Below are positions 1-64,000 of a stretch of DNA of 64,000 nucleotides, in pieces (within the stretch, counting starts at the first letter, position 1; each line of letters opens with the position of its first letter). Below the pieces are notes generated by a model. That model worked only from the letters and a program-made list of their open reading frames with translations. It was not told the DNA's origin and did no database searches. The DNA lies in the NCBI GenBank assembly GCA_030704615.1, contig CM060733.1:59892001-59956000 (forward strand), read 5' to 3'. Position numbers and translations under genes: made by a program. The DNA is from Takakia lepidozioides (taxonomy: Eukaryota > Plantae > Bryophyta).

Positions 1-170
1 CCTATTTAAAAAGAAAAAAGAAAATACACTGCATTGAAGTGTTGGGCACAACGAGCCTATATAATCTTCATAAAACCAAGTATCATTGCCCCTATCATTG
101 CACACCATTCGCAAACCCCTAAGCACGGTCGACGGGTGTAGAGTGATAGGCGCTGGGATGAGCATTTCTT

Positions 171-929
171 GACAATGGATTAGGCATTTTTGCACCTAAA
201 TCCAAAATCAATCAATCAGAAAATTAGGCATTTTTGAAAATAGGTTCTCAAAGTAGGCATTGCATGCTACAATTTTTTAGAATTAGGCCCATGAGAAGAG
301 AAAACATCTATTTTCTTAAGAATAAATTACAAAAATAGACACCCAATGCCCAATGGGAACAATGTGGGATTTTACGGGCTTTTGAGCACACTTTCCAGGG
401 AGAAGCTATGCGAGCAAATTTTGTAACCAATTTGTTTGCAGTGAATGATCATTTGGTGGACGTGAATGCTCAAGTCACTGAGGGTATCCCTGATATCTAC
501 CTTGACCTTAGTGTAGAGGAAACTATGTGTAGATGTCTTGCAAATCTGCACATTGAAAATGAGGATATCCCCGATCTCAATGTGGTGGACGAAGTAGATG
601 AAGAGATGATGACGATTAGTGAGGATGATGAGTATGATGACATCGTCGAGTCCATGCAAAAACCTTTCGAAGTTACACGGAGCTCTCGCAAATAGATTGC
701 GATTTGTAGGAAGTTATTTCCGCACGCATATACTTGTATTGATTTTTGTTCAAAGAAATTTTGATCTTATTACAAACAACATGAGAAGAGCTTGCAAGTT
801 TTTTGGTGGAATTTTTGGACATTAGGCACTTTGGTCCCATAATTTCCCGAAATTAGGCTTAAATCTGAAAAATTCACAAAATTCGTTAGGCACTTTTATT
901 TTGAATTAATTATCGCCTAATCCGTTGTC
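171..929. mobile_element. Non-autonomous TIR DNA transposon remnant (hAT-like)
   Basis: GACAATGGATTAGGC (171-185) is the inverse of GCCTAATCCGTTGTC (915-929) with 1 mismatch. TTAGGC subterminal motif is repeated near both ends. Internal acidic ORF 408-695 resembles a transposase C-terminal tail. No clear TSD. Confidence 0.5.
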
Positions 930-938
930 CAGGGACGG

Positions 939-1064
939 TACATGATGTAAGATGTGGAGGGTGTCGAAAACGTAGACCGCCCTCGGGCCCATCCTTAAAC
1001 GGCGGAAAGTCCTCGGGCAGGAACTTTCCTCTATACATGATGTAAGATGTGGAGGGTGTCGAAA
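939..1064 (+). repeat. 31-bp perfect direct repeat (TACATGATGTAAGATGTGGAGGGTGTCGAAA) at 939-969 and 1034-1064
   Basis: Read directly in sequence. Confidence 0.85.
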
Positions 1065-1894
1065 GTGTAGAACTGTCTAACACTACTGCGCACCAAGGGA
1101 ACCAGGTTTGGTGAACACAAAGGGCTAGTGTGGTATGACTATGACTCAGTATAAGTCTAGTGACCACTCAAAAGTCAAAGACTACTTTTATGTAGAATAA
1201 GATGCATTAGGGCCCCTTTGTGGTCCAAGACCAACTCAAAATGCAAGGATTCTCTTGGTCGAGGGCATTTTCTTGGTCATATGTGCTTTGCACTATGGAC
1301 CAAGACCAACAAAGTTGAGAATGATATAGCGTCTAAGTGGCATTGACTATGGCGGGATATTGTCGGTCTAGAGACCAAGACATGAACCCATGTAGTTTGG
1401 ACTCATGATCAACTCTTCAATGGACCCCGGACCAAGCATGGAAACATTAAACTGTAATTTTCTCAAATGATCCTTACCGTCCATTAGAATCAATCTTGAT
1501 TGTCTCGAGGGAAAGATGAACTTGATGGAAGTTGATATACCTCATTTTAAGTTTCTTGGTCTTGGTTCCAAGGCCTTCACACACACCCATTTTGTAGGTC
1601 CCTAGGATATTAAAATACATCTAGGGACCAATATCTGAACCAATTTGAAGCAAATTGGTTGAGAGGTTTTTTTTGGTCCCTTAGTGCCACTACATGGTCA
1701 TTTGTTTTACTCCTCTTTATTCAAAGGAGGAGACAAGGAGTGATCACAAATCGCTCTCCACATTTATACCAAGTTTCCCAAGTTGTTACCTCCTCTCCTT
1801 GGCTTGAAAAATACCTACATCCCTTCTCTAAGTAACACCTCCCACAGGTAACATCTCTATATTGAATGTCAAAAATAAATGGATGAATTTTCAA

Positions 1895-3230
1895 GTTTTT
1901 TTAACAAAAACATTCTTTTACAGATAGAGGGACGGCCCGTGGCCCGATCTTTAACTTTACAGCAGGTGGACTTAAAAGAAGTCCAAAGAGTACAAAGATT
2001 GTTCGGCGGAAAAAATAACCACCGAGGAGACCGTGGAGGCTTACTGTGGGGAAACTACCCCGTCACCAAAAGGCAAAAAACAAGCTAAAGCTTAGAGGGA
2101 AACTTCCCTAATACAAATGATCCAGTAAAGTAGTTGCAGATAAGAAGAACGGCAAAAAGGAGAAAGATGTTGAGAAGAAGAAATGGAGTCCTTGAGCTAA
2201 ACCTATCATAGATGGATTCTAACTCACAAGGGCTGGCGAGAGCCTGCCATTTGGGTGGCTCTGGTGCAAGTGGAGAATGTTAGCACATATTGGAGAAAAT
2301 TCAGCTATGTTACTTCTATTTCCTAGGCTTCAAAGATTGGTGGAGTGAATGGATCAGTATGGTTTAAATTTGACATGTATAAATCCAGTGTTGTTTGTTG
2401 ATTGTAATTAAACGTTGTGTTATGTTAGCAACACGTATCATCACTTCATGCACTCCCAGTGAACCATAAATGACTTTGTGAGCACATAGTGTAGAGCTTG
2501 GCATGCCAGGAAACCAAGGACCGGAAAAAGTACTTGGCTTGCAAGAGAGTTTGAAGGAGATAGATGAAAGGGCAAGATCCAAGTACTTCAGGTAATTACA
2601 TAGTTTCGAGAAGGTACATGAAGTTGCATTTTTCTAGTTTTGACAATCTGGACAACTTCATAAACCACTATAAGGGGCTAGTTGTGTATGGCTCCTCCTT
2701 ACGAATAGTGGAATCTACATTTATCCATAATAAACTTGAACATCTGCAGGACTCTTGTCCAAACACTTCTAGGACCTTGGCACTTAAACAAGCAATGCTC
2801 CAGGGATTCAGGCACCATGACATGCCCAATGTGGGCTTGTCTGAGGGCACACACCTTTGTGGAACCTCTGGAAAGCTAGATGCTCTTGTGTTCATGAGGG
2901 TAGACCCAACATCAGATCAGTGCTATTCAACATCTTTCTTGATCTGATGACTAAGGGGAAAAAGGCCTGGTTTTCTATAGGTGCAACTCTTCCCCGAGCT
3001 TCAAATCAACGGGTCAACTGCTCAAAGAATCTCCTGGGGCAAGAGCGGCTTGCTCTGCACCCGCACTTCCAACTCATATGTACAATGGAGGGACACCCTC
3101 CCCGCAATGGGAAATCCCCCATGGAGAGAGAGGAAGGTGACTTCAATTGGCGTCACAACAGATCTAGGGATCAGAAATTCAAAATCCAAGAGCTCAAGTT
3201 CTGATTCAGCTATTTAACTGAGATGCAATT
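1895..3230 (-). mobile_element. Degenerate L1-type non-LTR retrotransposon, 3' part of ORF2 (zf-RVT-like) and 3' UTR
   Basis: Minus-strand translation near 2760-2815 gives VPESLEHCLFKCQGPRSVW, matching the ET/SxxHxxFxC zinc-binding motif of L1 ORF2 C-termini. Many stops; T-rich tail at ~1895. Confidence 0.45.
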
Positions 3231-3389
3231 AGAAAATGTGTTGCCAAAAGTTTTCCATGCAATAATTTTGATAATTATCTACAGTGGATATGATATTATT
3301 CCTTTGTAAAAGTAGCTGAACCATTTTCCAAGTCGAAATCTGACGATTTTTTGCCAGATTTAAAAACAACTGCTTTATATATATATATA

Positions 3390-4129
3390 TGTAACCTTGT
3401 TACCCAACCAATTTCCGACAGCCAGTCCAATCACTCCCTCTTACTCCCACCTTCCTCATCCCCTGTCCTGGACCCTACTCCTCTAACCCCTATCAGCAAG
3501 GTTCTATATGCGGGAGGAGGGGACCAGGGAGTGGAGTGGGTATCACGTAGAGTTGGAGATGAAAGAATATATAGTGGTTAGATTGTTTAATCATCCAATG
3601 TGCCAAACCTTTCGGGGACTGAATCCCAGACCACAAACATTATCTTTCATCACACCCAACCACGACGATGCCACCGCTTTCCAGCTATGTACGCTTCAAT
3701 CTTTTAATCGACATTATGGACCGGGACGGAGGGCACCACGACAGGTTGGGATCCGACAGTGGCCGACTCCCCCCCCCCAAACCACCTTACCCAAAATAAT
3801 ACCCACGATCAATTGTGGGGAGAGTTGAAGGTCAGGTGACCCGACACTGTGGGAAGAGCCAATCAGTGCGGCCGAAGGGAGGCTTGGAGAGGAGGGAAAT
3901 GGCTCCACAGGCTGCACACACCTGTACGCATAGAAGTAGGGGGGTAGGGGTCCATGGGAGGTAGACACGGGTTTTTTATATAGAGGATGGGATGGGGCCC
4001 ACCTTCCATAAGCAGCGGTGGCCCCTTCTAGAAGGCTCGACCACAGCCTCCAATGACTATATATGGAGGGTAAGGGTTCCATTTTATTACGCCTCCTTTT
4101 GGTGGGCTCTGCAAGCAGGCCCCCTTACA
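3390..4129. mobile_element. Possible solo LTR
   Basis: Begins TGTAA directly after a (TA)n run and ends TTACA; 740 bp; non-coding. The flanks do not form a clean TSD. Confidence 0.3.
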
Positions 4130-5052
4130 AATTAAAAATTTACCCTCATGGTGTATCAGGGGTTTTATTTTTTTTCCCCAATTTTTGGAATAAATGAAAT
4201 ATCTTGTGGAAAAAAAAAAAAATTGGAACCTGAACCTATCTAATTAGAAACTCTCTTACTATGTACTAGAATCATTTTTGCACCATCAATTTTTTTAAGA
4301 AAACAGCCATATACAGTTGATAAAGGTATGGGATAAAGCTTCCAGCCGTGCCTTCAACTCTTTGGGTCAATCCTCTGAGCTCCTACTGGACAGCGTTTTT
4401 TTTATTGGCGATTTTTTACCATTTGGCCGCCTGAAAATCCCATTGGCGAATGAAACAAAGGGAAAAAGACGTCCAAAAGAGGCAATTTTCGCCAAAAATT
4501 GGGGGGTCTCATAAAGGTCCTCGCCAGTGGACCCAAGGGGGGGAGCACAGATGTGGCCATGGCGGGCCCCATGCTGGATGATCTGACGAGCCAGACGAGG
4601 AGTGGATTGAGGGTTGTGGGGCCCCTCCGTTTCCATGGAGATGCTCGTCGCCTCTCTTGCCTACGCACTTGGAAAGCTTCTCGCCGCATGCAATCTAGGC
4701 ACCTTTGCCTAGATTTGCAAGGTGTAAATGTTTGCTTGAAATCTTGAACATAGGCCATGAGGTTCTAACAATTATATCTGCCAGTGATTATATGCAATTG
4801 TAATTATATTTCCATTTCTTTGCAATATATGGCAGGCCTATATTCCTTGATCTTAGCAAGTATGGTGCAAGTTTAATTGGAACCTATTCTGCCTTGGGCA
4901 GGGTCCCATGGGGCTGAGGTTCAACTCCTCCTCAAGGTAAATGTCAATGTCAAATCTCATGATCTGTATGTGTGCTTGGGGCTGGTTTGTATGCTTGGGA
5001 GCTAGTCTATATGCTAGCCTTAGGGGGGGTGCCAAATAACACTATTTGTAAA

Positions 5053-5449
5053 GCCTCTCATTTTAAGATAATAGGGTCTTCAATGGGCACGTGCGATGTG
5101 GCTGGTGGGCCCCGCGCACGGATGCCCGGCTCCCTAGCACCCCGCCCGCCCCGCCCGCCGTTGCGCGCGTCGCCCAGCCACGGGCGCGGCTACAGCAACT
5201 GCGCCGCGCCCCCCGTCCGTCACGCGGCCAGTCCCTCGCCCATGAGTCCGCTGCCCTCCAGTCTGCCAGTCCGGTGCTAGCCAGTCTGCTGCCCAGCAGT
5301 CCGCCAGTCCGCTGCTGGCCAGTCCGCTGCCCAGCAGTCTGCCAGTCCGCCAGTCTGCCCGCCAGTCCCCTGCCATCCAGTCCGCTGACGGTGCAGGATC
5401 GCCACCGTCCATTCCATAACCCATCCGAGCCTTCCATTTTTAGGGCTGC
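5053..5449 (+). repeat. Left TIR of MULE
   Basis: Inverted match to 13357-13710. Confidence 0.9.
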
Positions 5450-5590
5450 AATTCAAACCTTTATCCCTGCCGCCTACCACTTGCCAGCAGCCGCGAACGT
5501 GCGCACTGTTCTCCTGGCACGTTGTCAATCGTGTCATGTACTGCGGCGCTCTTGCATGTTCAGAAGCGTGTCATTTGTACTGGATAGGGC

Positions 5591-6672
5591 ATGGACGTGG
5601 AAGCAAAACCCGATGATATACTGATCACGGAAAGCCCGCTTATACGGCCTCTTCGACAATGTTTGCAAACAGCAAAACCAGGACCCTTCAATAGGAAGGA
5701 TCTCCATTGGAAGAGTGAGACGCAATATGGGTTTATGGGTGTGCGAGTGAATGTTGAAAAGGCCTGCATACCTTGGGATAGAGTTGGTGACTTTGTCCTG
5801 GGAGAGGAGAGTTTGGAGAACTACCCCACTCAGTTTTGGGTGAATGTCCATTCTAAAGTGGACCCAACTCGCGAAAAGCACCCAGAGCCAACACATTTCT
5901 GTCCAGTATTATGTGCGCACCATCCTCAGTCCTTTTGACGTTTCATTGCATGTCTGTTGCCATTTTTTGTTTCACGAGTTGTCTGATTTTATGCTTCCTC
6001 AAGACGTTGGATATCGATTTTAGAATTTTCTGTCCAGGTATCAATGCTGCTACGGTCCTGATGACAAGCGCACCAACAAGGCAATAGTGGAGGATCCAAA
6101 ACAAAAGCGTGAAGGACCTCTTGTGGGTGCTGGAACATCTTGCCTTATAAAGGCCCAAGGAGAAAGAAGTCGGAGTATGGAGAGTCTTTGCCAATGCTGT
6201 TTCAAGGTCCAGCAATGTTATCTCGCCCTTGACATCTGTGTCCTCACATACTACAACAACATGGAGCATACAGATGCACAATGGAAACCCTCGCATGGGA
6301 AGTCCGCAGAGTTCAGGAACACCCGCCACGCCTATGCCCCACACATTAGCGAGGAATTGAAAGCCTGGGTCGTCGAGTGCGATGATTTCTTGTTGGAGTA
6401 AGATGTTTGCAACCTTGCCGAGAAACGTGCGTGACAAACCTTCAAAAAGCACGCCGATGATGCGGAGAGTGTGCGCATGTGGAGAGACCAGAATCCCGCG
6501 TCCGTTTTTTTTCTATCAAGAGGAGAAATTAGAGCCAACATTTGAGCATTTTGATGGAGATTTGACATTCACTATTGGCATACAGACTCCGTGGCAGAAA
6601 CGACGAATGCTGGAACTAGGACATAACCGTATCGTTGCATGTGATGCAACCTTTGGGACAAATCATGACAAG
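5591..6672 (+). pseudogene. MULE transposase, N-terminal part, internally deleted
   Basis: ACIPWDRVGDFVLGEE, CCYGPDD, YAPHISEELKAWV and IGIQTPWQKRRMLELGHNRIVACDATFGTN (first Asp of DDE) resemble plant SWIM/MULE transposase-derived proteins. Frameshifted; no downstream catalytic exons seen after the donor at 6673. Confidence 0.8.
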
Positions 6673-7069
6673 GTACTATTCGAACGATTCCATGTTTTGT
6701 ACGAGCATGATAGCATAGTACCATGCAACATTCACATAAAATTTGGTGTGCTGACCCTTTTTGTATGTTTTCATGTGTACGTTGCGGAAGACCGAGGGGC
6801 AGACCCATTGTGAACCGCTGCAGACCTCATCACTCTTTGCGGAGAACCAGCAAGAGGGTGTCTGCACCTGCACCTGCAGCACATATATACTCAAAAATTC
6901 GCAAGGTTTCAGGTCGTGTAGGTGTCACGAAGAAGACAATATAAGTTTGCAATGCCTCGAAAAGAGACAAGATTTCAGGTCATGTAGGTGTCACGAAGAA
7001 GACAATATAAGTCTGCAATTCCTCTGGTAGCATTGTCCCTTTCTGAAATACAAGTCCGCAATGGACTCA

Positions 7070-10000
7070 TGCACAGTCTCCCAACGGACTCCTCCAGTCT
7101 CCACAATCCAGCACACTCCGGCACAAACTCTCATCAGACGGCTGCAGAGTCCCACAATGGACTCCTGCATAGTCTCCCAACGAACTCCTCCAGTCTCCCA
7201 ACTGACTCCCACACAGTCTCCCAAGCATAGTCTCCCAACGGATTCACGCACAGTCTCCCAACAGAGTCACAGTCAACAGACTGCAAACGCCAGTAAGCCA
7301 ATCTGCTGGTCAGTTTGCTGCCCACTCCAAAAGTCTGCTTACCACACTTCCACCTCATCCCTGCAACTCTTCCAGCAGACTGCTGGACAGACTAAGTCTC
7401 AAGCAGACTCATCCACAACAGCAGACTCAAAATGGATAGGCTCTAGTGGACTACCTCCCTAACGACTCATGCCAATCCAGCGTCCCAGCGGACTCATGGA
7501 CATGGTGCCTACCAGACTAGGTACCAGACCCACCAGTCCTAGCCTTGGCAGCGTACTGCTCGCACATTCAAGCTCAGCAGACTCGGGTGCACAGTGCATG
7601 GAAAAATTGACACCATTGTGTCCATTGAGTTTAGTGACAACATTACAAAACATGCCAGCACCCACAGTACACAAAAGTGTTCATCACCACTGGAATAGTA
7701 AGCGAAAAGACTCGCATTTTTTATTTCGGTACATAGACTTCACATGACAAGTACATCATACTCATGAGAGCAGTTTTTCTACATTGTCCAACCCCGCACG
7801 ATATACTGGGCACACTGCATTCGCTGCCCAAGTGCAAACTTGAAAGTAAACCAGTCGTGAAAGGTGTTCATCTCTCTGGCTTTGCAGTCTTGGAGACATT
7901 TCCTCTGACTTTTACCCACTCATAAAACACTTGAATGAATGATGACATGACATAAAAGCCACTCTCCAGCTGAATGGTTGCTGGGGCACATCAGGCGCGT
8001 GGAACTGAAATGCTTGGACAATCTCATGCCACTCCGGTGAGTCCATCGAGTACCCTAAGCACTCAGCATGAAGCTTCCGAATCCACCCTAGAACAAAGGG
8101 ACACTATGCGAGTCCCTGATAGAGTTCAGGTGAGTGTAACAGCCCTTGCGGAGGTCGATGATACAAACACTCCAGTGCCCCCTGCAATGGTATCAAACAA
8201 CATGGCGTCATTGCACACCATGATGGGCAGACTCAGCAGACCGACCTTCAGCAGACTCAGCACTCAGCAGACTCAATCTTCAAACCCAGTCCACTGCACA
8301 AATACAGAGGTCAACTTAATCGCTCAGTCAAGACGACACTGCGAAACCAGACTATGACTCAGGAGACAGTCTCAGCAGACTCGGAAGAGTTCTTACTCGT
8401 CCCCAATTGGCACCAAAATGAAATCGCACTCTTTCAAGTCCTTGCCCAGTCGTTCAGTGCTGAGGCAACCTTTCAAGACTCCAGAAGGCTTTCACGTTGC
8501 CCCACCCCCAATGACTTCAACACCGTCCACGTCGACGTTGGAAGAACAACAATAGTGTTGGTGAACGCAGCCTCAACCGACTTCTCATAGAATCAACACC
8601 ACAGCTCCAGGAGTCTATCTGTGCACTTCGACTCAACCTTCTGGAGCGCCTTTATGTCATCCGCGACAGTCCGCATTCAAACCGTGGGTCCCCTTCAAAA
8701 AAAAACATCAGCATGGAATTACCCGCCTTGACGTGCAGATATGTGCTTTGCCAAACCGAGCACCCATCCTGCACAGAGCATACCATCCTTCGGGAAGCCT
8801 CATGTACTAAAACAGATTGACGTCAACATGGTACCAAACACTCTACAGGCTGAACAGTTCATCAGACTGACAAGACTAACCACAACAGACAATGATGAAA
8901 CCTGCAGTAGACTGACCACAACAGAGCGCAAAGCACTTAACGACAAAGACAGACGAGGAGACTGAGCACAGTACTCACCTGTGCTGCTCCAGGAAATGAC
9001 CCACATCTTTGTCCATGTCTAAGGCCAGCTTGCGGTTCTTGTTCATAAAGACGCCAGACTTTTCTTCGCCGGTCTCTTTGGTACTCGGACCCCTCCTCGA
9101 CCTCCTCAGCAGGGTCCACGACAGTCCACTTCTTGGCTTTGCCTCTCCCCTGGGAAGCAGGGACAGCTGTAGGCGGGCTGGATAGAGTAGACAAACGCAG
9201 CGCTGCCGCCCTACTTCGCAACAGAGGCTGGTCAGCAGGTTTGTTTACACTTGCTGGACCTGTCTTTGCAGCTTCGTGGATCGCATGCGTAGAACTGACC
9301 CGCGCATCGGGGGGCGTGCTCACCCCCACACCTTTTTGGTTGTCGTTCCCACGTTTGCAGCATGGCGGAAGATGTCATGTCCTCAGAAGTAGACAGTCTG
9401 CCGACGGAGGGACGAACATCCTGTGAGGATACCGAGCAAAATGGGCGAATTAGCCCAATTTCACAATGGCTAAAACATAACACAGTGCTGAAAGAGGAAA
9501 TGGCACAACCTGCCCAAGGGGTGAGGGAGCAGACTCCATGTAATCCAGCGCTATACCAGACGGTGTCTGCGCCGCATGTGGTTCCTTGTCAGTGTGCATG
9601 CCAGCATGTTCAGTCTGTTGCTCAATGTGGGCAGTCTGCTCGGCCGCCGGTTCTTTGTCAGTCATTTCGTCTGTGAACTGTGCAGTCTGCTGGCAACTCT
9701 GCGGTTCAGTCTCTTCCTCAATGTGGGCAGTGTGCTCGGTGGCAATTGGTCGTCAGTCCTTCCTCTGTGAAGTGTGCAATGTGCTGGTCAGGCCGTGCAG
9801 TCTAACTGTGTAGTCAGAGCTGAGCTGTGCAGTCTGCCGCTCGGAGCCATCCTGGTCAGTCTTCCATCTGTGACCTGTGCAGTCTGCTGGTTAGTCTGCT
9901 TCATCAATGAAGACAGTATGCTGCCCCGCCACAGGTTGCTCGGCAGTCCTTCCATGTGTCGACTGTTCAGTGTGTTGGTCAGTCTGGTGGACAGCCGGCT

Positions 10001-12450
10001 GGGTGTTCGGATCTCCATGGACTTGGGAAACATCAAGAAATGTATGGAAGACCCACCGACAATTGCTTCCTCAGACTCTTATGTAAGATCTATGATACGG
10101 TTTTGCGTTCCCAGATTGAGTTCGGTCATCACGTAAGACTCATCTATGGCTTTCGCTTTCGCCACTAAGCGCACAAAAACGGACTAAGCTGGAAGTCATA
10201 GAAGGCAGGCCATGGGGAGCTGGATAAGAATGCTTTACCAGTGACCTGATGACGTCGTCAGTGAATGTGCCTGGGGGAAAAGTGGACTCGGTCAAAACAC
10301 TCATACTGGCAGATCCAAAAACATGTTGTTGGGAACTCAACAGAAATTCGTCCACAGGGTCCCGGTGAGGCCAGTGCATCCGAGTCTGTTGCACAATCCA
10401 GGAACTGTTAGTCTCCTGGATAGTCTGCTCGCCATCTGCTGAGTGGGTTCGCCAATGTGCTGCACAGTCTGCTGAGGGGCAATCTGCTGGCTGGATCGTC
10501 GTCGGTCTGCTGCACAGTCTGCTGAGGGGCAGTCTGGTGGCCATGTTTGCTGGTCTGCTGTACAGTCGGCTGAGGGGCAGTCTGTTGGCCGGTCTGTTCT
10601 CCTGTCTGCTGCAAAGTCTGTAAAGTTCGCGCTCAGTACTGTTTGCACATACTGAGTATGTGTGTGCGGGCAGTCTACTGGGAGTGATCCGCCTATTACC
10701 CGGGACGGTTGGTGCATGCTCGGTCTCCAGCACTTGGGCAGTCTGCCCACATGTGTCGTGGGGAATATGTTGTTGGACATTCTTGTGGTCAGTCTGCTGG
10801 ACAGTCTCCCGAACTCCTTATAAAGCCAGGACAAGGTCCTTGCACCTCTGGCAAAAGAGTCGAAAGTAGCCTGCACTTGCTTGTCTCCCAGATCAACTCG
10901 CCCTGCAACACATGTTTATGCAAATGTGAAAACTTCTAAAAAAATTGGCAAAAGAAATTGAGCTGAAAACATGAAAGTTGCCCATAACATTTTACCTTCC
11001 AAGAGATTTTCAACGAGGCCAATGTCCTTGATTTGTCGGCACAGGCATGCTCCATCGAGATGAGCAATGGCGCCGATGCGGTCTTCAGTTGGGATCCCAC
11101 ACCAGGACTTTGAAGACATTGGGATTCTGCAAAAATGCCGAATACTGTTCGCTCCATCACCAATGCAAACCAGTGCAATGCATCATCCACCACAAACTTC
11201 TGTGAATGGTCTGTTCCATGGAGTAAGTCCATCCTCAAACTATGCAGATCCTTCATCAACTTGTTGTATGAGCGGAAATTGCCAAATTGCATTCATCTGT
11301 GTTGTAGGAAGGAAGCTGCCATGCGCTCAAAGTCCTCCTCAGTCAATTTGAACAAGTGCTTTCTTTATACCCAAAGGTTGGATGTGCCATAGGCATATGT
11401 CTGAGGTCTTCAGGCCGTGGGTCATCCATGAGAATTAGCTGCACAAGTAGAGGCGCGCATTTTGGACGCTTGTGGCTTCAATGGCAACAGCAGAGGCGGC
11501 TTCCAGAACATGGTTGGCTTCCTCAATAGAAAACTCCATGAATAATGAAAGGGTACAAATGACCACCGGTGGTCCGCAAAAATCCGGTGGAGCTCATTAT
11601 GCCAATCCAAATGGGGATTAATTTTCCCAACCTTAAGCCGGGGAAGTGTGAGGTCTTCAGCTCCGGTCGAATTACCGTGATGGCGATCGCCAAACTGCAA
11701 AAAGCGCCGTGCTATGAGAGAGAAAGGCAGTCTGCTGATCCGCAGTCTGTTGGATGATAGGACTTCCCATTGGCATGGCTGCATGATGGGGCTCCTGGAG
11801 ATGAGTCTGCAGGATGACAGCTGCTCGTTGGGAGTCTGCTCCGTTGGAGTCTGCTGGACAGGCTGCTGAACGGGAGTCTGCTGGATGACGGCCTGCTGAA
11901 TGGGAGTCTGTGGATGACAGACTCGGTTGTCCCAGACGCATTCCCCCCCGAGCGGTCTTGAATATGTAATGTCGCTATAGCAGCAGATGACCCAGGATAT
12001 TCAATAATATGTACTCTCGCACGTGGTCCATCCGCACGTATTGCAGTCGCTTGTAAAGGAGCATCATTGCTAGGTATCCGCCAACCTGAATGGCCCTACG
12101 AATAGAAACACGTTCATCCTGGTACACGGCAGAGAACTTGGACGTTAGGAACATGGACGTGGACTCTATATTCACCTCATGCAGTGGACTGGACTCACAG
12201 ACAGCAGACTGACAGACGTAACGTGCGTACGTAGGGTGGAGGCAACTAGGATGTACCAGTTGACTGGACCAGCGGACTGACAAACGGACTCAGTAAGTAA
12301 TGCAGCGATATAAAATAGACTAACTGACGAGCGGAGTGAGCCAGCGGACTGAGGAAGAGAACGCAGCGGACTGACCAGACTGAATAGACAACGTGACCCC
12401 GATGATGGACTCAAACAGCACAGAGAACAGACTGGGCGGTCAGACTGACC
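7070..12450. repeat. Dense dispersed CAGACT/AGTCTG (CAG[A/T]CTG) motif clusters in non-coding parts of the MULE
   Basis: Clusters at ~7070-7560, 8230-8390, 8850-8970, 9590-10010, 10380-10810, 11720-11930 and 12190-12450, and inside both TIRs. Confidence 0.85.
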
Positions 12451-13352
12451 ATTACCTCCTCTACTTCATCATCGTCATCTTCATCTTCAAAGCTGTTCAA
12501 CCAGTTCTGTTCCGCCTGTCGGATGATGAATGCTTAGCAGACCTGACTGGGCAACTCTGTAGAAATAACGGAAGAAATCTGGATCCCCAATTGGGGGCAC
12601 TCTGGTGGGAAAAGCCAAAGTCAACGAGGCGCAATGTGCCAGGGCAGACTGGCCCTTCAGTGCTCTGTTGAATTTTGGTTTTGACCCTAAACCTCTGGCA
12701 TGGGTCGCGATATTTGTGTGAGTCTGCTGGCGAGTCTGGTCAGGCAAGTCAATGTCCATTGGACTTGTCACCCCTTCCAGGCCTTCGAAGTCATCATTCC
12801 GGATAATGGTTTGCCCGCCCTGAGCAGATTCACTTTCAGTATCAGTACTGATGGTGTGGGTCTGCCGCCCAGGACGGGGTTCAGTCTATTGCGTGGATTT
12901 TGCCCTTGCCTCGCGAGCAGACCTTGCAGCCTTCTCCTTTTTTGCTCTCCTTTTTTTGGGCCCCATCACTCAGTTTACGTTTTCTGGCAGTGTCCGGCGT
13001 TCCCTGCACTTGCAAATCCTCCATTGACGGGCCACCAGAATGGACGCCATTACCGTGCACGCACTTCGACTAATTCCAAAGTGTGGGATCAAGCACTGAT
13101 CGCGCAAGCGCATTGTGGCCTCTTTGACAATCGACATTTCTTTCTGTATCGGCCAAGGCTTGAAATCTCGTGGAATCATTGTAACAGTCTCCTTGCAACC
13201 CGTGTCAACACAATGCCGATTTAGTTGGATTTTGTCCTTGATAACTCTTCACAGAAGGGACAGACGCGTGCATGAAAACGTCTACCGCAACATGGACAAC
13301 AAACAGCCGTCAAAAGAGAGCGGCCGGGATTTGTGGCAAAGATCATTGCCAT
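7790..13352 (-). pseudogene. Multi-exon MULE cargo gene ending in a Ulp1/peptidase C48 (SUMO protease) domain
   Basis: Minus-strand exons give TIVVLPTSTW...ECDFILVPIGDE (to 8397), then GHWSVCIIDLRKGCYTHLNSI (His at ~8175) and PQQPFSW/ESGFYVMS (~7945-7987, frameshifted, at the QQxNxxDCG position). Upstream exons at 8990-9420, 10030-10330, 11000-11700 and 12450-13352 may be the same gene or a second one. Confidence 0.75.
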
Positions 13353-13356
13353 TTTC

Positions 13357-13710
13357 GCAGCCCTAAAAATGGAGGGGCTCGGATGGGTTATGGGAATGGA
13401 CGGTGACGATCCTGCGCGTCAGCGGACTGGTGGCAGGGGACTGGTCAGCGGACTGGCGGACTGGCAGACTGCTGGGCAACAGACTGGCAGACTGGAGGGC
13501 AGCGGACTCATGGGCGGCGAACTGGCCGCGCGGTGGACGGGGGCGCGGGCGCGGTTGCTGTAGCCGCGCCGCGGCTAGGCGACGCGCGCAGCGGCGGGCG
13601 GGGTGCGGGGGGTGCGGGCGGTGTGCTGGGGAGCCGGGCGTCCGTGCGCGGGGCCCACCGGCCACATCGCACTTGCCCATTGAAGACTTTATTATCTTAA
13701 AATGAGAGGC
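13357..13710 (-). repeat. Right TIR of MULE
   Basis: Inverted match to 5053-5449. Confidence 0.9.
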
Positions 13711-14929
13711 ATTTGTAAATATGTCATAAGCCATAACTATTTGTACCAATTACCTTGTGATTTTCACATAGAAAGAGTTCCATTCGCCTATTATGGCTTT
13801 CAGCTATTTCTGTACTTCGCCTTCTATTGCTCATCAACATCCATTTGATTCACCAAATATGACAAGAGCGGAAATCACATAGTTCGAGAAAAATTACCTA
13901 CTTGCACTACCCTACACCAATAATATAGCCACTCGTACCCTTTTCAAAATCCTTAAAAAAACCCTGCTATTGGAGATGGTCAGTAGCGCGTGCCTTTATG
14001 TACTTGCATCACAAAGGCTTAGTATCAGCGCTTCTTTTTAGGGCGAAACGGAGCCTAAAGGCGATAAAAAAAAGGGCTGCGACAGCCCTATGTAAAATCC
14101 TGGAAAAAAAACAAAAATGTGCCAGATAATAGGGGCGCGCACGGGCTGGTGCAAAGCTCCACGGGAAAATGCGTGTTGCGCAAGAAATACACGTTCCCAC
14201 AGCCCTACATCTAGCGGCTGTCGCCCCTTGCGCGATAAGGGTGAGATCTCGCCATGGAGCACGACCTGGACCCTTGCTATTTGAAATTGAGGCTATGGTT
14301 TTTTGCCGGCCATCTTGGACTTTTTTGATTAATTATTTTAGATTCAGATTGTGAGTGGGCTCAAATCGCCATATTGCATGCAAATGAAATAGCCTGTAGC
14401 CAGTTGATTTTTAGCTAAGCATCTATGTCATCGCCACTTTGCACTTAGCCTTCAAATTTTGTAGCCATCTACGCTTCTTAGCCAAAATGACTGATTAGTA
14501 TCTTACATTGGACTGATTCGAGGCAGGGATCTCAGTTACGCCTTTGCAACCCGACCAATCATCCAGTCACCACAAGACCTTCACCTCAAGAGCAGCTTCG
14601 ATTGAAAGCGCAGATTAGGGTAGGTTCACCGACTAGGTGGTTCACGGTCAGCCGTCACGAGAACTGGCCGGTGCGCGATCGCCACTTGGAGGTGCTGGCA
14701 TTCCAGGTAGAGTTTCTCACAAACCAAGTTCATTCTTCGCATCGATGGCAACTGAATTCGCACGTGTCGCCGCGCCTTTGCTGACGACGCAGAGTTCGGG
14801 CTGCCTTGCCACATGTCGCTCTCTCAGTATTCGCAGTGGCTGACGTCTGTTCATCCAAAGACAGCATTGTCATCAACGAGGAGAAGCTTAGGTAGGTAGC
14901 TTCTGTTCCAACGTACGTTCAACTAGGTG

Positions 14930-15021
14930 AAGTCCTGCAACGAGGCTTTACGGGATTCAAGGTTCCACAGCCCCGAGGGCGTGGGAATCTTGAATCCCGT
15001 AAAGCCCGAGTTACGGGACTT
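14930..15021. repeat. ~92-bp hairpin (inverted repeat)
   Basis: GCTTTACGGGATTCAAGGTTCC pairs with GGAATCTTGAATCCCGTAAAGC; outer arms AAGTCC/GGACTT; centre CCCCGAGGG. Confidence 0.85.
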
Positions 15022-15284
15022 TAACTCATGTAAAAATTGCATTTATGACCGTGTGAAAAGAAAATTACTTGCCTATCTGCCCGTAATGTGAGATTACGGT
15101 CCGAGCCCATGGGCTCCACGGCGTAACAGGACAAGCCTGATTTTATGCTATTAAAAGCGCACCAAAACTACACTTGCTAGGTTTTTACGGTAGCACAATG
15201 CTCCAGTACTCCAACTTTTGGGGAGCTGCCCGGCCCTGAATTTTGAGATGTTTAGAGTTTATACCTATATTCAACTCACCTATT

Positions 15285-15840
15285 CATAAGTTTAGCAATA
15301 CCCAAGAGTTTCTCTGGTAAAAGTTTTTTGAATATTGAGTTTTGGATATTCTAGTTGATACTATAGATTATTTTGCTGTGAAACCTATGTAGGGGAATCG
15401 TAAAGTTTACTGGTCCCAGAGTTTTTCTGGCTAAATTTTGTAGATTCTGTATTGATTTTTTTTTTTTCCAAGAACAGGGGATGGAGGCCCTGGAAATATA
15501 TTAGAAAGAACGGGAAAAAAATAACCCCGTGGAGGTACAGCCTTAAAGCGTATTAAGGGGATACCACCCCATCAAGCAGCAGATATGAGAAAAGCAGAGC
15601 TAAGATCGAAGGGATTTTTTTTGGATACTTTAGTCCTATAGATTATTTCTCCGGTGAAACCTATGGTGGATCGTAAAGTTGGCAGTACCCGGAATTCTTC
15701 CGGCTAAATTTTTGTGGGTTATATATATATACATATACATATACATATGGCAAACTAGAGATTGTTTCACCGGCAAAACCTATTTAGAGATCTATTGGTT
15801 TTAAAAAGTTTGGTGATTTTTGCTGGTGAAACCTGTTTTT
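15285..15840 (+). repeat. Degenerate tandem repeat (CTATAGATTATT...GTGAAACCTAT...GGCTAAATTTT) interrupted by a short poly-T-headed insertion (~15455-15620, LINE-tail-like)
   Basis: 3-4 imperfect copies are visible; the insertion is flanked by GATTTTTTT on both sides. Confidence 0.5.
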
Positions 15841-17596
15841 GTCTACACATATATATTAAAAACAGTGAGAGACCCTAGTACAATTGGACTATACCAATAT
15901 GTGTACATATTTTATCGTTGAAATTATAAAACATAAAAATGAATAAGAACAGTCTGAATACCCGGCGGTGGAGCAGGTGTGGAGCAGTGTTTTTTCCTAG
16001 TTACTAATCGCAGAGATATCGACTTGGAAAATGAAAGTGAACTAGTTGAATATCTGGAACCTGAGTTCGCCTACGTGGACCTGTCAAAACATACCACCTG
16101 TTATCTATCCACCTGCCACCTCGTTATTCTGGCCACATGAGCGCTGGGTAGAATTGACATGTGGCCCTTGTAGCGATTTTGGAAAAGTGAAAAAATATCA
16201 TGTTGTGGAGTCAACCTATTAGTGTGGATTTGTGGTCACATGACTAGGCTCACGTGATGCCAACTCCCATCGGAACGCAAGCCTTTGGGATATACAGAAT
16301 CCACGGATCATTCGTTTTACACATGACTGTTACCAAAAGCCTGCTATCCTATGCCATCCAAACGAGAAAAATATGCCCCTTTCATCTTGGGCCTTTGGCA
16401 ACATGGATGACAAGTGGGTCATTTTACGGTAATCTCAACTGGAATTCGGGGATGGCATTCACATCAACCGTATCCGTATTCGCTCTCTTTTAGAAATATG
16501 CATCTTACAGCAATCATAGGGTCCACACCAAAGGTCGGTAGCTGAACTTAGGCAACGTGGCTATTACAGTTACGGCGGCTACGGCCGGAGTCTTCCCTCG
16601 CTCACCAAAAACATGAAATAAGCGAGAAAATCTTGGCCAGCGATCGATTGCGAGGTCATGTTCACGGTGTGACCCAAGGTGGCGGATGGCACGCACTTTG
16701 TTGCGTGCGGGATCCAACTACATGCCACCAGTTTCCACATGAACCGACGAGGATGCATGGACGAAACTGCCAACTATGGATGAAGACCATGACCATGGAT
16801 GTAGAGAAGGATTCATTGCAGACGAGGATGAAGATGAGTGAATGGATGTCGTTCGCACTCAGTGGGTGGCAGGAGCCGTGCTGATTGGGGCTTATCGACG
16901 CGTGGCGCAAAGCGGGCGGTTAGCCTGTGGCAGGCAATGTCTTTTCAAATATCCGTGGTCGCCGAATTTGGCGACCGGCTGTGGCGCCCAGCAGGATGTC
17001 GGCGCGTTTTCGCCAGACAGCAGCAACGGCTGTCGTCGAGTTCGCCACCTTTCGCCGAGCGTGGCTAAATTAGGTCAGAGTGGCGATACTGGCTCGCAGG
17101 GCGGGCGGGGAGTGTGGAGAGAGACGATCTGTCTATCTCGGTTGTGTGTGTGGTGAGAGTGTGAGGAGCATGGCGGACGAGAGAGATGACGGAGTGTGGA
17201 GATGGGAGCAGCGGGGAGCAGTGGAGGGAGACAAGGAGTCCGGCTCCATAGCCTCCTTGTGCCGGTGCCGTTCCCGGAGCGTGTTCTGCTTGTTCTACAT
17301 TGCGGTGAAGTTTGAGGATGCTGGAGCGCAATTTTGGTAGAGTAGCAGGTGAGTTGGATTTTTGTGTGTTCGTTTTTTAGCCTGGGCCGGGCGTGCATTG
17401 GGTTTTGGTAGGGGATCTCCAGAGCTAAAACGTTACAATCTGGGAGATGTGCAGCAATTAATTTTAGATGCACAGAATCTCTAAATCAACCTCTGGTGGT
17501 GGTTGAAAATTGACAGGACTGTATAGTGTAAATTGGAAGGAGGAGGATAATTTGTGAAATCAGCTCACCTGTAAAGTAAGCAGGAGTAAGCCAGAT

Positions 17597-20361
17597 ATGG
17601 GGGCTTTTGGCGATGAGTTAGTGGTTGTACGAAGGGGACATCATCAAGGGGATCCCAGCGAGATTGCAGTAAATTGTCCGGACAAGGTCGGGTTGGGGTG
17701 CGACCTTGCCCGAGTTGTTTTCGAATTTGGCCTCAGTGTTGTTCGTGGAGGTGATTTCTTGGCCCTTTTGTTACCATTCATTCATGGAGCAGGTTAGTGC
17801 AAGTTTTGTGTTGTATGAATCTGTTTTGGTTCTGGGAGCATGTGATAGTATGTACATGTATTTAGCCATTTTTCAGTCGGTACTAGGAACGTTTCCAAGA
17901 AACCGTCACCGGGTGGGTTGGTGCTTTATGATCCATGTGCTGTTTTTGTTATACAGAGCTCCAGTTAAGGCACGTGGTTCAGAGCTGGGAAGTGGCAGTG
18001 ATTGCTATGGATGGAAAGTAAGGAGTAGCGGGTTTTGGGTTGGCTAAATTGCAGATTTGTCGACAGATGGGCGGTTGGTGCTATGTTGTGTTGTGGGGGT
18101 GGTGCCCAGAGCAAGCTCGTCAACAGTTCGATGGCCACTCTTGAAGCAGCGGCTCGAAGAGGTTTGCCCGTCTGCTGTCATGCAACTGGTTCCTCCAGTA
18201 GTGCCTGCTGAACCAAAGTCCAAGACTGTATTGCTCCTCCAGGTCTGCTCAACAGATCGAACAGGTCTTCTTAATGGTGAGCTTGCTCCTTTCCTTGGTA
18301 TTGTTTCTTATGCACAACTAACACAGAGGTGCAGTAATTTTTCTATCCACTCCAAAAAAAAGATTATGGCCATGACCTTTGTTCGGCTTATGGTTAGACA
18401 GGGTCTAGTTCAGTTGCCTTTAAGCCTCATGGCGTCAATTTTCAATAGTTGTTCCTTGCGCGAAAGCCTCATGTGTAAGGTCGGTGTATTGAACTTGGGA
18501 ATGTGGATTGTGGCATTCTGGCAGATGTTGCGCAGAAAGCTGTGGGAAATGGAATTGACCATACACAAAGTGAAAGTGTCAACTAGCCCTGATGGCAAAG
18601 CCATTAACTTTTTTCTTTGTTACAGACAACAGGTAAGGATTCTCTCAAGCAGATACAAGTTCTGGAAAGCAAATAGACCAATGTTCACAGCTATCTCACA
18701 ACCCACGAACATCACAAAATTACACCTTCAATCCACGAGATTTTAGCCTTGATCTGCTCATTATCATCTAAATATCATATCTTGTTGCATATGATTTTAA
18801 AAGGTCTATTGTGTCCATGCAGGAACGAGCTCCCCTGGAAGAAAAGGGCAGCAGAAGTTTGTGAGCAGGTCAGAGAAGTGCTGGGTGAATCAATTTCTCT
18901 CTGTGAGCTGGGTTTGGCAGGTCCTGAATGTGGAGCCTAAATTGTGCACCCCTGTCCGTTTGCTGGCCAATGACTTGTTTGGGGATGCCCCTACAAAAGC
19001 GGAGGCAGAGAAGGACGGTAGTCTAGGCAGTCCTTTCAAGTGTGACTCTCGACAACATCACCAGCCCGCCCATACCCTCCTTCAAATCACATGCAAAAAC
19101 CGCAAGGGTCTTTTGTATGACTGTCTTCGCACAATCAAGGACGTGAAATTGAAGGTTTGGCTGCTGACTTTGCCATCCATTTCCGCTTTATAATTTTTTT
19201 ACTTGAACCTGATGGCATGACTAGCTTCAAGGTAGGAATGTCAGTCACTGTCTGCAGAAAGAGGCTGTCTCATTTTTCTTTGTGTTCACCTAGAACACTG
19301 ACTGCAGTGGAAGCCACGATTTGTGATTGTGCTGCTTAGTGCAAGTACTAAAGCGGCTTTCTGTGCTTGCATGTCAATCTGCACCTTAAATGTCTTTTTA
19401 GTTTCCTTTTCAGAGGTTGTTTTTCAATTTGTTTTCATTTTCTGTCACAGTTTAATGGACATCCGCCTAGCCGTGGGCCGGGAGGGTGTGGGCAGTTTCT
19501 TTGATGGCAGGAAGTTGTGACCCTTGTGTAATGTTGACAGGTAGCACATGGGCGGATTGCAAAACTTGAGGATGGCAGCACTGAAATAAGTGTGTTCGTG
19601 CTGCGAGGAGATGGCCGGAAGATTACAGATGTGAACGAGCAAAAGGGGTTGTGTCGCTGCATGCAAAATGAAATCGAGAATCCTTTACGGATTAAGATCG
19701 GGAACAGGGGCCCGGATACTGAACTACTGGTTGCTACTCCCATTGAGCAGAGTGGAAGGGCCGGCCACGAGTGTTGTATGATGTAACTCTTGCTCTGAAG
19801 TACATGGATATATGTATATTCACGGTCAGTCTTGCTTCCTCTTTCTCTATGTAGCATTCTATCATCTTCTTTTGAGGGATGTATCTCCACAGTTATTCCT
19901 AATGGGGCATTTGCTTGCAGAATTAACTGAAGTGTGGGATTCACCACTTGAAGGTGTTAAGACTTGCCTTCAATCAAGTTTCTACATTAATGCAGAGACA
20001 AACAGTGTTTTCTGGAACTCACTGAAGTGTGCATTTTGGTGTGAAACAACAACAATTTTTGTAATCTTTATGGTGCTTATCATGTCCAGTAAGTGTTTGC
20101 ATCTATGAACTTACTTTTTAAAGATACTGATGGGTCGTGTTATTTAGTCTGATTTCCTCATGTGGCAGGTAAGTGGCCTGTGCCTCCATATTAATGAGGG
20201 GATGTTTCAAAACTGCAGGCAGATATTGGAAGGCATGTTGTGGCAGAGCAACATTGGGAGGTATATCGATTTCTGCTTATTGACAGACCAGACTGGCTCT
20301 GACAAGTAGCAGGGTCCGCAGCTTGATTGAAGAACGCGTGCGACACATTCTTATGGGCTGA
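17597..20361 (+). CDS. ACT domain repeat protein, ACR9/ACR10-like; exons 17597-17750, 18055-18276, 18525-18632, 18823-19154, 19541-19824, 20219-20361
   Basis: VNCPDKVGLGCDLARVVFEFGLSVVRGD, DRTGLL, KVKVSTSPDGK, HTLLQITCKNRKGLLYDCLRT, NRGPDTELLVATPIE, RPRVLYDVTLALK and WEVYRFLL are all characteristic of plant ACR9/10. GT-AG introns; 5' UTR intron ~17349-17583. Several 1-2 bp indels break the frame as assembled. Confidence 0.92.
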
Positions 20362-21153
20362 AGAGCCTTGCGTCCCAAGCCCACTAGGTTGTACTGCAAT
20401 TTGTCGACCAGCAGCTGAAAGAGACACATCTGGACAGGAATTAGAAATCAGGTGGTGCTTCCATGAGCTGAAAATTCAAGCTCCTTTGTAAATTATAGAG
20501 GTGTGGCAGGCAGTGTTAACGTAACGTTACTGTTGTGTTAACTCTCAAAGGGAAACCTGTCTTTTGGTTTTTGAAGGGGGCCTTCCTAGGGTTTGACGAG
20601 GTTCTTGAAGCTCTGTATGGGGGACATTCTTTTCCAGGTCAAGTATTGTACCAGTAGGTACAGTATCTGTTAGTACAAAGCTACATGATAAGTTAAGGCT
20701 GCTGGATGCTCGTCCACTGTAGTTTCTCGACTGCTCAACTTCATGGGCTAACTCTAGGTCGAAATCCTTAGGATCAGGGCACCCCCGGAAGAAAGTCAGC
20801 CTAAGTGCTCTGGTCACACTGGAAAGTGGGCACTTAAAGAGCTGGTCTAACTCCATACCCCTTAACACATTCAAATGTTAATATGTGAATACAAGTTATG
20901 GCGACCTTGCATGGTCTTGTGTCTGTCACCTTGTAGGTCCCTCAACAATGTACTTAGTGTGAGCCTTATTCTGGGTGATGTGCATGCCATTCCCTTCTGC
21001 ATTTCTACAGGAGAGTAGTCATGTGAGTCTGGCTTGTTATGGATGCTCTTAAACCCATCCTTTCTATGATAATAGTTTGCATTTGCTCACTGGTTTGAGA
21101 CCATGATGGCCCTTTGAGTATCCTTCCAACTAAAGTTTCTGGTATGAATTCCT

Positions 21154-21885
21154 CTACACTGCTTTCTGAGGATGACAGTTCAAGCAGCTGCAAGAGTAAT
21201 AAAAATGAGCCAGCTGTGTCTCTGTCGATCACTAGCACCCAAAAACCCTGAATGCCCTTTGTTTTCTCTAAGTAAACCCCAATGCCACCACCAAATTATC
21301 AACTACATCCTCAGCATGCACCACAACACATTCGACACTCTGAAACGGTCCTTTCCAGCCCACTAATGAAGAGTCAGAAATGACCTGCGCATGCAGACAC
21401 AATGCGGGCACTCCAGTGATCCGAGTAACGAAGGAGACACTGCGAGCTGAGATTTGACGGACTCTTGAAGCTCTCGTATGTACGTATGTACTCTGCAATT
21501 GGTGGAGGAAACATGCGTACTACAAAGGTGTACTGAAACATGCGACCGTGACCACGAAAGCAAAACAATCCTCAACATATGCTTTGCGCGGTACGTTATT
21601 CTGTGTAGGACTTAGCTTTCGCAAATACTTGAGCGTCGTAGGCCCCACCGACGGCCGAAATGTGTGTTCAGGTTTCGCTTGGCCAATGGATTCCAGTATA
21701 CTGATATGCTTTTGTGCTATGCGCTCTGAGGTTTGAGAGGTGCCAGGCGGCGGCCATTGGGCCATGTCTGCATGAAGGTCAAGCGGACATACCTCCACGC
21801 GCCAGCATTAAGTACCAAGCGCACACGGAATTACCCCGAGAGATTTGTGTAGATAAGCTCTTTATCGCATCACAACTGCGTAATC
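21154..21885 (-). CDS. Possible 3' exons of a convergent gene of unknown function (21885-21793, 21492-21385, 21187-21154)
   Basis: GT-AG splice sites join in frame to ...CAWYLMLAWRVHTYIRELQESVKSQLAVSPSLLGSLECPHCVCMRSCLNCHPQKAV*. The upstream part would run into the gap. No recognised family. Confidence 0.3.
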
Positions 21886-22056
21886 CTGCATTTGCGAGTA
21901 TATGTACATGAGGAGTTTCAGATCAGGCGTCCTACAATTCGAGGAAGGAGCGGCAACTGAGAGTGAGGAGTAGATACCACTTGTCAGAAAATCCTGGTCT
22001 GGCTGGAGGGATATGCTTCGTTCCTGTGAGGATAGGCAAGTGTTCTGGCGGTTTGA

Positions 22057-22556
22057 NNNNNNNNNNNNNNNNNNNNNNNNNNNNNNNNNNNNNNNNNNNN
22101 NNNNNNNNNNNNNNNNNNNNNNNNNNNNNNNNNNNNNNNNNNNNNNNNNNNNNNNNNNNNNNNNNNNNNNNNNNNNNNNNNNNNNNNNNNNNNNNNNNNN
22201 NNNNNNNNNNNNNNNNNNNNNNNNNNNNNNNNNNNNNNNNNNNNNNNNNNNNNNNNNNNNNNNNNNNNNNNNNNNNNNNNNNNNNNNNNNNNNNNNNNNN
22301 NNNNNNNNNNNNNNNNNNNNNNNNNNNNNNNNNNNNNNNNNNNNNNNNNNNNNNNNNNNNNNNNNNNNNNNNNNNNNNNNNNNNNNNNNNNNNNNNNNNN
22401 NNNNNNNNNNNNNNNNNNNNNNNNNNNNNNNNNNNNNNNNNNNNNNNNNNNNNNNNNNNNNNNNNNNNNNNNNNNNNNNNNNNNNNNNNNNNNNNNNNNN
22501 NNNNNNNNNNNNNNNNNNNNNNNNNNNNNNNNNNNNNNNNNNNNNNNNNNNNNNNN
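22057..22556. other. Assembly gap (500 N)
   Basis: Run of N. Confidence 1.
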
Positions 22557-23134
22557 TCCAGAAGGTCCAAATTTTTTGAGGCATGTGCTCCATCCATATT
22601 ATCTCTCTCTGACGAAACAACTAAATGGGCTATCCCCTATTTTTAAGACGACGGCGCCGTTGTTGAGATCTTAGAATCCATGTACTGCCTTCTTCTTATG
22701 AGCATATGAAACATAAATGCTCTGCATGTTTCCATTTATTTTACAACCAATCGTTGATTAATCGTCCAACTATGAACTGACACACTAGACGACACAATTT
22801 ATTTACAATCAAATCCCATGACATGTATGTTGATTTGTTCTTTGATTACTCATGTATGAGTAATGAGTACAAGTATTTGTGGCGACAATTGACTCTAAAA
22901 CCAATAAATTGATTAAGACACCTATAACAAAATATTTAGTTACTTTATCACTTACTTTTATATTGTATTATGAAGGCGCCGCCACAAGTAACATGTCAAT
23001 CGTACAACCATCTTCTGAGGATCCACGTGTAACCCATGTAGTCCAAAAAGCACTAACGCCAGATGTATAAAAAAGGTTCACATTTCAGATTTGGCCAATT
23101 TGGCCTAGCCTTCGCTCCTTTCCCCCCGCTCTCC

Positions 23135-23200
23135 TTGGCGGGGGCAGGTTTGAACCCGCAACCTAGTGGAAAATACACCACAACCTTACCAACAAGCCAT
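23135..23200 (-). other. tRNA-like remnant (A/B boxes)
   Basis: Reverse complement TGGCTTGTTGGT...GGGTTCAAACC...CCA; no intact cloverleaf. Confidence 0.4.
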
Positions 23201-23490
23201 GCTCTATTCAATGAAACAACCTCTACTTTTTTGTTAATAAACTGTTTCTATTCAGTTAAACTTGTTGCCATTACTACATGACTAACCCGGTATCATTATT
23301 ACACTAACGTAGTCTAGTATACTTGCACATTATCCCTTGTCACTCCCCCCAAACAAACACACACAAACTACACAAGCACTTAACACGTCTCTAGTCTCTA
23401 CACCCTGGAGACTCCCGTTGCGAAGAGGAGACGGAGGCGCCGCATCTCGGCCTTATACTATACCACCCGAGGCAACGAGCTGTTGCGGCG

Positions 23491-26400
23491 ATGGGGAGGA
23501 AGAAGGACACTTGAGGGGGAGGCGTTGCTGGTGGTGGTGGTGGTAGAGGCAAGCTGCGGACGGAGAAGGTAAGCTGTAGTTTTTTTTTTTTCATGACCTG
23601 CACTTAGGCATATGCGCCATCGCATAAGCCCCACCAAGCTGCTCCTAATCTAGCACCTCCGCCGGCGCAGATGCCTAAGTCACTTCAACTCTCACAAGTT
23701 TGCGAATCTCCACACATACACACAACCGTCTCCGCCGGCGGAGACAGCTCATTCCCCTTGGTTTTTTCTGATGCTTGGAAGGGCTGGGCTGCCACCTCCG
23801 TCCCGGTGCATACCGTTGGAGCTGGGATGCTCACATGTTTCAGGAAGTGCTCCTCTACTCCCATCCCGTTTATTTTTTTGCATGCTCATACGTTGTTGAT
23901 GCTCCGAGCGGGTTGGGCTGGCGTATCCGCCGGCGCATACCTGTGCAGCAGGCTGCTCAAATGTTTCAGGAAGTTCTCCCCTTTTCCATCTCCTTTGTTT
24001 TTCCGCATGCTCAAAATTTGCTGATGCTCCAAGTGGGCTGCGCTGGCATATCCGCCGGCGCATACCCATTGAGTACATTCTTTTTTGCTCAGCTCATAGG
24101 TTTCAGGAACCTCCTGCAAGCGTCTCCGCCGGCGGAGACACTTGGAGCTTGGTTTTTTTTGCATATTCCCTGTGTTACGGAAGCTCCAAAGCGCCAAGGC
24201 TGCCACCTCTGTCAACACAGACCCGTGCAGCAGGGCTGCTCACATATTTCAGGAAGTTCTCCCCCCCTTCCATCTCTTTTGTTTCTCCGCATTCTCATAA
24301 GTTGTTGATGCTCCGAGCGGGCTGGGCTGCCATATCCGTCGGCGCATACCCATTGAGCACAATCTTTTTTTGCTTAGCTCCTAGGTTTCAGGAACCTCAT
24401 GCAAGCATCTCCGCCGGCGGAGATGCTTGGAGCTTGGTTTTTTGTTGTATATTCCTTGTGTTACGTAAGCTCCAAAGTGTCGAGGCTGCCACCTCCGTCG
24501 GCGCAGACGCTTGGGGAACCTTCCCTATTTTGGTTGATCACAGTATTCAAGTATCTCAAAGCTTCTACGTTGCCACCTCCACAACTCCACATGCTTCCAT
24601 AGGCCTAGTTTGATCTTTCAAGGTGCTCCTGTATGTTTGGCTACAACCTCCCTTCCATGGTATGCGCCGGCGCATATGCTTGGAGCTCCTTGAGCAAAAA
24701 TTTCTTCAAGGGCCTCAAATCTTGTCAAATTTTGAGTTGGTTGCACATATGTGTCATATGCGCCGGCGTAGGTGGTCGGAGGTCCTCTGTCGGGATGCTC
24801 ACACCTGTATTCTGCTCCAAGTTGTAAGCTTTGAAAGACAAGGATATTCATGGAATTAGTTGACTATCCAAATTCGTTTGTTTTCTTCATGCAACCATGA
24901 CACTGAACTGCTCTTTTTACATATTATACATTCACACATGTGCTCTTCTCATACACTGACATCTTGAACTGTTTTGGTCTATGGAATTAGGAAATTACCA
25001 CTACAACTGAAGCTGTGGAGGCCGGGACGCTTGCAACCATTATTGACGACATTGATGCAGGGAATTGAGGGGCAGATGAGTATGAAGATGATACAACATC
25101 TAGTGATCCTCTTTCTCTAGATGCCAAACAGGCAATTATTCTGGAAAAGAAACAAGATCTGAATGTAACTTTCAGGTCCCTCCTCATTGAGGATGGAGTT
25201 ATGGACATTCCATTGTGTCGCATGATTTCTATGCAGGTTGTTAGGCCCGCCCTTGCCAACGACATCCTAAAGCTTAGAGGAGATTTCTATTCTGGATACC
25301 ATCCAGGAGCAGCCGTGTTCTATGTTTCTGTTGAGGGGATTGATGGATCTACTATAGATGTAGGTCCTGATATCATCTCTACATGGGATAGTCATTGGAA
25401 AACAGTCAATGATGAGTTTGAGAAGTATCTTGAGTCCAAGCCAAAGTTGCATCATCTTCGGGGGAAGATGTTTCATGTCTGGGATGGGAATCATAGGCTT
25501 CAAGCATGGTATCCCTATATCAATGAAGTTCATGGGGCCAACTTGTTAAGACATGTCTGTATGACAAGTTGGGTGCTCAATGCGGACATTGAAAATCGTG
25601 GTTCCCTCAGGTCCATCATGGATGGAGTGAATGTGTGAGTTTCCTTTCTATTCTTCATTTACTTTCATGTTCAATGTTGTCATGTTCTTGCTCAATGGAT
25701 GTACATATACACATCTTCTTTCTAATGATCATATTTTATATGTGCAGGGCAACAGAGAGGGCACATGTTACATCCAAATTTGTGCACTTGGTTTGCAAGG
25801 TCAATATGATTGGCCTTACACCTGTCTCTGAATGGAAGAATGTATTGAGGAAAGAGCAATACGACGAATGCATCAAGAAAACAGGAAAGACTTGGTATAA
25901 CCTGACAGTCCATGCAATGACAGAGATTTTGTACAAGGTAACATCATGTCTTAACCAAGTTTCATTCTTTGCATCCATAGACAAGATTCACCTCTGGTTC
26001 ATGTTATGAACTGTTTTGGTTCTTTTGGCAGCATGATATTGTTGAGGCCCAACGCATGGCGGGGGAAGCTTACAAACTTGCTGAGGGGCCAAAGAGTCAA
26101 GAGGGCCTTGAAGATACAATGAGACAGGCTGGATTGAAAGCAAGGGAGCAACACAAGAGTCAGCTTGTGAAGTTGCTTCCTATTGCTGATCCAACCCTTG
26201 GAGAGGGGTTTCTCCAAGAACTTAAACTGCATTGGTACGTGTAAAGGCAGGATCAGAGGAAATGACCCAAGAGAAAATGGTGAACATTGCTACCGCCCGG
26301 GTGGATCCTGAAGAAAAGGTGGAATGGCTACATATATGGAATGGAGACCAAACACTTCACGACCGTAATTTTTTTCCACCCGGGCCTATCAGTGGGCCAA

Positions 26401-29143
26401 CACTTGATCCTTGGCTGAATAGAAGGACTTTTTGGTGGCAGGTACATATACAATCACTATCTTCTCAATGCAATTAATTCATTTTGTTGATGACACATTA
26501 ACATAGTTATTTAACTGACTGTATTTTCTGGCAGCTTTGCAAGGTTGCCTTGGCTCAGTTTGCCTTGTACACCACTCAGCTTGGCCAATTTCATGTTGCC
26601 TTGGAGGAAAGAGAGAGTGAGAGTCTGGGAGACTACATGGATACCTGGAAGATGACTCATTTCAATGAGTTGTTTCATAGAGAGTTCTCATTGCCAAAGG
26701 GGCCATTCATAGGCAATGATTGGGAACAACAAACAGGTGGGGAGAAGGTGGTGAGACGGATTTTATTCAGGTACCATCTTTCCATTGCATTGTACATGGA
26801 TAGTGTATACACCTTGTAAGTCAAAAATGTCTATGCTTCAAGTATTTTTCTAGTACATTGGGATATACATGTTTCTTAATGTGCTTGTTCAATTGTTGAA
26901 CAGGTTGCATAAATATTTGTCTCCACAAAAACTTAGAATGTGTTTGTATTTTAGGTACATGAGATTTGTGCTTGTACTGAGTGATCGACTTAAGGCTGAG
27001 CCCAAGTTTCTGATGGCCTGGAAGTTTGGTGCTCAACAAGCTTCCATGTACACACCTGCAATTGAGGAAGATTGGGGTGTGGAACACCGGGAAGGGGGGG
27101 GGGTTGGTATTTGGATATGCCCAAGGGTACTATCCCCTATGCAGAAATGGGACTTCATAAGGAATGTGTTCGCAGGCAGTCAGTGAGTGATGAAGGGGTA
27201 TCTCCACTGAAGTCCATGTTCTTGATCTGGAGCATGCAGAACAGATTGCTACACAGGCCGCTGACGTTGTAGCCCAAGTGGTCCCTGCCGTTGTGGGTGT
27301 ACCAAAACGCAAATCACGAAAAAGAAAAGATGCGGATGTCAATGCAGGTGTGGCCCCCAATGCAGGTGTGGCTTCTATTGTTGGTCCTATTGGTAGTTCT
27401 TCACATCCTTCAAATCAGTTGGTTGTAGTGCCTGCACCTACTACTCGAGGAAACAAGCCAAAGGCAGGCGAACATCCTTACAGTGCAGTGTCATTTTCTG
27501 GTGGTGCACCTAGCATGTATCGCATGAAGATCATGCCTACTCATTTCATTGATATGGTGGAGGCCTCAAGTACATCTCCTGATGCGACCTTGAAAGAGCT
27601 CATGGAGTTCTTAAAAAATGTGAGTTTCCCCCAACAAACAAACTTGAATGTAAGGAATTCTTCGATGTTTTTATATCCTCATCATCCGGCTATTGACTCC
27701 TACATTTTCTGTATGTTGTTTGCAGTTGCCAGGAACTTGGTCTAGTGTTGTGGATGGAAAAAGCGTGCATGTGGCTGTGGACATGATCATCGTGGACTGC
27801 CCAACAGGAATGCCTGTACAGGGCTGTTTGGATGGTGTACAGGTTCCTCCCTGGAATGCTTTTGATAAACGGTATTGGGAGTATGCATTCTCCATTGCTA
27901 ATGACTTGTTGGATGACAATGGATGCTTGGTGTTCTTGCAGGGCTCCGATGATTCCTTTGCATTGGAGCTCTTTTCTTACTCCAGGGGCAGCTCTATTTC
28001 CGTATTATCAAGGAAATATACTTGCATCAATACCACCCCTCTACACACTCAGACAGGAAAGGTAAAAATCATCCTTCTTCAATATCTCATTGTTTGATGT
28101 TTCATCTTCCTACTCTCATACATATTATTAAACCATCCGGGTGCACTATTTTTGTGGAAATGGCACGTCTAACATACCATGTTCTTCCACGCCCATGTCC
28201 TCACCAAGCAAGGAGGACTATTCAAACTGCGTGAGTCTGGCAAAGTTGTGGACCCCCTTGCAGACCCTGTTGAGTTGGATGCCATCTACAACCACATTCC
28301 AGATGTTGCACTACCCATGCAAACTCCTCAACAAGCCTGGAGGGGTGCGCGAGACCGTAGTCCCGCCTTCATGCAAGTGTTGTTGGAGACATGCTCACCT
28401 CCTGGCTCCCGCATTTTGGATCTCACAGCTGGCACAGGTTTGCATTGGTCTCCATTTTGTAATTAAAATCTTCTGAGCTGATTCATGATCATTAACTGTT
28501 ATCCGATATAATATCATCATTGCATGTTTTTTTCCTGCAAGTTCTACATTTATTGCTGCTCGCGAGTCTGGACGTCTCGTATTTGGTCTTGAGGGGGACC
28601 AGACGTTGTATGCAGCACGTCTCTCTGCACTTCAAAATACTCAACCCGTTTTGGTTTCATCTGTGGTAACTCCAACCATTCAACGTCCTGTGAGTTTGTT
28701 GGAACCCCCCGCTCCTAAGGTGGCGCGCAAGCTTGGTCTTCATCTCGGCAGTACTTCCTAGTGAGTATGTCTCGCCTCCATTCCCTTTGTTGCAATCTCT
28801 ATATTATTTGCAAAGCAAACCATTCCCATTTGATTTGTTAACATAAGTATACATGTATGTGTGATGCAGTGATGGGATTGTGCGGACCATCTACGATAGT
28901 CTACCCCAAAGTCCTCTTTCATCGTTTTATCTACCTTCGTATGCCGAGTCCCAAGCTTTGCATTTAATACATCAACAACGTGATGTAGGTCTTTCCAATG
29001 ATATGTTGTTTGACCGAAGAGCAGCTATTGTTGGACAATCCGTGGATAGGTTGCGTAGAGTTGAGGCTTTCATGGATGTGTATGCCTCTGAATCACAGGC
29101 TTATGACACGGATGATGAAGTATCAGCTGATGATGTTATGTAG
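23491..29143 (+). pseudogene. Spliced ParB/Srx-like domain + beta-class N4C/N6A DNA methyltransferase fusion gene
   Basis: Exons ~23491-23568, 24991-25634, 25748-25937, 26032-26441, 26535-26770, 26955-27619, 27726-28061, ~28140-28437, 28541-28760, 28870-29143. FHVWDGNHRLQAW is the ParB/Srx signature. VDMIIVDCPT sits at the motif IV (DPPY) position. RSPAFMQVLLETCSPPGSRILDLTAGTG|STFIAARESGRLVFGLEGD matches motifs X-I-II of N6_N4_Mtase. In-frame TGAs in exons 1 and 2, frameshifts and two mutated acceptors. Confidence 0.85.
23655..24790. repeat. Array of ~11 exact or degenerate CGCCGGCG/CGTCGGCG palindromes within ~70-125 bp imperfect tandem units (intron 1 of the ParB-MTase gene)
   Basis: Copies near 23660, 23732, 23800, 23928, 24053, 24127, 24337, 24412, 24496, 24665 and 24761. 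Confidence 0.9.
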
Positions 29144-29509
29144 GTAATTAGAAATTACATATACAATACATTGTCCTCATTGTCAGTCCGAATTTTTTGT
29201 TATTTTTTATGATACATGTATTTCTTTCTAGTGTAAGGTAAAACAAATGAGGCAAATGACATGGTGTTGAAATCAGATTTCATGTTATCTTCCTGTCATT
29301 TGATTTATCTATGTAATAGTTTGTACATAGATCTCTACTGCATTTCATAGATCCCTTTACCTTAATGCAAGTTCGACATGCACTTCAGCACTATCAAATT
29401 TCATCATTAGTAAGATCAACCCTTATGAGTATTGTGGCATGTTATGTACACACAGGGTGACTATCTTTATCTCATTAGTGTTTCATTTCATTAGTGTTTC
29501 AAGTTTGAA

Positions 29510-29570
29510 TGGGTAGTGTAGTGGTATGAACTAGGCTTGACACCCGATAGGTTGTGGGTTCTATCTTTGA
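29510..29570 (+). other. tRNA-like remnant (A/B boxes)
   Basis: GGTAGTGTAGTGGTA...GGTTGTGGGTTCTATC; degenerate. Confidence 0.4.
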
Positions 29571-31059
29571 TGGACATTATGTTTTTGTAAAATAAAAATG
29601 TTTCAGAAGATAGATATATAGATACTGCAAAACCTATGTAACAAGCTCCCTAGCATTGTCAAGCTCCCTAGCATTCCCTTAGCATTGCTCCATTCTGAAC
29701 TTCAAACTAGACTCCCACCATTGGAAGAGCCCGTACCTTCACCATTTGTATCTAACAAAGAGCCGTGCCTCGTCACTTTTTAATTTTTTGACCTTTTTTC
29801 TCATGTTGGAAAGCCATAAAAGCAACATGTTCCTCTCCCATTCCTACACTCACCCATGTGGAATAATAATACAATGAATATGGAATATTCTATATGGAAT
29901 ATTCTTATTCCATCCTTTGATATTTTGACTATGGACCCTAAGATTAGATGAATCACAATTTTATTTTATTTTTTGGGTACCCTTATTTAAGTGTTGTGCA
30001 TATAAAATTGTTCCTATGCATATCTAAAATTTGTATGCATGCATACATTCCTCCATATGCATGCATTTGTGTGCGCATATAGTATAGGCTACCTCTCGGG
30101 TGACGAGGGCTGGATGAATGGCCAGGAGATGAAGGTGCGAGGAAACAGTTCATCCAAACTAAATCAAGGATGAATGACCAACGAAGTAACGGGGAAAAAA
30201 TCTGTTCATTGGGTAGATTCATGGGGAGTGATGGATGGAGAAGGGATCAGCTGGCAAAATTGGATGAACTGGTAAAGTTCATCCAACTAGTGACAAACTG
30301 GTAGTTGGCAGATTATTATAACAGAACAGTAGCTAAACTAAGGCCTTTGTCGTATGCATGCAGCTTGAAAGGGGGAGTAATACCCACAAGTTTGCATTAA
30401 GACCTTAGAGAGAAGTTCACGTGACACCAGCATGGCAAATTTATGAAATAGTCAACGCACCGTTCGGTGGAAGGGTGGCTGAAGGGGATTTAGGAGTGAA
30501 GGATGGAGGAAGAAAGAGCTTTTTGGCATGACTGAAAGTAGGAAAAGCGTGAGATGGAGAACACGGAGGTGGTATGGAGGTGGTGTTGGCAGTAAAATGG
30601 AGCGAGATGTTGGTGCTATGCATGCTCTTGTAGACTGAAAGTGGAAGCATTGTAAATTAGGAGTCATGTTTTCTCTTCAGCGATGAGTGTTGCTCAAGAA
30701 TGAGAGTGGTATGTAGTCTGAAAACGAGTGCGTGAAGGAGTCTTCTTTGTCGTGAACTTGTAAGAACTTCATACGTCAAGCACCAAGTATCATGTAGTCC
30801 AACCTGTTGGGGCAGATTGACAGTGCAGCCATGAGAACTGGGATGTAACGATCAGATCAGGAAGGTGGAACGTGCGAGTACACGGATCAAATGAACCATC
30901 TAGTGCTGACTTCTTTTGCTTTGGATGAATTAAAAGAAAACAAATAAACAGCAAAAAGAGTAATTGTGAAAGCGTAGAGAGAAGGGAAAGAGAAATAGCT
31001 AGGGGACTGGATGTTGTTTTCCTCTTCCGCTGCAGCAGCATCTATTCCTTGAGCACTAA

Positions 31060-34000
31060 TGAAGTGGGACATGTGACAGCAAGAAATACAAGGAGCCCCT
31101 CTTTTGCTCTACAACGCATCGTTACAAAATCCGGACAAGTGCACGTAGGAAAATTCCCCACGGTAACCTGATATTCTTTGCCATGAAGAACTGAGCTAAT
31201 AGACAGCACTGTGTAAATCCGTCCATACCCCGGGGCAGGGACTTCGGTGATACGAATCACTCGAGCCTGCAAAATTCTAGCCGATTCCATCTTGCAGTCG
31301 TGATCTGCACCCAAAGCGACACGGCGCACTGTTTTTCCATCTCTTTTTGTTGGGTGGGAGTCGGCACCGGGTGGAGGCATTGCCGGAGCATGTGGCACAT
31401 CTGTGCCCACAGTGCATGAGGGCACCACCCGGGACCGTGCAAGACGGAACCCTCCCTCCTCCAGCATGCATATCTCGGTTGATGACAGCGACGTCCCAAG
31501 TTTCACAGGCCAAATTACGGGGGGAGGGGGCTTCATTATCACCGAAGGACGAACTGTTCCCTTGACGCATCATGCCATATCGTCTGGGCAGAACCAGAAC
31601 TTGTGCTCCTTTGACTCCCCACTATGATAAGGTCGGAACAACCCTGTGAATGCTGGAGTCCCCCTGGAGCCTTTGCATATTTTTTATTTGCATTTCTTGA
31701 AAGAGGGGGTCCGAATTGCCATGCAAGCCACTCTAGATCCTGGTGGGGTGCGTTCTATATGCCACTCACTATCAATGCAATCAGATTCATGCACCAAGGA
31801 CACCACCTCCTCCAATGGGATTCCTGCTGTTGTGCTTGCATGATCTGCACCTGCTCCACTGGAAGAGGACCCACCTGGAAAGGGGCGGGCACACGACTTA
31901 GTCTGCACCGGAGACACCTTTGGCATAGAGAAATTGTCCCTGTCCGGCCGATGGGAATCTCCATCCGACCCTGGAGGAGTGTTCAATTTCCTTTTGCATG
32001 ATCCAAATCTTTCCTCGACTTCCAAATGGGGGACCCTGGATTGCAAAGGGGAGCCTTCAGTGCACCTGTTCAGAGCTCTGGCCATCTTCGATGGGTCTCC
32101 GGACCTACTCGCAGCCCTTAGCATCAACAAAGTCGTATCAGGGCCCTTGCCTCTGCCCCGTCCCATCAGAAAATTGTGGTACCTGGTTTGTTGTGTAAGT
32201 GCCCGCACCATGTCATCAGCAGTGGTCACATACAAGTCACGTCCCGCTTTGGTAGACTGCTGCATCCAGGCGTTGTGAACAGTCTCCGCCAAATTACAGG
32301 ATGGCATGTCGGCCAAGTCCTCCAAGGACATGTCCTGCAAGAGGCATTGCATGCAAATGTGAGGAACGAAAGGAAATGCAAGAGGTTCTGCAAGTGATAA
32401 TTCAACAACCCCAAATGAACAGGCACGATGCAAAGTGAAATTTGTATTTCTGGGATTGAAGAGGCTTACAGTCATCATGAAAGCTCCCCACTGTCTGTAC
32501 CTGAAGTGCCAGAAAACCAACCAGTCCTCCAACTCCTTCAGGTGGATACCAGTAGCAGCACCAGAGGAGAACCACCAAGCCCGGATTGCTTGGTAAGTGC
32601 TCTCAGCTTCTCCCATTGAGGTGGCATTTTTGTACTTGAGGCAGAGCCTTCTGTGCTCTAACTGAAGGTCAGGGTGAATGCAACGCTTTGTATGACGTGC
32701 CAGAGATTGACTCCAATGGAAGAGGCATGTGCGCTCCCTATTTTCCATTGGGACCTTAGGATCCCCTGAACCAAACACGTGCCGCACTGCATTGAAATTT
32801 GCCTGTGCACTATCAGCTATGAAGCCCGCAAAATTTGTGTTCTGCATTCCATTGCGCTGCATGACGGCTAGGAGCGAATTCCACATGAGCATCTGGGATT
32901 CAGTGTCCTCCGACTGCATATCACAAATTGCTATGGAGAGCATACACTGGTACGCTGGATCGTACACATGGCACGCCATGGTTGTCCAACCCTTCACCCG
33001 TTTGCAGTGATCAAACATTAAACAACATTTAGCCAAATCTCCTCCAGGTTGCATTCGGCGGACTATGCTCACACCACTGCCTTTGCCCACTGTGGACATC
33101 TTGAACAAATACACCTTGGACGAGCCCTGGCCAAGGAAGATATTGTTTTGAATGAATTCATAGCGACTCCTCCGTTTGAGGTCCATAATGTTGTCCATGA
33201 AGCCAACACTGCCTGTGCCCATTCTGAGTGCATTCACCTGGTTTCGAATATTGGGAGAGCTCAACACGGAGAAATGGTCCATCACTGCATCAAGCGAATC
33301 TGCATCCAGCATTGGTTGTGTCGCATCCCCTTCACCCAGTATGTGTTTTTCCAGGAATGTCTTGTTAGCTGCAAGGGCTATAGCAGAAGGTGTTGCACAA
33401 GGGGCATTGTGGAACTCCTGCTTCAGCAGATTTCTAGCGATGTCCACGCTATCCCTGCAACTTTTTTTTGACACAAGATGCTCGTGTGTACCCATATGAA
33501 TGCAGGCACGAGTCATTGTCTTGCATCGGTGTGCCACCTGGTACATACAAGTGTGGCACACAGAAACACCAGACGGGGAAAGTTTGCAGAACCTGCACAC
33601 AAAAGTATTGGTCTTGGGAGGGGCAAGCTTTGGGATGAAAGGATTCAGGGGCACACCTTCCCACTCACTTTCGTTTGGTTTAGCGCTATTTCTCAGGCGA
33701 GGGCAAGAAATATTGACACACTTACAATGCCCAACGCAAACCGACCTTCGAAATTTCAATCCAATGTCGTTGTGGATGTTCGATGTTTTTGTCCTGCACC
33801 AAGGGTGTCCGTCATGTTTCTTGTCCATGCCCTGCAGAAGCCCAGCTAGTCCACTGGAAGACGTGGGAGGGTTGAGCTCAAACAAGATGTCCCCATCAAA
33901 CTCTGCTGGCACATATTAAACCCGCTGCACCCGAAATGACTCCCAATCAATAAAATGCAGCTCGCTCTTGCACCCAGGCACCCCTGTGAGGGCTTTCAAT

Positions 34001-34491
34001 TTTGGAATGACACTCGTTATCTCCTGCAATTCGTCATCATCCAAGAATGGAGTCTGCACTGGCGGAGGAATCTCATAAACATCCTCCGAGGACGAGTCTG
34101 AAAGAGTCACGAATGTAGTGGATGTGCTCACATCTTGTTTCACATGAACTATGTCCTTCTGCTACACGACCGATGCTGCAGTGCCAAGGGTAACTACTGA
34201 TCCTGCTGATTGTCTTCTCTCTTTTCCAAGGACCCGGTATGTTCCTGGAAGGACTCTCCACTTCCTTCCACACTCGCCAACCAATGGTCTCTCCAAGTGT
34301 CCAGAATCCAAATTCCCATCCTCGTCATACACCTTTTTTTTAACAAGCAGAGAACCCAATTCCAGAGGGAACACTATAACCTGCTCATCCTCAGGAACAA
34401 CTGCAAACCCATCGTCATCTACAGTGGCAGTCAATGGAAGACTACCTGCATTGGAATGAAATCGAGTGAGTCTATCTTCCTCCCTGGACAT
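31060..34491 (-). pseudogene. Mutator-like DDE transposase with N-terminal GCM-like Zn domain and C-terminal SWIM finger
   Basis: DGHPW...CVGHCKC.N..CP...CRFC...HMGTHEH (GCM/WRKY-like); FDHCKRVKGWTTMACHVYD, FIADSAQAN, TCLFHW and NLAETVH (MULE catalytic core); YQVTVGNFPTCTCPDF (SWIM). The 742-aa ORF 33912-31684 reads through an in-frame intron (~32336-32470). Stops and frameshifts lie on both sides. Confidence 0.85.
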
Positions 34492-35974
34492 GTTTTCCTA
34501 CACTGACCCAAAGTTGCGATCCACAAAGGGTCCCCCGAACTGATAGCCCGCAATTCTCGAAAGGGGATCCACCCCAAATGAATTGGGGTGAATAAGGGTA
34601 GCACTGACCCAAAGACTGCGGGCGATGCATGCATCGGATGTAAGAATGACATGCACGGCGAAAGTCTGTACCGAACTTCGCAGTCAGCCACACTGAGAGA
34701 CACCAACCAGAAAAACTATTTTCAAAGACAAGAAGCCACAAGAAGCCGTGCTGTATTTGGATGAAAAGCAAACCCTGAACATGACATGAAACCATCCATT
34801 ATGGAAAGACGGCAACGACCCTGGAGACCAGTAAACAGGAAACCCCGAATCTAATGAGGTTGTGCTGTGCCAGAAGAGCACAGCACAAACACTGACACTC
34901 CGGGGGATACCTCGCACGAATGTGTGCAACACATCACCATTGCCGACACAAACCTTTATACCGAATGACCCCATTGCGACGGTGAAGGCGAAATGCAAAC
35001 CGCAGGGTAGGCAGTACAACATACGTGGATACATATGTGAAGCATCACAATTATTGCGAATCTGCAAGTACTGCTCGAAATTGAACTAGCAATAGATTAT
35101 TACGACACTTCCGAATTTGAAAGAATGCGAGAAGGCTGTCATGTGTTGGCAGCCGGCGAAGTACATCTGACATATATCACAAGTACATGCAACGGCATTG
35201 GAAGTGCCACCATTTTTTTTCTTGGATAATACAAAGACGCAAAAATGGATGAATTTCGTTCGCACACAATGATGACACCCGCATCCAAATACGGTTAACA
35301 ATGTCCAATTTTTATTTTGGATACATGCCAAAGCAACCCTTGTTGCAAACGTCAAACTGGAGAGCTCTAGAGGCAGCGTGAGGAGCCCTTGTTTCCACCG
35401 GAGGAGGAAGAGAAGGAAGTCGTTATACTTTACGAGCACTAGGGACAGGAATAGAGCCAGACATAGAATGAGGATGGAAAGAGTAGACGAAGAGGAAAAG
35501 GAGGAAGAAGATGGCAAAGAGGAAAGTTTGGCGATGGAAGAGCCGGATTCTGGAGAAGAACAGCAGTCCGCCATACTTCCGAGAACAGGTGAGGAGGAGA
35601 CTGCATCCGAGGGAGAGACGGACGTCGAAGATGATGTTGATGCTGGCCTCACGAAGAAGCAGATAGTGGAAAAGAGGATGGGGGAGATGCTCCAGAACAT
35701 GCTCGGCGTAGAGAGCAGTCTGAAGCGCAAAGGGTCTCCGGCGTTTGGGGAGTCTTCTGGAACAGCCAAAAAAAATGTACAAGTTCTAGTTATCATTCCT
35801 GACGTGACGTGGCGCTGACACGTCGGCCATCACATCAAGTCGAATCCGGACGTTTACCGATGTAACTTTTTTTACATTTGACTTTTACGATTTACTTCTA
35901 CCCTTTGTAATGACATGGCAACCACGGTGTAAAACAGACGGCCAATTATTAATATTTATTAATTCTTCTTATGA

Positions 35975-36340
35975 GTCCGCCTATATTGGCGATCGCATAT
36001 AATTTATTATTTTTAATAAAAAGCGACCGCCCATATTGGCGGTCGCCTGTAATTTATTTATTTTTAAATGAAGCGATCGCCCATATTGGCGGTCGCCCGT
36101 AATTTATTTATTTATAAATGAAACGACCACCCATATTGGCGGTCGCCCGTAATTTATTTATTTATAAATGAAGCGACCGCCCATATTGGCGGTCGTCCGT
36201 AATTTATTTATTTTTAAATGAAGCGACCACCCATATTGGCGGTCGTTTGTATTTTATTACATTTTAAAATAAGGGACCGCCTACATTAGCTATGTGGCGG
36301 GCGCTCTTCTTGTTTTTATAAATATAGCGACCGTCATGCA
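35975..36340. repeat. Palindrome array A: 50-bp tandem units with GCGACCGCC-CATATT-GGCGGTCGC
   Basis: Units start at 36021, 36071, 36121, 36171, 36221 and 36271, with AT-rich linkers. Confidence 0.95.
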
Positions 36341-36484
36341 GCGGTCGCGTGTTTTTTTTTTTCTTAGAAATCCAGGGACCCGCCGTGTGGTGTTTTGTTT
36401 TTATATTTTTAATCATGAAGCGGCACCTCGGCCAGCCACGTGGCGAGGTGCCACGGGTCAGGAAAAACGAAACAAATGGGATGG

Positions 36485-36550
36485 GGGGAGGTGGTTTTGA
36501 ACCCTTGACCTCTCCCATGTGGGTGTGCGTGGCGAAGTGCGACTGGCTAG
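36485..36550 (-). other. tRNA-like remnant (B box GGGTTCAAAACC)
   Basis: Reverse complement TAGCCAGTCG...GAGGTCAAGGGTTCAAAACC; degenerate. Confidence 0.3.
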
Positions 36551-37053
36551 TCGCGCCGCGCTGACACGTGGTGAGGCGCCACTGGCCTGTCGCATCTTTT
36601 CAAGCATAATGCCATTTTTATTTTTTTTTGCTGCTCCATTCCCCCCTCATTTTCTAATCATTTTTGCCCCTCTTGTGGTGCGGTTCCTTGGCATCCTGTA
36701 GTCTTTTCGGACTTCGTTGCTTGGCACTGCCAACGGGAGGTGCAAAGGTGATTATTTGGGGGGGGAGGTTTTGTCGGTTTTCTATTGGTCAGTCCCACAC
36801 ATTTGTTCACGGTACAATCATCGTATCACCATTTTGCCATTTCCGGATCTCCGGCGGCCTGTTTCTTTGCAGAAAACTACGAAGACACCATCCACACGCG
36901 TTCATTGCCATTTTTCTGAGGTTTTGGACCCTGTAGTGGGCAAAAGTTTATACAATGTCGGGGGTTGTGAATTCAAGTTTTGGGGCGTGATCGTCTGGGG
37001 GGCGGAGGAAGAGAAAACGTGCCCACAAGCGGGATAGCCAGGTCAACAAGTCA

Positions 37054-38420
37054 GACTACCCGGGACCGGATGCCTTGGATAGGGTGAAAGAAGTGGTAGC
37101 GGATTATTTCAAGGGTAGGGACATGATGAGGCTGGAGAGTGCTTATGTTAGGCATGGATGGGATGGGTTTCAGATTTTTCAGCAAAATATGGAGTGGAAA
37201 ATGACAAACGCTTCGGCGGGGGCTAAGTGGACGGCGGACATGGACAACCCGAAGTTCAATCGGTGGATCCAAAGCAGGGCGAAAGACGTCACGTAGAATT
37301 TGAGGCAGCTAATGAAGACATGGAAGGATAAAACAACCGAGGGTCGAGTGCCCTCCGCCGAAGCTGAGTTAATGCGGCATGTTGAGTATTGGGCTTGCTC
37401 GGCAAGTCAGAATTTACATTGCCGGACTAGGGTTGTCTCTTGGAAGGCGGGGTCATCGGGCGGGGGAGGCACAACTGGTCTTTATTACCTGAACTCTACT
37501 GCGAAGGTGGTAGAGATTGGCCCTTACAAAGAAGGAGGGTATACTAAGGTCCGTCACTCTAGGATTGTTGGCGATTCTAGAATACCGGAGCGTTAGGAGC
37601 TAACGGGAAAAAAACCCAAGTCCAAAAATCCAGAAAAGGCGTTGAGACAACATAACGACGAGTGTTTGGCAGTGAAGTTCCAACATCCGGGTGTTATCTC
37701 GTATTTTGCTGTGAATGCACGTGAGGTAGAGGGTTACACTCACTGGTGGAATGGGGGGACAATACGCGACATGATGAACCTTGACAGAAAATGAGGCAAC
37801 GATTCGGACAACAGGATGATTTTGGAACAAAGGGGAACGGAAGCAGAGTTCCAGGAATGCGATCGCTTGCTTCGTTTCCGGAAAGTGCGCAGTAAACTTG
37901 CATGGGCACTGGTGTGCATCATGGATGTTGTCCACAAGAACGGTGTCATGCACAACGACTTGTCCCTCGACAACATCTTGTTGCATTTTCCAGATGACAC
38001 CGAGGAGATCAAGATTGGGGTGTGTGATTGGGGCTTAGCCACCCCATTGGGCGTACGCAAAGCTTCGTCGTACCAGTTTGAAAACCAAGACAAGCTGGAC
38101 CGGGAACTCGCGAAAAGATGGTGGGTGGAAAAAGATATTGCATCGGTTTTCAATGTGAGTACTACCCCCCCCCCCCCTAGGACATGACGTCAGAGGGCTT
38201 TGTCTTTGGGAAGATAGCGGTACAAATAAATGGCGGCGCTCATTATAATTAAAGTATGTTCCAGGACCAATTTACGGGAGGTTGTTGGCATTCAATACTA
38301 CAAAGGTTGTACGACAACAACAAGAATGAGATAGTCACATTAGCCCATGTAGTACTTCGGTTCATGGCAAGCCATTCAATTGGCCTGAGCCGAAAGACGT
38401 ATATAGGACGGAGTAGACCA
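37054..38420 (+). pseudogene. Intronless protein kinase-like cargo gene
   Basis: One frame with internal stops: EGGYTKV (Gly loop), QHPGVI, HWWNGGT, VMHNDLSLDNILLHF (catalytic loop), VCDWGLA (DFG equivalent). Frameshift at the poly-C near 38165. Confidence 0.85.
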
Positions 38421-38495
38421 TAATCTCGTAGATATGAGATTTCTGGCAGTACAATGGTTCTTTTATGAAGACATAACTCAATTTTGATCGTGCAT

Positions 38496-39034
38496 GTAAT
38501 AAATAAAGTCTCATTGTAAATACTACATTGCATATGCTCGACCCTGACACATGTCATCGCAACATAAATGGTTTGTGTACTGGCTCACTGTTTATATTTG
38601 TAATGTTTCAAGGTTTCGGATAGGGTTATGAGAAAACAATGTATAAGTTCCGTATGAGTTAGACAACAAACGTCTCATCTCATTCAACTGTGCGACACTA
38701 CCATGAGAGGCATGGATCGGAAAGTAATAGGTGCACATGCGACCTCCGAACGTTTGATACTAGGTCTCTACTTAAACGTGCGAAGGTCGCATGTACACCT
38801 ATTATTTTTTTATCCATGTCACTCATGGTAGTATCGCACAGTTGAATAAGATATGGAACGTTTGTTGTCTAACTCATATGGATCCAATATATCATTTTCT
38901 CAGTACCCTGTCAGAAACATTGAAACATTCGCAGTTACAAACAGTGCCACAATACACGGCCGGTTTTGTTGAAATGACATTTGTGAGGTTCGAGCGCATG
39001 CAATTTATTATTTACAACAGAATTTTATTTACTC
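38496..39034. repeat. Long fold-back inverted repeat (arms ~260 bp, loop ~12 bp at ~38765)
   Basis: For example TATGAGTTAGACAACAAACGT pairs with ACGTTTGTTGTCTAACTCATA, and TAATAGGTG.ACATGCGACCT with AGGTCGCATGTACACCTATTA. Pairing continues outward with more mismatches. Confidence 0.9.
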
Positions 39035-39099
39035 GGAGGACCGGTACTGCTGTTGGAGCGCAACTGATGGTGCGAGTTCTCTATTGATTGAAACTGTCA

Positions 39100-39480
39100 C
39101 AACCAATGTCAACAATCATATTTACGGTAAGGTATTTCATGCTATTGTTGTTCCTCAAGCTGAATTCTGTAGTACTTTTTTTGTTATTCCCATGCCAACA
39201 TCCTCTGATACTGTCATGTTCAAACGGACGTATCAGCCACCCCGGCCAACTTGCAAGCTGCAGCCATGGCCCACCATAAATTGAATGAATTGAAGATTTT
39301 GTGCGAAATTCCTGGTTTCATGTCCGTGGTGGCTGATACGGAATTCGGAATATGGCAGTCGCAGTGGACCTGATGTTGTTGGCATGGGAGTAGCAAAACG
39401 ATTCCTAAATAATTCTGCTACATGAACATCGGCAGTATGAAACACCTTGCAGTAGATATAATTCTTGAGATTGTTTGCAC
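39100..39480. repeat. Second, more diverged fold-back inverted repeat
   Basis: CCCATGCCAACA/TGTTGGCATGGG and CGTATCAGCCACC/GGTGGCTGATACG. Both arms translate to similar peptides (NHIYGKVFHA...PMPT vs NYIYCKVFHT...PMPT). Confidence 0.8.
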
Positions 39481-40124
39481 GGATTATTTGTGTTTGTGCT
39501 TTCAAGTGGCGAACATTTCCGCCATGGTGCGGAAGACGTGCATTGGCCACATTAAACGGTTGATGTGATACCATTTCACAAATGTATCACATCGCATTTG
39601 TGAAAATGTATCACATGAACCGTTCCATGTGGCCTATGGGAGTCTTCGATGGGTACGAGATCAATGTGGCCTACGAGATCTGCTTCCACCAACAAACATG
39701 TGATCATTTCAGAAGCGCTAAAACTTTGAAGCGACGATGGGCAAAGTTCTTCATTCAGATGTTTAACATGCTGAGATCTTATGTAATGTCTCTTGCTTCG
39801 TAATGAGGTGCTTCTCCAACTCTTATTTTTCCAATGCTAATATCTTTCATTTGGAACATATCCACACATGCGTATATAACTTAAAAAAACAAATGACCAT
39901 AAAAACTGGAAGCTGGGGATGAGGCTTATAAAAGTTAAGATGGTTATTTGTTTTTTTAAAGATTTCTGCACACATATGTGGATCTGTTCCAGGTGGAGAA
40001 TATTAACATATTGGATAAAGTGGACATGGATAAGCACCGCATTACGAGGCAGGAGACACTACAAAAAGAGCTTCAAATGACATACCATGTAACAGGTCAT
40101 AGTATAATCGAAGACGAAACCCCA

Positions 40125-41495
40125 TTCATTCAATGGGCGATTGAATGGTTGCCCATCCAAATGATTTTCGTTTGTTTTCAATCTTTGCCACTATGTTCAA
40201 CATAACATGTATCAGGTCCCGGACTAATATCAGATCAATCGAAATTCATTCGATGGCTCAACGGATGGTTGGCCATCGAAATGATTTTGGTTCGCTTTGA
40301 GACTTGGCCACTGTGTTCAATGTGCCATGTAAGAGGCCCCAAAGTAATATGAGATCAATCGAAATTCGTTCAATGGGCCAACGGATGGTTGCCCATCCAA
40401 ATGATTTTCGTTCGCTTTGAAACTTGGCAGTGTGTTCAATGTAGCCTCTGATACGTCCCAGTGTAATACGAGATCAATCAAAAATCGTTTGATTGTCCAA
40501 TGAGGCGTTCACTTGTCATCTGGTTTTTGTTCAATGCGAAAAAGAAATCCTGCAATGTGTGCACGGCTATTGCACCCATTGAACGGATGTGGTTGAAGCC
40601 CCTCTTTTGCCCGCATGTGCTTAAACATGTGTGCGACACATGTGCGGAGACACAACAGATGAATAAATCATCTGCCTCCCCATCGACGCTCTCCCCCCTC
40701 AAGCCATTCCACAATTTAATTGAATTTAAATTTATTTTAAGCTAATAAATAGGTTTGCACTGCCTTTCAGTGGGGGTTTTGCGCACGTATCGATTTTGTT
40801 TTTGGCTCAATTTTGTTCTGCGGCTTCCAACATCCCACGGCTACTCCCCTGCCAAAATTTGGACCAATAAAAAATGCCCCCCAAAAAAAATGTTTTCTTT
40901 GCTCACTATTGCAGAACTCTCTGTGAAGAGTGCATGAAGTAGAACACAAATCAAGTTTGGAGTGCAAAACAGGGAAGAAACTGTGGTTTTGGGTCCAAAT
41001 GAATTTTGATCGCTCCCAAATTTGGCACACACGTTGCATATAGCTACATTACACGCCCCATTCAAAAACGGAATGAAAAAAAATCGTGAGCACGCGAAAT
41101 ACAGTCCAACAGATCCCAAAGCAATAGCAGTTCCAACAGAATACATTCAACGGGTGAACGGATGGTTGCCTATCCAAATCATTTTTGTTAGCTTCCAAAC
41201 TTTGCCAGCACGTTCTAGACACCCTCTCACAGGTCCCGGACTAATATAAGATCAATCGAAATGGCTCAACGGATGGTTGGCCATCGAAATGATTTTGGTT
41301 CGCTTTGAGACTTGGCCACTATGTTCAATGTGCCATGTAAGAGGCCCCAGAGTAATATGAGTTCAATCAAAATACGTTCAATGGGCCAACGGATGGTTGC
41401 CCATCCAAATGATTTTCGTTCGCTTTGAAACTTGGCTAGTGTGTTCAATGTAGCCTCTGATACGTCCCAGTGTAATATGAGATCAATCGAAATTA
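40125..41495 (+). repeat. ~120-bp tandem repeat in two blocks (40125-40500, 41148-41495)
   Basis: CAACGGATGGTTG.CCATC.AAATGATTTT...GATCAATCGAAAT occurs about 6 times; 40255-40480 is nearly identical to 41264-41492. Confidence 0.9.
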
Positions 41496-41932
41496 TTTTG
41501 TGCTTTGAGAACTTTGTGGGTATGTTCGTAGAAAGATCATAGATTTTGCGAAATGATTCTGAAATACGTAGGGACCAGACGAAATTTGTTTGGAAGATGA
41601 CCGTTCGTAACTCATTTGTTAACATCAATTTTCCTTGTTCTCCAGCTTTCAGAGTTCATTGCAAATACCCATATACATGTCATGACCAAATATGACACCA
41701 TTGTAAATTTGTTTACAGAGTGAACTACTTCTTTCCCATCACACGAGTGTAAATGTGAAGAAAACGTTGCTCATGCAATTGAAATTGGCAGGTGCCGCAC
41801 ATGTGCATTGTGTATTAACAAAATTGGTGATATACAAAATTGGCGGAATGCCATCACTGTGTTTTCCAACAATATTCAAGGTACAACAAAAATGCATATT
41901 GTATATGTACTACGCTGCCAGTCATTAAAAAC

Positions 41933-44267
41933 CTAGTCGTCACTGTCCGAGGATGTGGAATTTGATGTTGTGGCCTGATTGGCACTGCCAATTGCCAGAA
42001 CTTGCGACCGTGATCTCGTGGTCAATGAGGGGCCCAATGACATGTGATCAATTCTGGCCTGCATCCGCCTATTTCGCCGCAAAAGTTGACTTTCTTCTTC
42101 ACTCTCACGACGTGGCGGAGGTGGATCGAGAACAAGTGCTCGGGCTGCATGCAAATCGGCAACAAGGCCGTCCACATCCGACAATACAGCCCCCGAAATA
42201 CGACGATAACGGTCTGTCCATAATTGCCTCCATATCTCTACAACTGCCTTGATGGTACTTTTGAAACTTTCCAACTGCCTCTCGTGGGCCCTGTCCCTAA
42301 TCATTGTGTCGTTTCGACGATAAGCCGCCTCGTACGCATCATTTATTCGGCGTTGACATATTATAGCATCTTCCAGTTCGGACAGCAACAAATCTCTCCC
42401 AATCGGTTGTCGGTCATACAATTCGTTCTCTTCTGGCACCCATAGAACCTGTGGGAGCCAGATAAACCTGGACCTTCTTTGACTCCAATGCCCTCCCAGA
42501 TTGCGGCAAAACTGCTCTCTCTCCCGCCAATCTCGAATGCCTCCCGCACGTATGGTTATCTCCCAATCAGATGTGACCCAGAAATACTGGGGATCTTTGA
42601 TGTATGCCGGGTTTCCGGCATGTATGCCATGCATCTCTCTGTCTGCATCCCATATCAAGTTCTTGCCCCAATGCACATAATTCAGAAATGTGCATGGTAG
42701 ACATCCAATGGGAGGTTGTGTCGATTGTATTCAAAACCTATGGGCATCCGATCCTCCAAGCCCACTAGCTCATAGAAACGGCGATGGATTGGTGTACGGC
42801 ATTCTGGGCAAGTGCTCGTCCGCAAGGCTTATAGGATAAGACATATGAGATGGAACATATGTCCACATGATCCAAGCACATGACATCCCTCTGGGCCGTA
42901 TGGATTTCTACACATCGAACAAACTGTGTCATCTGATATCCATGACGGTAAAACGCCTCGTGGTATCTCCTCCCTTTGGGCCGGTTTGATGGGGTTGGTC
43001 ATCCTTGTTGTGGTGTCTCACTCTTCCTCTATCTCCAATTCCCAGTTTATGCTTCTGTTTGACCCCGAAATTCTGTGCTCACATCGATCGAATATAGAAT
43101 CCACACTGCCCAATTGGTATACCCGGCGAACATGCTTGATGCGATGCGGAGATCGTTATACCTTTACATGTTGGCATAAATGTTATCCACGCTACGGTTC
43201 GACATGCGTGTGACATGTTGCAAGCCTGACAATGCCCGCTCTACCCGTGCTTCTCTGGAGGCCAAATGGGTCGCCCATTGTACCCAATTCTCCCAATCGC
43301 CATTCAATGGGACCCATGCCTGAATCTCCAGCGTTTTGGATAAGCGCCATGCAGTTGTCATGGCAATGTCCCGCTCTTTTGTAACGCAGTCGACATCTAA
43401 TATCGGGTTCATCTCCGATTGAATGGCGACCCTCGAGCATTCCCCGGTTTCCAGTACTGGTTCTTTTCATTTCCTCCTTCTTTCATCCGCAATTCGTTGT
43501 TCCTCAACCATGGTTTCATCGGCCACAGGGTCAAGGACGTCCGTAACTTCCTGAATGATGAGGTCAATACTGCGATTGGGCATCGCAAACTCCGCGTCCA
43601 TGTCCACGACGTTTGTTCGATCCTCCTTGTGGACAACAGTGCCTTCATTGTTTGGAGGCATGTCTTGCAATCTAGCTTCCAACTCGGCTATGCGCAGTGT
43701 TTGCCAGTCTAGTCGGTCCTGCAGGGTCCTGATTCGCTGGTCTCTTTCCGTTAGTTGTTCCTCTAACGTTGTAGCCGGTTGTATTCCGAACGTGTCCGGA
43801 ATGTACTCCAAATCGTATAGCAACCTTGCGTTCCTTCTACTAGCAGTTTGTCAATTCACTGGATGCAAGAGTATGATCTCCACGTACAACATGGCTGCCA
43901 AGGTATACGAGATTTGACCCTTTAAGAGAGGTTGACCCCACAATGTGCAATGCACCTCATTCGCCCTATGCTGGAAATGCAAGTTCGTGCAAGACTTGGA
44001 CTCTGCGTAATTGTTTCGGGTTTGCACGTCATGCCTATCCAAAGGCCACAATTGATTGATGTGGTACCATTTCACGAATTTTTTGCATCTCGCCATCGGC
44101 CACTGGAACTCTTCCGGAACATCCTCCCAGCCCTCTTCTGCTGGTATGGTAGGGTCACCAAATACTTCCCAATTCAAGTCTTGCCTTGACTTGATTTTCT
44201 TAGGGGCGGTCCATGTTCAGTGGGGTCACCTTTTTCATGACGGTCATCGTCTTGGCTCTCTGCCATT
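41933..44267 (-). pseudogene. Fragmented gene of unknown function (Trp/Arg/Glu-rich, coiled-coil segments)
   Basis: Collinear minus-strand ORFs 44177-43851, 43823-43467, 43648-43409, 43412-43164 and 42676-41933 with coding-like composition. ATG at ~44267 lies just downstream of array B. No family recognised. Confidence 0.55.
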
Positions 44268-44635
44268 TTACAACAATCGGAGCAACACTAAACGAGGTTT
44301 TCTAAAAAGACGTAACTCTAAACCCTTCCCCCGTTAAGTAGGTTTGAGTAGGTGTCAAAATAGTTCCTAAAAGCTAATTTTGTAGAATAAAATGATCCTG
44401 GAGGTCAGATGAGGGCCTATGGGAGCATTCTGCAACGACCTCACAGAAATCGCGGCAAAAAATATCCCCCACCTAACCAATGGCCTCCTTCTCCACGTGA
44501 CTACGTGTCGTGGAAAAATGAAATGCCACGCGCACAGAAGTTGGGTGGAGAGGAAATGAGGGGAGAATAAGCCTCCCTTCGCTTATATCCCCCCCGCCCT
44601 CATTTCTCGGGCCACGTACAGGGCGAATCTTCTAG

Positions 44636-46552
44636 AAGCGACCGCCAACTTGGAGGTCGCTCGATTTTCCGGAAAATAAAAAATAAGTGACCGCCAGAAC
44701 TAGCGGTCGCTCCATTTTCTGGATAAATAAAAAAATTGCGACCACCAGAACGAGCGGTCGCTCCATTTTTCGGAAATAAAAAAAAAAAACGACCGCCAAC
44801 ATAAGCGGTCGCTTCATTTAATAAATAAATAAGCGACCGCCAGCATAGGCGGTCCCTTCATTTTCAAAACATTTTAAGAAAAAAAGCGACCGCCAACATA
44901 GGCGGTCGCTTCATTTTCAAAAACTTTAAAACAAAAAAACCGACCGCCAACATAGGCCGGTCGCTTCATTAATTTAAAAATTAAAAATTAAAAAACGACC
45001 GCCAACATAGGCGGTCGCTTCATTAATTTAAGAAAAAAAAAAAAAAAAAAACGACCGCCAGCATAGGCAGTCGCTTTATTTTCAAAAACTTTAAAATAAA
45101 TAAGCGACCGCCAACATAGGCGGTCGCTTCATTTTCAAAGCATTTAAAATAAATAAGTGACCGCCAACATAGGCGGTCGCTTCATTTTCAAAAACTTTAA
45201 AACAAAAAAAACGACCGCCAACATAGGCGGTCGCTTCATTTTAAAAAACAAAAAAACCGACCGCCAACATAGGCGGTCGCTTCATTAAAATAAAAAATAA
45301 TAACCGCCTGCATAGGCGTTCGCTTCATTTTCAAAACATTTAAAATAAATAACCGACCGCCAACATAGGCGGTCGTTTCATTTTCAAAAACTTTAAAATA
45401 AATAACCGACCGCCAACATAGGCGGTCGCTTCATTTTCAAAAACTTTAAAAAAATAAGCGACCGCCAACATAGGCGGTCGCTTCATTTTTTTTTAAATTA
45501 AAAAAACAAGCGACCGCCAGCAGAGGCGGTCGCTTCATTTTCAAAACATTTAAAATAAATAAGCGACCACCAACATAGGCGGTCGCTTCATTTTTTATAA
45601 AAAAAAAAAAAGCATAGGCAGTCGTTTCATTTTCAAAACATTTAAAATAAATAAGCGACCGCCAACATAGGCGGTCGCTTCATTTTCAAAAACTTAAAAT
45701 AAATAAGCGACCGCCAACATAGACGGTCGTTTCATTTTCAAAAACTTTAAAACAAATAAACGACCGCCAACCTAGGCGGTCACTTCATTTCCAAAATAAT
45801 TAAAATAAAAGCGACCGCCAGTAATGGCGGTCGCTGCATCTTAAAAAATAACCATTACAGCGACCGCCAGAAATGGCGGTCGCTGCATTTTGTAAAAACA
45901 AAAACTGGCAGTAGTGGAAGTGAGGGGAGAATAACCGGGGGCTTATATCCCCCCCCCCCCCCCCGCCTCATTCCTTGCTCCACACGCAGGGCAGACCTCG
46001 TAGAAGCGACCGCCACCATGGCGGTCGCTCCATTGAAAAACAAAAAAAAACGACCGCCACAAATGGCGGTCGCTCCATTTCGCCAAAAAAAAGAATAAAA
46101 AACGACTGCCTGTAATGGCGGTCGCTGCATTTATAAAAACAAAAAAAAAACTTCAAGTGAAGTGAAGGGAGAATGTCCCGGAGCTAATCTGCCCCCCGCC
46201 TCACTCCTCGCTCCATGCGCAGGGCACACTTCGTAGAAGCGACTGCCACCTTGGCGGTCGCTCCATTTTCATTTTCAAAACAATTAAAATATAAGCGACC
46301 GCCAAAAATGGCGGTCGCTCCATTTCCAACCAAATTTCAATAAAAACATTACAAAAAACAACAATAACGGCGACCGCCCCTAATGGCGGTCGCTCCATTT
46401 TGATCCAAAAAAACAAAAAAACGACCGCCAGTAACGGCGGTCGTTTCATTTCCAAAATAATGACTGGGAGCTTATATGCCCCCCCCCTCTCATTCTTCGC
46501 TCCACGCGGAGGGCAGACCTCGTAGAAGCGACCGCCACCTTGGCGGTCGCTC
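44636..46552. repeat. Palindrome array B: ~33 copies of GCGACCGCC-N6-GGCGGTCGC with A-rich linkers
   Basis: Consensus AGCGACCGCCAACATAGGCGGTCGCTTCATTTT, period ~45-56 bp. A larger module (GCTTATAT-C-run...CAGGGC...TAGAAGCGAC) recurs at ~44560, 45925, 46165 and 46465. Confidence 0.95.
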
Positions 46553-46989
46553 CATTTAAATAAAAATGAATGCACAGTTGGAAACATGGCACAATTGTTC
46601 TCCATTCCACAAGCAAATCACCGAACACAAACATGAGCAAGTGACGGTGCCTTTGGCCGACATTTTGGCTGGTATACATATGGGCAACATCTTTTATTTT
46701 CCAACACATACATAACAGCAATACAAATACTCATAGTGACAATGATCACATTGGTATTACTTTAGTACAGAAATATAAACATGTCCACTAAAAAGTGCTG
46801 ATGCATGCCTCCAGCTGTTTTGCTTCAATTCCTTCTACTGCTTCGACGGCAGGACGAAGAAGATCCTAATCCTAATGCTCCGATGGGTTGAAAATCCGTG
46901 TCACCCTCGACTTCACCACCGTCGTCATGATCAGTGCTGGAATCGTCCTCCCTATCCAACCTCATATATCCAGGCCTTTGAATCTGCAT

Positions 46990-49850
46990 GCGACCTCGAA
47001 CCACATTTAGTTATCTCTGAGGTCGACTCCCGCTCCGGTCTTGAATACCATCCACGGTATCTGGCTTGTTTGTGGGCCGATCGCCTACAAAAGGTTGAAC
47101 TGTTCTCTGTCGTTTATGGACTTGAGACGCAATCGAAGGTGGTCTTGAAGGAAATACCGAAGGGGGGACTGCCCAAGATGGACCGGCATTAGATGGTCCG
47201 GCATGTGAGGAACCATGGGTCTGCTGCGCAACACGTCGGTTAAGGTGAAATTGTAGTGGCAGGTTGTCATCATCCGAGGCTTCAACTTCCGCCCGGTCCA
47301 ATGCAGCAAAATGATGCATGAGTGTGGAAAACAGATCAACCCTGTTGCTCCTTAATGCCCGCTGTGTTGATGGGGAGCTGGATCGGTTTTGGCATTGTGG
47401 TAGAGCTGGTTGTATCGGTGAGGCATGATCTCGTCCCGTCGACTGTACAATGGGTTCGACACCATCGTTTGTATGAACAGGGTTGCGTGTGTTGATCGGT
47501 CCTGGCAGTAAATCACCCCTAAACTCCATTGGGGCACTACCGGTGGCTTCAACGTGTAGTGGGGGGCGAGGGTCGACCCCAACTTCATTTTGAGGACCAT
47601 GTTCTGGGGATGACACAATTACAACTTCACCTTCATCTGCGATACGCACTTCTTCAAGAAGGTCATCAAAGGTCGGCTGGATATAAACATCCTCCTCTGT
47701 GAATGTAAACGGGTCATACGCATTTTCGGGAGCATCATCGGATCCATCTTTATTATCGGAGGCAGATGATTCCCTCTGATATGATTATCTCTGAGGCTCA
47801 GTATCGTCACTCATCGAATCAGCCTCAGAAATAAAGTATTCGGAATGCAAATTCCTCTCATACCATACTGCAGCATCATCCGCTGCCCTCTCACGTAGCA
47901 GTCGGCAATTGGTATACACATACTCCAATTTGTCAGCCCTCGCAGAATTCAACCTGTTGCGAATCTTTTTGTGAACAAATGAGTAACTGCTCCAATTGCA
48001 TTCGCAAGATGAGACAGAGTACACTTGAGCAAGAATACGCTTCGCAATGGGAGCCAATGTTCTTGCTCCAGCTCCAATCAGATCCCACCATTCATGTGGC
48101 AGCATATTGAGCTCTTTTGGATCCGGCATGTCCTCATAAAGGTCGCGGCGATCTGAGAAGCATTGGTACTCGGATATAGCTCTCTCTGCATGGTTCGGCG
48201 GAGCCAGTCGCATGAGCACTCACACGAGGCCGGCCTTGGCATCAGCGTCGTCTCGAAGCATGGTATTGTCGAGCAAGAATGGATTGAACAAAGCCCCCGC
48301 ATAATGCAAGTCCGTTCGAACCATCGAACGACGGTCGTAAAATGCATCCTTAGCATTGTCCGCAAGTTCAGGTTCCAAGGAGAAGGGAAGATGCCTCAAG
48401 GATTGGACATGCTTATCAAGATTTTGCATTAGTAACCATGTCTTACTCATTACTGGTTGTTTTCCATCAAACTCCCGCAAGACGATTAACACCGGCTCAA
48501 CAATATAAACAAAGTTTTTACATTTCTTCCAAAAATCATCGCTGCGAATGTTATTTCGAACTTTTCGACTTTTGCCTAATGACTTGGCTTTTTCTGGAGT
48601 CCCACAATGTCCGTGTGTACGCATCCCATTGAGGATCGATGATGGTATGCTCCAGACTGCTCTTGACCGTTACCAACCGATCCACCATCAAGAAGTTAGT
48701 GACAAAACGAGTTTCGTCTGGATTGCGGAGGCAGTATTTGGGTTCGTGCCTCCTATATATTGCCAAAGGTATGTGGTGTGTGCGGATGAACGATATAATA
48801 GTCTTCGCTCGCTTGACAAGTTGTTTCACCCACTGTTCTTTTCCCCAATCTTCCAAAAGAATGTCAAGGATATGAACAGCACAACCTTGATAGTACATAG
48901 GGGATAACGTGCCAACAACATGTCTTCAGTGTTTCTCATGTTAGCGGCATTGTCTGTGCATATTTGCACGATTCTATCACTTCCGATCTGTTCGATGAAG
49001 TCCGTCAATAATTGGCATTGATAACGTCCATCTTTCTTCTTACCGCTAGTGTCAACCGATCCCAAGAATTGTTCCCCAGCTGGACATACGAGCATGACAT
49101 TGAATAACGGTATGTTTGTGACAAAACTCCAACCATCGGCACATATAGTGCTTCAATATTTTCTGATGCACTCGCCCGTCCTATCGTTGACTTTTTGGGT
49201 AAGCTCGGTCATGGCGTCTTTTAGCAATCCTGTGCGGAGATTGTGATAAGTCGGAAGCACGTACGTGGATCTGGACTCCGAGGTTGCTCTAACGGGAGAA
49301 ACAAATGCCGGAAGTCTTGCCACATTAAATGGTATGTTGGTCTCGAAGAAAAACTGCACCCATTTTTTATCCAACTGTCTTTTCGCAGACAAGTTAAGAC
49401 CTTCTTGAATGGATTGCTGCCGTAATCCTCTACTCCGTTGAAGTGTAGGGGTACAAAGAGGTGTTGAAGCAGGTGTTGCTCCGGCACAACCCACTTGTCC
49501 AAGGACACCCGAAGCCTCATAAGAGTCGCCCTGGGTACTAATCGGGGCATCCTGACGGGAAGATGGAGTATTCTGCTCAGAGGTCATGTCCAGATCCAAA
49601 GACATTGGAACATTGCCTCCACACTGGGCAAAATGGTTTTTTACCCACATAGATGCTTTGGGGGCATAAACCCACCTCAGCGCTCTTCACACCTTTATAG
49701 CCGAGGTGAGCGAGCAACCGATCCGTACGATAAGAAAGTTTTAATCCACATAGATTGCACTCAACACTACTAGTGGCACTGACAGTGTTCGGGATTGTCG
49801 TATACCAAGGAATTCATTCCTCCCTCATCTTCACCCAATATCTACTCCTC
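46990..49850 (-). pseudogene. hAT transposase (BED finger, DUF659-type core, dimerisation domain, acidic tail)
   Basis: ECNLCG...RLLAHLG...CP (BED), FFFETNIPFNVA, DGWS, TDNAANM, CAVHILDILLED, TRF, EWW, SSCECNWS...RNRL. Several stops and frameshifts. Confidence 0.92.
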
Positions 49851-50263
49851 TGGGACCTAGTGATGCAAGCAACAAAAAACAGTCACCTATAAATGAACGT
49901 GTTATGAATGTAGAGTGCAATGTGATAGCCCAAACACTTCTACACCTGTCAGCAACCCAAGTGGGTCGATGTGGGTTGTAGTGTTAAGCTTATACACAAT
50001 CTGCTGAAGTGGCTTTGGTGGAAGCCACAACGGCAAAATGTGCGCACCATCCTCTTGGGCTACACTCTCGTTCAATGGAAGAGAACATTCAAAGCAACCT
50101 CAAGTGTTTGCGCCAAAAGAAGTGAGGAGCTTGGTGACCCTCCTCCCTTACATATGATCCAGGAGGGATGAAAATGAAATGAAAGTGAAATGAATAAATG
50201 ACGAACCAATAGCGCCCACCCGAAAAAGGCTGTACAACCATATTTGTTGTAATTTTGAAATTA

Positions 50264-50632
50264 AGCGACCGTTAATACTACAGTCGCTATTTAAAAAATA
50301 AAATGAAAAACAAGTGACCGCCACCACTGCGGTCGCTTTTATTTTCTTTCATTTAGTGCAATATTGCGGTCACTTCTATTTTGTATATTTTTAAATTTAA
50401 GCGACCGCCCGTATGGCGGTAGCTTTATTGTTAATATATTTAAAATAAAACTTTTATTTTTAATATTTAAAAAAAAACGCGACCGCCAGTAAGGCGGTCG
50501 CTTTTAATCTTTATATTTTATGGCGGTCGCTGTTTTTTTTATATATTTTTGAAATTATCCGACTGCCATATGGCGGTCGCTTGTTCTGTACATATTTACA
50601 AAATTGTGCGACCGCCAATACGGCAGTGGCTT
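50264..50632. repeat. Palindrome array C (same GCGACCGCC/GGCGGTCGC motif, ~8 copies)
   Basis: Read directly; ends where the RT fragment begins. Confidence 0.9.
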
Positions 50633-50690
50633 GTTTTTTTTTCTAACATGACATGACATGTTTTTTTGCATGTTAACATGTCATGTCATA

Positions 50691-51681
50691 ACAGATCTGT
50701 CAAGTAGACAACTTCCTCGAGATGTGCTTCTATTCACCTTTGATGTGGAGTCATTGTACCCTAGTATTCCTACTGCGGACGGGCTTCGACGATTGAAGGA
50801 CATGATTACTAGCAAGCTCAAGTCACCCCGGTTTGAAGGAGACTCGTCATGAGTCTTTCTCACATGGTCTTGGAGAACAACTATCTTCAATTTGGCTCGA
50901 GCTATTGGCATCAAATCCGAGGCACTGCAGTGGGTAGCAATTTTGCTATTGTATATGCTTGTCTCTTTCTTTGCAGCTTAGAAAGAGAGTTGGCTTGCGT
51001 AGCAAGATGTATATGGCCTTTGTACTACAAGAGATACATCGATGACGGATTTGGAATCTGGAAAGGATCTCGGGCAAGTTTGGAGACTTGGCTCGATCGA
51101 TACAATCTCAGTCCCACAATTCGCATTGATCTCTGACTCTACTGTTGACATTCTTGATATTCAATTCTTCAAGGGAGCTGATTTTGTCAATAGTGGGATT
51201 CTATCTTCGAGATGTCATCAGAAGACACTCAATAGATATCAGTACTTGCCATGGACGTCCTGTCATCCGCAACACCAAAAACGAGCATTCACCATTGGTG
51301 AGCTACGCCGATACACTTTGAGAGAAAACACATGTGCAGGTTTTTCAGAGATCAGACGACTGTTCTATGAACGACTGCGTGCTCGAGGCTATCCAAAGTC
51401 TTTTATCTTAGAGTGTTTTAGTCTATGTGACTACGCACAACGTGCTACACTGTTAGCTTCAGAATCCACTCGTAAGTTGATGGATAAGCGGGCCCCCTTG
51501 GTTCTGAAAATTGAGCATTCTCGATATACTCAAAACTCTAAACCTTGGGGGAGTCCTAAACCCTAAACTGCATCAGCATCTTCTGAAAGTTCCGTAGTTA
51601 GCATCTTTTGACAAACTTATGGTTTGTTGGAAAAAAACGAGGAATTTACGTTCCTATTTAGTTCGTGCTAAGTTACAATAG
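50691..51681 (+). mobile_element. 5'-truncated Penelope-like retroelement reverse transcriptase
   Basis: FDVESLYPSIP, LENNYLQF...QIRGTAVGS, RYIDDGFGIW, LDI, YLPWTSCHP, RARGYP and RNLRSYLVRA are the PLE-type RT and thumb motifs. Three frameshifts. Confidence 0.88.
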
Positions 51682-52206
51682 AGTCAATTATATTAAATGA
51701 GATATTCTTGGCTTACAGGCATAAGTTGGAAAAAGACCTTTTTCTTTTTTAGAAAAGAGATATTCTTGGCTTCCAGGCTTAAATTGGAAAAAGAACTTTT
51801 TCTTTTCTAGAAAAAGACCTTTTCTCGGCAAAATACTTTTAGTTGTCTTTTTATCTTATGCACTTTTTGAGACATCACTTATTCGACAGTATAAGGTTTG
51901 CATTTGAAACTTGGGTTTTTAAGTCTACGTTACAGACATGGAGCAGTGAGGATGATGACTTGTCTCTTCACCACATCTCAATTTATGGCTGCATACTGAT
52001 TGACTGTAGTGGTGCTGCAGCCTGCTAAGAGGACAACATATTCAAGCCTGGGAGCAGACCGAGTCTTCTCTCCTGTGGAGAGGGAACTTGTTTCTGACAT
52101 TGTGAGTTTCTGGCCCTGATCTGAAAGTTCTATGTGCATGTGACAAAAATATATCAACAAAAAAAACATATGAGAAGACTCGTAGGAAGGGGACACCACC
52201 CATGAA

Positions 52207-52499
52207 CCGGGGAGAAGAGTATGCCACACCCGTCAGTAGCAAGATTCGACCCCAGAATCGTCTCGGTCGCACTTAGTGCACCTAGCCAACTGAGCTACCG
52301 ACCGTTGGTTTTTAACTCCCCAATGGTAAATCACAAAAAATCACGGAAATCACTGCAGAGAAGCCAACGTCGACACACACAAGGAATCTGATACTCAGAG
52401 TGCCTGCACATCTTCCAATGATATGAAAAACTCTGGTCTACAACTCCTAGTAGAAGTCTATCTTAACGCTATTTGGTTCACTTGACTCACCGCCAAGTG
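52207..52499 (-). repeat. Left ~290-bp inverted repeat containing a tRNA-like sequence (52232-52302)
   Basis: Near-identical inverse of 58911-59213. Confidence 0.95.
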
Positions 52500-52731
52500 A
52501 GTTTTTGGATCTTGCTATTGCCTTCGTTCAGCTAGAGCTAGTACCGACTGTGCCTTGGGAGCTCATGGTCCCTCTGGCCCTGGGGTAGTTATGGTAGAGT
52601 ACTTCTTGTGTGGCAGATGACTTGGGGAAAAAGTTGTTAATATTGCCGGCTGTCTATTCAGGTCTTCTCCCATCGTGTATCTTGATAAAATACTATCAAG
52701 GGTGGTCAGCCTGCAAGATACAGCTCCAGAT

Positions 52732-53738
52732 ATGGCGGATACAACTTATGGTAGTATTGAGGCGTTGCTTCAGAATTTTTTGAAAGAAGAGACCGTTGGA
52801 GCTTTTGGTACAAAACTTGCCTCCAGCATGTATACTGTAGCTACATTGCTAGAGATGTCAGAGCAGGAGCTCGATGAGATTATGGATGAAGAGTTTCCAG
52901 AGGCTGCCAGGGGGGACATAAGAGGATTCAAGAAAGCAATTTTGTCCAAAAAGCGAAAGCCAACCCAAGTATTGCCAGTATTGCCAGGTATTGCAAGCTG
53001 AATTTAGTATCTATTTACGTGGGCTGAAAATTTACCTTAATGATGTCCATTGTTGCTGGGATAGTTATTCATTTGGTTTCCTTTTGTTGTGTCTGATGCT
53101 TTGGTTTGCCCCATGTGTGGAATATGAGCTAATACTTCACTAATGAGAAGTTATGAGAGAGTCTGGTGAACGTTGATGGGTTGCCTAGGGCAGCATAAGC
53201 CCGTCTGTTTTTATGTCTGCAAGTCTGATGATGGGGAGGCTCTTTTAGTGCAAGCAGTCAATGAAGAGAAGATCAAGTGCTTAGGGTTTTGCAGTTTATC
53301 TGTTTCGTCATTGAGCCTTTGGCTGGACTCGTTTTTGTTAGCTCTGAGTTTGTGAATCAACGATCTTTCAGAATATTGTGTCAAACCATTCCTAAGTGCT
53401 GAGGGTTTGCAGATTAGTTTTTTTCTCAGCTATGGCTACTGTAAGGGTTGAGCACCTCAGCACACCTCGAGTATTCTTGGTTGGTCACATACGTCTGTTG
53501 TGGGGATACTTCTTTTGTAGCACCTACAGCAGGCTTTTCTTCCTGGTTTTGTTGCTTTTCTTTGCTTTTCTGTCTTGAGTTCGAGTAGTTTAAGCAGTCA
53601 ATGAACACAAGGTCAGGTGCTTAAGGTTTGCAAATAATTTATTTATTCCGTAGGATGGAATCTGCTCAGATTCAAGATTGGATTGTCGCACCCGCAGCTT
53701 CCATTCGCTTCCCTCCCAGCAATTTCAAGCTCTCTTTA

Positions 53739-53774
<36 letters not shown>

Positions 53775-56700
53775 TGTACTTGTTCGCTATCGGTCTTTTG
53801 CGCAAGTGTGCACCGCAGCACTAAAGTTCATTACTGCATGTTAGCCACACCGTACCGTGGGCCCAGGTTATGTAGATTCTTGGCACCTTGAATTCAGAAT
53901 CTTTGCTTGATTATGACCTGTTGTTCTACATGCCCACATACTCATGCAGGTATGCTTTAGGACCGTGTAGGTGAGATTCTTCCGGAGCTGTTAGGGGTTT
54001 GTGCTAAAATGTGTTTTGCTAGCTCATTGAAGTGTAAAGTGTGGAGGGTAAAAAGTGGACTAGAAAGTGTTAGCAATTCTTGTTCCTGGGTGGGTCCTTG
54101 GCAGACACGGTTGTTTGTTATTTAGATGTCGAATTCTGGATGTGCACTCAGGGTTGCGCGCTCCTGGCAACTAGGTGTGGTGTAAGTTTCTTCGCTGCGT
54201 TCACCCATCAGGGTGTCAGCTAGTGCATCACGTGATGCAACTGTCGCATGTTGATGTCCAATCCAGCACCTTGGACATTTTATTTTGTCATTTCAGTGCA
54301 TGTTCCACTATGTTGAAATCTTGTTTTGTTTTTTCAAGCACCTGATCCTTGTGGTGGTCTGAGTTTCTTAGGGCTCTGCGGCCTGAGTTTACTGATCGTG
54401 AGGTTCAAGTACTGAGTTTGTCGTCACCAGATCATTTGCTCCTTTTGAAGAGGAAATGATAATAGAGCACCTGCCTCTCAGCAATCTTGAGCTTGATCTC
54501 ATGGGTCCACCAATTTACTGCTCTACCACAGATAATTAGTTTCCTTCCATGACTCGGGTTAGGGTTTCAAATCTTCATCTGATTTTTGTTACGTCTCTTG
54601 CTTCTTGGTTGAACGGTGTTGTGTCTGTCTTCGCAGCCTACTTTCTGTGTGGGATTGTTGGTTATGGAAACCAGGGTGTCAGATAGTGCGTCATGGAGAG
54701 AGTCTGGTGAATGTCGATGGGTTGCCTAGGGCAGTCTGAGCCCGTTTGTTTTTATGTCTGCAATTCTGATGATGGGCAGGCACATTTGAATTCTTGCAAG
54801 ACAATTGGGCAGTTGATTGTTGAACCCGCTGCAGTTGCTGATTTGTTCAATGATTCGTTCAATGCGTAGCTTGGAGTCAAGTGTTTGCAATTTTTGTGGT
54901 TTCTTGGCTGCGTTGTGCACTCAGGGTTTCAACAGCTTCTCCCAATCCCGTGTGTGATCCTGTGTACGGTTGATACATGCAGTTTATTCATTCGATAGAT
55001 CCATGTTAACAAGTAAAATATGAGGGGGGTCCTTTGAAAGACACGGTTGTTTGTTAGGACAGGGTATTTCAAACTGAATCTAGTATCTTGAGATATTTGC
55101 ATATTTTTAGCATTACAAGCAGCTTCTTGGTAGCGTTTATGGTTTGTTTTTTTTTCGTTATGTTTTTTGCTTTGAACCCTCTGAAGCTGCTGGTATGTTA
55201 TCAATAGTATAGTGATTGCTGTCCTTACACCCTCTTCTATTTTTATTCCAAGTCGTTTTGTTGGTTGATACTTGTGGTTTATTCTTTTGTAGCACCCCCA
55301 GCAGGTAACAGGGTTTGCACTTGAAGGTTTCCAGACCTAAAGGACTATTATTTTCTTAAGGTCGGTCAGATTGCGGCAGATGAGGGCAGGTTTAAAGTGT
55401 TCTGCGTTCTTGTCTTCTTTTCTCTTCGGTGTGTTACGTTTTCCCAGTCTATATACATTGTCTATCACTGTTGTGGTTCTTGCCAAGATCCAGGTAGGGT
55501 ACATGTATTGGTTGTGCAATTGTTGGTCTTATGATGATTGGCTGTAAGGCCAACCATAATCTTTTGTCATTACGACCATGGTGGGTTAAGTTTATGTCAC
55601 TGTACAACTTCTCCCAGTAAAGCCTCTTCTGATCCCTTACAAGCTGATTGACCTCTTTACGCAGTTGGTAGTATCTAGACCAGAGCATTTTTTCATCTTT
55701 GATATTACAGCAGTCCTTATAGAGCGCCTGCCTCTCAGCAATCTTGAGCTTGACCTCATGGGTCCACCAATTTACTGCTCTACCACAGATAATTAGTTTC
55801 CTTCCATGACTCTATCAGCAGCAGAAGTGGCAAAGCTCTCCCAAGAATCTACAGCACCTTCTACCTCCCTCCTTGTATCACCATGGGCAAGAGGAGAGAT
55901 CTTGAAGTGACTGTGTAAAGTGTGGGAGGGCCTCTTTCAAGGCCAGGACATACTCTGTGATGGATGGAGTCTGACATATATGCAGTGGGAGAGAGATTTG
56001 GGAAGAGATTGAAAACTTCTGAATATTCCATGACTGATAGAGATCGGTGTGTGCTCAGATAATTTAGTTTGTCCTCGGTTTAGGGTTTAGGGTTACAGGA
56101 TGCTGCCATACAACAGCAGTTTCATCAGTAATTCCATGGTAAGAGTTTGGATGAATGCAGATCTTTTGAAATTTGACAAAATCTGACATTTGCAGGGGGA
56201 GAGAGATCTGCGAAGAGATTGAAAACCTCTGGAAACGGGTTTTCAGGTAGAGCTACTCTGTTACTTGGCCTTCCCTTCCATGTTCCCCTTCTCTTTGCAT
56301 TTTCTTTGGTCATAGGCTTTGTTGGTGTATCTTTTGTATTGTTCAATTATTTGCAAGATAGGATGCTCTTATTTTTCTTCAGATACATGGATCTGTCAGG
56401 AGTGACGGAAAGTGTGTGGGTTTTGCTTACAGAATCAGTGAAGGTGGTTATGCAAGAATGGAAATTGAAATTTTCTGAGTTTTTGGACACGTTCAAAAAG
56501 ATGGGGTGCAATTTGTCTATACAGAACGGTGTGCCACTCGACCACCGTGGTTATCCAAGCATTTTACTGGATAAATTAACTGCTCGTTGGACTGAAGATG
56601 TTGGTGATTTGTGGGAACGAGCGAATGATGGCTCGACTGGTGTTGTGCCAGTTGTTGGAGTGAGTGGGAGTGGGAAAACTCGGTTTCTTTACGAGCTGCT

Positions 56701-58470
56701 TGCAGAGAAGTGGGGTTTTTATTGGACAGCTAAAACCAAAGCAAACGGTGGGTCAGATGATGTCGCCTCTGTGAGTTATCACGAGTTAGAGGTCGATAAG
56801 GCAATGAATCACAGGAATGTGATGAAACGTATGAGGTGTGCCATTCTTTCAAGGTTGTTAATCTTGGAATTTTGTCACCAAGAAATTCCTGATTTGAGTC
56901 CTCTGCAATGGCTCATGCTCCAGGTGCAATTCCGTGCTTTCCTTGGTGCAGATCGTAACGATCTATATGATGTGCTTACTCATAAACTTTTTAACGTGGT
57001 TACTTCCCTGGAAGATTCAGAGGGGCTAAATGCTAGGATAGAAAAACTGTGGACGGATTTAGAGGGGAAGGTTGGCACTTTCACTGTAGTTCTGGATGAA
57101 GCGCAGGTGTTGGGAAGGAAAAATGTAAATGACTATGAATCCCCCGAGACGAAAGAGCTAAGGTCCATTTTTTCTCCGATGATCGAAGCCCTAGTGAGGC
57201 CATCTACGGCGTTGCCAAAGCAGAAAGTATTTGTTGCTGGTACAGGTGTCAGCTTTTTGAAGCTGGAAGCGGACGTAGGTTCGCTGATTGCAAAAGAAGG
57301 GGGTGGTGGCCCGGTTCAATTTTCTTCTGCTCCATTTTCTTCATGGACAGATGTGCGTCAGGTTCTGAAATTCTGCAGCGAGTACCTGAAGCTAGAGGAT
57401 GATCATATGGAGGACAATGCCCAGTATCTGCTGGAAAAGTTCAGAGGCCGTCGAAGGTGTTTGGTAAGTTGTGTCGAGCGCCTTCTGGAGGAAGATGGGA
57501 TATAACGGTAGTAGACAACTATTTCAAGGAGATCACAAGCAACACCAATGACAGCACTTCCATTTATTATGCTGTGAGCGCTCTGTGTGGAGCAAAAGGC
57601 ACATTTGTCCTGAAAGAAGAATCATTCAATGGTGCTTCCTTGGTGCAAAGAATAGGAACCTCCTTTGCCTATAAAGGAAGGGGAGAACATACCGTTTCAA
57701 CGGACGGAGATATGACTTTGCTCGAGTGTGGCCTTGGACAGCTACACCATTCAACAGGTTCCCAATTCACTTTCTCTATAGTCGAACCGACAGTCCATCA
57801 TAGCATCATGAACTATTTGACGATCAACCATTCATTTGAGAAATCACTTAAAGACTACATGGTTGATTGCAAGGATGATCCCAGTGCAATGGGTAGGGCA
57901 TGGGAGAAACTTTTCACAGTTCATGTGGCCAAGCTGTTTGACGGCACAAAATGGTTGGCCGATATGTGCTGTTTCAAGGATGCAACCCTGCCTCCAAAAT
58001 TCGCAAGGGACAAGCCAACGATTACCGGTGAAGGTGAAGGAGTGTGGAGGGAGTCATATAGGATCCACACCGTAAGTAAATTTCTTGATGCTGAAGAGAA
58101 ATCTCGTCCGCCATGCCTCATATTTGACGACAGATCTGGAGCTGATGTTCTTTTTGTTGTGAGACTTGGGAATTTGAAGATTCCTGTCTTCTGTCAACTG
58201 AAGCTGCGATCTGAGGTGCAGTGGGCTAGAGCAGTGGCAACTACAGATCCGGAACAGATGTACAAGAATAGTTCCGAGTCCAAAACGAGGGTGCTTGCCG
58301 CATGCAAAGATGGTTGCATCAGCTTGGTAGTTGCCTATCCTGCAAAGAAGCCAGCTAAACTCCAATCTGAATGCCAAGATAATCGTTTAATTGGCTATAT
58401 TGGACAGGTAGAAGCGGAGGATTTGTTTGACCGCGTGTTATGTGATTTCTTACGTTCTATCAAGGAGTGA
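52732..58470 (+). CDS. Crinkler/RHS (CR)-type protein: SAM-like header + P-loop NTPase + PD-(D/E)xK nuclease; one frameshift at ~57500
   Basis: Exon 52732-52987 (LLEMSEQELDEI...GDIRGFKKAI, SAM-like); phase-compatible mini-exon 56196-56246; main exon from 56400 with GVSGSGKT (Walker A), VVLDEAQ (Walker B), MGRAWE and GADVLF...VFCQLK (restriction-endonuclease fold). Confidence 0.8.
55330..55975 (-). mobile_element. Non-LTR retrotransposon ORF2 fragment in the CR-gene intron; 55719-55812 is duplicated at 54462-54554
   Basis: WSRYYQLRKEVNQLVRDQKRLYWEKL...KRLW resembles the EN-RT linker of LINE ORF2. The 93-bp duplication is read directly. Confidence 0.55.
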
Positions 58471-58910
58471 CGGGGACAAATTTTGTGATGGCTCATGGAG
58501 TATTGAGAAGGTGAGATTCATTGGGATACTGGCTCTATTTTTTTGTGTTTGGTGACATTTCTATATTCTCTTGTTGCTGTCACACCTTTCCACGCTATAG
58601 AAGTATACTACTAAGTTAGACTGCTTCTGTATTCAACCATGGACCAACTTCAAGAACCTGTGAAAAAGGGACACAAATTAATGACAAGTATGTTTTCATG
58701 AACCAATCAATGAGTTCATCAGCTTTGTGTTACACTGATACGATGGTGTGACAAGTTTGCAGGAATTCCAGAATAATTTTGTTTCCAGGGGAGTCGGCAG
58801 GTCAATTGGTTCAACACCAAGGCGCGGTTGTGTGTTGTAGTGCACTGGGCATCAGGTGCCATTGAGAATGGAGATTAGGTGTGAATATTCTTGAAGTTGT
58901 GTTTTGGCTA

Positions 58911-59213
58911 CACTTGGCGGTGAGTCAAGTGAACCAAATAGCGTTAAGATAGACTTCTACTAGGAGTTGTAGACCAGAGTTTTTCATATCATTGGAAGAT
59001 GTGCAGGCACTCTGAGTATCAGATTCCTTGTGTGTGTCGACGTTGGCTTCTCTGCAGTGATTTCCGTGATCACTTTTGATTTTTTGTGATTTACCATTCG
59101 GAAATTAAAAACCAACAGTCGGTAGCTCAGTTGGCTAAGTGCACTAAGTGCGACCGAGGCGATTCTGGGGTCGAATCTTGCTACTGACGGGTGTGGCATA
59201 CTCTTCTCCCCGG
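58911..59213 (+). repeat. Right ~300-bp inverted repeat containing a tRNA-like sequence (59117-59188)
   Basis: Acceptor-like stem GTCGGTA/TACTGAC, A box TAGCTCAGTTGG, B box GGTCGAATC; anticodon arm not canonical. Confidence 0.95.
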
Positions 59214-59654
59214 GTCCTGGTCCCCTTCCTATGCCTCGCTGTGCGGGTTACTGTGAAAGAGGTTATTTTCTCCTCTCACTGTTAAGGGGCCTGATCTGTG
59301 AGCTGTCTCCCCAAGGTGTTCCCCTTTTTTTTAGAAAACAACAATAAAGTAAAATAAAATAAAAGAATAAATGCAAATACGTGAAGAATACAAATATATG
59401 AAGAGGTACAAATACATGAAGAAATCAAAAGTGCTTTTTATTTCGGAACAAAGGGAGTAAAAGATGAAAACCATTATTTAGAGGTCACCTTATTTGTGTC
59501 ACTATGCACTAGTAATGTACAAGTCAAAAAAATTAATGTAAGACATTGATATATAGTGACCTACAAAGTTGCACAAATTGTTGGGGTGATTTTTACATTT
59601 TGGAGCTGGGCTGCATGCAGGGGCGGGCTGCCCTTCAATTTTCTTAGAGCCCAA

Positions 59655-60167
59655 CTAAACCGGCAAATCGCAGATCTCATAAGGGGGCACCGCCACCTCG
59701 TGCATGTCAGGAAATGGGCCCTCCACTTGCTGACTGGGGAACCATTCGTTCGCCCTTTCCATCAATTTGGTTGATCCCAAACTCGTCCACGACCTCTTAG
59801 ATGGTATGTAGAACAGCAAGGGTTGACCCGCCATCATCCCATCGTCTGCAATGTTAATAACTCCAGAGCGCACTGAGATAAGCCACATCATCACACACTT
59901 CGTTCCACGTGCCCGGTAATCCATAAAAAAAATAGTGATACGAACATTTATCGGTCTCCATTTTTTTCGATCAACGTTGCTCTTAATTCGATAAAGACCC
60001 CTGGACACGTTATGTGGCCTTCTCTGTGCCATATTCCTTTTCAACCATTGGGACCCGTTCATCCCACGAAATTCATATTCATTCACTCGATTATCCCTCG
60101 GCACATGAAAATGCAGTGTTGTTTTTAGGTGCCACAAAGCCCGGCCCCAAAGGTAAGGCATGCGCAC
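59655..60167 (-). CDS. Hypothetical protein (probable TE cargo)
   Basis: Open 170-aa ORF with globular composition, downstream of a GC-rich repeat. No family recognised. Confidence 0.3.
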   Translation of the reverse strand: MRMPYLWGRALWHLKTTLHFHVPRDNRVNEYEFRGMNGSQWLKRNMAQRRPHNVSRGLYRIKSNVDRKKWRPINVRITIFFMDYRARGTKCVMMWLISVRSGVINIADDGMMAGQPLLFYIPSKRSWTSLGSTKLMERANEWFPSQQVEGPFPDMHEVAVPPYEICDLPV

Positions 60168-60224
60168 CGAGCTAGAAAATATGACTAGAAGGGGACTTAT
60201 ACCTTACGGTTTACGGATCGAGGG

Positions 60225-60615
60225 TGGTGGCCGGGGCTGAGGCGCGGCGTGGGGGGGATGGGGGGGGGGGCGTGGTGGCCGGGGCTGAGGTGCATCAGAG
60301 CGGTGGCGTGGGGGGGGGAGGAGGGTGGGTGGTGGCTGGGGCTGAGGCGCGGCGTGGGGGGGATGGGGGGGGGGGGGGGGGTGGTGGGCGGGGCTGAGGT
60401 GCATCGGAGCGGTGGCGTGGTGGGGGGGCTGAGGGCTGGGGCTGAGGGGCGGCAAAATGGCGGCGTGGGGGGTTGGCTGGGGCTGAGGCGCGGCGGAGTG
60501 GTGGAGTGGGGGGGAAGGCGGGGGTAAGGTGCGGCAGAGCAGTGATGGCTGGGGCCGAGGCGCGGCAAAGAGGTGGTGTGCGGGGGGGTGGGCGGTGTCT
60601 GGGGCTAAGGCGGGT
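60225..60615 (+). repeat. G-rich minisatellite (GGGGCTGAGGCGCGGCG-type units)
   Basis: About 9 GGGGCTGAGG units with G runs. Confidence 0.9.
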
Positions 60616-61545
60616 TCACATAAAGTGTCAAAACAAGTGTAGCAGTACAACGCGGATGCACCGGTTGCAAGATAAACACAATCCGGGCAAATAAGTTTTA
60701 GGGGGGCCAGTTATGCACCCCTGGAAAAATTTCAGATCCTGTGAATCAAACCTGAAAGGAGAGATCCTGAGAGACAGAAAACTAGAATAGAAGTATGCGA
60801 GGTGTCCTGAAATGCAACTGCAAACCTATGCAAGAGGCAAATGTGCGTATGAGAACTATTTCACTGGATGCATAGGAGAATAGAACCCTATCTCTGTTTC
60901 GCAAGAGAATGGACACACTAGGAACAACTTAGATGCAGATCTCACATGCACTACTCGAGAGGGAGTTTATGGCATGCCGTATAGACACAGAGCTCATAAC
61001 AATGCAATGATCTAAAGCAGGGGATACAAACACATCTAAAACTCCACAACTTCAAAGGGTGAGACCACGAGGCAAGATCATGCAAAGTAGTGAAGCCAAA
61101 TCTTTGGGGGCTGCTATTTCATGAGCCATGAGCAGAGTCGTAAGTGTCAAAAAAAACATGAGCAGGACTATTTTCCGGAAATGAGTGTCCGCGGGAATAG
61201 GGTTTAGGGTGTCACGGTCATAGGGGGAGAAGGACCTCCCGATGAAGGAGGTTCGGCAATGTTTTTTAAAATTACATATTGAAAGGCAATGTTTCACGAA
61301 TGGTAGGGTGGTACTGATCTGTACAATGGGGGCCCATTTCAGCCTATCAGTCACTTGCAAAATCCACCCACACTCCCAATCCCAAACGAAATGAGGAATG
61401 ACGCATTTTGGGAACGATGGATACAGAATAGAACAAAAAGAGGGCACAATGGGGTTTTTATTGATCCACATGAATTGCATTTGAAGCACGTCTACTATGC
61501 TGATTGTGCAAACAAATCTTTAGCCCTGTGCCTTCTGAATACAAG

Positions 61546-62390
61546 TCACGTTGTCAATGGGACTTCGACTGCTCTGAGAACTAGCTCATGAGTCTTCGGG
61601 CTCCTCCAGGTAAATTGGATTGCAGCCGTTGTACCGCCCCTGTTGATGTTCACCACAATGTCCTGCCCTTCAATCATACCACCATCGAATATGGAAAGCT
61701 TCACGTTTTTGCCGTCCACACCAATGCGAATGTCCCCATACAATGGAGAAGATGAGCGCACTCCTTCAGGAGTATGTCTCTCCGATGGAGTCCACCCACG
61801 TCCACTGGCAGCAGTTCCACCGCAACAGCATAGCAGTGCGCATTCTTCTGCATGGGTGCCCGTCGTAGTTGGGAAAATCGGAATCAAGGATGCGCAGGAG
61901 CCACGGACTCCTCAGACCAAGATCGTCACCCCCGCTCGAAGGCGTACTGGCCTGGGAGATACTCAAAAGCGGACAATGTTTCCACATTCGAACCAGTATC
62001 TTCTGTGTAATCTGTGTACCAGATAACGATGTCTCCCAATGTGGCCGAATACATTGCATAATCGATGCCTCCATAAGGGCAGTCGTCCCGGTTCCGGAAG
62101 CACGGCATCCTTGCAAAGGAGGACCTGAGGACGTCTTTGATGCCGATGACAATGACCTTGCGGACAGCAACGAAGCCCTTAGATTTTCGAAATGATGAGA
62201 AGCGGAAGAGCAGTGCGGGCTCCAATAATGGACCATCTGGGTCACAAGTACCCACCAATCATCGTGTAACGTGTTCAACAAGCCAGTGGTGGATGAACCG
62301 ATACCTCTTTCTCATCCACGGGGTATAGTTTGAAATCTGCCACCGAAGTCCATCCCCCGGATGGAAATTTGGCGCCGCATTTACATCGAA
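61546..62390 (-). pseudogene. Unknown protein, paralogue 1 (frameshifted)
   Basis: MPC.RN..DCPY...DYAM, WNCCQWT, YGDIR, DGGMI.G.DIVV and ELVLRA.EVP are shared with the plus-strand paralogue. Confidence 0.7.
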
Positions 62391-63242
62391 GGGGGGATGG
62401 ACTTCGTCGTCTCGAGTGGCTATAGGCCCACCTGGCACTTACTGCCCATAGTTTGCATGGCAGGGAAGGAAACCGAAACGGCTACATTCATGGATGAGCC
62501 AATCTTCATCCGTGCAGGTTCCTGTCGGGGGAAATTTAAATGTGCCCTGGAGTGTTTGTGAGGAATTGCAGCGTTTGCTTGAATTTCTTCCAGCCACCGC
62601 GCTGCTACCTCCTCCATCCGGGAGCTGCTGTCATTGAGCGTACTGCGCTACTCTTTTTCAGGGATGCCGTGCCGCCGAAATCCTGCTGACTGCCCTTATC
62701 ATGGCCACGATTATGCTATGTTCAAACCAGAATCAGGAGGCATCATTGTCTGGCTTTCACTTTTCACAGACGCATCTGGAATCAAGCGGGAGTCTTTGCG
62801 CACAATGGAGTATCTGGAGGGCTATTACCGCTTTGAGCGAGGTGAGGGCGAGGGTCAATGCGGTCCGTGGGTCCTGAAAATTGTTGACCTCAATATACCA
62901 AGGTGGAATGGGATGCCGGACAGATCACGCACGGCCTCACTTTGGTGCTGGAACTGCTGCCAGTGGACCAGGGAGGACGGCACCGGGGAAAACTATATTC
63001 GTGGAGTTCACTCCGCTTTTCCAGTGTATGGAGACATTCGGCTGAGTTGCGAAGACGAATCGCACGGGCACAAGAGGCCCACAGTGACCTTGTCAATGTA
63101 TGATGGTGGTATGATTGATGGGCATGACATTGTCGTCAGCTCCACCAAGGGCACCAGATCGACCGCATTGCAGTTTACCTCGAGATGCCGCATCAGTAAT
63201 GAGCTTGTTTTGAGGGCTATCGAAGTTCCGTCGACTTGGTGA
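62361..63242 (+). pseudogene. Unknown protein, paralogue 2 (202-aa open part 62634-63242)
   Basis: Same conserved blocks as 61546-62390; 5' part interrupted by stops. Confidence 0.7.
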
Positions 63243-63517
63243 CACCCATGTAGAAGGAGGAAGGGCTTAGATTTGTCTGGAGTTGCTAAATGTGAGACAC
63301 CGTGTTCGATCAATAAAACAACCCATCGTACCTCACTTCTGTGTGTTTGTGTTTCATCGTGTTCAAGAACTGCCGTAATTGGCCCACTGTTTACAATTAG
63401 AGGTCTCATTTCTACAATGTGTCTGTCCATATGAATATACCAGAGTCAGCGATATCACAATCCTGAGGTGAAGAAAATCCATGTATGAGTTGTAGGAAAC
63501 ATGTACACGCCGAAGCT

Positions 63518-64000
63518 CGGAAATTCGGCACTGCATTCCATTTTCTCCATGAAGCGATTTCTGGCAGCTCCCTTTCCTCCGTTGTCGTCGTAACGGAAAT
63601 GCTATACAACATTTCATTTCCTGACATGGCATTACCATACTTCGAATTTGAAATGCGGCGCCGCATTTCCATATTCGACCTTGAACTATCCAAGCATGTC
63701 CAGTCGCTAATGCTTGTCCATGTCCATACTTGAAATGCGGCACCGCATTTCCATGTCCGTCATCGAAATTTCACACCGGACAATGAAATGCGGCACAGCA
63801 TTTCCGGAGAGCACAATGGAATGCGGTGCCGCATTTCCGTCGAAGGGTCTGGAATTGGACAAACAACGATGGAAGTTCTGGAAATGCGGCACCGCATTTC
63901 CATGTCTGTCATCAAAATATCGAATCGGACAATGGAATGCGGTGCCGCATTTCCATCAAAGGGTCTGGAATTGGGCAAACAACGATGTCCCTTTTGGAAA
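63518..64000. repeat. Palindrome array: GAAATGCGGC(G/A)CCGCATTTCC, ~8 copies, runs off the window end
   Basis: Copies near 63520, 63595, 63650, 63732, 63785, 63818, 63881 and 63934. Confidence 0.9.

Follow-up and report, generated by a model that had tools for sequence, protein, structure and literature searches.

The question raised by this locus is why a gene joining a ParB-like domain to a DNA methyltransferase domain should lie, with introns and in a broken state, beside a transposase gene in a land plant. We give a probability of roughly 60% to the reading that it is the pseudogenised passenger gene of a Mutator-like DNA transposon, whose intact product of ~1,100 aa would consist of a ParB part, a linker and a methyltransferase. 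Such a protein is predicted to begin with a ParB/sulfiredoxin-fold domain of the DGxHR type, to continue through a long, poorly conserved linker and to end in a circularly permuted beta-class (PF01555-type) amino-methyltransferase domain.

Inspection of reading frames and exon borders in the 64-kb window (the whole stretch of DNA analysed) resolves the plus strand from 24991 to 29143 into ~10 exons with GT-AG borders, ending at a stop codon at 29141–29143. All motifs quoted in the first-pass annotation were found in plus-strand reading frames: VWDGNHRLQAW inside an ORF at 25201–25638, IIVDCPT at ~27786–27806 within the ORF 27693–28097, RSPAF..LDLTAGTG inside 28179–28466, and STFIAARESGRLVFGLE in frame 1 at ~28543–28593. 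The multi-exon layout it had proposed is likewise confirmed, as the related copy L001 has the same exon pieces in identical order. These observations support an intron-containing gene with a ParB-like and a beta-class amino-methyltransferase part at 24991–29143. The same annotation had placed the start of the gene at 23491, and this part gained no support: the putative exon 1 (23491–23570, plus strand) has an ATG at 23491 and a GTAAGC donor, but codon 8 is an in-frame TGA and no homologue supports it.

All remaining exons lie on the plus strand. Exon 2 (24991–25634) carries the ParB/sulfiredoxin-fold N-domain (IPLCRM..VRP.., VWDGNHRLQAW), assigned using phmmer, AlphaFold2, Foldseek and VIA-align. 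Exon 3 (25748–25937) has AG/GT borders and is kept in L001, L002 and L008; exons 4 and 5 (26032–26441) form one single ORF and exon in L008, the relative whose copy is nearly intact. Exon 6 (26535–26771), with borders read directly, is 71% identical to L001, and exon 7 (26955–27620), encoding the linker with a basic KRKSRKRK stretch, falls into three parts read in frames 1, 0 and 2. Exon 8 (27726–28061) spans the motif IV region (DCPT at 27795–27806) through motifs V–VIII and matches L001, L002 and L008. Exon 9 (28209–28437), placed by its match to an L008 ORF and by the family alignment, encodes a counterpart of motif X (WRGARDRSP..) followed by the initial half of motif I (ILDLTAGTG); exon 10 (28541–28758) completes motif I and adds motif II (STFIAARESGRLVFGLEGD). 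Exon 11 (28870–29143), read from its acceptor and frame and weakly conserved in L001 and L008, supplies the stop codon after an acidic C-terminal tail.

The window copy is unable to make the protein, in agreement with its earlier description as decayed; it is disrupted by an in-frame stop, three frameshifts and one displaced splice acceptor. The stop is a TGA at 25066–25068 in exon 2, which reads TGG in a contig from another sequencing run (G instead of A at position 25068). One frameshift, from frame 1 to frame 0, lies near 26236–26240, in the interior of what is a single exon in L008. Exon 7 contains the other two, at 27094–27098 (a G run) and at 27194–27196; contigs from runs X6 and X7 have 2 bases fewer at 27094 and one additional G after 27194, bringing the exon 7 pieces in-frame. 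The exon 10 acceptor is off by one base: the window reads CTGCAAGTTCT, the frame requires the break after CTGCA, and L001 has a canonical TAG|GA.

Directly upstream of the ParB exon lies a GC-rich palindrome array (23655–24790; no strand assigned), seen in motif counts and in the direct-repeat families D9, D10 and D14. All eight exact copies of its core, CGCCGGCG, in the window fall at 23660–24768, where shuffling expects 0.16; several stretch to GTCTCCGCCGGCGGAGAC. Relatives carry their own, different palindromes (TGGTCGGGTCCGACCA in L002, TCTGTCGGATCCGACAGA in L004, and another in L003), and the arrays differ even though paralogues are 83–95% identical in exons. A private palindrome array adjoins or sits within each copy.

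The ParB fold proposed in the first-pass annotation is supported by structure prediction. The AlphaFold2 model of the 188-aa exon with VWDGNHRLQAW (pLDDT 92.6) adopts a ParB/sulfiredoxin N-domain fold, its best PDB match is Caulobacter ParB (7bm8; Z 8.9, rmsd 2.1 Å over 93 residues), and all top PDB matches from Foldseek and VIA-align are ParB, Noc, KorB, PadC, sulfiredoxin (Srx) or SbnI. We therefore place exon 2 in the ParB/Srx superfamily on the strength of its modelled fold. At the sequence level, phmmer recovered 480 relatives, counted as clusters at 50% identity; Pfam ParB_N (PF02195) gave no match to the exon at E up to 1, and the family profile found no ParB among PDB sequences. The language-model neighbours, which are ParB/Srx, DndB or DUF6551, provide the one sequence-level link to ParB. 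A canonical ParB, acting as a CTP-dependent sliding clamp, was considered and rejected: the GERRxRA arginine box for CTP is absent, and its equivalent reads DGNHRLQAW, of the DGxHR type found in Srx, DndB and ParB-like nucleases. No central HTH, the parS-binding element of canonical ParB, was identified, and the linker lies outside the folded part. The DNA-binding part of canonical ParB is other than the N-domain, and palindrome binding by the ParB-like domain is for this reason a conjecture.

Identification of the second domain holds at the family level. A Pfam search with the separate methyltransferase exon pieces of the window gave no matches, and the relatives P0291 and P0273 score below the PF01555 gathering cut-off. 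The window exons with IIVDCPT and LDLTAGTG/STFIAARESG nevertheless come from a family in which the intact member exceeds that threshold: PF01555 (N6_N4_Mtase) matches L008:18071-19096 with 30.6 against a cut-off of 26.7 bits over profile positions 1–216 of 221, and the window exons match this ORF with E 1.7e-17 (exon 9) and 3.1e-10. Searched against all PDB sequences, the family profile ranked CcrM first (E 0.008), with the stretch between motifs IV and I aligned colinearly; its motif IV aligns with the DPPY of CcrM, and window exon 8 aligns with the profile. A structure model of moderate quality (pLDDT 63), built from a relative's protein and not from the window's, returned CcrM in a fold search (E 2.5e-8) and matched CcrM, M.BceJIV and MboIIA (Z 14.3), M.PvuII (Z 13.6) and rotifer N4CMT (8s9m, Z 13.2). 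The permuted order IV ... X-I-II is visible both in the window exons and in the family alignment. Profile and model together support a beta-class, Rossmann-type methyltransferase, as had been suggested from the motifs.

The noncanonical motif IV noted at first sight in the window copy proved to be family-wide. It reads DCPT in the window and DIPD in L008; among 40 relatives we counted DLPE 22 times, DIPE 11 times, DLPD and DLPF twice each, DVPF once and degenerate variants twice. The family consensus is D-(L/I/V/C)-P-(E/D/F/T), and the catalytic (D/N/S)PP(Y/F/W), DPPY and SPPY included, is absent from all of the >40 family sequences examined. Since every member examined has this replacement, methyl transfer by the family is unproven. 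The protein may have lost methyl transfer altogether and act on the arrays of its element by binding DNA sequence-specifically or by sensing SAM, for example to block host 5mC or heterochromatin or to bridge transposon ends. We consider this possible, though on the doubtful side. The aromatic residue of motif IV is E or D in most members, and the HP(T/A)xKP stretch ahead of motif I is replaced by WRGxREK; METTL14 (EPPL) is an example of an inactive beta-class relative. On the other hand, both the moss-like and the fern clades preserve the D-x-P-x-G loop, motif I (xGxG) and an acidic motif II, an indication that active site and SAM pocket have been maintained, and the fern clade retains an aromatic F (DLPF, DVPF).

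It is quite unlikely that the two domains belong to separate genes, adjacent and unfused as in red-algal PAG3 and PAG2. They occur in the same order on one strand at six independent loci and in gene models of the fern Adiantum; in L002, L003, L004 and L008 the ParB exon and the methyltransferase ORF share one strand, and the fern models P0273 and P0045 each contain both domains. These models are computational predictions, L002–L004 have repeat-filled gaps of 3–5 kb between the ParB/E3 exons and the methyltransferase ORF, and no transcript contig of the gene was present in two sequencing runs presumed to be RNA, all of which would fit separate genes. Against this, exons E3–E7 of the window, L001 and L008 are conserved, run in the same direction and connect through GT-AG borders of compatible phase, and the protein published from Ectocarpus is one product of 1104 aa (PMC12477816).

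About 2 kb away, in convergent (tail-to-tail) orientation, lies a minus-strand gene (31117–34440; longest ORF 31684–33912, 742 aa), which we regard as a Mutator-like transposase. The 1278-aa relative P0167 aligns across 34440–31117. Neither this gene nor its more than 100 homologues gave a Pfam match, to MULE, Transposase_mut or any other family; the assignment is supported by language-model similarity, with MULE, ZSWIM-RNaseH or SWIM domains in 10/10 of the best named ESM-Atlas clusters, and by a weak SWIM match (E 0.05) of the L008 orthologue. The pairing suggested in the first-pass annotation recurs but is not constant: in 3/3 fetched transposase contigs (L008, L009 and L010, picked solely on length) the transposase has a ParB exon no more than 6 kb away, with the convergent arrangement repeated in L008, but four ParB-methyltransferase loci have no such transposase in their visible flanks. 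Linkage is therefore frequent, not obligatory. No TIRs or target-site duplication were found around both genes when 19000–24990 was compared with 34000–38000 for inverted repeats; the left flank is interrupted by a 500-N assembly gap at 22057–22556. The family is multicopy and fast-diverging, with ~20 gene models in Adiantum nelumboides and two paralogues within one assembly. A decayed paralogue of a domesticated host gene, with an unrelated transposon nearby by chance, would agree with the lack of TIRs in the window and with one locus (L001, L005–L007) that is unchanged in four metagenome samples and has no transposase within 10 kb, but it is highly improbable given the diversity of the family, its many broken copies, the recurrent pairing in independent contigs and the absence of any named orthologue, Adiantum hypothetical proteins excepted, among the best 150 matches.

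Returning to the transposon passenger gene, we tentatively propose, as a mechanism somewhat less likely than not, that its intact protein would recognise its element's own palindrome array and act there in a SAM-dependent manner, so that the element may be marked or shielded from host silencing, by analogy with VANC on VANDAL elements. The protein might write 4mC/6mA or behave as a clamp, as suggested earlier. A stronger version, in which Mutator-like transposons of land plants are equipped with a functional self-recognition module of phage origin that reads the element's own fast-evolving array and writes a non-5mC mark or otherwise blocks host 5mC silencing, strikes us as rather unlikely. 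With the CGCCGGCG core as target, such a mark would have to be 4mC, since this core lacks adenine. If true, the stronger version would amount to sequence-specific anti-silencing or self-marking by parts other than those of VANC, abundant in bryophyte- and fern-type genomes and bearing a re-tooled catalytic loop, D-x-P-E/D/F.

Among known systems, VANDAL elements of Arabidopsis (Mutator superfamily) combine the anti-silencing accessory protein VANC with arrays of short family-specific motifs in their own non-coding DNA, with rapid divergence of the motifs from one subfamily to the next; they are also cited by Petroll et al. 2025. VANC is not known to have a ParB or methyltransferase fold, and it causes 5mC loss; its likeness to the present element would be one of functional analogy only. 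Phage and plasmid ParBc + N6_N4 methyltransferase fusions share the N-terminal ParB/Srx domain and the permuted C-terminal amino-methyltransferase, but the phage proteins lack introns and the long linker and retain DPPY or SPPY. A search of a viral structure library returned ParB/Srx proteins, including a mycobacteriophage 'DNA methylase', and no significant sequence match was found among 50,697 phage records. Descent of the family from a single bacterial or phage source is a conjecture.

Bdelloid N4CMT, which has a chromodomain (PMC8885841), and Marchantia DN4MT1 (bioRxiv 10.1101/2021.02.12.428880) have the same permuted PF01555-type fold (Z 13.2 for N4CMT structure 8s9m). Both are host genes and not transposon cargo, with canonical (T)SPPY and demonstrated 4mC activity, and ParB is unmentioned in either report. 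The giant Plavaka transposons of red algae carry PAG2 (PF01555 + SET) and PAG3 (ParB-like + 2OG oxygenase), found also on Chondrus Mutator elements; tandem inverted-repeat arrays adjoin the ParB gene, and the cassette passes from one transposon superfamily to another (Petroll et al. 2025, bioRxiv 10.1101/2025.02.11.637652). There the domains sit on separate proteins with other partners; in the window gene they are joined, with neither a SET nor a 2OG domain observed.

A further counterpart is known from the brown alga Ectocarpus, where Sola1-1_Ec32 carries an accessory gene with ParB-like and DNA methyltransferase domains, proposed by its authors to bind and modify its own element (Dinatale et al. 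2025, Genome Biol, PMC12477816). Both encode one large protein (1104 aa against ~1,100 aa here) with a ParB-like and an N4C/N6A-type methyltransferase domain, within a large DNA transposon whose transposase is encoded on the other strand; the host and superfamily differ, brown alga and Sola1 there, land plant and Mutator-like here. The rarity emphasised in the first-pass annotation does not stand beside these published accessory genes: a ParB + methyltransferase transposon passenger is not categorically new, having algal precedents from 2025.

The window gene is a dead transposon accessory gene of a kind lately described in algae. It lies on the + strand between 24991 and a stop codon at 29141-29143, with exon pieces placed by reading the window DNA and delimited by GT-AG borders. 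E2 (24991-25634) encodes the ParB-like domain and is followed by E3 (25748-25937), E4/5 (26032-26441), E6 (26535-26771) and a linker, E7 (26955-27620). The methyltransferase part begins with motif IV in E8 (27726-28061; DCPT at 27795-27806) and continues through E9 (28209-28437; WRGARDRSP.. and ILDLTAGTG), E10 (28541-28758; STFIAARESGRLVFGLEGD) and E11 (28870-29143), which encodes an acidic tail before the stop. All motifs quoted in the first-pass annotation were found on this strand; its additional exon 1 at 23491 reaches a stop at codon 8, has no other support and is not retained. The window has plant-like base composition (~45% G+C) and a 500-N gap at 22057-22556. Two runs guessed to be RNA contained no transcript from the gene, and none of the four runs compared with it showed a splice joint.

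The copy had been described as decayed, and its lesions bear this out. E2 contains an in-frame TGA (25066-25068, +), a frameshift near 26236-26240 (+) interrupts a stretch that is a single exon in the nearly intact copy on contig L008, E7 carries two frameshifts, and the E10 acceptor (+) is off by one base; the acceptor in the related contig L001 is canonical. Contigs from two other runs under the same species label (X6, X7), in each of which a small share of the window is represented, match the gene at 95-99% identity and have G at base 25068, where the window has A (TGA to TGG). They are also two bases shorter at 27094, within a ten-G run, and have one additional G after 27194, which restores one frame across the three E7 pieces. 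Therefore, either there are alleles or paralogues with less damage, or part of the lesions in the window are assembly errors. The window copy itself is dead, merely one among many in the family.

A phmmer search of 1.84 billion representative proteins with the 189-aa ParB-like exon gave 480 matches at E <= 0.001 (163 at E <= 1e-10), the majority being short exon-sized ORFs. The long matches are hypothetical proteins from the ferns Adiantum capillus-veneris and A. nelumboides; one fern model of 832 aa (P0273) and another, partial one (P0045) each contain both ParB-like and methyltransferase-like parts. At the genomic level, L001 (recovered again as L005-L007) preserves the exon order of the window at 57-76% protein identity, except for an inverted E7a-E7b segment. 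In the more distant copies on L002, L003, L004 and L008, the ParB exon lies on the same strand as the methyltransferase ORF.

The proposed ParB-type N-terminal domain is borne out by its fold. The exon matches no Pfam family, and a family profile searched against PDB sequences returned a lone match to eL24, judged spurious. When the exon was modelled with AlphaFold2 from its window sequence (84 relatives in the input), the mean pLDDT was 92.6, and the top Foldseek rows against PDB all belong to the ParB/Srx superfamily: Noc, SbnI, sulfiredoxin, ParB, KorB, PadC, Atu1540 and a serine kinase, with probabilities up to 0.99 and a best E-value of only 0.02. VIA-align superimposed 93 residues on the N-domain of Caulobacter ParB in its CTP-bound form (Z 8.9, rmsd 2.1 Å) and gave Z >= 5 in 57 of 115 chains; a viral structure library points to the same superfamily. 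The exon has the signature DGNHR (DGxHR type), where CTP-clamp ParBs have a GERRxRA arginine box, and is accordingly placed in the ParB/Srx superfamily rather than with the canonical partition ParBs. ESM-Atlas neighbours of the exon (25069-25632) include an Ascomycota cluster with DUF3723 (score 0.91), a family of accessory genes carried by Starship transposons of fungi; should this link hold, ParB-like passengers may be more widespread among giant eukaryotic transposons.

The assignment of the C-terminal part as a beta-class methyltransferase is upheld at the level of the family. Pfam searches at E up to 10 give nothing for single exon pieces and for most relatives. One sequence passes, the intron-free ORF of L008: it scores 30.6 bits for N6_N4_Mtase, where the gathering cut-off is 26.7 (E 4.2e-7), and covers positions 1-216 of the 221 in the profile. 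Window E9 and E8 match this ORF at E 1.7e-17 and 3.1e-10, respectively. The family profile (alignment A3) found CcrM as its best match among all PDB sequences (E 0.008), followed by DpnA; the CcrM alignment spans motif IV to motif I and pairs DLIFADPPYNL with aaDlviaDlpegLpV. A structure model of the protein relative P0291, which stands for the family and not for the window protein (pLDDT 63 overall, core 70-90), matched CcrM at E 2.5e-8 in a fold search, as well as M.BceJIV, M1.HpyAVI, M.RsrI, MboIIA and METTL3. VIA-align scored the model at Z 14.3 for CcrM and M.BceJIV, 14.2 for MboIIA, 13.6 for M.PvuII and 13.2 for bdelloid N4CMT. The methyltransferase identity is thus supported by three family-level results, the A3 profile, the P0291 fold and the L008 Pfam score. 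Phage collections yielded little: PHROGs gave weak matches only, to DNA-methyltransferase on P0291 (E 8e-4), and tblastn against 50,697 phage records gave only insignificant matches to annotated methylases over motifs X-I-II (E 0.08-0.7) and no credible match for the ParB-like part.

The family retains motif I (xGxG) as well as an acidic motif II, and WRG(P/A)REK precedes motif I where HP(T/A)xKP would stand. The catalytic motif (D/N/S)PP(Y/F/W) is retained by no member examined: the window has DCPT, L008 has DIPD, and 40 relatives have DLPE (22), DIPE (11), DLPD (2), DLPF (2), DVPF (1) or one of two degenerate variants. The DCPT noted in the first-pass annotation is therefore characteristic of the family and does not stem from the decay of this copy. 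Since the canonical motif is replaced, methyltransferase activity cannot be assumed from these sequences, and the simple idea that the protein deposits 6mA or 4mC could be mistaken.

Convergent with the gene, a 742-aa ORF (31684-33912, minus strand) has over 100 homologues and no Pfam match; a 1278-aa relative aligns across 34440-31117. MULE, ZSWIM-RNaseH or SWIM domains occur in all ten of its best named ESM-Atlas neighbours, and a weak SWIM match was obtained for its L008 orthologue; the ORF is likely a Mutator-like transposase. In three transposase-bearing contigs picked solely by length (L008, L009 and L010), a ParB exon lies within 6 kb of the transposase in every case. In L008, the nearly intact ParB-methyltransferase copy is convergent with it, as in the window, and a second copy lies upstream; in L009 and L010 the two are divergent. 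No such transposase was found in the available flanks of L001/L005-L007, L002, L003 and L004, nor terminal inverted repeats around the window two-gene unit. The claimed transposase linkage consequently holds for the window and L008-L010 and is not seen in the available L001-L007 flanks, which makes it recurrent, not obligatory.

Other genes and repeats accompany these loci. In L008, the transposase is separated from the upstream ParB copy by a protein-kinase ORF (5602-7098, minus strand; Pfam Pkinase, 33.5 bits) and from the downstream ParB-methyltransferase gene by an F-box/Kelch-like ORF (14709-15938, + strand); these ORFs could be pieces of captured host sequence or adjacent genes. Downstream of the L004 copy, co-oriented ORFs (15033-18883; ~1,200 aa together) end in a weak Ulp1 protease match (Peptidase_C48); nothing in the window is related to them. 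Elsewhere in the window, inverted repeats at 5050-5289 and 13464-13713 (84-91% complementary) flank ~8.5 kb, and others at 52200-52499 and 58911-59220 (94-98% complementary, ~6.4-6.7 kb apart) enclose ORFs at 56219-58470, one with a weak AAA ATPase match.

Palindrome arrays adjoin the ParB exon. All eight exact window sites of CGCCGGCG (0.16 expected) fall within 23660-24768, directly upstream of it. L002 has arrays of TGGTCGGGTCCGACCA both upstream of the exon and inside a long intron, L004 has 405-bp repeats containing TCTGTCGGATCCGACAGA, and L003 has units of ~330 bp; L003 and L004 come from the same assembly, with exons 83-95% identical and different intronic and upstream repeat families. 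The function we favour, at odds of roughly one in three, is that the protein acts on the palindrome arrays of its own element, by methyl transfer or mere binding. Arrays of ~50-53-bp units around another palindrome, GCGACCGCC-N6-GGCGGTCGC, occur at 35927-36326 and 44664-46460, one directly upstream of the transposase gene 5' end; these arrays could be part of the same giant element or of a different one. A G-rich tandem repeat (60203-60588) has ~41-52-bp units with long G runs.

The family shows that the ParB and methyltransferase pairing is abundant in land-plant lineages, including fern gene models and many plant assemblies, where it travels with a Mutator-like transposase and with palindrome arrays private to each subfamily. 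An intact copy in a transformable plant, if one exists, would make transposon silencing escape via DNA-binding and DNA-modifying passengers directly testable.

The first-pass interpretation is correct in outline and much less novel than stated. In the literature available for searching, no paper dealt with such passengers in land plants; the first to draw attention to ParB and amino-methyltransferase passengers of eukaryotic DNA transposons were studies of algae in 2025, and these published accessory genes speak against the stated rarity (PMC12477816; bioRxiv 10.1101/2025.02.11.637652). N4CMT and DN4MT1, unlike the window family, are host genes with SPPY and without ParB. ParB-HTH and Dam fusions are listed for chlorophytes and chytrids (Iyer et al., PMC4738411). 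Red-algal Plavaka elements encode PAG2 (PF01555 and SET) and PAG3 (ParB-like and 2OG oxygenase), the latter adjoined by tandem inverted-repeat arrays, and the PAG2/PAG3 cassette is present on Chondrus Mutator elements too (Petroll et al. 2025, bioRxiv 10.1101/2025.02.11.637652). Sola1-1_Ec32 of Ectocarpus (21.5 kb) encodes a 1104-aa accessory protein with ParB-like and N4C/N6A methyltransferase parts opposite its transposase (Dinatale et al. 2025, PMC12477816). Judging by its sequence, the land-plant version appears as one in a Mutator-like context, with the domains fused and the catalytic motif re-tooled.
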